The notes under the pieces: generated by a model
Seen by the model: only the letters and a program-made list of their open reading frames with translations
Told to the model about the DNA's origin: nothing
The model's database searches: none
Shown here: piece by piece, positions 1-48,816 of the stretch
Layout of the letters: every line of letters starts with the position of its first letter
Numbering within the stretch: the first letter of the stretch is position 1
Made by a program: the position numbers and the translations under genes
Virus record (IMG/VR): IMGVR_UViG_3300027917_000023
Length of the DNA: 48,816 bases
Reading direction: 5' to 3' (one strand)
Source of the DNA: a virus

Positions 1-618
1 TATTAGGTCGCCAGCCTCCAATTCAGCAGCCTTGGCCCACTCACGCCCCTGCACCATCACTCTGTGCATCGGGGTGCATTCTAATTCATACCCCATCAGC
101 GTCTTGATCTTAATCGTCTCTTGCTTATTCTTACGGATAAAAGCATCGATCTTATTAAGGCCATCAATCCCTATCACACTACATGCATTATCTTCAATGT
201 CGCCGATTGCTATGACACCACCGCTTGTCAGCAAAATGGTGTCTGGCGCTACACACCACATGTTGAATACTTTGGTGTGCCCAGGAGACCAATCAAACTT
301 GTACAATACCGATTCTATCTGCACCCACGCAACTTGAAAAAGATCACCAAACGAAGCTTCGTCAGAACCAGGATAAATATTGTGAAAATTATGGGTGCGT
401 ATAATCTGCCGAATCAACTCAGCAGCATGGCTCATTATCTCATCGCGTAGTTTGACATTGACGCACCCATCCTTAACATATTTAATCAAAAGTTGCTCGA
501 CTAAATGATTGTTAAAATAGTGCCCGAGCCTAGCAGCTTCTGTGCTAGGATCATTTATGTCTAGTTTTTCATCTTCTGAACTGCTATCTGATTCTTTTTT
601 CTTGTTTTTCTTTGGCAT
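1..618 (-). CDS. Late-transcription sigma factor, T4 gp55-like (N-terminal part), interrupted by an intein; truncated by the window edge
   Basis: Reverse-strand ORF starts at ATG (rc of 616-618), MPKKNKKK..., and stays open to position 1. 'HYFNNHLVEQLLI', 'RTHNFHNIY' and 'KFDWSPGHTKVFNMW' match T4 gp55 blocks 'YVNNKELLQAII', 'RFNFSGY' and 'NFDETKYKNPHAY'. Directly after ...FNMW comes 'CVAPDTILLTSGGVIAIGDI' (intein block A) and later 'LECTPMHRVMV' (block B, TxxH). Confidence 0.55.
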   Translation of the reverse strand, partial: MPKKNKKKESDSSSEDEKLDINDPSTEAARLGHYFNNHLVEQLLIKYVKDGCVNVKLRDEIMSHAAELIRQIIRTHNFHNIYPGSDEASFGDLFQVAWVQIESVLYKFDWSPGHTKVFNMWCVAPDTILLTSGGVIAIGDIEDNACSVIGIDGLNKIDAFIRKNKQETIKIKTLMGYELECTPMHRVMVQGREWAKAAELEAGDLI

Positions 619-712
619 ATAAATTCCTAACCCCTTTGATTATATTTACTCATAGACCGCCACACTTAATTATAGGAGTTTAACGTCATTATTAGAAATG
701 AGATGGGAAGTG

Positions 713-2218
713 CTACTTTGGTCTTCTGAAGCGAGATTTTACGTATGCTTTACCGTCGAGAGTGCCATTTTTAAATATGACCTTTGACTCATAACCAAGC
801 GATATAAGAGCCTTTAACTGTTCACGACTGTGGCGATACAGATAATAATTGTTCAAGAACATAAAACTAAAAACCCTGGCCCATCCTCTGGCATTATTAC
901 GAACAGCCCTTCCTATCTTTTGGTCGAATTCTGTCCAGAGTTTCCCGCCGCCAATCAATATGAGATTTTCGACACCACCTTTAAGATCTAGGCCTCTCTT
1001 GATTATTTTCCCACCAATAAGGCATTTTATTTTTCTATCTTGAAAGTCTTGTACAGCTTTCCTTCTTTTGGTTTGTGCAGTCTTACCATAAATAAATACC
1101 GAATTTGGTATCAATTTTTCTAATGCTTTGCCAATATCTTCAATGTTTAATGTGTCAAGTAATACAAGCGTACCATCATCAGGAAAGGCTTGTATTATCT
1201 GCAATACCCTCTTGTGAAATTTAGGGTTGTCAATTATGATCTCTCTCTCAGCGATATCCAAAGCAATTTTGTCCTGAGCATCGCCGCCCTCTCCATATGC
1301 AAACATGTAAAACTTAATTGGGATAATCCTACCAATCTTTTCTAATTCGGATCTTTCTGTATGACTTATTATATTGCCAAGATTCTCTCTAAGTAATAGT
1401 CCCTCGACCGGCTTTTTGACATCGAAAGGGGTACCTGAGAAACCGAATCTCCTTCTTCCTCCGAAATGATATCTGAACAGATTCTTGTATTGTTGGCTTG
1501 TTGCCTTATCCGCCTCATCAACCATAAGCAGATCAGCATTTTTAGCGATCAGTTGGAATTGTTTGGCTCTCTTAGCTCTTTTCTTGTATACTTCAGGATC
1601 TTTTCTTCTCAACGACGCTGGTGGCGATGAGATAGATTGGATCGAACCAACAACAATCAATTGGCCGCTAGGGGTAGCGCCGCCGTAAAATAACCCAACT
1701 TCATCTATTACATCCCTAAGTTCAAGCCTTTCTTTGATTTGCTCAATTATAATTCTCTTATCAGCTAAAATGACAGTCGGACAGTTATACATTTTAGCAA
1801 TACCAGCCATCACCTCCGTTTTGCCGCCACCCGTTGACATACTCACAAGACCTATCTCATTAACGCATGCAGCCCTTATCGCCCTTATCTGATGTGGTTC
1901 AAGAGTAATGCCATGCAGGAGGTCGTCTTTTACATCGTCCGGGTTTGGTACATATTTTGGTGGAGGCCTCTCATCAATAATCTCAAGTGGTATGTCCTTT
2001 ACGTCGCATAAATCGGATAAATCTTGTAAGAATGGCAGAGCCAACCGCTGCTTATTGGCATCATATCTTCTATAGTAACCATCCCAACTCTGTTCTTCAA
2101 CGTTTATGAACCTTATCCTTGGATGCCGTGCGCTAAAATAGTCGTTGAGGATTCCTTCGTGATATACATCTACATGCTCCAACTGTATAACCCGGTTGCT
2201 TACTATCCTGGCAAGCAT
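713..2218 (-). CDS. SF2 DEAD/DEAH-box helicase (UvsW/RecG-like)
   Basis: 501-aa ORF. Motif I 'MSTGGGKTEV', motif II 'LLMVDEADKA' (DEAD), motif III-like 'FSGTP', motif VI 'QKIGRAVRN'. Confidence 0.7.
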   Translation of the reverse strand: MLARIVSNRVIQLEHVDVYHEGILNDYFSARHPRIRFINVEEQSWDGYYRRYDANKQRLALPFLQDLSDLCDVKDIPLEIIDERPPPKYVPNPDDVKDDLLHGITLEPHQIRAIRAACVNEIGLVSMSTGGGKTEVMAGIAKMYNCPTVILADKRIIIEQIKERLELRDVIDEVGLFYGGATPSGQLIVVGSIQSISSPPASLRRKDPEVYKKRAKRAKQFQLIAKNADLLMVDEADKATSQQYKNLFRYHFGGRRRFGFSGTPFDVKKPVEGLLLRENLGNIISHTERSELEKIGRIIPIKFYMFAYGEGGDAQDKIALDIAEREIIIDNPKFHKRVLQIIQAFPDDGTLVLLDTLNIEDIGKALEKLIPNSVFIYGKTAQTKRRKAVQDFQDRKIKCLIGGKIIKRGLDLKGGVENLILIGGGKLWTEFDQKIGRAVRNNARGWARVFSFMFLNNYYLYRHSREQLKALISLGYESKVIFKNGTLDGKAYVKSRFRRPK

Positions 2219-2230
2219 ATTAATTAAATA

Positions 2231-2641
2231 CTATTCGAATCTGACTAAGCTAATTTGATAATCTGATGTGATATAAGTCCCGCTCTTGTCACTGAATACG
2301 AATTGATCAGACAATGGGAAAATAATCGGGATACCATTTTTACTATAGGATTCTGGACGCAAAACTTTCACATTCTCAAATGACATGTCACCGCTTACTG
2401 TAAGCCTTTTAACAAGTATGCCGTCTTTCATTTGAGTGTTATTGAGTTGTATAAGCGTTACAGCATAATACGGCACAGAAAATGTGCCCATCTTATCTCT
2501 AAATGAAAAATTGGAATCCTCGAAGAAATTTGGATATCCAAATGATTCTCCGTGCTCGGGTATAGAAACATTTTCATATGGCTTGTCACTATCTACTGTC
2601 AGTCTTTGTACTTTTATCATACTTAGGGCCCTTATAAACAC
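2231..2641 (-). CDS. Hypothetical protein (136 aa)
   Basis: ORF directly upstream of the helicase on the same strand. Confidence 0.5.
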   Translation of the reverse strand: MFIRALSMIKVQRLTVDSDKPYENVSIPEHGESFGYPNFFEDSNFSFRDKMGTFSVPYYAVTLIQLNNTQMKDGILVKRLTVSGDMSFENVKVLRPESYSKNGIPIIFPLSDQFVFSDKSGTYITSDYQISLVRFE

Positions 2642-2764
2642 CTTTTGAGCTTCCTTTATTCACAGAATACGACGGGCTGTTAGACACACGCCCTTTAGAT
2701 ATCTTACCAGTGTGTAATGATGCTAATTTCATCTGTTTTACGTTTGACCTAGCAAAAATACACT

Positions 2765-2941
2765 ATGAGCCACAATTACATTATCGCAACAGCTAAGCGT
2801 TTGGCCGATTTATATGGTATATGGTACAACAACAGCGATCCAAATAGGTTTGAAAAATTCATCGAAATGCTTAGCGGCCAACCAAATCCAAAGATAAGAG
2901 AGAAAGCCAGAAATTTAGTTAAATATAGATACGGTGAATAA
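2765..2941 (+). CDS. Small hypothetical protein (58 aa, MSHNYIIATAKRLADLYGIW...)
   Basis: ATG..TAA ORF below the 60-aa cutoff of the ORF track, in a divergent intergenic region. No strong SD. Confidence 0.3.
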   Translation: MSHNYIIATAKRLADLYGIWYNNSDPNRFEKFIEMLSGQPNPKIREKARNLVKYRYGE

Positions 2942-3104
2942 TTCAAAATCATCTGCTCGTCGGCTAATAATACCTCGCGCTCGTCATTGCAACCTCACTT
3001 ATCAACTCATTTGTTGGTTTCCCACATTGGCAGGGCGATGTAGCGAAAAACGGCTACACCGACCACAACCCCAACGAGAAAAACAATCATCTTCACTCTC
3101 CAAA

Positions 3105-3365
3105 TCATTTGTGTGACGAAGTGCATTTGGGTCCACCACGACACCCACGAAACCCTGCACCGCAACAGTTGTCTTCCCCAATGAGCACGCGATACGGCCC
3201 ATACCTCAGAAGTTTGTCGCAGTCGAGGCAAACCTCTTCCCCCTGATTTGTCCCGTCCATTCTGCGCCTTACTTTCTTCTGGTTGTGTGGGCATCGCTTT
3301 TGTATCGCGGCCACTTTGCGGTAGCACTCGTCCCTCGCTCGTTGGATCTGCTTTCTGTAATTCAC
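3105..3365 (-). CDS. Small Cys-rich (zinc-finger-like) protein
   Basis: 86-aa ORF just downstream of the RNR on the same strand, with CxxC/CC clusters. It overlaps a 141-aa alternative ORF that runs into the RNR 3' end, which I judge spurious. Confidence 0.35.
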   Translation of the reverse strand: MNYRKQIQRARDECYRKVAAIQKRCPHNQKKVRRRMDGTNQGEEVCLDCDKLLRYGPYRVLIGEDNCCGAGFRGCRGGPKCTSSHK

Positions 3366-3389
3366 TTTCGTCCTCTTTGATCAATACCA

Positions 3390-6300
3390 TTATGGTGAGC
3401 ATCCGCCCAATGCAGCTCCGCAACGCAAGCATGTTTCACATGGATATAGCTGTATATTCGTTGATCCGCATTTTGGGCATGAATTCTCGATAACTTTCAG
3501 CAAATCTATATTCTTCTCCTCTAATTTGACCTTCTCTTCTTTGCCATTGCCTTTCTTTTTCTTAAACTTGCCGCACCTAATCATATGCACTGGTGGTTTC
3601 CTTCTGCAGAATGTGACATCACCTTGATACTCCAGCATGGCTAGCTTAATCGCTAGATCGATCACGCTTTTACAATACGTAATATACGGATGGTCTGTCG
3701 GACCGCCAGGACCACCCTCTTCATTCGCATATGACCTATGGATGTCCTCAAGCGGTGTGCCATATTGGATCGCATTAGAAATGGCGCGAGAAGCCCATTT
3801 CATAGCAAAGTGGAATGATGGATTGTCCTTTGTCACTTCAATCCAAATTTCAGACAAGTCTCCGCTCTCATATTCACCAAACTTTATGATTACTTTCTGG
3901 TATTGAGCTGGATTCTTTATCAACACTTCATGGGCTATCATATTTCTACGTTTAGGTGGCCTTTTGCGTGACCCACGCGTATACACAGTGCCATTTTTCT
4001 TTTGGTCCCACCAGTCAACATTGTATGGATTTACCATCGGCTGTGCATTCTTGGACCCATCACGATATATAGCGATACATTTAGCACCACCATTATATGC
4101 CTCTATGATCGCTTGGTTGATATCGTTCTTAGTTGCCTCAATTGGCATATTCAACGTCTTGCTGATGCCACCAGAAATAAATGGCGACACTGCGTTAATC
4201 ATCCTGACGTGCGCACGCCAGCTAAGAAACCTATTGCCAAAACCGGATCTTATGGCACAATCGAAGATTGGTAAATGTTCTCGTTTTAGATGTGGTGCTC
4301 CTTCTAAAGTCCCATGTCCGCATATCCATTTAGTAGCCGCAATATATTGGTCTTTTGTGAAATTCATCTGCTTGAATAAGTTTATATCACGATCGAAGCT
4401 TGGTGGCAACCCTATTTTCTCAATCGACTCTGCACTAAGTTTGTTAGTGTCAAAAGCATCTCTCAATTGCACGACTCCATCCAGTTTATTTTCTATGGCG
4501 TCCAAATCTTTTTCACTTATACCAGCTTCTAGTAACGACGTAGAATTTATGAATGGTGCATCATCCAAAGTGTTATTGCCAGTGATGTAAATTTCAATAT
4601 CTTCGATTTGATTCCCTGAGTATCCAAGATTCCTTAATGCTTGTTCGATTGACTGATTGACAATCTTCATAACACCGCCACCAGATAACCTTTTCATCTT
4701 GATCGCCGAATAATCAGGTTCTATCGACGTTGTGTCACATCCCATAAGCAACCCAACCGTGCCAGACGGCTGTATTAATGTCGTAAATGCATTCCTGTAT
4801 CCATGCCGTTTCCCAAGCCTAACTGCATCATTCCATGACTTCACAATTGCCTTACTAAGTTCATGACCGATAATAGAATGATTTATCTCCCAAGGCACGA
4901 TCGGCACACCATCATATGGTTCATTCTTTGGGTTGCCAATAGATGCAAGCCTATGGTTGTTTATGACCCTCATCATGTCTTTTTTGTTTTCTTTGAACCT
5001 TTCGAACACTCCAAGATGTGATGCTAGCTTAGCACTCATTGAATAGCATTGGGCAGTCATCAGACTTGTTATGGCAGCCGCAAGGTGGCAAGCATCGTCA
5101 CTATCATATGGTATCCCAGACCTTTCAAGAACCGCGCCTAGACCGGTATGCCCAAGACCGGTAGTTCTGTACATTGCAGTCCCGTGAGCCAATTGCTTTG
5201 ATGGCAGTTGTGCTGCATCCACTGATATATCAAGCACCATCAACCAGTGCTTACATGCATATTCAAAATCACTTATGTTTAATTTATCGCTGTCGTCGTC
5301 GAAAAAGTTTTGTAAATTGAGGCTCGCCAAATTGCAAGACGTGTTGTCTTTAAAGATAAATTCGGCGCATGGATTGGTAGCCCTGATTCTGCCATCTTTA
5401 GGACATGTATCCCATGCCTGGATTGTAGAGTCGAATTGTACACCTGGGTCACCACTACTCCAGCAAGATTTTATCATTAAATCCCACAGATCCTTTGCCT
5501 TAATCCTTCGCACAATCTCACCAGTTGTCCTGCTTGTCATAAACCAGTCTTCGTCTGTGTCTATTAAACTCATGAATTTGTCTGGTATCCTAACCGAATT
5601 ATTGGAGTTTTGGCCAGACACTGTTTTATATGCTTCTCCTTCCATTCTAGCACTGTAACCAGCGGCCATCAAAGCACTTACTTTCTTCTCTTCTACAGCC
5701 TTCCACTCGATGAACTCAATTACTTCCGGATCATCCATATCCTTAATAACCATCTTTGCGGCCCTTCTCTGTCCGCTACCACTCTTTATGGTGCCTGCAC
5801 TCCTGTCATCTATTACAGCGAACTCCATAGAGCCACTAGCCTGGCTACCAGTTCTAAGAAATTCATATTTTGATCTAATATTGCTAGTATTCTTACCGAC
5901 GCCACCACCTATAGCAAACGCTTTGGCTTCGATGGTTAAATTGTCATATATGCCACCATTTTCGAATAACGAATCGCTCACACTAATTATATGACAAGCA
6001 TGTAACCCAGGATATTCATAAAAATTTTGTGTTTCTTCAATCTTCTTCTTTTCGCTGTTATATCTCCAAAAGCCCTTCTTCTCGCCATCAATACCGTATG
6101 CCCAGTATAATCCAGAATTGAACCATTGAGGAGTATTTGGCGCAGCCATCTGGTGAGTTAACATGTAAATTGATTCATCATAGAATGCCAACGCATCATC
6201 TTCACTGTCGAAATAACCATTCATCCATCCCCAATAACACCAGAACCCAGCTAACCTTCTGAAGACTTGCTTGGCACTATTTTCGTGCGTGAAACTTTTG

Positions 6301-6722
6301 TTTGCTTCTATCCTAAGTTCTGTTATTCTCCTCCTGACTTCCTTGAGCTCTTCTTCTACTTCGTCGTTATCACAATTTAGCCTCAAATAGTCTTCTCTGT
6401 TTCTGTGCTTGGCCAACTCAGCTTTTATTTTCTTGACTTCTTCAGTCGGTTCTCTTCTTCTAAGCCAATCAGGAACTTTCTGTCCCAGCTTGTTTGTCTC
6501 ATCAACAGGCACCGTCTTAAGCGGAACCTCAGTCATCCTGAAGTACTTTGATGCCAATATCTCGCGAGCGTTTTTACCAAATAGCAGAGGCAATTCTGCT
6601 TCATTTATCTTGAAGAAGACTTTACCTGTAACTTCGTTCTTAAGTATTATATCTTCTTTGATCCAATCAATATATTCAAATGGATCAGTGTTTGATGCGG
6701 TAAAGTGCCTCTTAACCTTCAT
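3390..6722 (-). CDS. nrdJ: Ribonucleotide reductase, class II (adenosylcobalamin-dependent NrdJ-like), with C-terminal CxxC zinc-ribbon tail
   Basis: 1110-aa ORF. Active-site region 'TNPCAEFIFKDNTSCNLASLNL' matches the NPCGE / SCNLGSINL hallmark. Also 'ISGGISKTLN' and glycine-rich 'GGGVGKNTSNIRS'. C-terminus carries CPKCG...CETCLRCG. Confidence 0.85.
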   Translation of the reverse strand: MKVKRHFTASNTDPFEYIDWIKEDIILKNEVTGKVFFKINEAELPLLFGKNAREILASKYFRMTEVPLKTVPVDETNKLGQKVPDWLRRREPTEEVKKIKAELAKHRNREDYLRLNCDNDEVEEELKEVRRRITELRIEANKSFTHENSAKQVFRRLAGFWCYWGWMNGYFDSEDDALAFYDESIYMLTHQMAAPNTPQWFNSGLYWAYGIDGEKKGFWRYNSEKKKIEETQNFYEYPGLHACHIISVSDSLFENGGIYDNLTIEAKAFAIGGGVGKNTSNIRSKYEFLRTGSQASGSMEFAVIDDRSAGTIKSGSGQRRAAKMVIKDMDDPEVIEFIEWKAVEEKKVSALMAAGYSARMEGEAYKTVSGQNSNNSVRIPDKFMSLIDTDEDWFMTSRTTGEIVRRIKAKDLWDLMIKSCWSSGDPGVQFDSTIQAWDTCPKDGRIRATNPCAEFIFKDNTSCNLASLNLQNFFDDDSDKLNISDFEYACKHWLMVLDISVDAAQLPSKQLAHGTAMYRTTGLGHTGLGAVLERSGIPYDSDDACHLAAAITSLMTAQCYSMSAKLASHLGVFERFKENKKDMMRVINNHRLASIGNPKNEPYDGVPIVPWEINHSIIGHELSKAIVKSWNDAVRLGKRHGYRNAFTTLIQPSGTVGLLMGCDTTSIEPDYSAIKMKRLSGGGVMKIVNQSIEQALRNLGYSGNQIEDIEIYITGNNTLDDAPFINSTSLLEAGISEKDLDAIENKLDGVVQLRDAFDTNKLSAESIEKIGLPPSFDRDINLFKQMNFTKDQYIAATKWICGHGTLEGAPHLKREHLPIFDCAIRSGFGNRFLSWRAHVRMINAVSPFISGGISKTLNMPIEATKNDINQAIIEAYNGGAKCIAIYRDGSKNAQPMVNPYNVDWWDQKKNGTVYTRGSRKRPPKRRNMIAHEVLIKNPAQYQKVIIKFGEYESGDLSEIWIEVTKDNPSFHFAMKWASRAISNAIQYGTPLEDIHRSYANEEGGPGGPTDHPYITYCKSVIDLAIKLAMLEYQGDVTFCRRKPPVHMIRCGKFKKKKGNGKEEKVKLEEKNIDLLKVIENSCPKCGSTNIQLYPCETCLRCGAALGGCSP

Positions 6723-7336
6723 GAAGGGACTCCTGAATCCATTAAATCGTTACCCATGACAGACTTTAGGCCATTATATCTGTCACGATTCAACAAAATA
6801 CCAATCCTAATTCTAAGCAAATCGATATCAGACGGATGCATTGCTCTTTCACCATCGTCGAGTTTTTGCAAAGCTTCGTTACACTTCTTCGAAATGGCAA
6901 GCATCTCGCTTGGAAGGCTACCGTTATTTACTAGGTGGGTCAGCTTCGAATAACCGCCAAGTGATTGCTGATCGGCCAGGTTGTTTATATTTGCTATCAA
7001 CTTGTGTGATTCGATAATCGAAGCATATGCTAACTTGGTCATTTCCAGTGTTGCTTCCATCTGGCGGCAACCGATTTCAAACACATCAGCCATATTAAGT
7101 ACAGTAATGCCTTTATGCAATAGTCTGTTCTTTTTAGCGTATTTCACTATTTCTGACATTAGTTCAGCCATCTGTTCTATATCTAGACCAATTTCTTTCG
7201 ATTTATCAACAAACTTGGATGCAGCTCTATATTGGTAAGTTTTGGTAATGTCTGAGTATCTGGCTTTAGATATTTTACGCCCAACAGACTTCATAAGTTC
7301 ATTAAACCGTTCGTATATAAATAAAGCAGCATCCAT
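6719..7336 (-). CDS. Hypothetical protein (205 aa)
   Basis: ORF overlapping the RNR start by 4 nt (translational coupling). Confidence 0.55.
   Translation of the reverse strand: MDAALFIYERFNELMKSVGRKISKARYSDITKTYQYRAASKFVDKSKEIGLDIEQMAELMSEIVKYAKKNRLLHKGITVLNMADVFEIGCRQMEATLEMTKLAYASIIESHKLIANINNLADQQSLGGYSKLTHLVNNGSLPSEMLAISKKCNEALQKLDDGERAMHPSDIDLLRIRIGILLNRDRYNGLKSVMGNDLMDSGVPS
7314..7321 (+). promoter_or_regulatory. T4-type late promoter motif TATAAATA, ~45 nt upstream of ORF 7366
   Basis: Exact TATAAATA on the + strand. The phage encodes a gp55-like late sigma factor. Confidence 0.3.
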
Positions 7337-7365
7337 AGAAGTGAAATACTGTTAAAGGGTAAGAG

Positions 7366-7605
7366 ATGAACGAACAAGAAATAGATCAGGTTTCACCAAA
7401 TGAAAATTTTGAAGAGATCTTTAAGGACGTAGAAAAACTAATTAAAAAACACAAAATAAATAAAGCCGTGTTGATATTTACTTCAAAGGGAGGCAAGGAA
7501 CCAGCATTTTGGTTCAATCACGGGCATTTTTATGACGCGGCAAGCCTGATGGCATCGTGTGTAAAGATGATCAAGGGGCGGGTGGCGTCTGACTTGGACT
7601 GTTGA
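7366..7605 (+). CDS. Hypothetical protein (79 aa)
   Basis: ORF with SD-like 'aagggtaagag' upstream. An isolated +-strand gene inside a minus-strand block. Confidence 0.5.
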   Translation: MNEQEIDQVSPNENFEEIFKDVEKLIKKHKINKAVLIFTSKGGKEPAFWFNHGHFYDAASLMASCVKMIKGRVASDLDC

Positions 7606-7777
7606 TATCACAATGGAGCGCTTGCCCACAACTAGGGCATATTCTTACAAATCCAGTGTCTCTTGGGTTGTTTGGTAGCTTATCAGACTTCCAGTGGGTG
7701 GGAAGCCTCTCACCACAATTCGGGCAAACCCCTTTATGTGTGTGGTAAGCATTCATTAGTATATCCAAACAGTGCAT
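7571..7777 (-). CDS. Small zinc-ribbon protein (68 aa)
   Basis: Two CxxC pairs (CPNCG ... CPSCG). Confidence 0.45.
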   Translation of the reverse strand: MHCLDILMNAYHTHKGVCPNCGERLPTHWKSDKLPNNPRDTGFVRICPSCGQALHCDINSPSQTPPAP

Positions 7778-8150
7778 CTAGCATCTTATTTATCACATTA
7801 GGATCTGCGACACTAATTGTATTGGTAGAATAGTAGCGCGGCACTTCCCTATAACATACAATTAAATCATCTATAATGTGTATATACATTGCAACTGTGC
7901 GGTCAGATTTCTTGGCTATAAATAGCGCTGGCCCGTAAGTATGTGGAGCGCGTGTAACCCCCCGTTCAGCATAAAAATTACCAAACCTGTCAGAACGTGC
8001 CAATTCATCTAACACGTACTGTATGACAATCTCATGATCGTCAAGGCGTTCCTTTATGCTTCCCTTATGCTTCCCTTGGCTTTCGCGCATCTCTTGCATT
8101 TCGAAATATCCATCTGGCGCTTGGCGGAAGCTCTCGCTCCCGCCAAGCAA
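7734..8150 (-). CDS. Hypothetical protein (138 aa)
   Basis: ORF. Contains a short tandem nucleotide duplication (ttatgcttccc x2) at about 8047-8070. Confidence 0.5.
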   Translation of the reverse strand: MLGGSESFRQAPDGYFEMQEMRESQGKHKGSIKERLDDHEIVIQYVLDELARSDRFGNFYAERGVTRAPHTYGPALFIAKKSDRTVAMYIHIIDDLIVCYREVPRYYSTNTISVADPNVINKMLDALFGYTNECLPHT

Positions 8151-8341
8151 TTTTATTGGATCTCAAATAAGATCGGAGAGTCAATCCTCTCCCTTGGATA
8201 CCTGTCCCCTGGAGGCTTTGTTCCATCGGGAGTCAGGCTCAATAAAATTTTGAGTGCCTAAGGCTAACTCCTAACGAGCCCTGGTCCAACATTTGAGATG
8301 GTAAGGCTGAAGGGTTGTCGGCAGCCAATCCCATCGAGATC

Positions 8342-8722
8342 CTACTCAAAAACTTCACTGATTATCTTACTTCGTACGAATTCTTCAATGTCTTTATCTA
8401 ATGGTCGTTTGTGTTTTATAGCATGCAGCACATCTGCAGAATTAGTCCAACCGCCCACCCCGAAAGTACTTCCCTGCGTGGTTCCGACCCAATTCGCATC
8501 TATAATCTCATCGCCATCAGTAAGCAATTTATATTGTCTCTTTGGACCATTCCATTTGCCAAAGCTTGCTTCAATGAACAACCATAATTCCCCATCGTGC
8601 GGAACGTATGCCTTATCTATCGATTCACGTAAAATTCTATCACCGTCTACATAAAACAGCTCAAGCTTTTCAACCCCACCGAGCCCAATAGGATCGTATA
8701 ACTTAAGCAACTTCTTAGCCAC
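8342..8722 (-). CDS. Hypothetical protein (126 aa)
   Basis: ORF only. Confidence 0.55.
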   Translation of the reverse strand: MAKKLLKLYDPIGLGGVEKLELFYVDGDRILRESIDKAYVPHDGELWLFIEASFGKWNGPKRQYKLLTDGDEIIDANWVGTTQGSTFGVGGWTNSADVLHAIKHKRPLDKDIEEFVRSKIISEVFE

Positions 8723-8731
8723 TTGGTCCTC

Positions 8732-8848
8732 TTAGGTACCCCTTGGCGAAACCGATCGGAACAGGCCCAAATCGTTTCCTGTTGATTTTCTTTTTGCCGC
8801 TGATAACCTTCTTCGATACTTTACCAGCAATTTCCCCTTGCTATTCAT
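8732..8848 (-). CDS. Small highly basic protein (38 aa, MNSKGKLLVKYRRRLSAAKRKSTG...)
   Basis: Short ORF with good SD (aaagaggaagacaATG) in a 190-bp intergenic gap. Below the ORF-track cutoff. Confidence 0.25.
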   Translation of the reverse strand: MNSKGKLLVKYRRRLSAAKRKSTGNDLGLFRSVSPRGT

Positions 8849-8914
8849 TGTCTTCCTCTTTAAATACAATTATGGAAGTTCTACAGTAGTTTTGCGCGGA
8901 TTATTATAGATTCA

Positions 8915-10486
8915 TTATTCGAAATAGAATCTAACCTGCTGTTCGCCAAGCACGATCATTTCGTTGATACCTATTCCGAACGCAGATTGATCTGCCAATT
9001 GGTTCGTCTTGAGGATATCGTCGGCAGGGTCAAATACTCTGGTAAATTTAACACCATCAATCATCTTCACTGGAGTAGTGATATCGTCTAGGTATAATTC
9101 TTTACCAAGTTCAAAATTGGCAGAATCAAAGAAGTTTGTTATGGCTGTTTCAACTTGGTTCTTAACAGCTGGAGCATCAGCGTCCTTATCCATAATAACA
9201 TCCATCTCCAGCCTTACTCTTTTTATTTCACCATCTAGAACACGCACCTCGTCTGTCGGAGCATTGATTTCTTCTAAAAAAACACTCAAACCATTCTTAA
9301 GCCCAAGACTTGGCTTTACAGGCCCAGACTCGCCTTCTGCAAGAACATACATCTCAACAATATTTGCGTTAAGCGACGTGCGTACAGTAGCAACCGCTTT
9401 TAGAACACTGCCAAATACTGGGTGACTATATCCAGATGCTTTCTGAGCATAATCGGGCCCAGAAACAGCGGCATTGAGAGTGGCCGATTCTCTCGGCGCT
9501 CTTTTCTTCGCGTCTTCAATATCTTCTTCATCTAGCCCACCCTGCGACGGTTTGAGATTCCTGAATGTCACCTCAACTGGCGCAGATGCTGGCGGATCTG
9601 GCTGGAACGGTCTGCTTTCATTTATCCTGCCTGATCCAATCCTGCCCCTGATACCACCACCGACACGATACGTAACAGTAACTTCTTCACCTGATATCGG
9701 TTCTTTACCAGCCTTATTGTCACCAAATATTATTCTTATGCCATTTTCAATCCTAACAACTTCATAAACTTCATTTTCAGGTCCAGCCCTCTGGATTACG
9801 GCTGTTTGTGACCATCTTCTGGTGACTGATCCGCTTCTGACATCAACAAATATTGGCGCACTAAGTATGTTTTTGTCATTGACTATATCTATTGTTTGGC
9901 CAGGCCCGCCAGCAGATACTACGACTTTTGGAGTGTCAAATTTACCCTCAATACCAAATCCCACCACACCACGTTTGGTTGGTAAAATCTGGATTGGATC
10001 AGTCCAGTTATTAGGAGCTCGATATATCTCATATGTCAACAATTTACCATCAGGACCGGTAAGGTTGAACGCTGTACCAGCAGGAATTTGCAATGCAGTA
10101 GGAAGAGCACTAGGCACACTGACTTCAATATCTACAACGGCAGAAGTTGCAGCTCTCAGCGCCTCATTAATTATTTTAAGATGTTCGCTAGTAGCTTCCA
10201 CAGTAAATGAAGATGGTAGGAATGACTCCTGAGCCAAAACTTCACCGCGTTCACTAATAATCGATCCTATAAATGATAGTAGGTCAACCAACATTATAAT
10301 GCCGTTATTATCAACGAAATCATTAAACTGGGTTGGATAATAAGTTCTAATATATTCTATTGATACTCTAAGGAGAGTATCGTAGTCTAAGGCGGTAAAT
10401 TGTATACGTCTTAAATCGGCTGTCGGTAGCTTGACGCCAAAATCGTCAGGCACATTTGGCAAATTGAAGAAAGTTTCTTCCGGCAT
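8915..10486 (-). CDS. Baseplate protein (gpJ/gp6-like, putative)
   Basis: 523-aa ORF immediately downstream of the gp25/W-like gene in a V-W-J-like order. Confidence 0.4.
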   Translation of the reverse strand: MPEETFFNLPNVPDDFGVKLPTADLRRIQFTALDYDTLLRVSIEYIRTYYPTQFNDFVDNNGIIMLVDLLSFIGSIISERGEVLAQESFLPSSFTVEATSEHLKIINEALRAATSAVVDIEVSVPSALPTALQIPAGTAFNLTGPDGKLLTYEIYRAPNNWTDPIQILPTKRGVVGFGIEGKFDTPKVVVSAGGPGQTIDIVNDKNILSAPIFVDVRSGSVTRRWSQTAVIQRAGPENEVYEVVRIENGIRIIFGDNKAGKEPISGEEVTVTYRVGGGIRGRIGSGRINESRPFQPDPPASAPVEVTFRNLKPSQGGLDEEDIEDAKKRAPRESATLNAAVSGPDYAQKASGYSHPVFGSVLKAVATVRTSLNANIVEMYVLAEGESGPVKPSLGLKNGLSVFLEEINAPTDEVRVLDGEIKRVRLEMDVIMDKDADAPAVKNQVETAITNFFDSANFELGKELYLDDITTPVKMIDGVKFTRVFDPADDILKTNQLADQSAFGIGINEMIVLGEQQVRFYFE

Positions 10487-10885
10487 TTATTCAACTCTCA
10501 CCAAAGTCACACCACCATTCGAAACATTTATTTCGATAACAAATCTTTCGTTTGGATTCAAATTTACTGTACCATATATATTTATAATTACTGTTGCATT
10601 ATCTGGCTTCATCTTGACAATCACATCTTGTAACGTAATTCTTGGTTCAAACTCAGATGTGATAGAAAATACCTCAGACCTGATTCGAGAAATATCTTGG
10701 TCTATCAAGTTCTCGAATTGTAGCCCTGGTATTGGGCTGCCATAGTCTGGTTTCATTACCCTTTCGCCGTAGTTAGTCAATAATAACTGAATATAATCAT
10801 TTTTTATGAGCCTAACATCCTGCTGTACAGGAAGCACACCATCTGGCCCAAGAAAAGGCGGATTGTATCCAGTCCATATAGGCAT
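10487..10885 (-). CDS. Baseplate wedge protein, gp25/GPW-like
   Basis: 132-aa ORF of the expected size and position. Call rests on family resemblance, not a search. Confidence 0.55.
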   Translation of the reverse strand: MPIWTGYNPPFLGPDGVLPVQQDVRLIKNDYIQLLLTNYGERVMKPDYGSPIPGLQFENLIDQDISRIRSEVFSITSEFEPRITLQDVIVKMKPDNATVIINIYGTVNLNPNERFVIEINVSNGGVTLVRVE

Positions 10886-10887
10886 TA

Positions 10888-11595
10888 TTATCTCACCAGC
10901 TGCGAAATCGCCAACAATTTATCTCTTAAACTAGCTGACTGCGCTATTAGAACATTAGTCTCATTTATTTTAAGTGTCTGTGCCGCAATCGTCTCATCAC
11001 GTACTTTTGTGACTTTGCTTGTCAGTTCTTCGTCTTCTAAGACACCAAGAGCATCAAGCACTTTATTGGCTTCGTTGATTCTTTTTTGTTGGCTTTCTAT
11101 TATTGATTTATTGTCGGCTATTTGATTTTGTATTGCAGTTAGCTGTTCTTCTATGATGCTCATCGAGCTTGCAGAGTCCTTAACAAGCTCGTTTATTTCT
11201 TCTTGTGTAAGATCGAGACTTTCAAGATCAAGCATGTTGGTATTATGCTGAATTTGTATGCGATTGGGCACTACATTAGTAGAAACACCCTCGACTATTT
11301 GATCGGTAAAATTAAGTATCTGCCCAACTTCAAATAGCTTCTGGGAATTACCCTCTTTTGATTCACCACCTGCTGTCATGGAATAAACCAGCTCACCTAT
11401 TCTATCACGCCTTTCCTCATCTGACCAAACCCTGTTTGGCCTAGTTTTAATCCTCTCTGCTATTGGAAATATTATAAAACTCTCGCCAGACACAGTAGGG
11501 TCTTCGTTAGAAACAGTAAACGTAACATTGCCAACATCGCTTGGTTCTGTTGGTATTTGTCTTTTATACAAACCAGTTGGGTATCGAATTATCAT
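10888..11595 (-). CDS. Baseplate-associated coiled-coil protein (putative)
   Basis: 235-aa ORF with a heptad-like C-terminal region, between the hub and the gp25-like gene. Confidence 0.45.
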   Translation of the reverse strand: MIIRYPTGLYKRQIPTEPSDVGNVTFTVSNEDPTVSGESFIIFPIAERIKTRPNRVWSDEERRDRIGELVYSMTAGGESKEGNSQKLFEVGQILNFTDQIVEGVSTNVVPNRIQIQHNTNMLDLESLDLTQEEINELVKDSASSMSIIEEQLTAIQNQIADNKSIIESQQKRINEANKVLDALGVLEDEELTSKVTKVRDETIAAQTLKINETNVLIAQSASLRDKLLAISQLVR

Positions 11596-14150
11596 TCTAT
11601 CACTTCCAGATAGACATTCTTAATCGAATCTCCATTATATCTAATTATTTCATCGTCAGGATCGTCGCCAAGCAAAGCACCGTCATCAACAGCGACAATC
11701 CTAATTATCAAATTCTCCCCTCCATATTTTTGTACACTGAGTTCCGCAAATTTTTCTCCTTCGGCAACACCATTAGATATAGCCAGAGGAATATACTCAG
11801 ACGTATTATCTTCATCATTTAAAGGATTGGCCAATGACCTCCTCAGTATGCCCTGAGTTATTATTTCATTCCTAAAGTTCGTTGATGTCCCAAACCACAA
11901 CACGCCACTACCGGAAAATTGGTCTATCGGATCAACGACAGGATCTGCCGGTGGCGGAGGACCGCCACCATCTGGTGTTTCATTAACTATATCGGGTGGC
12001 CCACCAGACGGATCAAACACGTCTGGGTTATTACCATTGCTGTCAGTTTGCGGAGGATTGTTGTTCCTACCCCCTTCACCAGGACCACAATGCACAACCT
12101 TTGGGTCTACCGGGCCTTTCTGCGGTTTAGTGGGATCACAGCCCCTTTCTTTATCAAAATCTTCTGGCTTCAGCGGTTCACACTGCATCGGTGACGGCGG
12201 AGAAGGCGACGGAGTGGAACCACATGGCGAAGCAAACCCAGTGGGGTGCAATGGTTTTTGCAGCTCTTTATGTTTACCACACATTGTATTGGTATAAAAG
12301 TCCATAGTCCTCAATGTAGGGCCGACCTTCACGTCAGCACCTTTAATGTTGACAAGCCCACCAGCAAGCATATCAATGTTGCCGCCAGCTTGCATCTTGA
12401 TGTTGCTTTGGGCTATGATTTCTACATCTTGCTGGGCAAAGATTTGTACATTCTTAATACCATTTCTAATTATGATATAGTCAGTATCATCATTGATACA
12501 AATATACTTCTTTTTCTTCTTGCCCCTCCATACAGCAAAGTTATTGTCTTTCGACAGCCAAATACCTCTGTCGTCCTCATCTCTCATTTCCATCCATGTT
12601 CCGCCGCACCCGTCGTCACCACCGCCATCTCTTGCTTCTATGCCTTGAAATTTGGGCGTCTTGAGACGGATATACTTGTTTTTCTCATCGAGTATCAAAT
12701 GATATGAATACTTTTCAACATTCAGACCCTTGAATGTCTTTAACGCCCAAGGTACTCTTTTATATGGTCCGTCAAACTTTCTTGCGATCGTCTGTGGAGG
12801 CTTTGTCGTTAGGGCAATATAATCCCATCTTTGGTTTATTTCTAAACCATGGCCGCTTGATGTATACATAGCCCATCTTTGGAGTTCATCTTTAAGGTTG
12901 AATTCACATCCAAAGAAATGGCCATCCCGCCTACCGCCCATAAATATACCATTGCCGTAAGGCTGCTCTTTATTTTGAGGGTCCTTTGGGTCAGATCCAG
13001 CATCATCGCCAGCAAATGTGATTTGATAAGATGTACACCAGTACCATCCTCTAGCGTCTTTTTGGCCATCTCCCCATTGTTCGTCATTAAACGGTCTTAC
13101 ACCAACATCAGATTTGTTGAGCCTCTTTATAAAATTATGTTTTTCCATATCAGCACCTTTAGACCACATGCGCATATACATGCCGTCTTTAGATGCTATT
13201 CTTATCCACGCCTGGTTTTCCTCATCTTTACCTTGTACATCAGTCAATTCTATTTGATCATCAAATTCACCATCTCTTGATTTATTCCACCCAACATCTC
13301 GCATTTCAATCTTGTGTCCGAATCTAGTTCGCCACTCCATTCTACGCTGGTCATAACCTTCTGCATCTCCTTCGCTAAGAAGTTTTTGCATATATTTCCA
13401 GCGTTTAATTTCAAAATCTTCATCCTCGTCAAAATCGCCGTCGAATTCATTCTTCCATTTAAAACCAACATCAGAAAACACACCATAATTCCCATATTTT
13501 GAGACGTGCGTGATAAGCTTGAAATCTGGTTTGTTTTCTTCTGGTGATTTGGTTGAGGCTTTGAACGCCCCTTGTGTTACTGGATCAGTACCAACGGGAG
13601 CAGCTTTTTCTGCGTGTTCCTTTGGAAAGAATCCAGTGGATCCCATATAGAATAAGTTGCCATATCTATCTCTAAATCCGGTGCTCTTTGGCCTTTCATC
13701 TTTTGGAAGATAATCTTCATCATAATCATCTGGAGCTTCAGCAGGTTCACCTTTTTCATTTACTGCAATTTGTGTCTTGCCATAAATAGACTCTAGTGCA
13801 TAAAATTTCCTTCTTGTAGGATCTGCAGCACCTCTATAAATAAGGCCATATGGGTGATTCTTTTCGAAGTCAACCCAAACATAGTCGCCGATATTTATAT
13901 CGTACCATGATCCAGCTCTCTTGCCACCCATATCTGGTGCTGGAACAGCCCACGGGCATTGCTCAGGCTTAAGATCCTCGTCATGTAGTTCAGGTATCTT
14001 AACTCTAACGCGGAAATCACGCAACGGATCATTAGTTTCAACAACCTTGGCCCTATATGGTGGTTTGAATCTATCGCCAAGTCTCTTTGTGCGATCTTTG
14101 AAGAAATCGCCAAAAAGTTTATCCATCGTAGTGACAGCACCGTCACTCAT
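11592..14150 (-). CDS. Baseplate central hub/spike protein (gpV/gp5-like N-terminal OB domain), with Pro/Gly-rich C-terminal region
   Basis: 852-aa ORF. N-terminal 'YRAKVVETNDPLRDFRVRVKIPELH' resembles the spike OB domain. Gene sits between the tape-measure side and the wedge genes. Confidence 0.55.
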   Translation of the reverse strand: MSDGAVTTMDKLFGDFFKDRTKRLGDRFKPPYRAKVVETNDPLRDFRVRVKIPELHDEDLKPEQCPWAVPAPDMGGKRAGSWYDINIGDYVWVDFEKNHPYGLIYRGAADPTRRKFYALESIYGKTQIAVNEKGEPAEAPDDYDEDYLPKDERPKSTGFRDRYGNLFYMGSTGFFPKEHAEKAAPVGTDPVTQGAFKASTKSPEENKPDFKLITHVSKYGNYGVFSDVGFKWKNEFDGDFDEDEDFEIKRWKYMQKLLSEGDAEGYDQRRMEWRTRFGHKIEMRDVGWNKSRDGEFDDQIELTDVQGKDEENQAWIRIASKDGMYMRMWSKGADMEKHNFIKRLNKSDVGVRPFNDEQWGDGQKDARGWYWCTSYQITFAGDDAGSDPKDPQNKEQPYGNGIFMGGRRDGHFFGCEFNLKDELQRWAMYTSSGHGLEINQRWDYIALTTKPPQTIARKFDGPYKRVPWALKTFKGLNVEKYSYHLILDEKNKYIRLKTPKFQGIEARDGGGDDGCGGTWMEMRDEDDRGIWLSKDNNFAVWRGKKKKKYICINDDTDYIIIRNGIKNVQIFAQQDVEIIAQSNIKMQAGGNIDMLAGGLVNIKGADVKVGPTLRTMDFYTNTMCGKHKELQKPLHPTGFASPCGSTPSPSPPSPMQCEPLKPEDFDKERGCDPTKPQKGPVDPKVVHCGPGEGGRNNNPPQTDSNGNNPDVFDPSGGPPDIVNETPDGGGPPPPADPVVDPIDQFSGSGVLWFGTSTNFRNEIITQGILRRSLANPLNDEDNTSEYIPLAISNGVAEGEKFAELSVQKYGGENLIIRIVAVDDGALLGDDPDDEIIRYNGDSIKNVYLEVIE

Positions 14151-14473
14151 AATTCTCTCCAGACTACTGAGTTCTTAGGTGCCTCTATGGTGGTTGATGT
14201 CTTCGGCCATCCATCGAATGGATTGATCACGTTGTTAAATAAAATAAGAATCCACTTGAATTGCGTCGTGCCGTAAAGATCATTCGATATTAAATCTGGT
14301 CTTCCAGCCCTATTATTCTTTATTTCGACACGCACGATATCGTTGTCGCTCAGTTTGTCCCTCTGTAGGAACTGATACTTCTTCATTAGTCCAGGGACGA
14401 TTTTGCCGTCGAACTCAACCAGCTCAGTCAATTTAAATCTAGAAGTCGATTTAAAGATCGACATTAGTACCAT
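14147..14473 (-). CDS. Tail protein X-like (LysM-like motif)
   Basis: 108-aa ORF. Segment 'RPDLISNDLYGTTQFKWILILFNNV' resembles LysM. Confidence 0.4.
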   Translation of the reverse strand: MVLMSIFKSTSRFKLTELVEFDGKIVPGLMKKYQFLQRDKLSDNDIVRVEIKNNRAGRPDLISNDLYGTTQFKWILILFNNVINPFDGWPKTSTTIEAPKNSVVWREL

Positions 14474-15090
14474 TCCTTCCTTGGGACATTAGGTACGAAT
14501 TGTGTGTCCTTTAATTGTCTGACCGATTCAGCATCGCTTGCGTCAGCACCAATCTTGGTCACCATCTGCAGGTCCATCTTGATAGTTGTTATTTGTGGGT
14601 ACGCCTTAGTCAGATCCAAAATTAGCTCGTCAGAATGCGACACCGAAGCTTGGTCTAAACGCCATGTGCTCATTTTGGTAATTGCTGGTGCAGTTTCATA
14701 CAAAATCAACTGAATCAACGGAGGAGCAACTTTCTGTTTCCCTTGCACTGGCCTATAAAAATAACCCATAATGGTGTGCACGGTCTTGGATATTTTGTCT
14801 GCACCCCATGGTCCACCAGTAAGAACGTACTTTAGCTCGATCGACAACTTAGTTGCGGAAGAACCCATCCAGAATGCTATTGGTTCATACGACGTTACAT
14901 CTTCTTCTTTCCACCTTGATGCTTTACTGTTAGACAGAATTCTTGGTGGAAACTGTAATTCTATACGGCCCCTACTCGGTAACGGCCATTCATCGATCGG
15001 ATCGGCACCGCCGCCAGCTATCGAATTATCAACGATAAAGATTTGCACCTTATCGACTATATTACGATCTGCTTCAATCTGTTCAAACAT
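14464..15090 (-). CDS. Tail/baseplate assembly protein (putative)
   Basis: 208-aa ORF between the tape measure and the hub. Confidence 0.45.
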   Translation of the reverse strand: MFEQIEADRNIVDKVQIFIVDNSIAGGGADPIDEWPLPSRGRIELQFPPRILSNSKASRWKEEDVTSYEPIAFWMGSSATKLSIELKYVLTGGPWGADKISKTVHTIMGYFYRPVQGKQKVAPPLIQLILYETAPAITKMSTWRLDQASVSHSDELILDLTKAYPQITTIKMDLQMVTKIGADASDAESVRQLKDTQFVPNVPRKEWY

Positions 15091-15094
15091 TTAT

Positions 15095-18000
15095 CTATCC
15101 CCAAGCAGCATAAATTGGACCAAGCTTTGGTGGAGTTTCAGCCATTTTCGGAAGATAGGTCTGCAGAATCGCAATTATATTCTTGACGTCCTCACCATCC
15201 TTTATGAGCGACAATATTGCTTCCAACGGTGTCGCCAATGACCCAAGCTTATCCACCAACTGTTTGAGCTCTTTCTCAGATTTAGTGTCACGACCCATTT
15301 CCTGATCTAATGTTTGGGCCACTGGTCTGGTTGGAGGTGGAGTGCCGGTTATGGCGTATTGTATTTTCTCAAGTGGCGTCATAACCTCAGATATATCGAC
15401 TGGTCCGCCATGGCTACGCCTATCACGCCCAACCATCTTGTCAACTTCGCCCATCGGGTCTAATATTCTTTTAAAAAACCCGCCAACAACTGGAAATTGG
15501 CTCATGATGGCCCTACCTATGCCAGACCATGGCATAACCAGTTGGGTCAAGAACGGTAAAGCCGCTTTTACACCAGTATCAATGCCCAAAAGACCTGACC
15601 CGAATAGCTTACTTTTTACCCAGGATGCAGCTTTGCCAACAACTGGAACTTTCTCAGCCAAACCAAGCATGCTCTTAGCGGCACCCTTGGCACCATCCAC
15701 GATAGCCTTAAATGGCTTCGATATGATTTCGCCAGCTTTCTTCGCAATGTCCGCTACTTTAGAAAAGGCATCAATCACCCAGTTTACTGGCCCCATTATG
15801 GTGGCTATACCCTCTTTAATATGCAAGAAACTTGACCCAAATAATGCTTCTTTTACACTTATTATTGCACCCCATATTTTCTCAAATAATGGAATAAAAT
15901 ATTGAATAATATTGAATACGGCGACAATTGGATTAACCATACCGATCACTAATCTAGTAATTACTCCAAGTGCCTTGCCTACCCATTTTACCCCTTCTAG
16001 TATCTTGCCCCACCACTCGGGTGCTTTGTTATCACCACCAAATAGAGCAAGTAAGGCGTCCATTTGTTTCTTAATCCACCCAAGACCATCTACAATCGGC
16101 TTGATCATCTCGTTGTAAATAGGCTCACCAAATCCCTCCCATAACGCTGTCGCAACATCTTTCACCACTGAGTAGAGACCTTTGAGTGTTGCCCACAGTA
16201 ACTTCACACCAAAGATTATTGGGGCAAAAACAACCTTAGCAATTTTCCCTATTACCCAAAATGCTGCACCTATAGCTGCCATATAAGCGACCACTGGTGC
16301 CAGCAACGAACCAATAGCGACGATAGCTGCACCAACCGCAACGAGTGCTGGCTTCAGAATAGTAGTAGCAGCGAATACTACACCTTCTATTACATGAAAT
16401 TTCTCCATCATATCTAGCACAGTTGTTATAATTGATACAAACGGTTTAACCGATTTAACCACTGACTCAAACGCGCTCACTATCGGCTTCATGATCTTGG
16501 TAGCCATCGCTAGCAGCGGCTCGAATATCCTTACTAATTGCTGTTTAAATGTGCCAAGTGATTCTTCATATCTCTTATTGATTTCTTGGTTCTTCTCTGC
16601 TTCTTTGGCCAGATCTTGATACCTTTTCGTGATCTCAGCCATCGACTTGCCCTGTTCTTTCATCTGATGAATCATGTCGATAGTGGAAGCTTTTAATCCA
16701 GTAACCCCGGCCATAACCTTCTTTTGCACAGGGTCCATATTTGCCCAGCCAGCAGTAATTTGCATCACACCATCAGCCATCATTTGGGCTCTCATGGCCG
16801 GATCTTTGAGATTCTGCCCGACCACACCAGTTACCATGGCCAGTTTACTTAATGGGTCTTCAGTCATTTTCATCAAGTCTGCAGCTTGTTCTGCACCACC
16901 ACCAAGCTTCTTGAATTCTTCTGTCAACCCAAACACTGCACTGGCATACTGTTCAACTGCTTCCGGGGCGAACATTGCCCTTAATTCTGGACCTTTGGCA
17001 AGCAGGTCGCCAAGAATTTTGTCCAATTCAGCAGCAGACATGCCCATTCTGGTCATTGCTACTGTAGCCATACCAAACATTCTATCAGTGGCCGACGAAT
17101 CCTTCGTCAATCCCTGCATCATATGGGCCATTTTGGCGCTTTTGTCTTCGCTAATACCAGTCGCGATACTGAATTTAGCCACTGATTTTGTTAGATTGTC
17201 AAACTGTTTGCCAGAAGCCACCATGGTCACACCAGCATCAACCATAGCTTTCATGGTTTTGTTGGCTTCAGCAGCAGTGAGGCCAAGCTCAGCCCTTAGG
17301 TCCTGCGATCTGGCTACCGCCTCATCAATCGATCCTATCGCTCTGTACGTCGCAGTCCTAAATTCTTCTTGCGCCCCAGAAAAGTTCTTGATTGCTTCGG
17401 TTACTAAGATCAACGATGCCTTAAGAATATTTCCAGTCTTTGCGGCTCTTATGAAAGCGCCAGTAGCTCCTTCATTAGCCCCAACTGCAGATGCCAATCC
17501 TTCAAACGCCGCAAACGCAGTGGAAGCAGCTTTTTTGGTTAAATCAATTGCCGCAGCCGCAGCAGCTCCATATGGTCCTAATTTAGATAAAGTACCTCCA
17601 AGAGCGCCAGCACTACCAGCCGCACCACTCATCCCCTTAGACAACTTACCCATCGTGTCTGCAGACGCAATATTGCTAATGCCTGAGAACGATTTTGGCA
17701 ATACGTCGCCAAGTTCAGCGAATGACAAACTGCCTTTCTTTCCAAGATTAGCAACATCATTTATAGATTTCTGAGCGCCCTGGCCGATACTGTCAATTCC
17801 AACCAGCAATTGGTCAGCACCTTCTGGCAATACACCAAATGCATCCGCTATTTGTGCTACTTGCCCAATACTCTCTTTACTAACAGGTGATATCTGATCG
17901 AATATCGACCAAAAAATGCCAGCTCGTTCTTTAGTCTCATTAAGAGCATTAGTAGCCTGTGTTTTCCATTGATCCCACTGCTTTGCATTCTTCTCAACTT

Positions 18001-18445
18001 CCATAGTCGAGATTGCTTGTTCAACATTTAGCCTAGACAACTCATCACCCATTTGCTGGAATTCTTCTGGCAGAGCAACTCCAGCCTTTTGCAACTGGTT
18101 GACTGACTTGCTGACCAGATCAAGTGTCTTCCCATGATCTTCCATATGCTCATTGAAGCTAATATATCCATCATCAACTTTCTGTATGCTTTCTTTATAA
18201 AGGTCCATTTGCTCTTGCAGTTTTTGGTATGTTACACGCACATCTTCGCTAGCATCTTTCATCTTTACTGTGCTAGTCGCTATTTCTTCATATTGGCCAG
18301 TACCAACATCTATTTTGATTTTCTGTGACAAAGACTTGTTGATCGTAGCTATTTTAGAAGCAATATCCTGCAGCATGTTCATTGCAGGACCGGCATCAAG
18401 CTTGAATTCAAGCCCAAGGCTATATGTGTTTATATCACCTGGCAT
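15095..18445 (-). CDS. Tail tape-measure protein
   Basis: 1116-aa ORF, Ala/Gly/Met-rich with hydrophobic segments near the C-terminus, inside the tail module. Confidence 0.7.
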   Translation of the reverse strand: MPGDINTYSLGLEFKLDAGPAMNMLQDIASKIATINKSLSQKIKIDVGTGQYEEIATSTVKMKDASEDVRVTYQKLQEQMDLYKESIQKVDDGYISFNEHMEDHGKTLDLVSKSVNQLQKAGVALPEEFQQMGDELSRLNVEQAISTMEVEKNAKQWDQWKTQATNALNETKERAGIFWSIFDQISPVSKESIGQVAQIADAFGVLPEGADQLLVGIDSIGQGAQKSINDVANLGKKGSLSFAELGDVLPKSFSGISNIASADTMGKLSKGMSGAAGSAGALGGTLSKLGPYGAAAAAAIDLTKKAASTAFAAFEGLASAVGANEGATGAFIRAAKTGNILKASLILVTEAIKNFSGAQEEFRTATYRAIGSIDEAVARSQDLRAELGLTAAEANKTMKAMVDAGVTMVASGKQFDNLTKSVAKFSIATGISEDKSAKMAHMMQGLTKDSSATDRMFGMATVAMTRMGMSAAELDKILGDLLAKGPELRAMFAPEAVEQYASAVFGLTEEFKKLGGGAEQAADLMKMTEDPLSKLAMVTGVVGQNLKDPAMRAQMMADGVMQITAGWANMDPVQKKVMAGVTGLKASTIDMIHQMKEQGKSMAEITKRYQDLAKEAEKNQEINKRYEESLGTFKQQLVRIFEPLLAMATKIMKPIVSAFESVVKSVKPFVSIITTVLDMMEKFHVIEGVVFAATTILKPALVAVGAAIVAIGSLLAPVVAYMAAIGAAFWVIGKIAKVVFAPIIFGVKLLWATLKGLYSVVKDVATALWEGFGEPIYNEMIKPIVDGLGWIKKQMDALLALFGGDNKAPEWWGKILEGVKWVGKALGVITRLVIGMVNPIVAVFNIIQYFIPLFEKIWGAIISVKEALFGSSFLHIKEGIATIMGPVNWVIDAFSKVADIAKKAGEIISKPFKAIVDGAKGAAKSMLGLAEKVPVVGKAASWVKSKLFGSGLLGIDTGVKAALPFLTQLVMPWSGIGRAIMSQFPVVGGFFKRILDPMGEVDKMVGRDRRSHGGPVDISEVMTPLEKIQYAITGTPPPTRPVAQTLDQEMGRDTKSEKELKQLVDKLGSLATPLEAILSLIKDGEDVKNIIAILQTYLPKMAETPPKLGPIYAAWG

Positions 18446-19670
18446 TCGGTCCTACTTTCCTTGCCGAGGCGTCAAAATCAAGCCTGTTGAGATACAAGGT
18501 AGTGTGCCAGCCACCAGGATATATCGTATGATAAAACCCACTTAACATCCAATGACCTGCCATGAAGTATGGTTCGTTATCAGTACCAATCCACTGCAAC
18601 GAAGCAGTCGAGACGCCTAATTCCGTTGGGTCATCAAACTCAGGCTCGCCTTGCACATTAAGTGCTATCCTGGTAATAAACCCAAGCATATTCAAATATT
18701 CTCTTCTATTCCTACCGTCGATATATTCCTTATAGTTTAAACCAATATTTCCGGCAGAGTCCTCTGGTATAGAGTGTACGAACGTCGCGAATTCTTTGCT
18801 TGTAACTTTATATCCTCTATCCTGGCCGAATACAGTGTTGGCCTTGTTGCCAGTGTTTTTGTCATAAACTTTAACCTTGTCAGGTTCCGTGATTTTATCT
18901 AAATAATGCCCTGACACAGCAGACATACCAGCTGTGTGCTCTTCGGAATACAAAACATGCGAGAAATTGTCGAATAACGCTTCATAACTAATTACGTTAT
19001 CCGCACCTGGGTCCTTCGCGCTGACTTTGTATGTCTTGAAATCTTTACTTACTAAGTCATATTCTTCTTTTATGACTAACTTCTCATCTTTTGAATTTAT
19101 AACCCACTTAGTCTTATTTGGTGTAATAGATGAAGACCACTCAAGCAGTGATTGGATGAATGTCTTTGGATCCTGCCGCATCATCCACCAGCTGCCTTTA
19201 GTGTTGTCAATCGTTTTGGTGATTTCTACATCAGAAACGCCATTCTCTTGGCAAACCTGCCTGATAACGTCAGAAACAGAGCCCTCATAGTATTTGCCTT
19301 CCGCCTTACCACGACTAAGCAACCATGTCGGTGGGTCCATCGCTATAAATTCGACCTTAGCATTTTCATTTTGGCCGCTGATGTATACGTTGACCAAATA
19401 GGCTATCCTGTCTTCAGTTTTAATTGTCTTCGGACCCTTCCACTCCAACCTAAAAATTACTTTTACTGGCTCATTCCTGGCATTCTTAAGATAATATTGC
19501 TCCATTACCTCTTTAAACATGTTGAAATATGGATCGGTCAGTTTTGCCCTAATAACATACCCATTGTTGATCATCGCTTTCCACTCTAGACGTATCCATT
19601 TAGGCGCGACGTTGATATCTTCGATGATCAACTTGATATCTGTTGCATGACCAGTTGTTGGCTCACCCAT
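18435..19670 (-). CDS. Tail-associated protein (411 aa)
   Basis: ORF overlapping the TMP start by 11 nt. Confidence 0.45.
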   Translation of the reverse strand: MGEPTTGHATDIKLIIEDINVAPKWIRLEWKAMINNGYVIRAKLTDPYFNMFKEVMEQYYLKNARNEPVKVIFRLEWKGPKTIKTEDRIAYLVNVYISGQNENAKVEFIAMDPPTWLLSRGKAEGKYYEGSVSDVIRQVCQENGVSDVEITKTIDNTKGSWWMMRQDPKTFIQSLLEWSSSITPNKTKWVINSKDEKLVIKEEYDLVSKDFKTYKVSAKDPGADNVISYEALFDNFSHVLYSEEHTAGMSAVSGHYLDKITEPDKVKVYDKNTGNKANTVFGQDRGYKVTSKEFATFVHSIPEDSAGNIGLNYKEYIDGRNRREYLNMLGFITRIALNVQGEPEFDDPTELGVSTASLQWIGTDNEPYFMAGHWMLSGFYHTIYPGGWHTTLYLNRLDFDASARKVGPNAR

Positions 19671-19947
19671 TTACCACATATTCTTTCTGTATCTTATAAC
19701 GCCCTTTTTTAAGAGTAACCAAGGCATTTCTGAATGATGGTACATTTTTGTCAAGCCAATTCATCATATCCTTCGGAGACATGTTGGCTAGTTCCTCGAT
19801 TTTATTCCTCATTCTCTTAATGTCGTTATCGTTCAGTTTAGACGCTTTTAACCCAACTAGAATACCCTTATTGTCCATCTCTATTGGCACAATAAGGGTA
19901 TTCTCCTTACTCTTCCCAACCCAATACTGTACATCCAGTAAGCGCAT
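19663..19947 (-). CDS. Hypothetical protein (94 aa)
   Basis: ORF. The TATAAATA motif (rc of 19951-19958) lies just upstream. Confidence 0.45.
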   Translation of the reverse strand: MRLLDVQYWVGKSKENTLIVPIEMDNKGILVGLKASKLNDNDIKRMRNKIEELANMSPKDMMNWLDKNVPSFRNALVTLKKGRYKIQKEYVVNG

Positions 19948-19976
19948 TCTATTCTTATTTATATTTGAAATGGACC

Positions 19977-20990
19977 CTATCTGGAATTACGAAGCATGAC
20001 CAATGAGGTAGGTGTAGCTGGTTTCATATGCGCTTCGATATATTGTTGTGGATCTATGCCAGCCACTTTTAGGTCATTCCAGTCTTTATACGGGTCTTTA
20101 GGAAATGCGAAATATATTTCGAAGTATGGTCTCAACAGTTCATAATTATCCAGAACTGCATTTACACCAGGCCTTATACCCCTTGCGTCTGGTTGATCAT
20201 TATCACCACCAAGAATTACAACACTAGGGTTAAGTGATCTAGCCTTCCTAACCTGGCGTTTCGATATTGTTGCTCCCCCAGTAGCAACCGCTCCTGGGCC
20301 TATGCTTATTGAATCAATCGCAGCTTCCACAACAATTAGTGGATCTCCTGGTTCAGCATTGTCAAATCCATACAAAAATTCAGTTTTAGATGAGCCTTCT
20401 GGATATTCAAAAATCTTACCAACTAATGACCTCCGCATCCAATAAACCACCACACCAAATTCAACATACGGCAATATAATAGAAGTACTATCATAATGAA
20501 TAAAAGCCTGTTTTGCCTCTTCCAACGTTATAGCACGTGATTTTAAATAATTAACTGCCATATTATATGCAGTAGAGTCCGATTCATCCGCGATACTTCT
20601 GGCTGAGTTTGGCAATGCAACTTCAACTTCTTCTGGCAGCTTTTCTTCTGTCTCATTTTCTTTGTTGAAGAATGTTCTTGGATCAATTGCGATCCCACAT
20701 ACTTCCTTTACAGCATCTCGGTATGTGATGTTTTTATAATCAGAAACAAACCTGAAAAACGAGCCGTCATGTTCTTGATGCCCCGGTCTCCAATCATGAA
20801 CCCAATACCCCTTTCTTTTATCCTTTCCAGTACCTATCTCCTTTTCCACAAGACTTATATTAAAATGCTTGCCACTATCACCCCATGGATTAGCTATAAC
20901 AACTTCTACACCATTTTTCCTCACTTTATAGTCATCAAAATGCTTTTTTAACCAGGTGAGGATGTGATCACCAGTGAGATGCATATTCAT
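19977..20990 (-). CDS. DnaG-like primase / TOPRIM-domain protein
   Basis: 337-aa ORF. 'VNYLKSRAITLEEAKQAFIHYD' is a DnaG polymerase-domain-like motif. 'IVVEAAIDS' (E) and 'VVILGGDNDQPDARG' (DxD) form a TOPRIM. Confidence 0.5.
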   Translation of the reverse strand: MNMHLTGDHILTWLKKHFDDYKVRKNGVEVVIANPWGDSGKHFNISLVEKEIGTGKDKRKGYWVHDWRPGHQEHDGSFFRFVSDYKNITYRDAVKEVCGIAIDPRTFFNKENETEEKLPEEVEVALPNSARSIADESDSTAYNMAVNYLKSRAITLEEAKQAFIHYDSTSIILPYVEFGVVVYWMRRSLVGKIFEYPEGSSKTEFLYGFDNAEPGDPLIVVEAAIDSISIGPGAVATGGATISKRQVRKARSLNPSVVILGGDNDQPDARGIRPGVNAVLDNYELLRPYFEIYFAFPKDPYKDWNDLKVAGIDPQQYIEAHMKPATPTSLVMLRNSR

Positions 20991-20996
20991 GAAATA

Positions 20997-21341
20997 CTAC
21001 ACCGGCTTGTCTTTGGTGTACATTGGTGTAGGCGCGTCCATATTTGAATAATTTGTCATGGATGGCATAGTCGATGTTACATTGTACATCCATTTGATTC
21101 TCTTTCTGAGTTCATACGGTAACCCAGATAATGGGTGCTGTGTTTTGTGTAATAAGTCTAACTTGAGCTTCTTTGATTCAGTCGACAGTGAATGCTGGAG
21201 GACTGGTTTTTGCCGTATGGGGTTTTCCCTTTGGTTTAGATTGAAACCGACTTGTTGGCTTGACTCTGGTTCCCATGGCAAAGTATTCTTCGGAATCGGT
21301 AGTTCTTTGTTTTGAAATCCTGATTTCTTTTTCTTGGGCAT
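20997..21341 (-). CDS. Hypothetical protein (114 aa)
   Basis: ORF only. Confidence 0.45.
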   Translation of the reverse strand: MPKKKKSGFQNKELPIPKNTLPWEPESSQQVGFNLNQRENPIRQKPVLQHSLSTESKKLKLDLLHKTQHPLSGLPYELRKRIKWMYNVTSTMPSMTNYSNMDAPTPMYTKDKPV

Positions 21342-21342
21342 A

Positions 21343-22134
21343 TCAAGCCACTGTAAATCGCATGTCGCCGGAAGTCCTTGACTCGCCGTTAGGCAGCATA
21401 AGTGTTACGCGATACTTATATGTCCCAATGAGGAATTGTGCAGTGTCCACTTCATATTGTACAACATACGGAACCGTTCTATAGCTGCCCTGCTTCAGAC
21501 CTATCTTAGCAGGATCGTTTTCAACAAGCACTTCACCATTCTCAGTTTCGATGTGGATAAATGGTTGTATTTGCGGTATGAGTGGAACCACTCTGTTGTA
21601 ATCAAAATCGTACAGGGGCAATGGGATTATACCGACCTCCAGATTGCGGGCCTCTGGCTTCATAAAATGTTTATCTAGTGCTTCAAATCCGAGCCTGATT
21701 GTAACTAGCTCGTCATCCACGAACCAATTATCAGGGTAAACCCAAAACCTATTACACTGCTGAATCCAGGCAGATTCATCCTCATCGTCTACATCAATCG
21801 TCCCACCAGGTGATTCTCCAATAAACCTCCACACGTCAAAATAAACATCAGTATCCCAATCTGATGGTATATCAAGCGGTAAGTAATACTGCCCAGGAAG
21901 AGGATCGCCTGTGCTGCCAGCGTCTAGTTCCTGAATTACCGGATATGGATAAGTGGGATCACTCGGCAGTGGTATAATTATAGAAGCCTCAAGATTTTCG
22001 TCCCTCACAGACCCCTTATAAATATCTATCTGCCTTATAGCATATGGATCGGCTGCCTCACCATTATGATAAAATGTAACATCAAGCTTAACTATATTAT
22101 TAACTCTTCCTGATATTCTATTATATGTAGCCAC
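21343..22134 (-). CDS. Hypothetical virion protein (263 aa)
   Basis: ORF in the tail block. Confidence 0.5.
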   Translation of the reverse strand: MATYNRISGRVNNIVKLDVTFYHNGEAADPYAIRQIDIYKGSVRDENLEASIIIPLPSDPTYPYPVIQELDAGSTGDPLPGQYYLPLDIPSDWDTDVYFDVWRFIGESPGGTIDVDDEDESAWIQQCNRFWVYPDNWFVDDELVTIRLGFEALDKHFMKPEARNLEVGIIPLPLYDFDYNRVVPLIPQIQPFIHIETENGEVLVENDPAKIGLKQGSYRTVPYVVQYEVDTAQFLIGTYKYRVTLMLPNGESRTSGDMRFTVA

Positions 22135-22179
22135 AGCAATCCTCCAGATATTCTCAAATTATTTTTGATTATGGCGTGA

Positions 22180-22368
22180 CTAAATAGGCGGCTGTCCGGG
22201 AGTGTGATCTCGTTTACCAGCTGGCATATTTGTCGATTTGTTGTTGCTCTTTTCTATTTCTTCGTTAATACGCCTAATCCACCATCTGCGATCTTCAGCA
22301 CTCATTCTGTCTTGCTCTGCCAGAGACAGATTGCCATGATGTTTCAGCAGAAACGATTCATTCATCAA
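22180..22368 (-). CDS. Small hypothetical protein (62 aa)
   Basis: ORF filling the gap between neighbouring genes. Confidence 0.3.
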   Translation of the reverse strand: MMNESFLLKHHGNLSLAEQDRMSAEDRRWWIRRINEEIEKSNNKSTNMPAGKRDHTPGQPPI

Positions 22369-22378
22369 TGCCCAATAC

Positions 22379-23365
22379 TCATTCTCCAGAGTCTCCGGGT
22401 CCCGTTGGACGAAAAAAACTTTCGGTTATTGGTAAGTCCATCGTCATATTGTTCCCACATTCGCCGCATTCAACCTCTATGCTGGTTTCAATACCAGGTG
22501 AATTGTCACGTAGGAATTCCCTAATAGTAGCAGTATCTGCGGCATGCATCTTGTTGACTAGATTTTCAATCGTAGCCGGGCCACGGTCACCTAATGCTTC
22601 AACGATAACCATCCTAAGGTTTTCACTTACACTCTGATCAAGTTCCTCCTTAGACGGTGCACTACTTTTAACAGCCTTTGCCCTAGATCTTGCCCTGGCC
22701 CTAGCTGTAGGCCTGATCTTTCTTCCAATCCTACGCTGTTGCATAATCGCAGCAAGATCATACCCCCTTAACAACCTGACTCCAACCCAGAAATTAATTT
22801 TCTCTCCCATTTCTGTTGACGCCAACTTACTCATATATGGCAGAGTGACTTTAAATGGCTCACTCCCAAGCTCCGGGTTCGGGCGCATGATAGTAGAGGC
22901 CAGCAAATTCAAGTCGTATGTCTCTGTCCATACGTTCGTACAATCCTCATTGCTGCATTCAACTAGAAATTCATACATATTGCCATATGTGATGCCCCTG
23001 AGGTAATATAGCAGGAACACTCTATCGCCAACTAATAGGTTCATGTGGTCAAATTCGTTTGGCAGCCTTACGCAATTCTTAATGACATAATCCAATGCCT
23101 GCCCTGTCTGTGCCAAACGCTGAGTGGCAAGAATTTTGTCTGTATTAATGCCCCATGCTCTAACTTCAACCTCGCCGTTTGGAATTTGGCCATCATAATA
23201 CACGCCAAGACTAGGTAACACAGTCTTTTCCCATGGAATTATATCTTCGCTAGTTTTAGCCAAAACCCTACTAAGAATTTCCTGTTCTTTAGTCTTATCT
23301 GTCTTAGCACTGGTATCAGCATGTTCTTCGGTGTGCTCAGATTCACCCGGCATATTATCCTCCAT
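22379..23365 (-). CDS. Hypothetical protein (328 aa)
   Basis: ORF with an Arg/Ala-rich C-terminal stretch. Confidence 0.5.
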   Translation of the reverse strand: MEDNMPGESEHTEEHADTSAKTDKTKEQEILSRVLAKTSEDIIPWEKTVLPSLGVYYDGQIPNGEVEVRAWGINTDKILATQRLAQTGQALDYVIKNCVRLPNEFDHMNLLVGDRVFLLYYLRGITYGNMYEFLVECSNEDCTNVWTETYDLNLLASTIMRPNPELGSEPFKVTLPYMSKLASTEMGEKINFWVGVRLLRGYDLAAIMQQRRIGRKIRPTARARARSRAKAVKSSAPSKEELDQSVSENLRMVIVEALGDRGPATIENLVNKMHAADTATIREFLRDNSPGIETSIEVECGECGNNMTMDLPITESFFRPTGPGDSGE

Positions 23366-23401
23366 ATTAAATGCTATCTGTATTTACTCGTAGGTGTGAA
23401 T

Positions 23402-23980
23402 TTATGGAAGGGTCGCCACTGGGCCAATAACTCCACCAGAAGCTGCGCCAACTTCTGGGTATTCAATCCAATCATAAGATACCGTCACTGTGATCAATTT
23501 GAATTCGCTACTATCATACGTTAGTTCACCATGGTTGATGATCTTTGGCCATGCATTTTTGAATAACCAAGAACTATCGACTGGATTACCTCGCCCGTCC
23601 GTTAGATATAATTGAACTTCTGATTTATAATCGTTAGGTTTACCAACCCCCCTATCTGTACCCCATACTAATGATTGCCATTCTCTTATTTTAGGTTCCA
23701 GACCTTCGAGATCATAAAAAGCTACCACCAAATCACTAAATTTTGGTTGAGTCGCAAATTTATATGCTATCGAACCTCCTAGAACTTCTTTCTCAGAGAA
23801 ACCAATAGTCGGCATCTCTACGGACTTGGCAAATAGCATCTCATTTGGTGTAAGGATTGGGTTGCCAAGTATGTCGGAGCCGAATTTGTATATACGCCAA
23901 CGATGTGCTCGTTTGACGTCCTTTTCAAACGCGACGGAATTGATGTCGTCTGCGTTTGGTCCGATCCTAAATCCTGGCAT
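23402..23980 (-). CDS. Tail tube protein (paralog 2)
   Basis: 192-aa ORF immediately downstream of a paralog that also starts MPGF, next to the sheath gene. Confidence 0.5.
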   Translation of the reverse strand: MPGFRIGPNADDINSVAFEKDVKRAHRWRIYKFGSDILGNPILTPNEMLFAKSVEMPTIGFSEKEVLGGSIAYKFATQPKFSDLVVAFYDLEGLEPKIREWQSLVWGTDRGVGKPNDYKSEVQLYLTDGRGNPVDSSWLFKNAWPKIINHGELTYDSSEFKLITVTVSYDWIEYPEVGAASGGVIGPVATLP

Positions 23981-23982
23981 TA

Positions 23983-24501
23983 TTACCCAGTTTCACGTGT
24001 GGCTCTATCGAACCTGATTTTAACTTCAATAACCTGAAGCTCACTGCTGGTGTAATCCAGGTCTGACCAGTTGGTATCCTGTGGCCACGTGTTGTATAAG
24101 GTCCACTTTTCAGTTGCTGTTCCTTGGCCATCGGTCATGCTAATAGTAGTCTGTTTCTTATAATCCCTCGGAGGAGCTACCGTAGCCTGTGGAACAGTTG
24201 ATACCTGCTGAGTCCAGTCCCAAATAGCCTTACTAGCATCTGGGTCTTGTTCAACATCATACCATGTAAGGGTTATTGGCTGCCATTCCGTACGTCCAGC
24301 GTAGTAGGCTCTTTCCTGGTCGTGATGCATCACAGCTTCTTCAAACTGATATTGCGGTCTAGCTGATTTCTGCAAATACACCACAATCCTTCGCATGTCG
24401 GATGGCTCATCGATTGTCCATAGCCATCTATGCTTCCTGCGGACTTCCGCTAAAGCATTAGGATTGTTGCTGCTAGCTTGGTCGATAGAAAAACCAGGCA
24501 T
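23983..24501 (-). CDS. Tail tube protein (paralog 1)
   Basis: 172-aa ORF directly downstream of the sheath. N-terminus MPGFSID resembles MPGFRIG of the neighbouring ORF. Confidence 0.5.
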   Translation of the reverse strand: MPGFSIDQASSNNPNALAEVRRKHRWLWTIDEPSDMRRIVVYLQKSARPQYQFEEAVMHHDQERAYYAGRTEWQPITLTWYDVEQDPDASKAIWDWTQQVSTVPQATVAPPRDYKKQTTISMTDGQGTATEKWTLYNTWPQDTNWSDLDYTSSELQVIEVKIRFDRATRETG

Positions 24502-24516
24502 CGCGTTCTCCTCTCA

Positions 24517-27396
24517 TTACTGCGCGATTACGACTCCACCGGCCTGGAGGACTTCTTCGGACGTGAAGCTCTGTTCCGTCCTCATCACCACCAGGTTCAA
24601 CACGATGAATTCTGCAGCCCTCGTAGGCTTGATGAAGACCGAGACCCACAGCTCGTTCCGATCGATTCTTTCAGGAGTATTGTTCGTCTCGTCGCAGACG
24701 ATCTTGTATGCCGTCACACCCCTTCTAGACATTACGTCATTAAGGAGCGGATTCAGTGTGTTCACAACCGCAAGACGCAGGAATCTGTCGTTAGGCTCGA
24801 AGAGGAAGAATCTAAGCGTCCTGATTAAAATTTTCTTGAGGTAAATCAGTAGCATCCTGACGTTGATTCTGTCAAGAGCGCTGTCCACCCTCTGCAACGT
24901 TCTCTGGCCCCAGATCGTAATGCCATCCTGCGGGAAGTTCACGATGGGATTGACGGCGTTATTGAAGCCGTAGAGGAGATCCCTCTCGCCCTGTGTCGGG
25001 CTGTATTCAACATCCAGGGCCGTTAACAAGTGCCCCCTGTTGAGACCGGCTGGTGCAAACCACATCTCGGCCTCACGGCTCGTCCTGGCGATAACCTGAG
25101 CGGCATAACCGGACGGCGGGATAAAGATTTCACCACCATTAAACTGATCGAAAATCTTCAGCCATGACCAGTGTAATGCACCGTAGCTTGAATTGATAGC
25201 GGCTGAAAGATCGCTCAGCAGCATACCATTATGCCAGTCAACGACCTGTTGCGGCCTGAGACCAAATGGCGGGTCGATCAGATAAAGACAGTCACCACGG
25301 CTCTCGCACAACTGGAGGCCTTGAGCAATGACCGATCCAGAGCTATTCCCAGGAATGCTCAAGAGCGTAATGTCAATCGTCTCAGGATTGGCGAGTGAGT
25401 AAATCCCAGTGGCCAAGGCCGGGTTTCCAATGATTGCCCTATCCAGCTCAGAGCTGTAAGCCGGATCGGTCGGGATGCCGTTGGCTGCACCAGTAAAGGC
25501 CTTGTTGGCGAACAGGCCCGGCTGCCTCACCTCAAGGCTGGTTGGATCAGTAAGATCGTTGCCAAGGTAAGTAGGCCTCTCCTCCCAATTGATCCATTTG
25601 TTACCATTTATACCACCGTAATTGGAATCAGGATTGATAATGTTGGCGATGTACCTATCGGCCAGCTGATCGAATGAAACCTCATCAATTCTTTCGACCT
25701 CAATTCCAGCCGAGTCAAAAATCCTGATCGTATATGTCCCAGGTTCATCGTTGAAATTCTCCAGGGTCATCACGTAGTCATTGATCCACGTGCCTGGCGT
25801 CTTAGCAACAAAAAATCCGACAATGTTCTGGAAGTAAGCTGAGTCAGCAGCACACTCGTCGCTAGCTGGATCAGTTTCACATGAAAGAGGTGAAGATGGA
25901 GTTACTGACCCACCTGTAGGCATTACAACCCTTAGGTCAGAGAATGGGGTGTAAGACCTTGTGTATGGGAATGGGATATCAAGCTCTTCCGCAAACCTCA
26001 GCGTCTGAATGTGGCTGTAATCTGCCTGCATCTTCAGGTTATCAAATTGATGGCCAACAGAAGTAACAATCGTCACTTTGTAATCATCATCCGTAACCTG
26101 CAGAGCGAATGCCTCATAATATCTATCGCCACCAGTGACACCACCGATGTCGAGATAACCCGCCACCGTCGATGCTGTGAGGCCGAGACCTACCGGAATT
26201 GTCGTCTCAAGCTCGGTAGTCTCATCTTCACCAACCGCCAGGATGTTCACCCTGTTATTTGCAGATGTGATGTTGAACGGTCCAGTATCTTCACCCATCA
26301 GATAGCTTCTAGGGATGTCATAAGCCCACTTGGAAATACCAACTTCCAGAGCCCATGCCTCCGTGTCTACCACCTGGATCCGCTCGCCAGCTGTGTCAGT
26401 TCTTAAGCAAATTTCCTCGGCACCAGATTCACACGCAGTAGACTGATCTACATAAACTGCTCTAAAATCTACACCAGCACCAACCAGCGTGTTGATCGCG
26501 TCGGCGAGGTCAGAGCCTGAAGTATAGGTGTCACCATCGGTGAAACAGAAGCTGCCCTGGCTAACACCTTCGACCTCGACTTCAAAACACCTGTTGTCCG
26601 GACGTGCCTTAAAGCAGAATGTGTCTCCCTCTTCAATCGGGGAAGAACCCGTAACCACAATGGACGTGATCAGGCATGTATCATCATCCCCAGATCCAAT
26701 AGGAATTGGTGTCGAGGTGCCGGGAACGGCACTCTCCACGATCGTACCGGAGGAAATAATAGCACCATCGCTATTCCTAATAATTTCATATTCGGCACCG
26801 TCGATTGTAGATCCACTTGATTCATCCGGCCCCTTGGTGATCAAAATGCAGAAGCTATCATCAATAGATCCACAGTAATCATCACTGAGGCCACTGGCAG
26901 AAAATGTCAAAGTGGCATCGGTCGGGCCAAATGTCGTACTAACATCGATATCATTGTATTCGATATCGAAAACGTCAGCCGCATGGAATTCAACAGGGCT
27001 GGCCGCTGTTGGGACACGTAGGCAGATTTTGCCGAAATCAATGCCAGAATAAACAGCAATCCTACCCCACCCAGTGGTCTTGGCACCAGTCGTGTCAATG
27101 CAGATACAGGCCAGATCGCTGACCTGACCATCTTCGCATTCAACACCAACACGCAGGACCCAGGCACCATTGCCTTCTTCAAGATATGCGATTACAGCAT
27201 ACCCGAGGTTGGACTCCTGGATTGGTTCGCCGAAGACGTCGATAAACTGCTCAGCATTGGTGATAAACGTCGGATCATTGATAGGACCTTTCTTGGCCGT
27301 ACCAATGAACGCAGGGATGATATCGCTATTCTGAGCCGGTAATACACTGATATCGACTTCCCGCGCAAAAACCCCAGGGCTAAGGAAGACTGCCAT
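24517..27396 (-). CDS. Tail sheath protein
   Basis: 959-aa ORF upstream of the tube genes, with strong SD ggagga. Confidence 0.65.
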   Translation of the reverse strand: MAVFLSPGVFAREVDISVLPAQNSDIIPAFIGTAKKGPINDPTFITNAEQFIDVFGEPIQESNLGYAVIAYLEEGNGAWVLRVGVECEDGQVSDLACICIDTTGAKTTGWGRIAVYSGIDFGKICLRVPTAASPVEFHAADVFDIEYNDIDVSTTFGPTDATLTFSASGLSDDYCGSIDDSFCILITKGPDESSGSTIDGAEYEIIRNSDGAIISSGTIVESAVPGTSTPIPIGSGDDDTCLITSIVVTGSSPIEEGDTFCFKARPDNRCFEVEVEGVSQGSFCFTDGDTYTSGSDLADAINTLVGAGVDFRAVYVDQSTACESGAEEICLRTDTAGERIQVVDTEAWALEVGISKWAYDIPRSYLMGEDTGPFNITSANNRVNILAVGEDETTELETTIPVGLGLTASTVAGYLDIGGVTGGDRYYEAFALQVTDDDYKVTIVTSVGHQFDNLKMQADYSHIQTLRFAEELDIPFPYTRSYTPFSDLRVVMPTGGSVTPSSPLSCETDPASDECAADSAYFQNIVGFFVAKTPGTWINDYVMTLENFNDEPGTYTIRIFDSAGIEVERIDEVSFDQLADRYIANIINPDSNYGGINGNKWINWEERPTYLGNDLTDPTSLEVRQPGLFANKAFTGAANGIPTDPAYSSELDRAIIGNPALATGIYSLANPETIDITLLSIPGNSSGSVIAQGLQLCESRGDCLYLIDPPFGLRPQQVVDWHNGMLLSDLSAAINSSYGALHWSWLKIFDQFNGGEIFIPPSGYAAQVIARTSREAEMWFAPAGLNRGHLLTALDVEYSPTQGERDLLYGFNNAVNPIVNFPQDGITIWGQRTLQRVDSALDRINVRMLLIYLKKILIRTLRFFLFEPNDRFLRLAVVNTLNPLLNDVMSRRGVTAYKIVCDETNNTPERIDRNELWVSVFIKPTRAAEFIVLNLVVMRTEQSFTSEEVLQAGGVVIAQ

Positions 27397-27479
27397 CTTG
27401 TTTCCTCCGATAGCTTAGTCAAATTTTCTGTAATATGTTTGCTTCTAAATTATTCCATCTGCCACTTTACTTTTGACAG

Positions 27480-27782
27480 CTATCTTGCAGCTTCAATTCT
27501 TATTCTGCCAGACTTCTGCAGGTTCCGCAGCTGCTCGTCTCTTAACCTGCTCTTGGGAAATCTTCCAGACTTACCTTTATAAAGATTGATGGTCTGCTCA
27601 CCCTGGAAGAAATCCACCCCGACAGGTGGTCGAAGCTGAATCGGGATTAGCTGTTTGGATATGTTATAAATCATAACAAATCCTTCGTTCTCGCGCTGTC
27701 TCTTGGTTTGCCTAATTTCGCGTTGCGTCAGGGGCCTCTTAGCCATCATCATTCTCCTCAATTGGGGATGCTGTAGTTCCAC
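27480..27782 (-). CDS. Hypothetical protein (100 aa)
   Basis: ORF. Overlaps the upstream gene by 44 nt, so the start may be internal. Confidence 0.4.
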   Translation of the reverse strand: MELQHPQLRRMMMAKRPLTQREIRQTKRQRENEGFVMIYNISKQLIPIQLRPPVGVDFFQGEQTINLYKGKSGRFPKSRLRDEQLRNLQKSGRIRIEAAR

Positions 27783-28617
27783 CTATGAGACCAGCATTAA
27801 TACCGCCAGTCTCATTAAACTCTGCTATATCTAGAATTACACCACTATCTTCAGCAACTATACCAACTCTGCCAAGTATTGTCGGCACGACTTTTTCTGG
27901 CAACGGCAGCCATGCTTCCCACGTTGAACTCAAATCATATCTCACCTTGGCCAATTCGTTAGCGCCAATATCAATATCGCTGCTGTCAGTAACATCTCCT
28001 AGTTTTCCTCTGATGTTCCCTTTGACTGTTTCGTACTCTATCTTCAATTCGGCTAGTGGGTTAAATCTTGTGACTATCTGATAGGTAGCATATTCAACAT
28101 CTCTTTTTCTTTCACCCCATATCGAAAAAGTGTAATCAACTTGGCACGGCCATGGTCTATACATAAGGGCCGCTCTGCTACCGTCACTATTCACAAATCG
28201 CTGCTTAGTCCACCGATATGGCGGCGTAAATCTGGTAGCATCCCATCTGAACCCAGTCCTGTTTATAGACATAACAGGCAACTGAATCCTATTCGCATCT
28301 AGTTGCTGCTTCCAATACAAGAAAGTTTTGTCGCCACCGGCTATTCTAACCTTCATTTCTCTCTGGTCGTCTTTTGTTGGAATTATGATTCCGCTGAAGT
28401 ACTTCAACACACCTTCATCAACGCCATAGAATCCAATCGGTAAGATGCTTCTAATGTCTTCTGGGGTATTGGTGTTGATCGGATCGAATGTTATAGTTGT
28501 TTCTTTATCTAAATCCGGATGCCCAGGTATCTTCTTTGGTATAGACGGAGTAGTTTCAGTCACCTGGCCTGCAGTATGTGGTTTCCTTGGTCTGAATGAA
28601 AAATCATGTACTGGCAT
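27739..28617 (-). CDS. Hypothetical virion protein (292 aa)
   Basis: ORF only. Confidence 0.5.
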   Translation of the reverse strand: MPVHDFSFRPRKPHTAGQVTETTPSIPKKIPGHPDLDKETTITFDPINTNTPEDIRSILPIGFYGVDEGVLKYFSGIIIPTKDDQREMKVRIAGGDKTFLYWKQQLDANRIQLPVMSINRTGFRWDATRFTPPYRWTKQRFVNSDGSRAALMYRPWPCQVDYTFSIWGERKRDVEYATYQIVTRFNPLAELKIEYETVKGNIRGKLGDVTDSSDIDIGANELAKVRYDLSSTWEAWLPLPEKVVPTILGRVGIVAEDSGVILDIAEFNETGGINAGLIGGTTASPIEENDDG

Positions 28618-29069
28618 TACTTAGCCTTATTCCTAACAGTTTCCCTGTGTTTATTTATTATATCGGCGAATTCATTCCTCATGAGTGATTTCAACCTGCC
28701 CCACGGCCTACATCCAAAAGTTTCTTGTAATTTAGCTGATCGTTCTAATTTGCCATCTTTGTCATGACCATCAAAGTCAAGCCAAATCCTAGCGATCCTA
28801 ATATCGCCATCGCTTGAGTACATCTCGTTCAGATATCTTATTAAATTTTCTGGTGCTTCATCATCGGTAAACTCTTCACCAGTAACAGGATCCTTGATCT
28901 CTTGACCATCAATCTGTAATGGCCAAAAGGCCGGACAAATCTTGGTGTAGACATTTCTTATAAAGTTACTTGAATAATCAAGCGCCAACGATATAGTATG
29001 GTCGGCGGCTGAGTTTATACTATCTCTCAGCCTGTTGACCAAATCATCCTGGTTTCTTACATTGATCAT
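28617..29069 (-). CDS. Hypothetical protein (150 aa)
   Basis: ORF coupled to its neighbours by a 1-nt overlap. Confidence 0.5.
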   Translation of the reverse strand: MINVRNQDDLVNRLRDSINSAADHTISLALDYSSNFIRNVYTKICPAFWPLQIDGQEIKDPVTGEEFTDDEAPENLIRYLNEMYSSDGDIRIARIWLDFDGHDKDGKLERSAKLQETFGCRPWGRLKSLMRNEFADIINKHRETVRNKAK

Positions 29070-29689
29070 TCGTGTAAAACCTGTACAGCCTTATCGCCAG
29101 TAAGCAATTCGGTTTCAGCCGTGTAGTATAACCAACGATACCAGAAATTCCCAGAGTCATACACATTTAATACCCTGAAGTACATAGGGTTCCTATTAGG
29201 ATCAAGAAGCACTTTGGCCGCATTATACGGCACTTTTATTACATCACCAAGCGCAAGTAACCGGCTATTCAATTTTTCTACAAGAGTCCCCCTGTGGAAA
29301 ACTATTGATAATTTTAATGGGTTATCAATGCCCCACCTGGTTAATTCATATGCCACTGTATCAAGCTTTATGTAAGCCTTCATCTCAATGCCGGATCTGT
29401 AGATCGGATCGGCATCTTCCTCCCACACCTCAATCTCTTCGCTATCGGCCTTCACTTCTTTCAGATAAACCGTCACCCAAGCACCATTAATGTTTATAAG
29501 TTCAGCCGACAATCTCTCTGCATAAGCAATATCAGGTTTTTCATGATCATATATTGCAAGCGGGGTAAATTGCTGCTCGACAGAACTGCGAAAATCAGGT
29601 ATGGAGTCAAACGTTGACACCTGTTCATTCTTAGAATTAAAATTATACACTGGCATCGAACAGTCCTTCGGCCCCACAGTTACTAGCAA
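29066..29689 (-). CDS. Hypothetical protein (207 aa)
   Basis: ORF only. Confidence 0.5.
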   Translation of the reverse strand: MLVTVGPKDCSMPVYNFNSKNEQVSTFDSIPDFRSSVEQQFTPLAIYDHEKPDIAYAERLSAELININGAWVTVYLKEVKADSEEIEVWEEDADPIYRSGIEMKAYIKLDTVAYELTRWGIDNPLKLSIVFHRGTLVEKLNSRLLALGDVIKVPYNAAKVLLDPNRNPMYFRVLNVYDSGNFWYRWLYYTAETELLTGDKAVQVLHE

Positions 29690-31895
29690 TCAACTTAACT
29701 TGTTCATATTTGTCTGCGATGACTGGTCTGCCACTAATTAATGCATCCCAGATAATGCCTATCGACCGTGAAATTTCGTTAGAATTCTCTCTAATTGCAG
29801 CAGTACTCATCTTGCTAAGAAACTCCCATGCCCAAGGAGCTTGCATTTGCATTCCTTCTTTGAATGTCATTCTTGTTTTATTGGCATTGATAACGGTGCT
29901 AGCCGGATAATCTTCTATTAGTATGCCATTAATAATATTCGCCCAACACTGTACAGACGATGGGTCAAACAAACTAGAAGGCGTAGGAACAATCTTTAAC
30001 AACTTAGTGGTCGGCATCGACTTCTCTAACAGAACGTTGAACTTGCCTTCGGCTATCCTATAGGTATTATTAAATTCTGCAGATTCACGATATATCGGAT
30101 CATCAATGAATAATTTATCGTTGAGCTTTGAGATTGTCCAATACAACCTGTTTGCTTCATCAGATCCGAGATCAATAACCAGGGAAGAAGCTACATAATC
30201 TATTGCACTATTGTCAGTACCTTCGCGCAACATATTGTCATTGTACTCCTTAGCTTCTTTGGCTAATTGCTCGATATCGTCAGCATCAATAATCTTTATG
30301 ATATTTAATGCTTTAATTGCATCATCAATATTCAAGCGATCAAAATCAAACGGCTTTTCAAACGAACCAAGGCTATCCATGTATTTCCCGACAGCTACTT
30401 CCATATCAACACTATCAATCCCGGCATCATCTGCCAATTCACCAACAAATTTGTCCCAATATTCATACTTTGGGCCTGCCCATTCTCTCCTCGATCTCTC
30501 TAACTTTTTCTTTTCTTTCTTCGGCTTGACGAATTTCTCATAATACTCAGGAGTCTGCTTATAAGTTTCAGCAGCTTTTTCAGATCTCTCCGACCTTCTT
30601 TGTGCAGAATATCCCTTTATGTGCCTAATTATATCCTGCCATTCATCACTACGTTGTGGTGTTGATAGCGGGATTGGGAATTTCTTGGATTCGTCATCAT
30701 CTTTTTTATCTTGCCCAGGCTTAACTTCGCCACTAAGAACCTGCATGAGCGTATACATATCTACAGCCCCGCTCCTTACTGGTTCTTCCATTGTTCTGTT
30801 TGCGTTGCCACATCTTGGGCACTCGACAACATGCCCAGAGTATGAAGATGGAAGCATCGTGACGATACCACAGTTCTTGCATGCATAATTGTGTGGTGGT
30901 AATATATCAAACGGCTCTAGCCCGATATCCTCGGCAGCTCCAGGGGTCTCAACTCTTCCAGTCACATAAAAAGCCCTATTTTCCTCTACCCATTCGTCGA
31001 AGCCCTTCCTACCACTCTGTTCTTCTCTTGCTTTGTCTTCCACACCCTTGGCGGGCCATCTTTCTAGATTGAATGGCTTCAGCGTATCCGAAGCCTTGTA
31101 TAAGACCTGCGCCAGATTCTCAAAGACTCGCCTATTATTAGTCCCAAGGGACTTGGTGGCAATTTTTATTGACCTCTTGATATCGCTGTCTTTGCTAGCA
31201 ATCTCTAACCCATATTTGTCATCTGGGCCATCAAACCCAGCTTCTGTAGGATCAACCGCTCCCTGTATCGGCGATAGATTGGCTGCTTCCAGTGTATCCC
31301 ACAACCACGTCATTACCTTCTTCCATGGAGTCTTTGCTTTTTTCTTTGTCTTAGGATCCTTATAATCCTCTACATCTATCCATTCCATACCGCTACAAAC
31401 TGGGCATATAATTTCTTCATCAACATCTTTCAGTCTTTCCGCCATATCAATGAAAAAATCTATGTCGTTTTCATACGCCTTAATACGATTCTCTCTATCA
31501 CGTACCGCAGTCTGGCTCATTTTGCCTTTAGCTATTTCTCCCTTCATGAACTCAATTCTGTCTTTGAAATAATCGATTCTAGCCATGACGGCTTTGTTTA
31601 ATTTAACCTTCTTAGCTCCGCCGCACATCTGGCAAGCTTCCCTTTGCCCACTAACCCATTTCTTCTGTGTGCCAGCCCATCCCTTTGATCCACTCTCAAG
31701 TGTGCCGTAAACATTGATATATGTTTCATATGACCTCTGCTCTTTGTCTTCTGGGACCCTAGGCTCTATAATGACGAATGACAGATCTTCAACCGATTCA
31801 TTCAATGACAGAGAAAATTGTTTCCTAATCTCTGTAATCAATTGAAGTTCTGCTTTGTTCATCAAAAGATCCCCTTGAGTGGCAGGGTCTGGCAT
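29643..31895 (-). CDS. Large hypothetical protein with two CxxC...CxxC zinc-ribbon motifs (750 aa)
   Basis: Zinc-ribbon motifs CQMCGG...CPVCSG and CKNCG...CPRCGN. No assignable function. Confidence 0.55.
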   Translation of the reverse strand: MPDPATQGDLLMNKAELQLITEIRKQFSLSLNESVEDLSFVIIEPRVPEDKEQRSYETYINVYGTLESGSKGWAGTQKKWVSGQREACQMCGGAKKVKLNKAVMARIDYFKDRIEFMKGEIAKGKMSQTAVRDRENRIKAYENDIDFFIDMAERLKDVDEEIICPVCSGMEWIDVEDYKDPKTKKKAKTPWKKVMTWLWDTLEAANLSPIQGAVDPTEAGFDGPDDKYGLEIASKDSDIKRSIKIATKSLGTNNRRVFENLAQVLYKASDTLKPFNLERWPAKGVEDKAREEQSGRKGFDEWVEENRAFYVTGRVETPGAAEDIGLEPFDILPPHNYACKNCGIVTMLPSSYSGHVVECPRCGNANRTMEEPVRSGAVDMYTLMQVLSGEVKPGQDKKDDDESKKFPIPLSTPQRSDEWQDIIRHIKGYSAQRRSERSEKAAETYKQTPEYYEKFVKPKKEKKKLERSRREWAGPKYEYWDKFVGELADDAGIDSVDMEVAVGKYMDSLGSFEKPFDFDRLNIDDAIKALNIIKIIDADDIEQLAKEAKEYNDNMLREGTDNSAIDYVASSLVIDLGSDEANRLYWTISKLNDKLFIDDPIYRESAEFNNTYRIAEGKFNVLLEKSMPTTKLLKIVPTPSSLFDPSSVQCWANIINGILIEDYPASTVINANKTRMTFKEGMQMQAPWAWEFLSKMSTAAIRENSNEISRSIGIIWDALISGRPVIADKYEQVKLIASNCGAEGLFDASV

Positions 31896-32320
31896 ATTTC
31901 CTCAAGAGTTGGTTCCCTAGTAACTTCTTCTAGTGCATCTGTGCTAGCTATATCTCTTAAGATTTGATACCAGTCTTGTACGAGCGTCGCACACGGGTTA
32001 TTGCAGGTACTTGGCGGCCCAGGTGGCCCACTAGGTAAGACAAACCAAGCCTCCCTTGGGTTAGTGGTGAACTCTATCGTCGCACCAGGGATCGCTTCCA
32101 AAGCAGCGTCAACATCAACAGCAGACGCATTACATTCCCAATTGGCGGCAAGCGTTGGGGATGTGAATGCCGATATGGGCTCGCAACCTGGCACGATCAT
32201 TTTCCAGCCGCGCAAAATTCTAAGTTTATTCTTTATCGTTATCGACATCAAAAATTCACCGCAAAAGTAAATAAAGCAAGCCCAGAAAAAGCGACCGCCC
32301 AGCCGCTCCATTAAAGCCAC
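31862..32320 (-). CDS. Hypothetical protein (152 aa)
   Basis: ORF only. Confidence 0.45.
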   Translation of the reverse strand: MALMERLGGRFFWACFIYFCGEFLMSITIKNKLRILRGWKMIVPGCEPISAFTSPTLAANWECNASAVDVDAALEAIPGATIEFTTNPREAWFVLPSGPPGPPSTCNNPCATLVQDWYQILRDIASTDALEEVTREPTLEEICQTLPLKGIF

Positions 32321-32350
32321 CCATTACCGCATGATAATTCGGCGGTGTTT

Positions 32351-33184
32351 TTAAAATAGTAGATCCAACAGATTCCATACTGTATCTTTGGAAAAATGAG
32401 CCAATCCAAGTAATACTGGTACAAAACTCCACAAGTAAACTCCCATGGGTTCCCCATGATTTATTGCTGTTTCTACGATTTTATTATACTCCTCTATGCC
32501 TTCCTTGGCCATTGACTCACCATCGAAATTAATTGCGCCACCATCTGGCCCAGGTATACTGCCAAATTTGCGCCGTGCATTCCCAAGAGCAATTTTCATT
32601 TGTGCAAGAACCGCTCTATATGTGATCTCCCTGGCTTGTGGCGACCTGAATTCCGTCACTGACGGCACGTACTCAATTATTACCGGATATGAACTCTTCG
32701 GTGTAGGGTATAACCTAATTGTATCACCACCTAATTCACCTGAGCTCTTATGATATCCCCATTGCCCTTCAGTTCCAAGAATTTTCTGGCTGAATTTCCT
32801 ATAGGCCAGAAGCAAGTGGTAGTCAGTCAACAAATTTTGAATGCCAGAGATGTTGCCGATATTAAAAAGGAAGCTCTCAGCCCCGAAAATTTCATCTATC
32901 CTCGTAGTTGCCGGATCCCAAGAAACTTTCCTAATCCAGTAAGCGTCAGAAGGAACCGGATACTCCGACACAAGAGGTGTCGTATTAAAAAATGCAAATT
33001 TCTCCTCAAGCGGGAAATATGTCGATATAAAATCGCCAGTTGACCTAAGAACTGATTCTATCTGCGGTTCTACGATTTCAACATTGATAACTGGATGCCC
33101 AAGCTGTGATAAGACGTGCATCTTTAGTGGGTTACTATCCGCTCGCATAACCACTGGCAAATCGGCTGGGCCTATTATTGCCAT
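32351..33184 (-). CDS. Hypothetical virion protein (277 aa)
   Basis: ORF only. Confidence 0.5.
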   Translation of the reverse strand: MAIIGPADLPVVMRADSNPLKMHVLSQLGHPVINVEIVEPQIESVLRSTGDFISTYFPLEEKFAFFNTTPLVSEYPVPSDAYWIRKVSWDPATTRIDEIFGAESFLFNIGNISGIQNLLTDYHLLLAYRKFSQKILGTEGQWGYHKSSGELGGDTIRLYPTPKSSYPVIIEYVPSVTEFRSPQAREITYRAVLAQMKIALGNARRKFGSIPGPDGGAINFDGESMAKEGIEEYNKIVETAINHGEPMGVYLWSFVPVLLGLAHFSKDTVWNLLDLLF

Positions 33185-33199
33185 AGTTAACCCCCCCCC

Positions 33200-33751
33200 T
33201 TATGTGTTAGGCCAGCTTCTAAATCTTCTGTTGTACTCAGCCCCATATTTCACACCGTTGTATTCGATGAAGAATACTTCTGCTATATAATCGCTGGCAG
33301 ATTCCAATGCATTCTTTAGCCAAGCTACTTCCTGGTCTATCTTCAACAAAGGTTCCTGACCCCAGCTGACAGACCCACCTGTTGGTCCTTCGGTAACCGC
33401 TGTCTTCTCGCCAGGTACGGTCCCACTGTGGATCAACCTTGGAAGAGTGGTCGGTGGTTCATTTGGAGTACGTGCCCTGCTAACATCAATAAACCCAATT
33501 ATTGTCAACCTAGCCGGACTCTGGCCAACCTGGGCCGTATACGCGACTGGCTTAGCTATATTAAAACCGGAGGCTTCGAGATCATTCTCTGCCAGCCCAG
33601 CAGTCTTGGCCAGGTCCCTCTGGTGTGTCATTCTTCTGCCATCTGTCGCTGGCACGACACCAACATATGCCCTAAATGGCACATGTTTTGTCGGCTGCCC
33701 AGCATTTATCCCAGGCGAGAATTGGTCTGAACTATAATGATTAAGTCCCAT
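33200..33751 (-). CDS. Hypothetical protein (183 aa)
   Basis: ORF only. Confidence 0.5.
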   Translation of the reverse strand: MGLNHYSSDQFSPGINAGQPTKHVPFRAYVGVVPATDGRRMTHQRDLAKTAGLAENDLEASGFNIAKPVAYTAQVGQSPARLTIIGFIDVSRARTPNEPPTTLPRLIHSGTVPGEKTAVTEGPTGGSVSWGQEPLLKIDQEVAWLKNALESASDYIAEVFFIEYNGVKYGAEYNRRFRSWPNT

Positions 33752-33793
33752 TATACCCCTCCTACGCTAAGATCCATATTATATTTGAGCAGA

Positions 33794-34543
33794 TTAACCA
33801 ATGTAGGTGTGAATGCCTATGATGAAGTCTATCGCAGATCCGGCTGTAGAGCTTTGTACGCTCACCCATAACCCGTCACTCGTGTTGCGCCTACCAAATA
33901 TGACATCCTGCGGGGATACTCTAGATGCCGTCGCAACCCTATACGGAACAGTAGTTATGACACTGGCAGAACCAGCTGTTGGCCCACACAAAAACCTAAT
34001 TAAATATGTATTGTTATTAGTTGCGACATTGCTTATGAATATTCTATGGACATCATATTTGACCTGCGGGAACGTATTTGGCGCAGCCAACTGCGTTGGA
34101 GTGCTGAATGTGTCTGCTGGAGTCCCAGATGATATAGACCATGGCGTGGTATTGTTTTCCTCAGCCAATCCGCCACCGCCAGATCCATACCACTTTTCTT
34201 CATTGTGGAAATGCTTCTCTATTTCGTGTACTTTGTATGCGAGACTATCGTCGGCACCCAACAACCCATCGACAGCTTCACTGTCTATTTTGCTTGCATC
34301 GTTCTTAATAGTCATCACCATATTCTGGTCTACATGTCTGACTTCATAATTTGATGCGGCCTCAAGCAGCAGGTATTGGGCCAGTGTTGGATAATTTGCC
34401 GTATTTGGCAGTGAACTGTCAGGTATAATCCTAAATTCCGTTGAAAAATTTAGGTGCGATGATAGTGGGTCATTGCCCGTCAATACTTGGCCAACCGCAT
34501 TCACTTTGGTTAGCTTCATATACGCTATATGCGTGTCAACCAT
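33794..34543 (-). CDS. Hypothetical protein (249 aa); first gene of the minus-strand late block
   Basis: ORF. Near-late-promoter motif TATAAAATA ~20 nt upstream on the minus strand, in the divergent region 34544-34556. Confidence 0.5.
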   Translation of the reverse strand: MVDTHIAYMKLTKVNAVGQVLTGNDPLSSHLNFSTEFRIIPDSSLPNTANYPTLAQYLLLEAASNYEVRHVDQNMVMTIKNDASKIDSEAVDGLLGADDSLAYKVHEIEKHFHNEEKWYGSGGGGLAEENNTTPWSISSGTPADTFSTPTQLAAPNTFPQVKYDVHRIFISNVATNNNTYLIRFLCGPTAGSASVITTVPYRVATASRVSPQDVIFGRRNTSDGLWVSVQSSTAGSAIDFIIGIHTYIG

Positions 34544-34556
34544 ATATTACTTTTGA

Positions 34557-35138
34557 TTGTATTTTATAGATATGTTCATAACTGCCGAAGACCACATCAA
34601 ATATCTACACGAATTGATTTCACAGCGTCCCAAAAACGTTTATATTGCCACATTCAACATATTCGCAGGGATAATGTTTGATGGTGCTGATATCAACAAT
34701 TGGGGCGCAAAATACAACAATGAAATGCATGGGGTGCTTGACAATTTGCAGGACTCCAGAGCAAACACCAGGATATTGGTTGGTATACCAGACCTAATTC
34801 CATGCAGGCCTGGCTGCGAAAGTTGCTTGGAGAAATATGTTAAATTATTGACAAGAACGTTGAAACATGCCGAAAAATGGGCATTTAATTGGAAATATGT
34901 CGAAAGATTCCACATGAAGAGTTACATTTTCGATTATGGAGACACCATTAAGGGTGTGGTTGGTGGTAGAAATTTAACGACAAGCAATTATGCTGATTTA
35001 ACCTTCAAAATAGGAGCAGACAAATGCAAAGTGATTAGACATATATTCAATAGACATTGGGATAATTCCAAGGAAATCACACAAGAAAACATCAATAATA
35101 CTATTCTTGAACAAATGGATTACTTGAACAAAGAGTGA
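34557..35138 (+). CDS. Phospholipase D-family (single HKD) nuclease, Nuc-like
   Basis: 193-aa ORF with 'HMKSYIFDYGDTIKGVVGGRNLTTSN', matching the HxKxxxxD...GxxN signature of the PLD/Nuc endonuclease family. Confidence 0.55.
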   Translation: MYFIDMFITAEDHIKYLHELISQRPKNVYIATFNIFAGIMFDGADINNWGAKYNNEMHGVLDNLQDSRANTRILVGIPDLIPCRPGCESCLEKYVKLLTRTLKHAEKWAFNWKYVERFHMKSYIFDYGDTIKGVVGGRNLTTSNYADLTFKIGADKCKVIRHIFNRHWDNSKEITQENINNTILEQMDYLNKE

Positions 35139-35350
35139 TGGTTTTAGCGACAGTAGCAATCAAGGCAGTGGCAGTCACAGCAGCAATAGCCATTGGATAT
35201 CTGATTTTCTATGCAACTATAGAAAATTGTTTGAGCAAATGGGGCAGAACAGAGTTTGACCGAGATTTTGGCGCTTTTATGACAATTGTAGCATTTGCTG
35301 TGCTTGTTGGCGACCTAGTCTGCCTCATAATCTGGCTGGTCGAGACATGA
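35135..35350 (+). CDS. Small two-TM membrane protein (paralog A)
   Basis: 71-aa ORF MMVLATVAIKAVAVTAAIAIGYLIF...LIIWLV. Resembles ORF 38647. Confidence 0.5.
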   Translation: MMVLATVAIKAVAVTAAIAIGYLIFYATIENCLSKWGRTEFDRDFGAFMTIVAFAVLVGDLVCLIIWLVET

Positions 35351-35365
35351 TAGGAAATATACGAC

Positions 35366-35908
35366 ATGTATGGAATACGTATAGAATACGACATGTATGA
35401 TATGTGGGCAATAACGTCCGAACTACGAGCAAAAGACCCAATAAAGATCGTCACTGTAAAAGAAATATTTGGGCCGTTAGCTCAGCGATTCGTTGACCAG
35501 ATTGGTGGGCGTACTAGAATGGGATGGGTGCTGCAAGATAACACAGGTGATGCTGTCAAATTAAGTCGCAAATTCGGGATTGAAGAGTGTAAGTTGTGTG
35601 TAGAAAGCAGGTTGACCGGCTGGCATGTACTTGGTGACACCAAAGAATCGTTAGATATCACGGTTGTGGTCGAAGCAAGCCCAAAAGTGCTAAGCAACCC
35701 TGACCGTAAAAGCGTATGGATTAGAATGGTAGTCGTCGACGAGGCAAATGGGTATCAACGACACATATTCTATAGTGATGGGACACTTTTTTATTATTGG
35801 GGGCGCACCAATTCTATAGTGTTCACCCACGCCCTCAGGTATGGTGCAGTATTAGATTTGGAACTGGTAGCCATATTAAGAGAAAAGATGGAGTCGCATG
35901 AATTGTAA
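35366..35908 (+). CDS. Hypothetical protein (180 aa)
   Basis: ORF only. Confidence 0.5.
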   Translation: MYGIRIEYDMYDMWAITSELRAKDPIKIVTVKEIFGPLAQRFVDQIGGRTRMGWVLQDNTGDAVKLSRKFGIEECKLCVESRLTGWHVLGDTKESLDITVVVEASPKVLSNPDRKSVWIRMVVVDEANGYQRHIFYSDGTLFYYWGRTNSIVFTHALRYGAVLDLELVAILREKMESHEL

Positions 35909-36407
35909 AGAAGAAGAAGACGAGCTTGCCACAATAGTGTATGAATTCCTTATCGAAAATGGATATAAAAAGGCTCCAGGCCCGCATAAAGTAATCATCA
36001 GAGGAAGAACGTTCCACATAAGCACAAGGAAACCAGGTTGCGTTTCGTTGAGTACATGTGCGCCGTTAACGTGTAGCATAGTCTCGTGGTTGTATGAACC
36101 AAATGGGCTACAAAGGCTGCTTGACAAAGTAAAAGAGTGTGAAAACAGAAACTGTCATTCATGTGATAATTCAATATTATATAAGATGTACGCTTCATCG
36201 AGCCAGGCGATAGCCATTTTGACAGCATCTATGTCAAAATATTCAATATCTATGTCAAAATTGGCCGTAAAATCAATGTCGCTACAATCTATAGTTAAAA
36301 TATTCAAACAAAAGCAAGCCATGGACAAAGCAATGGCTGAATACTTGACAAGAAGGGCTTTGCCTGTTACCATGTTTTTCAAAGGAGGGGAAAATGGACT
36401 TTCTTGA
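35898..36407 (+). CDS. Hypothetical protein (169 aa), related to the small paralog family
   Basis: N-terminal 'IVYEFLIENGYKK' and internal 'LYEPNGLQRLLDKV' resemble the family motifs. Confidence 0.5.
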   Translation: MNCKEEEDELATIVYEFLIENGYKKAPGPHKVIIRGRTFHISTRKPGCVSLSTCAPLTCSIVSWLYEPNGLQRLLDKVKECENRNCHSCDNSILYKMYASSSQAIAILTASMSKYSISMSKLAVKSMSLQSIVKIFKQKQAMDKAMAEYLTRRALPVTMFFKGGENGLS

Positions 36408-36582
36408 TTGGATTGGGGCATTATTTGGTTCCTTCATCTTTTCAGCCATTGGATTATGTCCTGGAATGCATGATGACGACGATGAGCCCGAACGTTGTCC
36501 AGCAACTGGGTGGGTCATCACCAACACTGACGAAGATGGGAACGAATATACGATGAAAGATGGACCTGGCGGTACTAAATAA
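36394..36582 (+). CDS. Small membrane/acidic protein (62 aa)
   Basis: ORF with a hydrophobic N-terminus and a DDDDE stretch. Confidence 0.4.
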   Translation: MDFLDWIGALFGSFIFSAIGLCPGMHDDDDEPERCPATGWVITNTDEDGNEYTMKDGPGGTK

Positions 36583-36808
36583 TGCCAATGCGTTCCCGAT
36601 GTATTTAATGTGTCAGGTTCTGGTCAAATGTAAATAGGGTGGGATTTCCCACCACGTTCAGAGAGATTCTAAGAAGTGGAATTCAGACCCTTACAGCCCG
36701 AACGACTTAGGTCACGGCATTGGCTGCCAACAGGTAGCCCGTGTGTCGTGGCCGAGGTCGCGACGACCAAGATTAAAGGATATGATTCCTTTAATCAAGG
36801 CTCGGCAG

Positions 36809-36888
36809 GGCCGTAAGGGGTTAAGAACATTCTGGAAACCAATCAAGACCCCTTGCGGCCAACCGGCCTCAAGGGGTCTTGCTTTATT
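36809..36888 (+). promoter_or_regulatory. Attenuator-like element: intrinsic terminator hairpin with an overlapping, mutually exclusive upstream helix
   Basis: 36844-36855 (caagaccccttg) pairs perfectly (12 bp) with 36870-36881 (caaggggtcttg), followed by ctttatt..ttttt. But 36849-36860 (ccccttgcggcc) can instead pair 12 bp (one G-U) with 36809-36820 (ggccgtaagggg). Confidence 0.35.
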
Positions 36889-36898
36889 AGGACTTTTT

Positions 36899-36972
36899 GC
36901 GAGCATCGTTCAATGGTAGGACGTGAGACTTCCACTCTCAAAATGAGGGTTCGATCCCCTCTGCTCGCACCA
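36899..36972 (+). tRNA. tRNA-Gly (anticodon TCC)
   Basis: Acceptor gcgagca/tgctcgc. Anticodon arm tgaga-cttccac-tctca. T arm gaggg-ttcgatc-ccctc. 3' ACCA. Confidence 0.8.
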
Positions 36973-37014
36973 GGACAGACGTGGGATCTGGAGCGGTTTA
37001 GTCACCGTTAAGGA

Positions 37015-37040
37015 TACTCACGGCGGGTGAGGTGTTTTTT
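37015..37040 (+). terminator. Putative intrinsic terminator (weak stem) after tRNA-Gly
   Basis: ctcac-ggcgg-gtgag hairpin followed by gtgtttttt. Confidence 0.3.
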
Positions 37041-37187
37041 CTGTGCCTTTTGGGACCACCAGCGTTCACTCAAAAAAGGCACCGTGTTATGAAAGGACTC
37101 AGAAACGGGGACGCAAGGCGTGAGATTTGCTAGACTGGCACTTGGATCGCTGGTGCTCTCGTGGAGACCCAAGTAATAGCACGTTAT

Positions 37188-37263
37188 GGGCGTGTAGCTC
37201 AGTTGGGAGAGCGCTTGCTCGGCAGGCAAGAGGGCGTCGGTTCGATTCCGATCACGTCCACCA
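37188..37263 (+). tRNA. tRNA-Ala (anticodon GGC), with G3:U70
   Basis: Acceptor gggcgtg/cacgtcc gives G3:U70. D arm gctc-agttggga-gagc. Anticodon arm cttgc-tcggcag-gcaag (position 33 is C, unusual). T arm gtcgg-ttcgatt-ccgat. 3' ACCA. Confidence 0.75.
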
Positions 37264-37278
37264 GAAAGGAGGTGAAAG

Positions 37279-37377
37279 ATGTCAAGGAGAGCAAAGAAGG
37301 AGGAGAGGAACAGGCGTCGTAAGATGCAGAAGAAGGAAGAGGATGCTAAGAGGAAAGAGAAGAAAGCTAAAGACTGA
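37279..37377 (+). CDS. Tiny highly charged peptide (32 aa, MSRRAKKEERNRRRKMQKKEEDAKRKEKKAKD)
   Basis: Perfect SD aaaggaggtg 8 nt upstream of the ATG, wedged between two tRNAs. Confidence 0.25.
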   Translation: MSRRAKKEERNRRRKMQKKEEDAKRKEKKAKD

Positions 37378-37434
37378 GCTAGGTAGGAAGCTTTGGGCAA
37401 TCAGACAGAAAATTGCTTTAGAAAGGCATGGAAT

Positions 37435-37506
37435 GGGTCGCGCTCTGGGTAAGCGGGTCGGTCTCCAAAACCGACAGCCTGCGGGGTTCGATTCCTCGGC
37501 GGCCTG
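37435..37506 (+). other. tRNA-like element with a Trp-type (CCA) anticodon arm and canonical T arm but no convincing acceptor pairing; possible pseudo-tRNA
   Basis: D-like arm cgct-ctgggta-agcg. Anticodon arm tcggt-ctccaaa-accga. T arm cgggg-ttcgatt-cctcg. The 5' end does not pair with the 3' end. Confidence 0.25.
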
Positions 37507-37547
37507 TTAGAAATGGCTACGAATTTCTGGTGGATTCTAAAATTTAC

Positions 37548-37624
37548 GGCCCCGTAGCCAAATGGATGAAGGCACCGGATTACGAATCCGGCAATTGCAA
37601 GTTCGAATCTTGCCGGGGTCACCA
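37548..37624 (+). tRNA. tRNA-Arg (anticodon ACG)
   Basis: Acceptor ggccccg/cggggtc. Anticodon arm ccgga-ttacgaa-tccgg. T arm gcaag-ttcgaat-cttgc. 3' ACCA. Confidence 0.8.
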
Positions 37625-37758
37625 CGCTCTTGAGTGAGCGAGTTCTTTGACAATTATGGCCGTGGGTGCGCTTGCGGCAACGGGCCAAACGCGGCATGCG
37701 TGTCGTAGGCTCTGAAAGTAAGCATCCGGGCTAGGAGCAATCCTAGCCCTTATGGGGA

Positions 37759-37791
37759 CGGGCCGGGTAACTCCCGGCCCTCCCCTCCTTT
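37759..37791 (+). terminator. GC-rich hairpin (gggccggg-taact-cccggccc) followed by a C/T-rich tract; weak terminator candidate
   Basis: 8-bp GC stem, but the T-run does not start until 8 nt after the stem. A second hairpin gggctagg-agcaat-cctagccc lies at 37727-37748. Confidence 0.25.
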
Positions 37792-37817
37792 TACCTCCAA
37801 TAGATATTATCAAAGCT

Positions 37818-37893
37818 GGGGCAGTGGTGTAGTGGCTAACACACTGGCCTGTCAAGCCAGAGATCGCGGGTTCAAGTCCCGTCTGTCCCGCCA
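37818..37893 (+). tRNA. tRNA-Asp (anticodon GTC)
   Basis: Acceptor ggggcag/ctgtccc. Anticodon arm ctggc-ctgtcaa-gccag. T arm gcggg-ttcaagt-cccgt. 3' GCCA. Confidence 0.85.
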
Positions 37894-38346
37894 GGCCCAG
37901 AGATTTGGGTTCAAATCCCATGACCAGCAGGATGAGTAAGCCTGTTGTGATAGCTTAATCTGGTAAAGTGCTGGGCGTGATTACGAAGCCAGAAAATACT
38001 GGCACAATATAGAGAGAAACCGGAAGCGGGGGTTCGAATCCCTCCCATCGCAGGATGAATAAACCTGTTCGGGTGGCCTAGTCATGAGTTGGCTTGCAGA
38101 ATGAATAACTCTGCTTGGGGCTATACCTGGTGGTAGTTTAGCGGCAGAACGCCGGTTCGAAAATGAAGCCAGAGGCGCGGGTTCGATTCCCGCCTCCCCC
38201 CTCATCTAGAGGGCTAGGATGAGTAAGCCTACGCAGCGGGGAGTAGCTCAGTGGTAGAGCACTGGCTAAAAGAAAAGCCAGAGATAACCCCTGGGCAAGC
38301 AGTGGGATGAGTAAGCCCACTCAGGTAGGATTAACTCTGGCATTAA
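37894..38346 (+). repeat. Array of degenerate tRNA-like units (5' and 3' half-like pieces related to tRNA-Asp/Arg) separated by a conserved 13-nt motif GGATGAGTAAGCC (4 copies)
   Basis: Motif at 37930-37942, 38053-38065 (ggatgaataaacc), 38217-38229 and 38305-38317. Each is preceded by variable/T-arm/acceptor-3'-like sequence and followed by acceptor-5'/D-arm-like sequence (e.g. 38231-38262 cggggag-ta-gctc-agtggta-gagc-a-ctggc). No unit folds into a complete cloverleaf. Confidence 0.5.
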
Positions 38347-38421
38347 TCCGGCGTGGCCTAACGGAAAGGCGGCGAGCTGTTAACTCGTAAGATGGTGGTT
38401 CAACTCCACCCGCCGGAGCCA
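38347..38421 (+). tRNA. tRNA-Asn (anticodon GTT)
   Basis: Acceptor tccggcg/cgccgga (U1-A72). D arm gcct-aacggaa-aggc. Anticodon arm gcgag-ctgttaa-ctcgt. T arm ggtgg-ttcaact-ccacc. 3' GCCA. Confidence 0.75.
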
Positions 38422-38439
38422 ACCAGCGTGGTCCTCTAC

Positions 38440-38545
38440 AAGAATTTCAGACGTTCTCTTTGGGAGGTTGCAGGTTCGAGTCCTGTCCCCCGGATCATCC
38501 GGGGGTAGCTCAATTTGGTAGAGCGCTAGTCATTTTATTCTTGTT
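38440..38545 (+). other. tRNA 3'-half (T arm + acceptor 3' strand) joined through a 3-nt loop to a tRNA 5'-half (acceptor 5' strand + D arm): candidate circularly permuted tRNA or decayed tandem duplicate
   Basis: gcagg-ttcgagt-cctgt then cccccgga (38487-94), tca, tccggggg (38498-505), then ta-gctc-aatttggta-gagc-g-ctagt. The 8-bp acceptor complement forms a hairpin across the junction. Confidence 0.4.
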
Positions 38546-38646
38546 CAATGACCCGCATTTTTAATAATTTTTCATCGGGCTCCGCGCCGGACTTAGTCTC
38601 CATAAGTATTTTAATCATAGAATTACGTTAAGGACAAAAGAGGTGT

Positions 38647-38877
38647 ATGATGGTCAGGATCGGTGCCGTTGCGGGAACCGCTGCAGTAGCAGTAACATAC
38701 CTCATAATCTTCTTCATCATGTCTAACCTAGAGCGAAAGCATGGGCAGACACCTAACTCTGATTACATGGCAGGTGTATTGGGTGTGCTTCTGGCGTGTG
38801 GGGTTCTATTGATAGATCTAATCTTCTTCATCGTATGGATCGTGAGCAATTTTGGGGCGGTAGCTCAGCCTGGTTAG
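38647..38877 (+). CDS. Small two-TM membrane protein (paralog B of 35135..35350)
   Basis: 76-aa ORF MMVRIGAVAGTAAVAVTYLIIFFIM...LIFFIVWIV, with SD aaaagaggtg. Confidence 0.5.
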   Translation: MMVRIGAVAGTAAVAVTYLIIFFIMSNLERKHGQTPNSDYMAGVLGVLLACGVLLIDLIFFIVWIVSNFGAVAQPG

Positions 38878-38884
38878 AGCATAT
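38855..38884 (+). pseudogene. tRNA 5' fragment (acceptor + D arm, ggggcgg-ta-gctc-agcctggtta-gagc) with no downstream anticodon or T arm
   Basis: Canonical 5' third of a tRNA, overlapping the end of ORF 38647 and the RBS of ORF 38907. Confidence 0.35.
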
Positions 38885-38906
38885 GGTAAAACATTGGAGA
38901 TAACAA

Positions 38907-39119
38907 ATGAATATCATCCTACCATTCGAATCATTTCCTTTACTATACGAATCACGAACCAGGACCCTCAAAAATGGTCAGAAATACAGGATCATTATGT
39001 ATCGCAATGGACGCCAGAGAATAATCGGGTTCTACGTAAAAGATTATAATGATGGTTGGTGTGTCTCACATTCAATTGGCGTTACTAAAAACGACCTAAA
39101 ACGAATGTTAGAATGTTAA
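38907..39119 (+). CDS. Hypothetical protein (70 aa)
   Basis: ORF with SD ggagata. Confidence 0.45.
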   Translation: MNIILPFESFPLLYESRTRTLKNGQKYRIIMYRNGRQRIIGFYVKDYNDGWCVSHSIGVTKNDLKRMLEC

Positions 39120-39193
39120 TTGCCCCGTCGTCTAATGGTAGGACGCCAGGTTCTGGCCCTGGCAGTGAGGGTTCGAAACCTTCCGGGGCAACC
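39120..39193 (+). tRNA. tRNA-Gln (anticodon CTG)
   Basis: Acceptor tgccccg/cggggca (U1-A72). Anticodon arm ccagg-ttctggc-cctgg. T arm gaggg-ttcgaaa-ccttc. 3' ACCA. Confidence 0.8.
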
Positions 39194-39265
39194 AAATGGA
39201 TGTTGATTGCTTATAAATATGGCCTTGATTTTTTCCACTTTACTTCATATATCAGAGGGACAATT

Positions 39266-39619
39266 ATGGATAGAGAACCATGCAAACTAGTGGTAGCGTG
39301 GTTGCAAGAAAAAGGAGTACAAGCTTTTTTGTCCCCAAGTGGCTTGGCAATTCATAAAAACGGCAAACCAGTAGTGATGTTCATTATTGACTTAGATCTG
39401 AATTTAATCGTCGTATCGTCGCATAAAAAATTTATCAATCTATCAAGAAACTACGACTTAAATAATCCAGATAGTTTGCCAAATTTATACGACAGATTGG
39501 TAAGCCTGGGCTATCACAATTACAAGCCAACAGAACGCGACTATCACTATTGCTATGATAAAAACTTTGAAATTAGGTTAAACGGCAACGCAGAGCAAGA
39601 CGAATGTGGATACAAATAG
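39266..39619 (+). CDS. Small paralog-family protein (117 aa; C-terminal ...LNNPDSLPNLYDRLVSLGY...)
   Basis: ATG with SD agaggg. The ORF-track start 39113 overlaps tRNA-Gln and is rejected. Family motifs present. Confidence 0.55.
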   Translation: MDREPCKLVVAWLQEKGVQAFLSPSGLAIHKNGKPVVMFIIDLDLNLIVVSSHKKFINLSRNYDLNNPDSLPNLYDRLVSLGYHNYKPTERDYHYCYDKNFEIRLNGNAEQDECGYK

Positions 39620-39621
39620 GA

Positions 39622-39638
39622 GCGGTGGCGTAACGAGA
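39622..39638 (+). pseudogene. Truncated copy of the tRNA-Phe 5' end (gagcggtggcgtaacg), identical to 40047-40062
   Basis: A 17-nt exact match follows a TAG stop, exactly as at the intact tRNA-Phe. The downstream sequence does not fold. Confidence 0.4.
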
Positions 39639-39719
39639 TGGACGGGGCTTCCGGCAAGAACCTGCATGATCAGGATAGTTTCCAAAAATACTCAATTTTA
39701 TTGAAGAAGAACTGAATCC

Positions 39720-40046
39720 ATGGTAGAAATCGAAAGGTTGGTGATGGAGTTCCTTCGCGAGAAAGGATATTGGGTTATCCACGAACCCCGGTACAATAGG
39801 TTTCGGGTTATTAAAGTAACAAGAGGCGAGCATTTTGAAACACAAATATTATTGGCAATTTACACAATTGTTGGTGATAAAATATGTATAATGTACGCAA
39901 AATTTCACCCAAAGCCGTTTAGCATTTACAGCAAAGAAGATTTCGCTAAAATGCTCAAGTTTTTGAAACAAAGGGAACGCGATAGCGCAGATGTCATGCA
40001 TTCAACATCGACTGGCTGGGATACACAACACTACACAGCGGTATAG
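39720..40046 (+). CDS. Small paralog-family protein (108 aa; N-terminal MVEIERLVMEFLREKGYWV...)
   Basis: ORF. Its stop codon overlaps the first base of tRNA-Phe. Confidence 0.55.
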   Translation: MVEIERLVMEFLREKGYWVIHEPRYNRFRVIKVTRGEHFETQILLAIYTIVGDKICIMYAKFHPKPFSIYSKEDFAKMLKFLKQRERDSADVMHSTSTGWDTQHYTAV

Positions 40047-40121
40047 GAGCGGTGGCGTAACGGAAGCGCAGCGCACTGAAAATGCGCAGGTGATCGGGTT
40101 CGACTCCCTCCCGCTCCACCA
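40046..40121 (+). tRNA. tRNA-Phe (anticodon GAA)
   Basis: Acceptor ggagcgg/ccgctcc. Anticodon arm gcgca-ctgaaaa-tgcgc. T arm imperfect (tcggg-ttcgact-ccctc, 3 bp plus mismatches). 3' ACCA. Confidence 0.65.
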
Positions 40122-40216
40122 GATCCACCTGCTAAAAGTCTAACAGAAATAAAAAATGCTCAGTAAGATGCGCTCATAGATTCACAATGGAAGAAATTGA
40201 TTGCACAACACTTCGA

Positions 40217-40292
40217 GGGCGGGTAGCTCAGTTGGGAGAGCGTCTGGTTTGCAACCAGAAGGTCGTCGGTTCGATTCCGATCCTGTCCACCA
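40217..40292 (+). tRNA. tRNA-Ala (anticodon TGC), with G3:U70
   Basis: Acceptor gggcggg/cctgtcc gives G3:U70. D arm gctc-agttggga-gagc. Anticodon arm tctgg-tttgcaa-ccaga. T arm gtcgg-ttcgatt-ccgat. 3' ACCA. Confidence 0.85.
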
Positions 40293-40358
40293 GAGATGAG
40301 GTCTTCACACTTACAATCCTTCTACGTGACCTACATGGATATTATAGAATACATTTAT

Positions 40359-40445
40359 GCGTCGGCTGAGCATTGGCGAGCTCAAGTGGCTGTAACCCAC
40401 CCGCCCTTTGCGGCTTTGGGGGTTCGACTCCCTCCCGGCGCACCA
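40359..40445 (+). tRNA. tRNA-Tyr (anticodon GTA), class II with long variable arm
   Basis: Acceptor gcgtcgg/ccggcgc. Anticodon loop ctgtaac. Variable arm ~13 nt (cgccctttgcggc). T arm ggggg-ttcgact-ccctc. 3' ACCA. Confidence 0.7.
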
Positions 40446-40473
40446 GAATTGGCCCCCAGGCTCCATTATCTAC

Positions 40474-40618
40474 GGCTGGGGTTGAGTCGAGATGCTCGTA
40501 GCAGCTCGGCAGCGCATAAACTAGTGGGAGACACCGTTGAGACTCTGTTGAAACTCGACAGGTCGCTAAACCGGCCCCCTCAATGTTGTGACGCTTGCAC
40601 AAGCTATCGACCCCAGCC
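40474..40618 (+). ncRNA. Structured non-coding element (~145 nt) closed by an 8-bp helix
   Basis: ggctgggg (40474-81) pairs with ccccagcc (40611-18). Nested helices gtcgag/ctcgac and cgag-atg-ctcg. No plausible ORF. Sits between tRNA-Tyr and a tiny ORF. Confidence 0.3.
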
Positions 40619-40654
40619 AACCAGCGAAGACCTATTAGCGAAAGGAGGTGTCGA

Positions 40655-40726
40655 TTGAAGTGTACTTGCTACGACAGAGAACAAACTGCTGTTCCTTTGT
40701 GTCCAATACACGGTTCACCAATGTAA
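40655..40726 (+). CDS. Tiny Cys/His-containing peptide (23 aa, (M)KCTCYDREQTAVPLCPIHGSPM), TTG start
   Basis: Strong SD aaaggaggtg 6 nt upstream of TTG. Too short for any assignment. Confidence 0.2.
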   Translation: MKCTCYDREQTAVPLCPIHGSPM

Positions 40727-40802
40727 TCTTGGGGGTTGCGCATCCATAACACGCAAATGGGAGTTGTTCCACGACCAGCCACCCATTTATCATTAAAGGC
40801 CA

Positions 40803-40848
40803 CGAGTTTTGCAGACTCGCGTGGAAAGTTCGATTCCTTCAACTCTCA
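40803..40848 (+). pseudogene. tRNA 3'-part-like fragment (Ala-type anticodon arm cgagt-tttgcag-actcg + T arm) lacking a 5' acceptor
   Basis: Anticodon-arm and ttcgatt T-loop features are present, but there is no pairing 5' strand. Confidence 0.3.
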
Positions 40849-40852
40849 TAAA

Positions 40853-40926
40853 TGCCCCGTAGTGTAATGGAAGCACGAGCGGCTTTGACCCGCTTAGCGA
40901 AAGTTCGAACCTTTCCGGGGCAACCA
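40853..40926 (+). tRNA. tRNA-Gln (anticodon TTG)
   Basis: Acceptor tgccccg/cggggca. Anticodon arm agcgg-ctttgac-ccgct. T arm gaaag-ttcgaac-ctttc. 3' ACCA. Confidence 0.8.
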
Positions 40927-41115
40927 GATCACCCGAGCCACCGCTGGAAACAGAGGAAGGTCAGGACACCACTGCTTAAGGTGGGAGGGAATTTTCCCGC
41001 TTACCACCAAGGGTGCAATCTCAAGCAGGCTGAGAGTGTGAGCAGCTCTACGAAAGCCGGGTAGAGAGCAAAGATTAATGGTGGCATAGAACAGAATCCT
41101 GCCTACTGGGTGATC
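40927..41115 (+). ncRNA. Structured non-coding element (~190 nt) closed by an 8-bp helix
   Basis: gatcaccc (40927-34) pairs with gggtgatc (41108-15). Internal helices ggtgg/ccacc and gctctac/gtagagc. Contains ggaaggtcagg. Starts at the base after tRNA-Gln. Confidence 0.3.
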
Positions 41116-41175
41116 TTTGATATTAAAGTATTTTATTACTCGTTTATATGATTCACATCAAAACCTGATAACTAT

Positions 41176-41326
41176 GGGGAAGTAGCTCAACAGGATAGAG
41201 TTAGTATGGCGGACCTACATCTTGTAGTCCTATCTATCGGCTAGTGCAGATAGGCAACGCCAGATGGACGGACCGTCAGAATACCCCGTATGGGTGACGT
41301 GGGTTCGAGTCCCACCTTCTCCACCA
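41176..41326 (+). tRNA. tRNA-like element (151 nt) with canonical acceptor stem (G3:U70), D arm, T arm and ACCA end, plus a ~75-nt internal insertion in place of or within the anticodon region
   Basis: 5' ggggaag-ta-gctc-aacaggata-gagt. 3' gtggg-ttcgagt-cccac-cttctcc-a-cca. The 7-bp acceptor includes G3:U70. The insertion forms hairpins ggacctac/gtagtcc and cctatct/agatagg. A possible class-II-like variable hairpin ccc-gtat-ggg is present. Confidence 0.35.
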
Positions 41327-41623
41327 ATGGAAACAACAGAAATATTGAAAGAATTAATCGATGAGCTTGGATATCAAGCCATAATTTATGATCTCATACC
41401 GCATTGGATCGGCGAATGTTACCGAACTATTGATGTAATCAGCCCCAGTACGTGGCCACGCAATAACGTAATCGCTACTATCAAGGTTGACGGCGTCTTC
41501 ATACATATCTTTAAGCGTGTTCTCGGAGGCCGGGGGCGTATAGAATCTAGCCATCAGCTAAGTTTATACGAACCGGATTCATTCTGTAGAATAAAAGAAA
41601 TATTAGCTGAATTAAATGACTAA
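41327..41623 (+). CDS. Small paralog-family protein (98 aa; METTEILKELIDELGYQAI... / ...LSLYEPDSFCRIKEILAELND)
   Basis: ATG immediately follows the CCA of the upstream tRNA-like element (0-nt spacer, no SD). The ORF-track start 41264 lies inside the tRNA-like element and is rejected. Confidence 0.55.
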   Translation: METTEILKELIDELGYQAIIYDLIPHWIGECYRTIDVISPSTWPRNNVIATIKVDGVFIHIFKRVLGGRGRIESSHQLSLYEPDSFCRIKEILAELND

Positions 41624-43067
41624 AAAGAAACAAAAAGAACTTGATTTCATGAACGATCCACGGTACCATTACCAAAGGTCGCATGTGTCTGATGTCGTTG
41701 GAACGATCGATATTGATCGTTATCTCAAATGGTGTAAAGACAATGGATTCAAGGCTACCATATACAAAAGTTGGTTTGACATGAAGAAGGAAAAGTTGTA
41801 CATCGCCAGAAAGAAATGCGACGAAAAACTGTTGGCCAGAAGGAAATTCAAGAATCCAAGGAAAGCACTGGATCTCGTGTTCGACTCAGACATCGTCGGC
41901 GCTGACGCGGCGTACAAAAATTTATACTCTAGAATAAAAACACTCAACAAGAAAGACAAAACCAAGTTCAAAAAGCTTATTACACATATCTACAAACATT
42001 CTGATATCCTCAAAGACCCGCCGTTGATAACGGGACTCCTGAACATCATGAAGTGGGAGCCTTATTACATAAATCGCCCAACGGAGTGGATGCCTAAGAC
42101 ACATAACACAAGAAGACAATTTTCTGATTTGCTTAGGCATTCTTTCTGCAAATACGATGTGCCAAAATTCATGGACGAGGTGTGGTTCTCCGAATATGAC
42201 GGAGCAATAGCCGGAGCAATAGCTGCTGAACTCAAGAGGGAATGGTTCATTTTCATTGGCCAGGGAGGAAATCTTAGGAAGGCTAGGAAACTACCATTCG
42301 AGGTGACGAAGAAGATCGCGCATTATTTTATGCAGGCTCCTGGCAATTTTTCAGTTGAAAACGCACTAATATGGGGAGTCGTGCACAGCATGGGCGGCGA
42401 CAAACGAACCGTCGAGGGCATCCTCAGCACCAAAAGAAACGGACAGCTTAATCGACACAATTTCTGGGTAACGGTCTATAGATTCTTCGTCAACAACCCG
42501 ATGCTAGACACAGCCCAATACAACCCAATCGTCGACTATATCGATGCCATGAAATATCAACCGCAATATGAATGGACGGAACCAGGCATCAGAGTGGAGC
42601 GCCCGCCGATTCAGCCGAATTTTATGATGCGTGGAAGAACCGCTTTCTCGCTGTTAAGGCAAGTGGAAGCCTGGCATAAGAAACTCGGCAAAGAGAAGAA
42701 AGGTGGGAAACTACAATGGGAGAAGAGTAAGTATAATGGATTTGAGTGCCAGACCGGTGAAAGAAGGAACGTCAAAATTTGGACTATCAACGAATTGTTG
42801 TCAAGCGATGAGCTAATACAAGAAGGGAAAACAATGCGGCATTGCGTGGCGTCTTACGCTCGTTCCTGCCAGAGCCAAAGGGTCAGCATTTGGTCGATGA
42901 AGGTAGATACATGGGAAGGCAAGAAGAACGTACTGACCATCGAAGTCAGAGATGGAACAATCATGCAGGCCCGTGGCAAGAGAAACGAAAGACCCACAGA
43001 GGAAGCCAAGAACATCATAAAAAAGTGGAAGAAAACCCAAGGTCTCGGAATCAGTTCTTATATTTAA
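41616..43067 (+). CDS. PcfJ-like domain protein (483 aa)
   Basis: C-terminal region 'ELIQEGKTMRHCVASYARSCQSQRVSIWSM' resembles the conserved core of PcfJ-like proteins. This is an inferred family resemblance, not a search result. Confidence 0.45.
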   Translation: MTKKKQKELDFMNDPRYHYQRSHVSDVVGTIDIDRYLKWCKDNGFKATIYKSWFDMKKEKLYIARKKCDEKLLARRKFKNPRKALDLVFDSDIVGADAAYKNLYSRIKTLNKKDKTKFKKLITHIYKHSDILKDPPLITGLLNIMKWEPYYINRPTEWMPKTHNTRRQFSDLLRHSFCKYDVPKFMDEVWFSEYDGAIAGAIAAELKREWFIFIGQGGNLRKARKLPFEVTKKIAHYFMQAPGNFSVENALIWGVVHSMGGDKRTVEGILSTKRNGQLNRHNFWVTVYRFFVNNPMLDTAQYNPIVDYIDAMKYQPQYEWTEPGIRVERPPIQPNFMMRGRTAFSLLRQVEAWHKKLGKEKKGGKLQWEKSKYNGFECQTGERRNVKIWTINELLSSDELIQEGKTMRHCVASYARSCQSQRVSIWSMKVDTWEGKKNVLTIEVRDGTIMQARGKRNERPTEEAKNIIKKWKKTQGLGISSYI

Positions 43068-44707
43068 AACATATTCACAAGTACAGACGTTGTGAAAACC
43101 GAATCGTCATAATCAACTACTTCGCCATCTTTCACGATGACATAATATAGAGTATTGTCTGGCGGCACACCAAGCTTTGGGTAAAAATGCTCACCACCGA
43201 ATGCTGCGTCTTCATCGTGCGCAATAGGGGTGAAGTAAAATAATGCCTTAAAATTATTTGGGAAGTCGTAATTATGCCTAATGGTATTCAAAAAATCGGT
43301 TAACCCAGATGGTGGCTCACCGTCTCTGGTGCGCTCAAATGCCGAAGCAAACTCTTCTCTATATAATTTGTTGAGATCAGCTGTAGCATAGTCTAAACTA
43401 GTGAGCACACTAGTTAGCTTTGTCACCAACCCAGACTGCCCTTGGGCATGCAGAAACTCACGAGGTGTAAATGACGTACCCTTTGGTGCGTCAAGCACAT
43501 CTTCCATTTCTCTTTGTCTATATTCTCTGTATCTATACGTCTTTTGAGCTATATCCTTGGCTTCGTCCTCTCTGTCCTTGTAATTATCGTACGTAAATCT
43601 GATATCAAAATGCTTGACTTCTTCTTTTTCACCAGTAACTATCGTCATAAGTATCGTAAATACCGATGGATCCTTGAAAACAAGAGGAAAGTGAATATAC
43701 CACGGTTCATTACTATTTGGTGGTTCCGGATATGGTGCTACTTTAACAACCGTGGCATCCCCTTCTTCGTCATCGCCGTATGCGTCAGAGTATGCCATAC
43801 CATACATCTTGTCCCTGATGCCCGTCTCAAATCCTAGTTGCCCTTTGCTCTTAATCCAATCTCTAGCTATGCCTTCTAAGTTGTTTGTAGTATCTTCACC
43901 ATATGCTTCGTCTTCTGGCATTGCTTTGAATCTAACATCACCAGTTGCCGGATTTATAAACATAAATTTTCTTATCATTATCCTGGCGGTTGGATCTTGG
44001 ATACCTTGCTCCGGATGGATTCCATTTTTCCTAAGAACATCTTTCTTAACAAGATACATTATGAAACCACCACACATTATTTCATACCATGCCTTGGTTG
44101 CTTCTCTTATATTAGTACATGATGTCCACCCTCGGTCTTCGCTCATCCTTAGAATATCAACTGGGCTTTTGGAGACTATAACCCAATAATCATTTGGGTT
44201 GACAATTTCTCTGTGCTCAAAATCATCTGCCATCCGTTGTAGGTGCTCTTGATAATTTTCGTAGTTTATACCTTCCATTTCACCATCAACAAATTTTCCG
44301 CCATATTTGTCTACATACCCATATGTGAATAAATTCTTTTCATGTGGCTTCTTAGCTTTTCTCAGTATTTTACCGATTCTTAGCAGATTGCCTCTATAGT
44401 TAACATAACCCTTAATAAGATCAACACCACCAAGCCCAACAGCATATTCAAGTGTGTCTTCCAGCCTCTCCAACCAAATAGTTCTTTCGACAGCTGGTTC
44501 GGCATCAAACTCCTTTATTAAAACCCTATCTTCATCAATCTTATTTGGATCATTCTCAAACCATTCATCAAAGACAGACTGATCGCGTGCTAGCCTATAG
44601 AGGGTGTGAAGCTCTTCCTTGCTGAGATCCTCAAGGATAGGGTCAACAAGAAAGCTGACGTATTCTGGGTCAACCATCTCCCTTATATTTTCCAGAAAGT
44701 ATTTCAA
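43064..44707 (-). CDS. Large hypothetical protein (547 aa), encoded opposite to the surrounding island
   Basis: Long ORF. 'KYGGKFVDGEMEG' weakly resembles a ligase/nucleotidyltransferase KxDG motif, but this is unproven. Confidence 0.55.
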   Translation of the reverse strand: MKYFLENIREMVDPEYVSFLVDPILEDLSKEELHTLYRLARDQSVFDEWFENDPNKIDEDRVLIKEFDAEPAVERTIWLERLEDTLEYAVGLGGVDLIKGYVNYRGNLLRIGKILRKAKKPHEKNLFTYGYVDKYGGKFVDGEMEGINYENYQEHLQRMADDFEHREIVNPNDYWVIVSKSPVDILRMSEDRGWTSCTNIREATKAWYEIMCGGFIMYLVKKDVLRKNGIHPEQGIQDPTARIMIRKFMFINPATGDVRFKAMPEDEAYGEDTTNNLEGIARDWIKSKGQLGFETGIRDKMYGMAYSDAYGDDEEGDATVVKVAPYPEPPNSNEPWYIHFPLVFKDPSVFTILMTIVTGEKEEVKHFDIRFTYDNYKDREDEAKDIAQKTYRYREYRQREMEDVLDAPKGTSFTPREFLHAQGQSGLVTKLTSVLTSLDYATADLNKLYREEFASAFERTRDGEPPSGLTDFLNTIRHNYDFPNNFKALFYFTPIAHDEDAAFGGEHFYPKLGVPPDNTLYYVIVKDGEVVDYDDSVFTTSVLVNMF

Positions 44708-44712
44708 TAAAT

Positions 44713-45072
44713 ATGGAGATACATGACTTAATTGCTGAAGCGTTAAAGGATTTAGGCCACACAGAGATTCTAAAGAGTGGAAAGATTAGAGTCACTACTG
44801 GTATAGGATCTGCCAGATTCAAAATAACCGATATGAAATTCACGTGCTGTTCAGCAACTACTGACGCTGGCAATACACTTGAAATAGATCTGCATGAACC
44901 AGACAGCATAAGAAAAGTCGCAATAATGGTACTAAAATGTTTACATCGTCGTCATGCTTGGGATATCTATTACTTGCCATGCTCATCATGCCCATTTAAT
45001 CTAGAATCTAAAAATGGGCCAGTGATCGCATCACCAGAAAGACACCTTAGAAATAATCCAAATAAATTATGA
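44713..45072 (+). CDS. Small paralog-family protein (119 aa; MEIHDLIAEALKDLGH... / ...IDLHEPDSIRKVAIMVLKCL)
   Basis: ORF with family N- and C-terminal motifs. Confidence 0.55.
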   Translation: MEIHDLIAEALKDLGHTEILKSGKIRVTTGIGSARFKITDMKFTCCSATTDAGNTLEIDLHEPDSIRKVAIMVLKCLHRRHAWDIYYLPCSSCPFNLESKNGPVIASPERHLRNNPNKL

Positions 45073-45389
45073 AAGACATAGAAATAATTGTGCTGGCCAT
45101 AAACAAAATGGGTTACAGAATACGCAGTACAACCCGAAACAGTAGCAACGACGACATTGTAGTGTCGCTCGAAGGCTTCAATGACGAAACTGAATATAGG
45201 TTTGTTTCAATCACAGTTAGAGGTTCAAGACTCAGGCTATCTAACTGCCAATACGAAATAGACCTGTGTGACCCTGATAGCCTTAGGCTCCTAAACAAAG
45301 CAATCGACTATCATGGAACATTGCCTAAAAATTATTCGTGCAGCAAATGCCCGTTAAATATTTATTTGATTGGCACTACGTTCATGTAA
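45069..45389 (+). CDS. Small paralog-family protein (106 aa; MKDIEIIVLAINKMGY... / ...IDLCDPDSLRLLNKAIDYHG)
   Basis: ORF overlapping the previous gene by 4 nt. Family motifs present. Confidence 0.55.
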   Translation: MKDIEIIVLAINKMGYRIRSTTRNSSNDDIVVSLEGFNDETEYRFVSITVRGSRLRLSNCQYEIDLCDPDSLRLLNKAIDYHGTLPKNYSCSKCPLNIYLIGTTFM

Positions 45390-45391
45390 AT

Positions 45392-45463
45392 GCGGCTATG
45401 GTGTAATGGTAACACGTCGGTCTGCCAGTCCGGAGATGCTGAGTTCGATTCTCGCTAGCCGCT
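45392..45463 (+). tRNA. tRNA-Gly (anticodon GCC)
   Basis: Acceptor gcggcta/tagccgc. D arm gtgt-aatggta-acac. Anticodon arm tcggt-ctgccag-tccgg (4 bp plus a 31:39 mismatch). T arm 4 bp (tgag-ttcgatt-ctcg). No encoded CCA. Confidence 0.6.
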
Positions 45464-45465
45464 TA

Positions 45466-45538
45466 AGGTCAGAGATCCGGGTTCAAATCCCGGCGGTACC
45501 GGCCATACTGTAGCTTAACTTGGTAGAGCGCTGGCCAC
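45466..45538 (+). pseudogene. tRNA fragments: 3'-half-like (gtcagagat-ccggg-ttcaaat-cccgg-cggtacc) followed by a 5'-fragment gtagcttaacttggtagagcgctggcc
   Basis: The 5' fragment is near-identical to 38506-38532. The 3'-half resembles the fragment following tRNA-Asp at 37894-37930. Confidence 0.3.
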
Positions 45539-45540
45539 GA

Positions 45541-45614
45541 GTCCCTGTGGTGTAACGGTAGCACGGCACTCTGATAAGGTGTAGGCGAAGGTTCAACTCC
45601 TTCCAGGGGCACCA
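45541..45614 (+). tRNA. tRNA-Ile (anticodon GAT)
   Basis: Acceptor gtccctg/caggggc. D arm gtgt-aacggta-gcac. Anticodon arm gcact-ctgataa-ggtgt. T arm gaagg-ttcaact-ccttc. 3' ACCA. Confidence 0.8.
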
Positions 45615-45926
45615 ATGAACGAATGTGAAATGATAGCAAAAGAGCTACGAATCCATGGCGTCAAAGCGTTCTATAACGACGAACATATGTTTGGGATAAT
45701 CAAACCGCACACGCCAATGTATAGCAGTAGCAAATACGGAGATAGTGGCTTCGGGAGGTTGGTCACATTCACGGTTAAGGATGGGATAATAATCTGCTCA
45801 GATAAAGACCGGATTTATAATTTACACGAACCAAGATCATTGGGTCAGCTCATAAAGTCAATCAAGTTGTGTGAACAAAGGACAAGTTGCCATCAAAAAT
45901 GCGAGTTTAAAAGCCGAAATATGTGA
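45615..45926 (+). CDS. Small paralog-family protein (103 aa; ...IYNLHEPRSLGQLIKSIKLCEQ...)
   Basis: ATG directly abuts the CCA of tRNA-Ile (0-nt spacer, no SD). Confidence 0.55.
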   Translation: MNECEMIAKELRIHGVKAFYNDEHMFGIIKPHTPMYSSSKYGDSGFGRLVTFTVKDGIIICSDKDRIYNLHEPRSLGQLIKSIKLCEQRTSCHQKCEFKSRNM

Positions 45927-46200
45927 AATCTTGGAGAAGTCGCTTATATACCACGGCTTTGTCGTCGTATGGAGTGACAACAGCCTCGGGCCCTATATAA
46001 TTTATAAGCAACAATCATCCCTTATTGGTGGGAAAATAGTTGATTCTTTCCCGCATGGCACGGTGCACATAATTATTGATAATTTAGTGTTAAATAGATT
46101 CCCATCCAACCACACAGTGCCAGCAAAAATACCACTTGCCGATCCGGATTGCTTCAATAAAGCAGTTGAATTTATAGTATTTGACAGGTTGCGATTGTAG
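45871..46200 (+). CDS. Small paralog-family protein (109 aa; ...PLADPDCFNKAVEFIVFDRLRL)
   Basis: ORF. Its last codons and stop (ttg cga ttg tag) form the 5' acceptor of tRNA-Gly(CCC). Confidence 0.5.
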   Translation: MNKGQVAIKNASLKAEICEILEKSLIYHGFVVVWSDNSLGPYIIYKQQSSLIGGKIVDSFPHGTVHIIIDNLVLNRFPSNHTVPAKIPLADPDCFNKAVEFIVFDRLRL

Positions 46201-46261
46201 TTCAATGGTAGAACATGAGCTTCCCACGCTCAAGACGGCGGTTCGATTCCGCTCAGTCGCT
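46191..46261 (+). tRNA. tRNA-Gly (anticodon CCC)
   Basis: Acceptor gcgattg/cagtcgc. D arm gttc-aatggta-gaac. Anticodon arm tgagc-ttcccac-gctca. T arm ggcgg-ttcgatt-ccgct. No encoded CCA. Confidence 0.75.
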
Positions 46262-46264
46262 TCA

Positions 46265-46339
46265 GGTGGCTGTAGCTCAGTGGTAGAGCGTCGGGTTGTG
46301 GCCCCGAAGACGGCGGTTCGATTCCGCTCAGTCGCCCCA
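46265..46339 (+). tRNA. tRNA-His (anticodon GTG) with encoded G-1 and C73
   Basis: g-gtggctg/cagtcgc. D arm gctc-agtggta-gagc. Anticodon arm tcggg-ttgtggc-cccga. 3' half (agacggcggttcgattccgctcagtcgc) identical to tRNA-Gly(CCC). 3' CCCA. Confidence 0.85.
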
Positions 46340-46366
46340 GATGATTAGTGAAAACTTTCTATTTGA

Positions 46367-46453
46367 TTGCAGAGAAGACGCACAAAGCTGAATCTTTATG
46401 ACCCAGAATCATTACCACACTTATTGAGAGCAATTAAGAATGGCAATCGATGA
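46367..46453 (+). pseudogene. Remnant of a paralog-family gene: C-terminal 28 codons only (...KLNLYDPESLPHLLRAIKNGNR*)
   Basis: The family C-terminal motif reads in frame after a stop codon with no start. It overlaps the start of the intact copy at 46440. Confidence 0.3.
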
Positions 46454-46826
46454 TGGTTATATAATTTATGGCAACAAAACCATTATATGCAACAGTACTA
46501 AAACACCGAATTATACGGTTTCCCAGTTATACAAATGGTTGTCACACACGTGGAATGATGACAACGCATTAAGCAGGCAAGAAGTAGCTAGTTTGATAAC
46601 CGCATGGTTGTCAGAGAAAGGCTATAATGTTAGAGTTGACAGCCAATGTGGCTGGTCGTTAAACATTGTCAATGGAAACAACAAAGCGAATTTGTATGTC
46701 GAGTCAAACGCTGTGACGATAGAAGTCGATACATATAATAAGATCAAAAGCTATAATCTATATAATCCAGATAGCCTGCAGAAAATATTAGAGCATATAA
46801 GTGTTCTCGGAAGCGGCATGAAGTAG
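46440..46826 (+). CDS. Small paralog-family protein (128 aa; ...SYNLYNPDSLQKILEHISVLGSGMK)
   Basis: ORF with family motifs, including internal 'WLSEKGYNV'. Confidence 0.55.
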   Translation: MAIDDGYIIYGNKTIICNSTKTPNYTVSQLYKWLSHTWNDDNALSRQEVASLITAWLSEKGYNVRVDSQCGWSLNIVNGNNKANLYVESNAVTIEVDTYNKIKSYNLYNPDSLQKILEHISVLGSGMK

Positions 46827-46844
46827 TGGTTGAGGACGGCTCCA

Positions 46845-46919
46845 CGGGCCTTAGTGAAGTTTGGTTATCACGCCACATTTGGGATGTGGAGAGCGCGGGT
46901 TCGACTCCCGCAGGCCCGA
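46845..46919 (+). tRNA. tRNA-Pro (anticodon TGG) with C1:G72 and A73
   Basis: Acceptor cgggcct/aggcccg. D arm gtga-agtttggtta-tcac. Anticodon arm ccaca-tttggga-tgtgg. T arm gcggg-ttcgact-cccgc. No encoded CCA. Confidence 0.8.
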
Positions 46920-46925
46920 TCAATC

Positions 46926-46999
46926 CGCGCCGTGGCCTAATTTGCTAAGGCACCCGGTTCGGGTCCGGGGGATTGCTGGTTGGAATCCAGTCGGCGCGA
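46926..46999 (+). tRNA. tRNA-Pro (anticodon CGG) with C1:G72 and A73
   Basis: Acceptor cgcgccg/cggcgcg. D arm gcct-aatttgcta-aggc. Anticodon arm cccgg-ttcgggt-ccggg. T arm gctgg-ttggaat-ccagt. No encoded CCA. Confidence 0.8.
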
Positions 47000-47076
47000 T
47001 TAGTAGGAGAGACGGCAATGAAACCGCTCAGAAATGTCCAACAGCCCTGAATAATTGCCACAATGACAACCTAATC

Positions 47077-47152
47077 GCCCCCGTAACTCAATGCACAGAG
47101 TAACCGGCTTCTATCCGGTAAGTTGCAGGTTGAAATCCTGCCGGGGGTACCA
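47077..47152 (+). tRNA. tRNA-Arg (anticodon TCT)
   Basis: Acceptor gcccccg/cgggggt. D arm actc-aatgcaca-gagt. Anticodon arm accgg-cttctat-ccggt. T arm gcagg-ttgaaat-cctgc. 3' ACCA. Confidence 0.8.
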
Positions 47153-47190
47153 GAAATGACGGTCGAATATTGCATTTGAATGTGCGGTCA

Positions 47191-47571
47191 ATGGTTTGGA
47201 ATAATGGGAAATTCTTGACTTCTTCACCTACGAAGTATGCTTCCCTTGGCTTTAAATTTACATTGGCAGAAGAACACAAGCTAATAACAACTGTGCTGCA
47301 TGAATTGCAAAATCATTTGCGTACATCTTTACCACTCGGCTACCAATTCTGCTACATCGTAAAGCACGCAGATGAGTCCTGGTTTGAAATGTTTTGTGTA
47401 GTAAGAACAGATTACAACCATCACTGGCGAGTGCGTATCACAATCAGCGGCAATATTATCATAGAGATGGATGGCACACGGACGTACAAATCGACCATAG
47501 CCAATCCAAATTGCTTTGAAGAGATAACTGAACTAATCTGCCATAATGAAGCCAAACAGCTTAGAACATAA
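47191..47571 (+). CDS. Small paralog-family protein (126 aa; ...EHKLITTVLHELQNHLRTSLPLGY... / ...STIANPNCFEEITELICHNE)
   Basis: First ATG in frame. The ORF-track TTG start 47170 is less likely. Family motifs present. Confidence 0.5.
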   Translation: MVWNNGKFLTSSPTKYASLGFKFTLAEEHKLITTVLHELQNHLRTSLPLGYQFCYIVKHADESWFEMFCVVRTDYNHHWRVRITISGNIIIEMDGTRTYKSTIANPNCFEEITELICHNEAKQLRT

Positions 47572-47794
47572 AATCATGGTCGAAGCAGCGTTGAATATCC
47601 GAGATTTACTCGAAGTATGCTTGCCAGAAAATTTTGAATGCGGCCAAATCCACAGCCGCACGGGTCGCTGCGGATACGTTAAATTCATGGTGATACCAGA
47701 CGTAAATTTCGGCGGTGGATATATGGTTGTAATAAAAGATGGCGTCATAAACGTGTATTTCGGGGAGAGGCATGCATTACCAACAGCAGCATGA
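47546..47794 (+). CDS. Small hypothetical protein (82 aa), possibly a divergent family member
   Basis: ORF overlapping the previous gene by 26 nt. Confidence 0.4.
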   Translation: MKPNSLEHKIMVEAALNIRDLLEVCLPENFECGQIHSRTGRCGYVKFMVIPDVNFGGGYMVVIKDGVINVYFGERHALPTAA

Positions 47795-48071
47795 ACCCGT
47801 AAAAAATCAACATGTGCGCCAACCAACGGAAAAAGGATTCTTTCAAAATTCGGTGTTGCAGCAAGACATCCAACAGGAAGGCGTTTAGAAGCGGGAGTAT
47901 CCTCGGGCTGAAAATTACTTGAATAATGCCCTGGGCGGCGGACACCACTCGTTGAGACGTTTTGATGTTTTTCCCTAAGATACCGATATTCTTTGTGAAC
48001 CAGGTTGAAATCTTGTAGATTAAGCCAAGGAGGAAAACAGTGAGAGCGGTAAAGAAGAGGAAATCGAACAT
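47745..48071 (-). CDS. Hydrophobic small protein (108 aa, putative membrane protein)
   Basis: ORF with several hydrophobic segments. Weak, distant SD. The alternative longer ORF 47533..48138 looks like antisense noise. Confidence 0.3.
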   Translation of the reverse strand: MFDFLFFTALTVFLLGLIYKISTWFTKNIGILGKNIKTSQRVVSAAQGIIQVIFSPRILPLLNAFLLDVLLQHRILKESFFRWLAHMLIFYGFMLLLVMHASPRNTRL

Positions 48072-48205
48072 TATTTGGCGACACCATCCTTAAGTTATTC
48101 AAACACAAGCGCATTGAAATCTTAGGAATGTCAGGCAACCGAGTTAATTTTCACACAGTAACCAATTCGTGGCCAAGGATCAAATTAGAATCTTCAGTGG
48201 CGTCC

Positions 48206-48679
48206 TTATCGATCGGACTGAGATGCCTTATTAGCCCAATCTTTTTCAATTTCTTTTTTCCATTTCGGGCTACGTTTACGTTTTTCCGCTTTTTGGATCA
48301 CTTCCGGAATCATCTGAAGCAACCGTTGCTTATCAACCGGTTTATCTAAAAAAGCGTCCGGGCTGAAATAATCATGGTCCGGCCATTGGCGGTAATTGAT
48401 GTTTAACTCCTCTCCTATGGCGGAAACGCCAATGATAGGAATATCCTTAAGATCATCATTGGATCGTACTTGCTTGCAAACCTCAAAACCAGAGAACAGC
48501 GTCTCCATCATGATATCGAGCATGATCAAGTCGGGACGCTCTTTTCGGATTAATTCCAATCCTTTTTGACCTTCATCGGCCGTCAATACCTCAAAGCCAT
48601 TTCTTTTTAGAAATGTTTCCATCGTAAAAAGGAAATCGGTATTGTCATCGACTATTACGATTTTGAGGCTCTTTTTCAT
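48206..48679 (-). CDS. Response-regulator receiver (CheY-like REC) domain protein
   Basis: 157-aa ORF 'KIVIVDDNTDF...PDLIMLDIMM...IPIIGVSA...' carries the acidic pocket (DD), phospho-acceptor Asp (LIMLD) and the conserved Thr/Ser and Lys positions of REC domains. Lies in GC-richer sequence. Confidence 0.65.
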   Translation of the reverse strand: MKKSLKIVIVDDNTDFLFTMETFLKRNGFEVLTADEGQKGLELIRKERPDLIMLDIMMETLFSGFEVCKQVRSNDDLKDIPIIGVSAIGEELNINYRQWPDHDYFSPDAFLDKPVDKQRLLQMIPEVIQKAEKRKRSPKWKKEIEKDWANKASQSDR

Positions 48680-48816
48680 GATATTCTCCTCTTGGCATCA
48701 TGTTAAAATAGTGATGAGGTCACGGCCTTTGGTCCAGATAGATCCATACCCTAGTTGGACGCTATGATATTATCATTCAGAACATTTCGTCAAGTTAAAA
48801 GATAAATTGAGATTCG

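Follow-up and report, generated by a model that had tools for sequence, protein, structure and literature searches.

What kind of RNA is encoded by a phage gene that retains every base pair of the upper half of a tRNA but has no anticodon? This question is raised by a 151-nt tRNA-like element on the plus strand at positions 41176-41326 of the DNA analysed here, a stretch of 48,816 nucleotides (hereafter the window) from IMG/VR record IMGVR_UViG_3300027917_000023. This window lies within a 261,688-bp metagenomic contig (ENA ERZ27279932, k141_869270). Its first 34.5 kb carry T4-type structural genes on the minus strand (gp13-, gp15-, and gp19-like proteins, sheath, and baseplate), and a tRNA island extends along the plus strand from ~36.9 to 47.2 kb. 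Because T4-type structural genes and such an island are found together in a contig of 261,688 bp, we conclude that the source is a 262-kb T4-like jumbo phage. ARAGORN identifies 18 tRNAs in the island, which are densely packed, lie on the same strand as the 151-nt element, and in most cases have an encoded CCA. Small ORFs without family assignment are scattered between them. The island also holds tRNA debris or odd tRNA-like pieces at 37944-38052 and 38133-38194, as well as a 5' fragment at 38850-38868.

The element combines a complete tRNA-Ala-type upper half and an encoded CCA with a class II-like variable hairpin, and it has no anticodon. Its acceptor helix is paired at all seven positions, with the 5' strand GGGGAAG (G1 to G7, 41176-41182) opposite the 3' strand CUUCUCC (41316-41322). 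This helix includes G3·U70, as a preliminary description of the locus had reported. A73 and the encoded CCA follow at 41323-41326, and the nucleotide at position -1 is U. The D arm, GCUC-AACAGGAUA-GAGU (41185-41201), carries A14, G18, and G19 and is formed by a 4-bp stem and a 9-nt loop. The T arm, GUGGG-UUCGAGU-CCCAC (41299-41315), is canonical, again in agreement with the preliminary description. All three arms had been called perfect, which is true of the acceptor and T arms, whereas the D arm is perfect only if the G10·U wobble in its stem is counted as a pair. Altogether, none of the 16 base pairs in the acceptor, D, and T stems is broken and no elbow nucleotide is missing; the A15/C48 combination forms no standard Levitt pair. 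Furthermore, the alanine identity set (G3·U70, A73, and the CCA end) is complete when read from the sequence.

The departure from an ordinary tRNA lies between the D and T arms, which are 97 nt apart compared to 22-23 nt in a normal tRNA. The net insertion of ~75 nt that had been claimed is therefore correct. Within this region, a 79-nt segment (41203-41281) stands in place of the anticodon arm, and a hairpin with the sequence UACCC-CGUAU-GGGUG (41282-41296) lies where a class II tRNA has its variable arm.

The Rfam tRNA model (RF00005) matches the element from 41176 to 41323 with a score of 35.9 bits (gathering score 29), treating the middle as an insertion. The corresponding E value is 5.7e-4 when the whole window is searched against all 4227 families, and the tRNA signal is above chance. 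It had been considered beforehand that a covariance model might find a standard tRNA with different ends. The model instead returns the ends that were first proposed, and the limits 41176-41326 are exact. At its default setting, ARAGORN calls the element neither a tRNA, nor an intron-containing tRNA, nor a tmRNA. Likewise, no hairpin of the element that is in register with the D and T arms has a 5-bp anticodon stem and a 7-nt loop with U33 and a purine at position 37. The earlier proposal of a tRNA-like regulatory or decoy RNA thus stands for its tRNA-like, non-decoding part only, in that the arms are present and an anticodon arm is not.

Sequences that have the acceptor helix of the element were retrieved with a pattern requiring GGGGAAGUAGCUCA...CCUUCUCCACCA. 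The pattern matches canonical phage tRNA-Ala(UGC) genes (L050 and L051) and several aberrant relatives, namely a gene with an anticodon loop of 8 nt (L049), another with a middle of 34 nt (L052), and a 112-nt gene from a 376-kb phage with an insertion of ~36 nt in its D loop (L053). In addition, a JGI contig (L013) carries a 68-nt gene in which the anticodon arm is cut down to UGGC-GACG-GCCA. At its 5' and 3' ends this gene agrees with the element, and the agreement extends to the two nucleotides that precede G1. The element and these six sequences share the acceptor helix, U8-A9, the GCUC start of the D stem, the ACCA end, and a paired T stem. All 112 stem cells in the acceptor, D, and T stems of the seven sequences are paired, and two pairs of the T stem change on both sides.

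The identity of the acceptor helix within this set is no evidence of conservation because the search pattern imposed it. The pattern made no such demand on the D and T stems, whose intactness suggests that the upper half has been maintained in this lineage while the lower half has been free to change. Such an outcome is expected where AlaRS, RNase P, the CCA enzyme, and EF-Tu skip the anticodon. Compared to the canonical tRNA-Ala(UGC) genes, the element is identical in the acceptor helix, U8-A9, the start of the D stem, A73-CCA, and U(-1), and it also shares the T loop UUCGAGU of one of them (L050). It differs from them in carrying 97 nt and no anticodon where these genes have an anticodon arm and variable loop of 22-23 nt. 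The element thus appears to derive from a phage tRNA-Ala lineage with a GGGGAAG/CUUCUCC-ACCA acceptor helix. The weight that the preliminary description had put on G3:U70 was justified, given that the helix belongs to this lineage. Together with L013, L049, L052, and L053, the element may represent a broader and so far undescribed group of remodelled phage tRNA-Ala genes.

Our searches for a full-length homologue in IMG/VR, JGI metagenomes, GTDB genomes, and INPHARED phages returned none. An exact 30-mer from the 3' end of the element has no match in IMG/VR. A degenerate alanine-type pattern with a gap of 95-125 nt was run on the first three of these collections. It produced a single, unrelated match in IMG/VR (L003), 10 matches in the JGI metagenomes that are all tandem tRNAs or archaeal-looking intron tRNA-Ala genes, and one match in the GTDB genomes that proved to be an att-site duplication. 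When the element was compared by blastn to INPHARED (50,697 phage records), only the 3' parts of tRNAs matched it. Similarly, a covariance model built from the element alone (model R1) found only ordinary tRNAs in ~400 kb of phage tRNA islands.

Neighbouring genes were also used as guides. A PcfJ-like neighbour of 483 aa is widespread in bacteria, is not syntenic, and led to no homologue of the element, and a 547-aa neighbour has no relatives in IMG/VR. Phages related through the gp13-like neck protein (76-81% identity) have tRNA arrays at the same place, and their contigs end inside these arrays. The only other copy of the element, on a contig from a second sample (L002), is 100% identical and therefore adds no variation. 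Samples that carry the phage are ERZ27279932 and SRR6207736. We regard the element as real and unusual, and so far as a singleton.

With the cloverleaf core held fixed, the 79-nt segment is predicted to form one long, irregular arm (-52.0 kcal/mol). An alternative with multiple hairpins (a 5-arm fold) is predicted at -50.3 kcal/mol. The two folds are nearly equal in computed energy, and the predicted fold of the arm is therefore ambiguous. The stability exceeds that of shuffled sequence only modestly, with z-scores of -1.83 (whole element) and -2.17 (79-nt arm folded alone). Covariation lends the arm structure no support because no full-length homologue is at hand and the sole other copy is identical. 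Neither a copy nor the complement of the 79-nt segment occurs elsewhere in the window. We also considered the arm as an antisense sequence to the neighbouring RNase P-like RNA, the spacer, or the downstream mRNAs, and rejected this idea after finding duplex energies no better than those of shuffled sequences.

The adjoining hairpin is easier to place. The best blastn matches to the 3' 42 nt of the element are the variable and T arms of class II tRNA-Ser and tRNA-Leu from Aeh1-like and Bacillus phages. A variable arm of the class II type is therefore the best interpretation of the hairpin at 41282-41296.

The explanation that we favour, to which we assign a probability of only about 0.45, is that the element is a non-decoding tRNA mimic that derives from tRNA-Ala, can probably be alanylated, and is excised like a tRNA. 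The element would be transcribed along with the remainder of the island. RNase P would then cut it between U(-1) and G1, and it would be released at the encoded CCA, as would the 18 neighbouring tRNAs. Features of a favoured RNase P substrate are U(-1), G1:C72, and RCCA. The 3' cut would at the same time give the following mRNA a 5' end located at its AUG or close to it, and the same would apply where a tRNA-Ile adjoins the ORF that starts at 45615. The free 151-nt RNA would carry the AlaRS determinants G3·U70, A73, G2:C71, and G4:C69. It would probably be alanylated, since G3·U70 together with A73 is enough to confer alanine identity and AlaRS recognises the acceptor helix alone, ignoring the anticodon.

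Such an RNA could not decode because an arm of ~79 nt replaces the anticodon arm. With no codon pairing possible, it would have to act outside of normal decoding. Its role might be that of a stable mimic that binds or titrates a tRNA-recognising factor, that of a punctuation mark for processing, or both.

The main rival to this explanation is that the element is a disrupted tRNA-Ala, a pseudo-tRNA whose anticodon arm was destroyed by insertion or rearrangement and which has no function of its own. It would at most be a passive site for RNase P and 3'-end processing that separates the RNase P-like RNA from the next ORF. A singleton without a conserved homologue would be consistent with such an origin, as would the unremarkable stability of the 79-nt arm, the other tRNA debris in the island (37944-38052, 38133-38194, and 38850-38868), and the fact that two tRNA-Ala genes counted as functional are already present there. 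However, decay does not readily account for acceptor, D, and T stems with 16 of 16 pairs and every elbow nucleotide intact. The encoded CCA and U(-1) have also been kept, and the remodelled members of the same acceptor lineage retain T stems that covary. Moreover, the inserted sequence is no repeat found elsewhere in the window. On balance, we consider a pseudo-tRNA unlikely, though it is the foremost competitor; the readings that invoke splicing, a miniature tmRNA, or a coding sequence are weak.

A more ambitious version of the favoured explanation holds that the RNA is actually charged with alanine and functions in that state. In this case, a tRNA-Ala scaffold would have been repurposed, and the long arm would serve either to recruit a partner or to block one. 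A charged mimic might act as a decoy for a defence nuclease that targets tRNAs, as a tag-less factor that rescues or blocks ribosomes, or as an alanine donor for a non-ribosomal reaction. There is a precedent in the origin of tmRNA, which is thought to have arisen from a tRNA-Ala scaffold that lost its anticodon yet was still charged. A tRNA-Ala scaffold can undergo this loss and stay chargeable because AlaRS reads only the acceptor helix. If true, the element would be a second, independent case of tRNA-Ala remodelling, meaning that viruses use this route to new aminoacylatable RNAs, and it would provide a small and tractable model of the process. We view this stronger proposal as doubtful.

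The preliminary description had also listed an intron-containing tRNA among its candidates, in which phage or host activity would splice or trim the transcript to a decoding tRNA. The idea has some appeal because insertion-bearing tRNA genes are known in other jumbo-phage arrays (L003, L036, L042, and L045), and ARAGORN in intron mode calls all four of these controls at its default threshold. The same mode at the same threshold is negative for the element. We then scanned every single excision that leaves an anticodon stem of at least 4 pairs, a 7-nt loop, U33, and a purine at 37, with the register aligned to the D and T arms, at most 5 extra linker nucleotides, and a variable region of 3-22 nt. 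This exhaustive scan gives canonical arms in 4/4 controls and 0 solutions in the element. Since both the scan and ARAGORN intron mode succeed on the controls alone, the element differs in kind from these insertion-bearing phage tRNA genes.

Candidate products that do emerge under relaxed settings are inconsistent. At its 80% threshold, ARAGORN proposes a tRNA-Ser(gga) with a 57-nt intron, but the anticodon stem is poor. Deletion of every segment of 50-89 nt followed by ARAGORN yields conflicting calls of Pro(cgg), Gly(ccc), Ile, and Val; for example, removal of ~59 nt after the D arm leaves the hairpin AGAUG-GACGGAC-CGUCA, which is accepted as Pro(cgg). The best excision candidates carry A33 or G33 and have mismatched stems. 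Within 40800-41500, no Rfam model of a group I intron, a group II intron, or a self-cleaving ribozyme matches at E<=10, and the element has no match to a riboswitch or Y RNA model at this cutoff either. An insertion of 75-97 nt would also be too short for a group I intron. No archaeal bulge-helix-bulge motif is seen by eye in the MFE fold. We therefore reject an intron-containing tRNA, which is improbable when no single excision restores an anticodon arm and the controls are readily restored.

Even less probable is a miniature tmRNA-like RNA for ribosome rescue, with an alanine-charged tRNA-like domain and a very short tag template or none. The two molecules do have features in common. Both have a T arm and an alanine-type acceptor end with G3·U70 and a terminal ...CUCCACCA (ACCA end), and in both a large insert of non-tRNA sequence separates the two halves. 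Phages of the same kind do encode tmRNAs. Both ends of the element align to the Rfam tmRNA model (RF00023) when permissive thresholds are used. However, the score is 31.7 bits compared to a gathering score of 47, and the alignment covers only the 5' GGGG..G and the 3' ACGUGGGUUCGAGUCCCACCUUCUCCACCA, leaving 111 nt against 326 model positions. The aligned ends are what tmRNA shares with tRNA-Ala. Moreover, ARAGORN in tmRNA mode reports nothing for the element even at the 80% threshold (ps80).

The architecture of the element likewise argues against a tmRNA. The element has a full tRNA D arm, whereas tmRNA lacks a D stem and SmpB binds at that surface. The preliminary description had found no tag reading frame. 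This statement needs a qualification, because a 12-codon frame is present at nt 31-69 of the element (AUG GCG GAC CUA CAU CUU GUA GUC CUA UCU AUC GGC UAG), but it remains right in substance, in that this frame lacks the hallmarks of a tmRNA tag and tmRNA mode is negative. The only closed frames in the element are ADLHLVVLSIG* (nt 34-69) and a 30-codon frame that ends in NTPYG* beside the T arm. The candidate tag thus ends in ...SIG rather than a hydrophobic ...AA, and no credible tag, resume codon, or PK1 pseudoknot was identified in the element. Canonical phage tmRNAs in comparable tRNA islands (L034 and L045) are 358-389 nt long and begin with GGGGxUGAxxxGGxUUCGAC; the single tag among them that ARAGORN identified, that of L045, ends in ...ARAA. 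The element is less than half the usual size of a tmRNA. Accordingly, we reject a minimal tmRNA, and the preliminary description was correct to call it unlikely.

It is hardly credible that the 3' third of the element is instead the start of a 119-aa protein gene (ATG 41264) with an incidental likeness to tRNA; the frame is open from 41264, is in frame with 41327, and was chosen by the metagenome gene caller, but the tRNA model score exceeds its gathering score, an open stretch of 21 codons has by our own estimate a chance expectation of ~1 in 5, and the paralogues align from M1 at 41327, which sets the ORF start there, with none carrying the extension to the in-frame ATG at 41264.

Considered as a non-decoding RNA derived from tRNA-Ala, the element belongs with the tRNA-derived stable RNAs of phage tRNA clusters, and its closest analogue is RNAC of phage T4 (also called species 1 RNA; gene rnaC), which is 139 nt long (NC_000866, 70908-71046). 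RNAC is a tRNA-like stable RNA of the T4 tRNA cluster whose role is unknown (PMC3014915, PMC9697503). It serves as a precedent for the kind of role proposed here. Both RNAs are ~140-150 nt in length and lie in the tRNA cluster of a T4-type myophage. Each has an acceptor-like terminal helix, a long internal arm, and a canonical T arm that is preceded by a second hairpin. In contrast to the element, RNAC lacks a D arm, G3·U70, and an encoded CCA, its acceptor helix is imperfect, and its best model score is 17.5 bits on the tRNA-Sec model. With its D arm, perfect acceptor helix, alanine identity, and encoded CCA, the element is much more tRNA-like than RNAC. Homology between the two is undetectable, as model R1 has no match at E<=1 on the RNAC gene (L032, 2909-3047). 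Only T4-like coliphages carry relatives of rnaC. Ever since RNAC was sequenced in the 1970s, it has been an open question what the tRNA-like stable RNAs of phage tRNA clusters do. A second example is therefore useful.

Non-decoding RNAs of tRNA shape are also known as processing signals, including plant mitochondrial t-elements, the mascRNA of MALAT1, and the tRNA punctuation of mitochondrial transcripts. RNase P and a 3' endonuclease cleave these structures and so fix the ends of neighbouring transcripts. The position of the element's CCA directly before the next ATG would parallel such systems, and in its manner of working the element would resemble tRNA-like domains of the t-element or tmRNA type. 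The known signals are eukaryotic or organellar, and the element keeps aminoacylation determinants that a pure signal would not need.

Another RNA with a tRNA-like module joined to a long stem is the Y RNA-like YrlA of bacteria and phages. The YrlA of M. smegmatis is cut by RNase P and receives a CCA (PMC4201824). Unlike the element, YrlA is circularly permuted, so that both of its termini lie in the long stem, and it has a loop-closed acceptor and a GNCGAA motif. The YrlA model (RF02553) has no match in the element at E<=10, and the element has no CGAA motif and no permuted topology. YrlA-like permuted modules are present elsewhere in the same tRNA island, and no Ro60 gene was seen nearby.

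The preliminary description had pointed out that the CCA of the element lies directly before the ATG at 41327, and we find this to be so. The tRNA-Ile at 45541-45614 likewise adjoins the ATG of another paralogous ORF at 45615, and several ORF stops in the island directly adjoin the 5' ends of tRNAs. The junction is therefore no peculiarity of the 151-nt element but is part of a general tRNA/ORF punctuation of the island. Should the element prove to be no more than debris or a mark for processing, it would still show how jumbo-phage tRNA islands are laid out, with tRNAs interspersed among Y RNA-like modules, a phage RNase P-like RNA, and ORFs directly adjoining tRNA ends.

The downstream ORF (41327-41623, plus strand) encodes 98 aa and is an orphan, with no homologue outside the source phage. 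It had been called a paralog gene, and this holds in the sense that it belongs to a weak paralogue family of ~100-130 aa that is scattered through the tRNA island. An N-terminal motif (METTEILKELIDELGY...) is common to ORFs 41327, 39720, 44713, 45069, 45615, and others. We also considered an argument for leaderless mRNAs from absent Shine-Dalgarno sites but found it uninformative, because about half of the genes of the source phage have none.

Upstream of the element is an AT-rich spacer and 5' leader of 54 nt (41122-41175, plus strand) that ends in ...AACUAU and so provides the U at -1. No consensus promoter or terminator was called within 40926-41326. The spacer is preceded by an RNase P RNA-like gene of ~197 nt (40925-41121, plus strand), which starts right after tRNA-Gln(UUG) and has a type A catalytic core but no specificity domain. 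The Rfam model RNaseP_bact_a scores 66.5 bits on this gene (E = 5.5e-20; gathering score 100). A pattern based on the two P4 strands identified 15 IMG/VR loci, 12 of which are clearly homologous, with lengths of ~190-207 nt and locations mostly in tRNA arrays. Two of these 12 homologues exceed the Rfam gathering score, and the alignment of the RNase P-like RNAs contains compensatory changes in 24 of 32 predicted pairs.

The 5′ neighbor of the tRNA-Ala-type RNA gene lacking an anticodon is an RNase P RNA-like gene of about 197 nt (window 40925-41121, plus strand). Its catalytic core is of type A, a GGUGAGC loop is conserved, and the specificity domain is absent. Copies of approximately 190 to 207 nt, usually located in tRNA arrays, are carried by at least 12 jumbo-phage contigs (L034, L036-L042, and L044-L047). 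Alignment of these copies revealed compensatory changes at 24 of 32 pairs, and the literature searched contained no description of this RNA family. Some contigs with the miniature RNase P-like RNA also carry other RNAs adjoining their tRNA arrays, namely full-size tmRNAs (100.8 and 87 bits; L034 6-363 and L045 2540-2928) and a GOLLD RNA (L042 5642-6103; 178.9 bits).

Alanine-type acceptors are joined to abnormal bodies in five other phage genes: L013 55-122, L013 129-206, L049 328-406, L052 1560-1646, and L053 1568-1679. The acceptor is exactly GGGGAAG/CUUCUCC-ACCA in four of them and only similar in L013 129-206. Among these variants, one of 68 nt has no anticodon arm, others have loops of 8 or 11 nt, and one of 112 nt has an insertion in its D loop.

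Insertions also interrupt tRNA genes of other jumbo phages. In a 322-kb genome (L003; IMGVR_UViG_3300010224_000001), the anticodon loops of three tRNA genes (961-1098, 2029-2200, and 2219-2378) hold insertions of 60 to 94 nt. In the outer acceptor helices of these genes, a G bulges from the 3′ strand; two of the helices also have a G3·U70-like pair. In at least the two L003 genes that were inspected for it (2029-2200 and 2219-2378), the insertion itself encloses a permuted tRNA-like domain, forming a “tRNA within a tRNA.” Shorter, non-group-I insertions of 26 to 46 nt lie within or beside the anticodon arm of jumbo-phage tRNA genes at L042 1711-1810, L036 7497-7615, and L045 1753-1866; when the insertion is taken out, a canonical cloverleaf results.

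Circularly permuted tRNA-like modules are found in the window itself (37891-37979, ~38170-38275, 38437-38548, and 45464-45540). Each runs from T arm to acceptor hairpin to D arm and is closed by a stem, and the loop GGAUGAGUAAGCC recurs in the acceptor hairpins (five occurrences). The modules resemble YrlA/Y RNAs, with a top score of 44.5 bits against the Rfam YrlA model, whose gathering score is 69; no Ro60/TROVE gene was seen near them. A second long match to the tRNA model (37944-38052; 109 nt, 30.2 bits), with an imperfect acceptor and an odd middle, overlaps these modules. An isolated 5′ tRNA-Ala-like fragment, GGGGCGGTAGCTCAG (38850-38868), sits within a small membrane-protein-like ORF and is probably tRNA debris.

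Scattered among the tRNAs of the window are ORFs for a weak paralogue family of ~100- to 130-aa proteins (35898, 39266, 39720, 41327, 44713, 45069, 45615, and 46440) that share an N-terminal motif like xEIxxLxxxLxxxGY. The family has no match in Pfam or PHROG. A homologue search with one member, ORF 41327 (as a 119-aa call from 41264), found none outside its own phage.

ORFs and tRNAs of the window adjoin end to end: ORF stops touch tRNA 5′ ends, and the ATG at 45615 directly follows the CCA of tRNA-Ile (45541-45614), with further examples at 39119/39121, 40046, and 45389/45392. This packing suggests that tRNAs punctuate the mRNAs, with leaderless mRNAs as a possible product.

Follow-up and report, generated by a model that had tools for sequence, protein, structure and literature searches.

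Mitochondrial tRNA punctuation follows the model of Ojala, Montoya, and Attardi (reviewed in PMC3790967). Leaderless mRNAs also arise directly by transcription, as does the lambda cI message from PRM, and are abundant in Actinobacteria (PMC4633059, PMC4681348). MazF of E. coli, a stress toxin, produces leaderless mRNAs by cutting at ACA upstream of AUG (cited in PMC3848588); according to PMC3848588, it leaves a 5'-OH end. Among the enzymes of tRNA 3' maturation, RNase Z of Thermotoga maritima cuts just downstream of the encoded CCA, and RNase E can directly make the mature CCA end on some E. coli tRNAs, the proline tRNAs (PMC7479834). The segB region of T4/T6 is a phage tRNA cluster with interspersed small ORFs and homing endonucleases (PMC13096335).

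Here, we analyse a tRNA array of an uncultured, 262-kb, myovirus-like phage. The window (the whole stretch of DNA analysed, 48,816 nt) carries on its plus strand, from 36.9 kb to past the window end, a mosaic of tRNA genes and ORFs that appears to be transcribed as a few polycistronic units. ORFs adjoin tRNA genes directly on the same strand at eight tRNA-to-ORF and eight ORF-to-tRNA junctions. The tRNA-to-ORF junctions are too tight for promoters, and sigma-70-like and terminator-like sites showed no excess over the shuffled expectation. The features considered are as follows.

40853..40926, plus strand: tRNA-Gln(ttg) with encoded CCA (ARAGORN; Rfam 62.9 bits)
40925..41121, plus strand: reduced RNase P RNA, ~197 nt (Rfam RF00010, homologs, covariation)
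41128..41133, plus strand: GTATTT box, 42 nt before the tRNA-like RNA; candidate -10-like promoter element
41176..41326, plus strand: 151-nt tRNA-like RNA with encoded CCA (Rfam tRNA 35.9 bits)
41327..41623, plus strand: 98-aa paralog gene, ATG at tRNA position 77 (paralog register, AF2)
41616..43067, plus strand: 483-aa PcfJ-like gene (Pfam PF14284, E 3.4e-15)
44699..44704, plus strand: GTATTT box, candidate promoter of a transcriptionally leaderless mRNA, 8 nt before ATG 44713, kept in the relative L003
44713..45072, plus strand: 119-aa paralog gene (paralog alignment; pN/pS against the L003 ortholog)
45069..45389, plus strand: 106-aa paralog gene, stop 2 nt before tRNA-Gly(gcc)
45392..45463, plus strand: tRNA-Gly(gcc) without encoded CCA, T at position 74 (ARAGORN, Rfam)
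45474..45529, plus strand: Y RNA-like (YrlA) tRNA-mimic fragment (Rfam RF02553, 27.1 bits, E 0.017; L001 13859-13914)
45541..45614, plus strand: tRNA-Ile(gat) with encoded CCA (ARAGORN; Rfam 64.3 bits)
45615..45926, plus strand: 103-aa paralog gene, ATG at tRNA position 77 (paralog alignment; pN/pS)
45871..46200, plus strand: paralog gene, start uncertain; its TAG stop reaches 10 nt into tRNA-Gly(ccc), as U8-A9-G10
46191..46261, plus strand: tRNA-Gly(ccc), preceded by GTATTT-N8 (ARAGORN, Rfam)

The YrlA-like fragment sits between tRNA-Gly(gcc) and tRNA-Ile. The start of the PcfJ-like gene overlaps the stop of ORF 41327 (ATGACTAA), and we infer that the two form one transcription unit; gene 44713 is probably the first gene of a unit with tRNA-Ile and ORF 45615.

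An earlier note on this DNA had described two genes whose start codons directly follow a tRNA CCA without a Shine-Dalgarno sequence, and both are as it described them. The ATG of ORF 41327 follows the CCA of the tRNA-like RNA (...CCTTCTCCACCA/ATGGAAACA at 41326/41327) and that of ORF 45615 follows the CCA of tRNA-Ile (...CCAGGGGCACCA/ATGAACGAA at 45614/45615). No Shine-Dalgarno precedes ORF 41327, and the sole purine run before ORF 45615, AGGGG (-10 to -6), forms the 3' side of the acceptor stem of tRNA-Ile. The note was nevertheless too narrow, as the pattern extends beyond these two junctions, beyond CCA-encoding tRNAs, and beyond the paralog family. An ATG lies exactly 3 nt past the discriminator, at tRNA position 77, in 7 of the 30 tRNA or tRNA-like genes of the contig (window plus L001), which exceeds chance (binomial P = 2e-6 at an ATG frequency of 0.020), and it is found whether positions 74-76 read CCA, TTA, or CTA. 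All seven open recognisable genes; at an eighth junction the ATG is at position 78. Counted from an encoded CCA, the gaps are 0, 0, 0, 0, and 1 nt; at CCA-less tRNAs, counted from the discriminator, they are 3, 3, and 3 nt. The remaining four tRNA-to-ORF junctions have gaps of 16 to 100 nt. A 1-nt spacer occurs at the tRNA-Ser(gct) junction, and TTA or CTA replaces CCA at three junctions.

All eight junction genes start with ATG, lack a Shine-Dalgarno, and have the tRNA acceptor strand directly upstream. Their products are five full-length paralogs, one ORF bearing the C-terminal fragment of a paralog, a YAcAr/SLOG protein with a Pfam domain that begins at the position-77 Met, and an HNH endonuclease with a domain that begins at residue 3 from the junction start. 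The flanks have nothing in common except the triplet and the ATG; judged by these flanks and by their different downstream genes, the eight junctions are mutually independent.

ORFs 41327 and 45615 are real genes. Both belong to a family of ~100-aa paralogs with a confident fold, and both are under purifying selection against a diverged relative. The AlphaFold (AF2) model of the 41327 protein has a pLDDT of 87.8. Against the orthologs in the relative L003, pN/pS is about 0.2 with pS saturated, both for gene 44713 (pN 0.147, pS 0.81) and for ORF 45615 (pN 0.206, pS 0.865). The tRNA-Ile cloverleaf folds independently of ORF 45615. Near-zero junction spacing is kept in L003 despite the saturated synonymous sites: its tRNA-Ile junction reads CCA-G-ATG, with a 1-nt spacer, and it also has tRNA-Gly-CCA/GTG. 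No position-77 gene start was found among 162 tRNAs in 11 other phage arrays, and at 113 CCA/ATG sites in an IMG/VR sample the ATG frame was open for at least 60 codons no more often than the other frames (11 versus 11 and 9). On these comparisons, the position-77 pattern is lineage-specific and not general to tRNA arrays. The literature searched held no report of phage tRNA clusters in which start codons keep a set distance from the tRNA 3' end, and to our knowledge none has been described.

The mini RNase P RNA starts right at the 3' end of tRNA-Gln(ttg). Its match to Rfam RF00010, at 66.5 bits (E 7e-20), does not reach the gathering score of 100. The RNA has the P1-P4 catalytic core, CR-I, CR-V, and the bulged U in P4; the specificity domain (P7-P14) is almost absent, with about 140 model positions skipped. 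Homologs occur in 12 IMG/VR contigs, 11 of them within tRNA arrays, and 22 of 30 pairs covary among 13 homologs, including pairs in P1 and P4. By this covariation, the RNA belongs to an RNase P RNA family of phage tRNA arrays. The tRNA-like RNA scores 35.9 bits with Rfam RF00005 (gathering score, 29); acceptor, D arm, and T arm match the tRNA model, 93 nt stand in place of the anticodon arm, and the acceptor stem has G3:U70 and A73. ARAGORN made no call on it by default and a weak one, a "tRNA-Ser plus 57-nt intron," when relaxed. A tmRNA identity was rejected, as only the two ends match RF00023 (31.7 bits; gathering score, 47); the ARAGORN tmRNA search of the element, default and relaxed, found none, and its insert, read from the sequence, holds no convincing tag reading frame. 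The frame from GCA 41246 stays open as far as ORF 41327 and enters it, and another closes at a TGA with an atypical peptide.

Some genes of this phage may be leaderless by another route. GTATTT-N7/8-ATG precedes six other called gene starts, and the box fits positions -12 to -7 if the A of the ATG is +1; GTATTT would thus be a putative -10-like box that places the transcription start on the ATG. Candidate boxes in the region lie at 41128, 44699, and 46177. Because the motif stands before six genes, leaderless messages may be routine in the source phage. Purine tracts of the GGA/GAGG type appear at genes that have a spacer upstream. Many window genes lack a Shine-Dalgarno anyway, and its absence alone is therefore not diagnostic of a leaderless mRNA.

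The best reading of the junctions, to which we give a probability of roughly 0.45, is that tRNA processing would generate leaderless mRNAs. RNase P, possibly assembled around the phage mini RNase P RNA, would cut each tRNA at its 5' end, and an endonuclease maturing the 3' end would separate the tRNA from the downstream message. For the 3' cut, the candidates are RNase E and an RNase Z of the kind that acts behind CCA. RNase Z favours T/U at tRNA position 74, and T occupies this position in 9 of the 10 CCA-less array tRNAs. The ruler of RNase E is a U at +2 (PMC5222698); as it cuts two bases upstream of U, it would cut CCA/AUG, UUA/AUG, CCAG/AUG, and CCAA/AUG alike. The released mRNA would have a 5'-monophosphate, would begin with AUG or carry at most 1 to 3 extra bases, and would be translated as a leaderless message through direct binding of the 70S ribosome to the 5'-terminal AUG. 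The A-rich, weakly folded start regions, the self-contained fold of the tRNA, and the presence of an RNase P RNA gene in the array also fit this reading. In most of the bacteria studied, however, CCA-encoding tRNAs mature through an endonucleolytic cut further downstream and subsequent exonucleolytic trimming, a route that would not yield a 5'-AUG and counts against the proposal. Since the spacer is not strictly fixed (1-nt spacers, TTA/CTA junctions), an exact 5'-AUG would result at every junction only if the U of the AUG determines where the cut falls, as it does for RNase E. The leaderless mRNA that the earlier note derived from tRNA maturation is thus partly supported: the fixed starts, the L003 spacing, the GTATTT hint, and the enzyme precedents match it well, whereas a uniform 5'-AUG product would depend on the type of cut.

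Across the eight ORF-to-tRNA junctions the gaps run from -15 to +4 nt, and five ORFs end 1 to 15 nt within the next tRNA (gaps of -1, -10, -15, -9, and -9), so that these upstream ORFs would not remain intact after tRNA excision. Four of the five have their stop 9 to 15 nt inside the tRNA; ORF 39720-40046, with its stop at TA/G1 of tRNA-Phe, is alone among them in being completable by A-addition. RNase P cleavage would remove the stop codons, and a given molecule could serve either to mature the tRNA or to translate the ORF before it, but not both. This arrangement points to translation of at least some array genes from unprocessed RNA and argues against clean punctuation. It also weakens the positive coupling of gene expression to tRNA processing that the earlier note had expected.

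The junctions may also be a matter of compaction: un- or partly processed polycistronic RNA would be translated independently of Shine-Dalgarno sequences on A-rich, unstructured starts, with spacers set by small-genome selection, and tRNA maturation would compete with or destroy ORF expression and not enable it. The start regions are indeed A-rich and weakly folded (the first 51 nt of ORF 41327 are nearly without structure, at -2 kcal/mol), many window genes do without a Shine-Dalgarno, the ORF-to-tRNA spacers are just as extreme (1, 2, and 4 nt, with overlaps of 1 to 15 nt), and the tRNA-overlapping ORFs terminate properly only on uncut RNA. Compaction predicts a spread of small gaps, however, and not an ATG fixed at position 77 behind CCA or TTA/CTA, and other phage tRNA arrays of equal density never start genes there. 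An acceptor stem folded 4 nt upstream of the AUG would also leave no single-stranded platform for the 30S subunit and should hinder its docking. We regard compaction as a somewhat unlikely explanation, and as improbable the alternative that the junctions are by-products of array history. In that view they would mark points where DNA was joined, for example at a tRNA gene end, and would not reflect a mechanism of expression; tRNA genes and ORF modules would have been duplicated, inserted, and recombined, perhaps through the HNH endonuclease, and CTA and TTA would be decayed forms of CCA. Such a history would fit the near-identical tRNA-Ser(gct) and tRNA-Ser(cga), which differ in the anticodon, and the second tRNA-Ser copy inside a paralog gene, whose N-terminal part ends in the tRNA and whose LADPDCF motif follows CCA/ATG. 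An HNH gene lies within the array, HNH genes start at CCA/ATG in the unrelated IMG/VR contigs L063 and L075, and CCA to CTA to TTA requires C-to-T transitions only. It fits poorly with eight junctions that involve different tRNAs, three unrelated protein families, and no common flank sequence, with a spacing that survives in L003 where neutral sites are saturated, and with purifying selection on the downstream genes, which must be translated somehow.

That the abutting ATGs are coincidental and the true start codons lie downstream (ATG 45630 for ORF 45615, TTG 41345 for ORF 41327) is highly improbable. In its favour, L003 retains the in-frame Met6 of ORF 45615 (as residue 5), conservation is lowest ahead of this Met, where residues 2-5 are changed and an indel occurs, and gene callers mis-start several ORFs of the region, such as at 41264 inside the tRNA-like RNA. 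Against this stand seven coincidences at one position (P about 2e-6) and the lack of a downstream ATG near the start of ORF 41327. The family, moreover, points to both ATGs as starts. In the paralog alignment, use of the first ATG is needed to bring the conserved Gly to residue 15; helix 1 of the 41327 model spans residues 3-13, and the Pfam matches of the YAcAr and HNH proteins start within residues 1-3 when counted from the position-77 ATG.

Cleavage at the tRNA junctions would resemble mitochondrial punctuation in that the phage ORFs are flanked directly by tRNA genes on a polycistronic unit, release is proposed to involve RNase P at the 5' side and an endonuclease at the 3' side, and the mRNAs would have a leader of 0 or 1-3 nt and no Shine-Dalgarno. 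Unlike in mitochondria, half of the array tRNAs encode CCA, and several ORFs run 9-15 nt into the next tRNA, whereas mitochondria rely on a partial stop and polyadenylation. The phage system is that of a bacterial virus and presumably uses host nucleases with its own RNase P RNA. Transcriptional leaderless mRNAs share the 5'-terminal AUG and the missing Shine-Dalgarno, and the six GTATTT-N7/8-ATG genes resemble that class; the tRNA junctions differ in having no promoter element before the ATG, and their 5' end would come from cleavage and bear a monophosphate, not a triphosphate. As with MazF, an endonuclease would turn a longer transcript into an mRNA starting at or next to AUG, but the proposed cut would belong to constitutive tRNA maturation, placed by tRNA structure or by the U of the AUG. 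The T. maritima RNase Z and E. coli RNase E cases provide the exact cut after A76 that the model requires, but are described for tRNA maturation only; we know of no coding function of the downstream trailer in those cases. With the T4/T6 segB region the locus shares a tRNA array, small ORFs, an HNH-type/homing endonuclease, and signs of segmental duplication.

We tentatively suggest that this huge-phage lineage may use tRNA genes as punctuation, with position-77 starts, leaderless mRNAs, and a phage minimal RNase P RNA acting on the 5' sides. If this is true, a viral counterpart of mitochondrial tRNA punctuation would have evolved independently in a bacterial system, and expression of the genes embedded in the array, among them those of a private ~100-aa protein family, would be tied to tRNA processing.

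The window is part of a phage: its minus strand, up to ~34.5 kb, carries tail sheath, baseplate, tape measure, ribonucleotide reductase, helicase, and primase genes, and a dense plus-strand array begins at 36.9 kb. The source contig (ENA ERZ27279932 k141_869270, 261,688 bp) carries the locus L001, which is identical to window 31616-47789 (L001 coordinate = window coordinate - 31615) and adds ~5 kb of array. The final ~1 kb of the window (47790-48816) departs from L001, which there continues the phage tRNA/ORF array; it holds a minus-strand ORF (48206-48679) judged from sequence to be response-regulator-like, and the divergence probably reflects an assembly join, chimeric or alternative. ARAGORN identified 24 array tRNAs at default settings, and four further class II tRNA-Ser genes were found at slightly relaxed thresholds. 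The array also holds YrlA (Y RNA-like) pieces, a reduced RNase P RNA, ~25 small ORFs, and the following members:

37944-38052, plus strand, tRNA with an insertion
41176-41326, plus strand, tRNA-like RNA of 151 nt

A megablast search of INPHARED with 36.5-48 kb returned zero matches, and scans for sigma-70 promoters and terminators performed no better than on shuffled sequence.

The earlier note had placed the starts of ORF 41327 and ORF 45615 at the base after a tRNA 3' CCA. This is literally true at both junctions, where ATG follows CTCCACCA (41326/41327) and GGGGCACCA (45614/45615), and the same start position recurs at more junctions than these two. With the discriminator as position 73 and the CCA or its replacement triplet as positions 74 to 76, an ATG occupies position 77 at seven junctions among the 30 tRNA(-like) genes of the window and L001 (P = 2e-6 for 7/30 at an ATG frequency of 0.020). 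An eighth junction has one extra base.

Start codons at tRNA 3' ends in the array (upstream RNA; positions 73-76; start; downstream gene)
tRNA-like RNA; A-CCA; window 41327; paralog
tRNA-Ile; A-CCA; window 45615; paralog
tRNA-Glu; A-CTA; L001 16835; paralog (MTIAADIIAAYLVENGY)
tRNA-Ser(tga); G-TTA; L001 18272; YAcAr/SLOG protein, Pfam domain begins at that Met
tRNA-Ser(cga); G-CCA; L001 20286; ORF with the C-terminal motif of the paralog family
tRNA-Ser(gga); G-CCA; L001 20768; paralog
tRNA-Thr(cgt); T-TTA; L001 21290; HNH endonuclease, domain from residue 3
tRNA-Ser(gct); CCA-A-ATG, one extra base; L001 19423; paralog

For tRNA-Ser(tga) we adopted G1-C72/G73, in agreement with where Rfam starts the tRNA and with the discriminator usual for bacterial tRNA-Ser; ARAGORN sets the discriminator one base later, which makes the ATG position 76. 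A called start at L001 18182, with its ATG overlapping the tRNA-Met discriminator, was rejected as a gene-caller artefact because the class II tRNA-Ser(tga) intervenes and the YAcAr domain begins at Met31, the position-77 ATG. Ordinary tRNA-to-ORF spacers occur at four junctions only (16, 38, 71, and 100 nt); purine tracts of the GGA/GAGG type are present in no fewer than two of these spacers (16 and 71 nt). The start regions at tRNA ends are A-rich, weakly folded, and devoid of a Shine-Dalgarno sequence, and the tRNA folds independently. Since the junction flanks have nothing in common and the genes that follow fall into three unrelated families, the arrangement is not one junction duplicated. 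Among CCA-encoding tRNAs of the window the next base is G in 10/15, mostly as GA, and CCA-less tRNAs have T at position 74 in 9/10; either feature may be a 3'-processing determinant.

ORF 41327 and ORF 45615 are genuine genes of a ~100-aa paralog family with at least 14 copies on the contig. Its members share a helix at the N terminus (x-E-x-x-L-I-x-x-L-x-E-x-G-Y), five strands, and, at the C terminus, a helix opening with L-x-(E/D/N)-P-(D/N)-(S/C)-(L/F). The 41327 protein has a confident AlphaFold model (pLDDT 87.8, pTM 0.79) in which helix 1 begins with residue 3. Comparison with orthologs in L003, a 2.9-kb relative, gave pN 0.206 and pS 0.865 for ORF 45615 and pN 0.147 and pS 0.81 for ORF 44713, with synonymous sites saturated; both are under clear purifying selection. 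Pfam and PHROG returned sub-threshold matches only, Foldseek searches of PDB and BFVD gave weak or uncharacterised matches, none informative, and an exhaustive profile search found 24 family proteins at E<=1e-3 among 1.84 billion representatives.

Relatives of the locus are scarce. No relative turned up in IMG/VR when the PcfJ-like protein, the 41327 protein, or the pair of 45615 orthologs served as query, and a metagenome scan with the 547-aa neighbour protein recovered the known JGI fragment only; two distant homologs of that neighbour (P0009 and P0010) lie outside tRNA arrays. The comparative evidence therefore comes from L003, the sole relative found, which is also present in JGI and Logan samples. 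Its orthologous junction reads tRNA-Ile-CCA-G-ATG, and in the same fragment tRNA-Gly(gcc)-CCA is directly followed by the GTG of a 221-codon ORF. In 11 other phage tRNA arrays (162 tRNAs), a position-77 ATG occurs six times, approximately the chance rate, and opens a gene in 0/6; genes after tRNAs there begin 5-57 nt downstream, with the exception of L133, where a 104-aa ORF (4346-4734) starts 2 nt past the tRNA-Asn discriminator. L133 is an unrelated, higher-GC phage contig with a mini RNase P RNA; its ORF looks paralog-like by eye and is possibly a distant member of the family. An arbitrary IMG/VR sample contained 126 sites with a T arm and CCA/ATG, 113 of them evaluable, and showed no enrichment of genes: at least 60 codons were open in the ATG frame at 11/113 sites and in the other frames at 11 and 9. 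The CCA/ATG gene arrangement is no general phage habit. Isolated genuine cases in IMG/VR are HNH genes and a probable DNA methylase, as judged from sequence. HNH genes sit directly at tRNA-CCA/ATG in two unrelated IMG/VR contigs (L063 and L075), and the HNH endonuclease gene of L001 (21290-21452) starts 3 nt past tRNA-Thr(cgt), which suggests that homing endonuclease genes settle repeatedly at tRNA 3' ends.

A second route to leaderless messages may operate in the same phage. The hexamer GTATTT lies 7 nt (8 nt once) upstream of the ATG in six called genes:

2231, minus strand, before the helicase gene 713-2218
7349, minus strand, before 6719-7336
20997, minus strand, before the primase gene (second ATG)
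34559, plus strand, before 34572-35138
44699, plus strand, before 44713-45072
L001 18873, plus strand, before L001 18886

Further plus-strand sites are at 46177 (8 nt ahead of G1 of tRNA-Gly(ccc)), 41128 (42 nt ahead of the tRNA-like RNA), 38606, and 36601. Judged by sequence only, the hexamer looks like a -10-type promoter box (TATTTn at -12 to -7) that would place +1 on the A of the ATG, so that the six genes would yield transcriptionally leaderless mRNAs. This suggests that the host ribosome routinely starts on 5'-terminal AUGs and that leaderless translation is normal for this phage. The sites also suggest two transcription units, one running from 41128 through the tRNA-like RNA and ORF 41327 to the PcfJ-like gene (41616-43067), the other from 44699 through 44713, 45069, tRNA-Gly, the YrlA-like piece, tRNA-Ile, and ORF 45615 to ORF 45871.

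The earlier note proposed that cutting at the tRNA 3' end frees an mRNA beginning with 5'-AUG. We consider such processing plausible and the best available reading of the junctions, at a probability of about 45%. The mRNA 5' end would be made by a cut at or beside the tRNA 3' end. RNase Z of the Thermotoga maritima type cuts immediately 3' of a CCA that the gene encodes, and the mature CCA terminus can also be produced directly by RNase E (PMC7479834). In single-stranded RNA, RNase E places its cut two bases before a U (PMC5222698), and the U of AUG stands at +2 in CCA/AUG, UUA/AUG, CUA/AUG, CCAG/AUG, and CCAA/AUG alike. RNase E is a candidate cutter, ruled by the U of the AUG, which would explain the tolerance of one extra base and the A/U-rich character of the non-CCA triplets; at the latter, the tRNA would then need trimming and CCA addition to be complete. 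Another possibility is that RNase Z cuts CCA-less precursors after N73 and leaves a 3-nt leader. The 70S ribosome directly binds leaderless mRNAs bearing a 5' phosphate. The closest analogue in the proposed mode of action is mitochondrial tRNA punctuation (PMC3790967), and among bacterial systems it comes closest to mRNAs that are leaderless by transcription and to those generated by MazF. The phage array differs from a punctuation-type system in that five upstream ORFs would not be left intact. The literature covered, which was incomplete, reports no tRNA-abutting gene starts for phages or bacteria and does not describe leaderless mRNAs derived from tRNA processing in phages.

That difference bears on a rival reading in which the ORFs are translated from uncut RNA. 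The ORF-to-tRNA spacing is equally tight, and five ORFs end inside the next tRNA (gaps of -1, -10, -15, -9, and -9):

45871-46200, plus strand, ending in the tRNA at 46191
39720-40046, plus strand, ending in the tRNA at 40046
L001 16242-16775
L001 19944-20207
L001 20416-20688

In three of the five, the stop codon (TAG or TAA) is the conserved U8-A9-R10 of the tRNA. ORF 39720-40046 overlaps tRNA-Phe by a single base, the G of its TAG being G1 of the tRNA. A cut by RNase P would strip the stop codons from these five ORFs, so their processing and translation would compete, which favors the uncut RNA and counts against a clean punctuation model. Array history may contribute to the junctions as well, as a by-product of recent rearrangement. 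The class II tRNA-Ser genes at L001 19335-19421 (gct) and 20199-20285 (cga) are near-identical, differing essentially in the anticodon, and tRNA-Ser(cga) lies within a paralog gene, dividing it into an ORF for the N-terminal part and a fragment for the C-terminal part, the latter starting at CCA/ATG, a sign of recent duplication and insertion. A third rival, that the junction starts are mis-assigned, draws on Met6 of ORF 45615, which is conserved and possibly an alternative start; at the aligned position the paralogs have a buried helix residue (I/L). The register of the family, however, fits the first ATG: counted from it (CCA-abutting where applicable), the conserved Gly is residue 15 in 41327, 44713, 45069, and 45615 and residue 16 in 39720 and the tRNA-Glu-linked paralog, and ORF 41327 has no second ATG near its 5' end.

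Directly after tRNA-Gln, the segment 40925-41121 (plus strand, ~200 nt) scores 66.5 bits (E 7e-20) against bacterial RNase P RNA type A; it skips ~140 model positions of the specificity domain, nearly all of which is missing, and retains the catalytic core (P1-P5, CR-I, CR-V, and the bulged U in P4). A motif-pair search with this element yielded 13 stretches from IMG/VR phage contigs 5.8-476 kb long (L129, L131-L141, and L144; two are the same sequence), 11/13 inside tRNA arrays on the tRNA strand, and the 13-sequence alignment has compensatory changes in 22/30 predicted pairs, P1 and the U-bulged P4 among them. Across 185,579 species genomes, most matches to the motif were chance ones within coding sequence; there was one clear homolog, on a 1.5-kb contig with 13 tRNAs, and two to three further matches look RNase P-like. 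No publication on phage-encoded RNase P RNA was found in the incompletely covered literature. In the tRNA-like RNA (41176-41326), a D arm, a T arm, and an encoded CCA accompany G3:U70 and A73, which are identity elements of the alanine type; 93 structured nucleotides stand where a tRNA has its anticodon arm. It is not a standard tRNA, and it is not a tmRNA either. A tmRNA or permuted tmRNA identity was rejected after checks with the Rfam tmRNA models and ARAGORN, and a tRNA-with-intron reading corresponds to a relaxed ARAGORN call with a poor anticodon stem. YrlA-like (RF02553) tRNA-mimic modules, a T arm plus acceptor strand followed by a D-arm-like part, lie among the tRNAs at 38437-38548, 38176-38260, 37894-37943, and 45474-45529 (top score 44.5 bits, under the gathering score); no Ro/Rsr gene was seen within the window.

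With the reduced RNase P RNA, viruses would carry a natural, minimal RNase P ribozyme, a side finding that may matter as much as the junctions. Gene callers mis-start junction genes, for instance at 41264 in place of 41327, and comparable genes in other sequences have probably been mis-annotated as a result. If true, processing at these junctions would be, to our knowledge, the first example of tRNA-punctuated mRNA release in a prokaryotic virus. It would mean that housekeeping tRNA maturation, in place of transcription starts or stress toxins, can systematically make leaderless mRNAs, and it would give a concrete reason for the frequent small ORFs within phage tRNA arrays.
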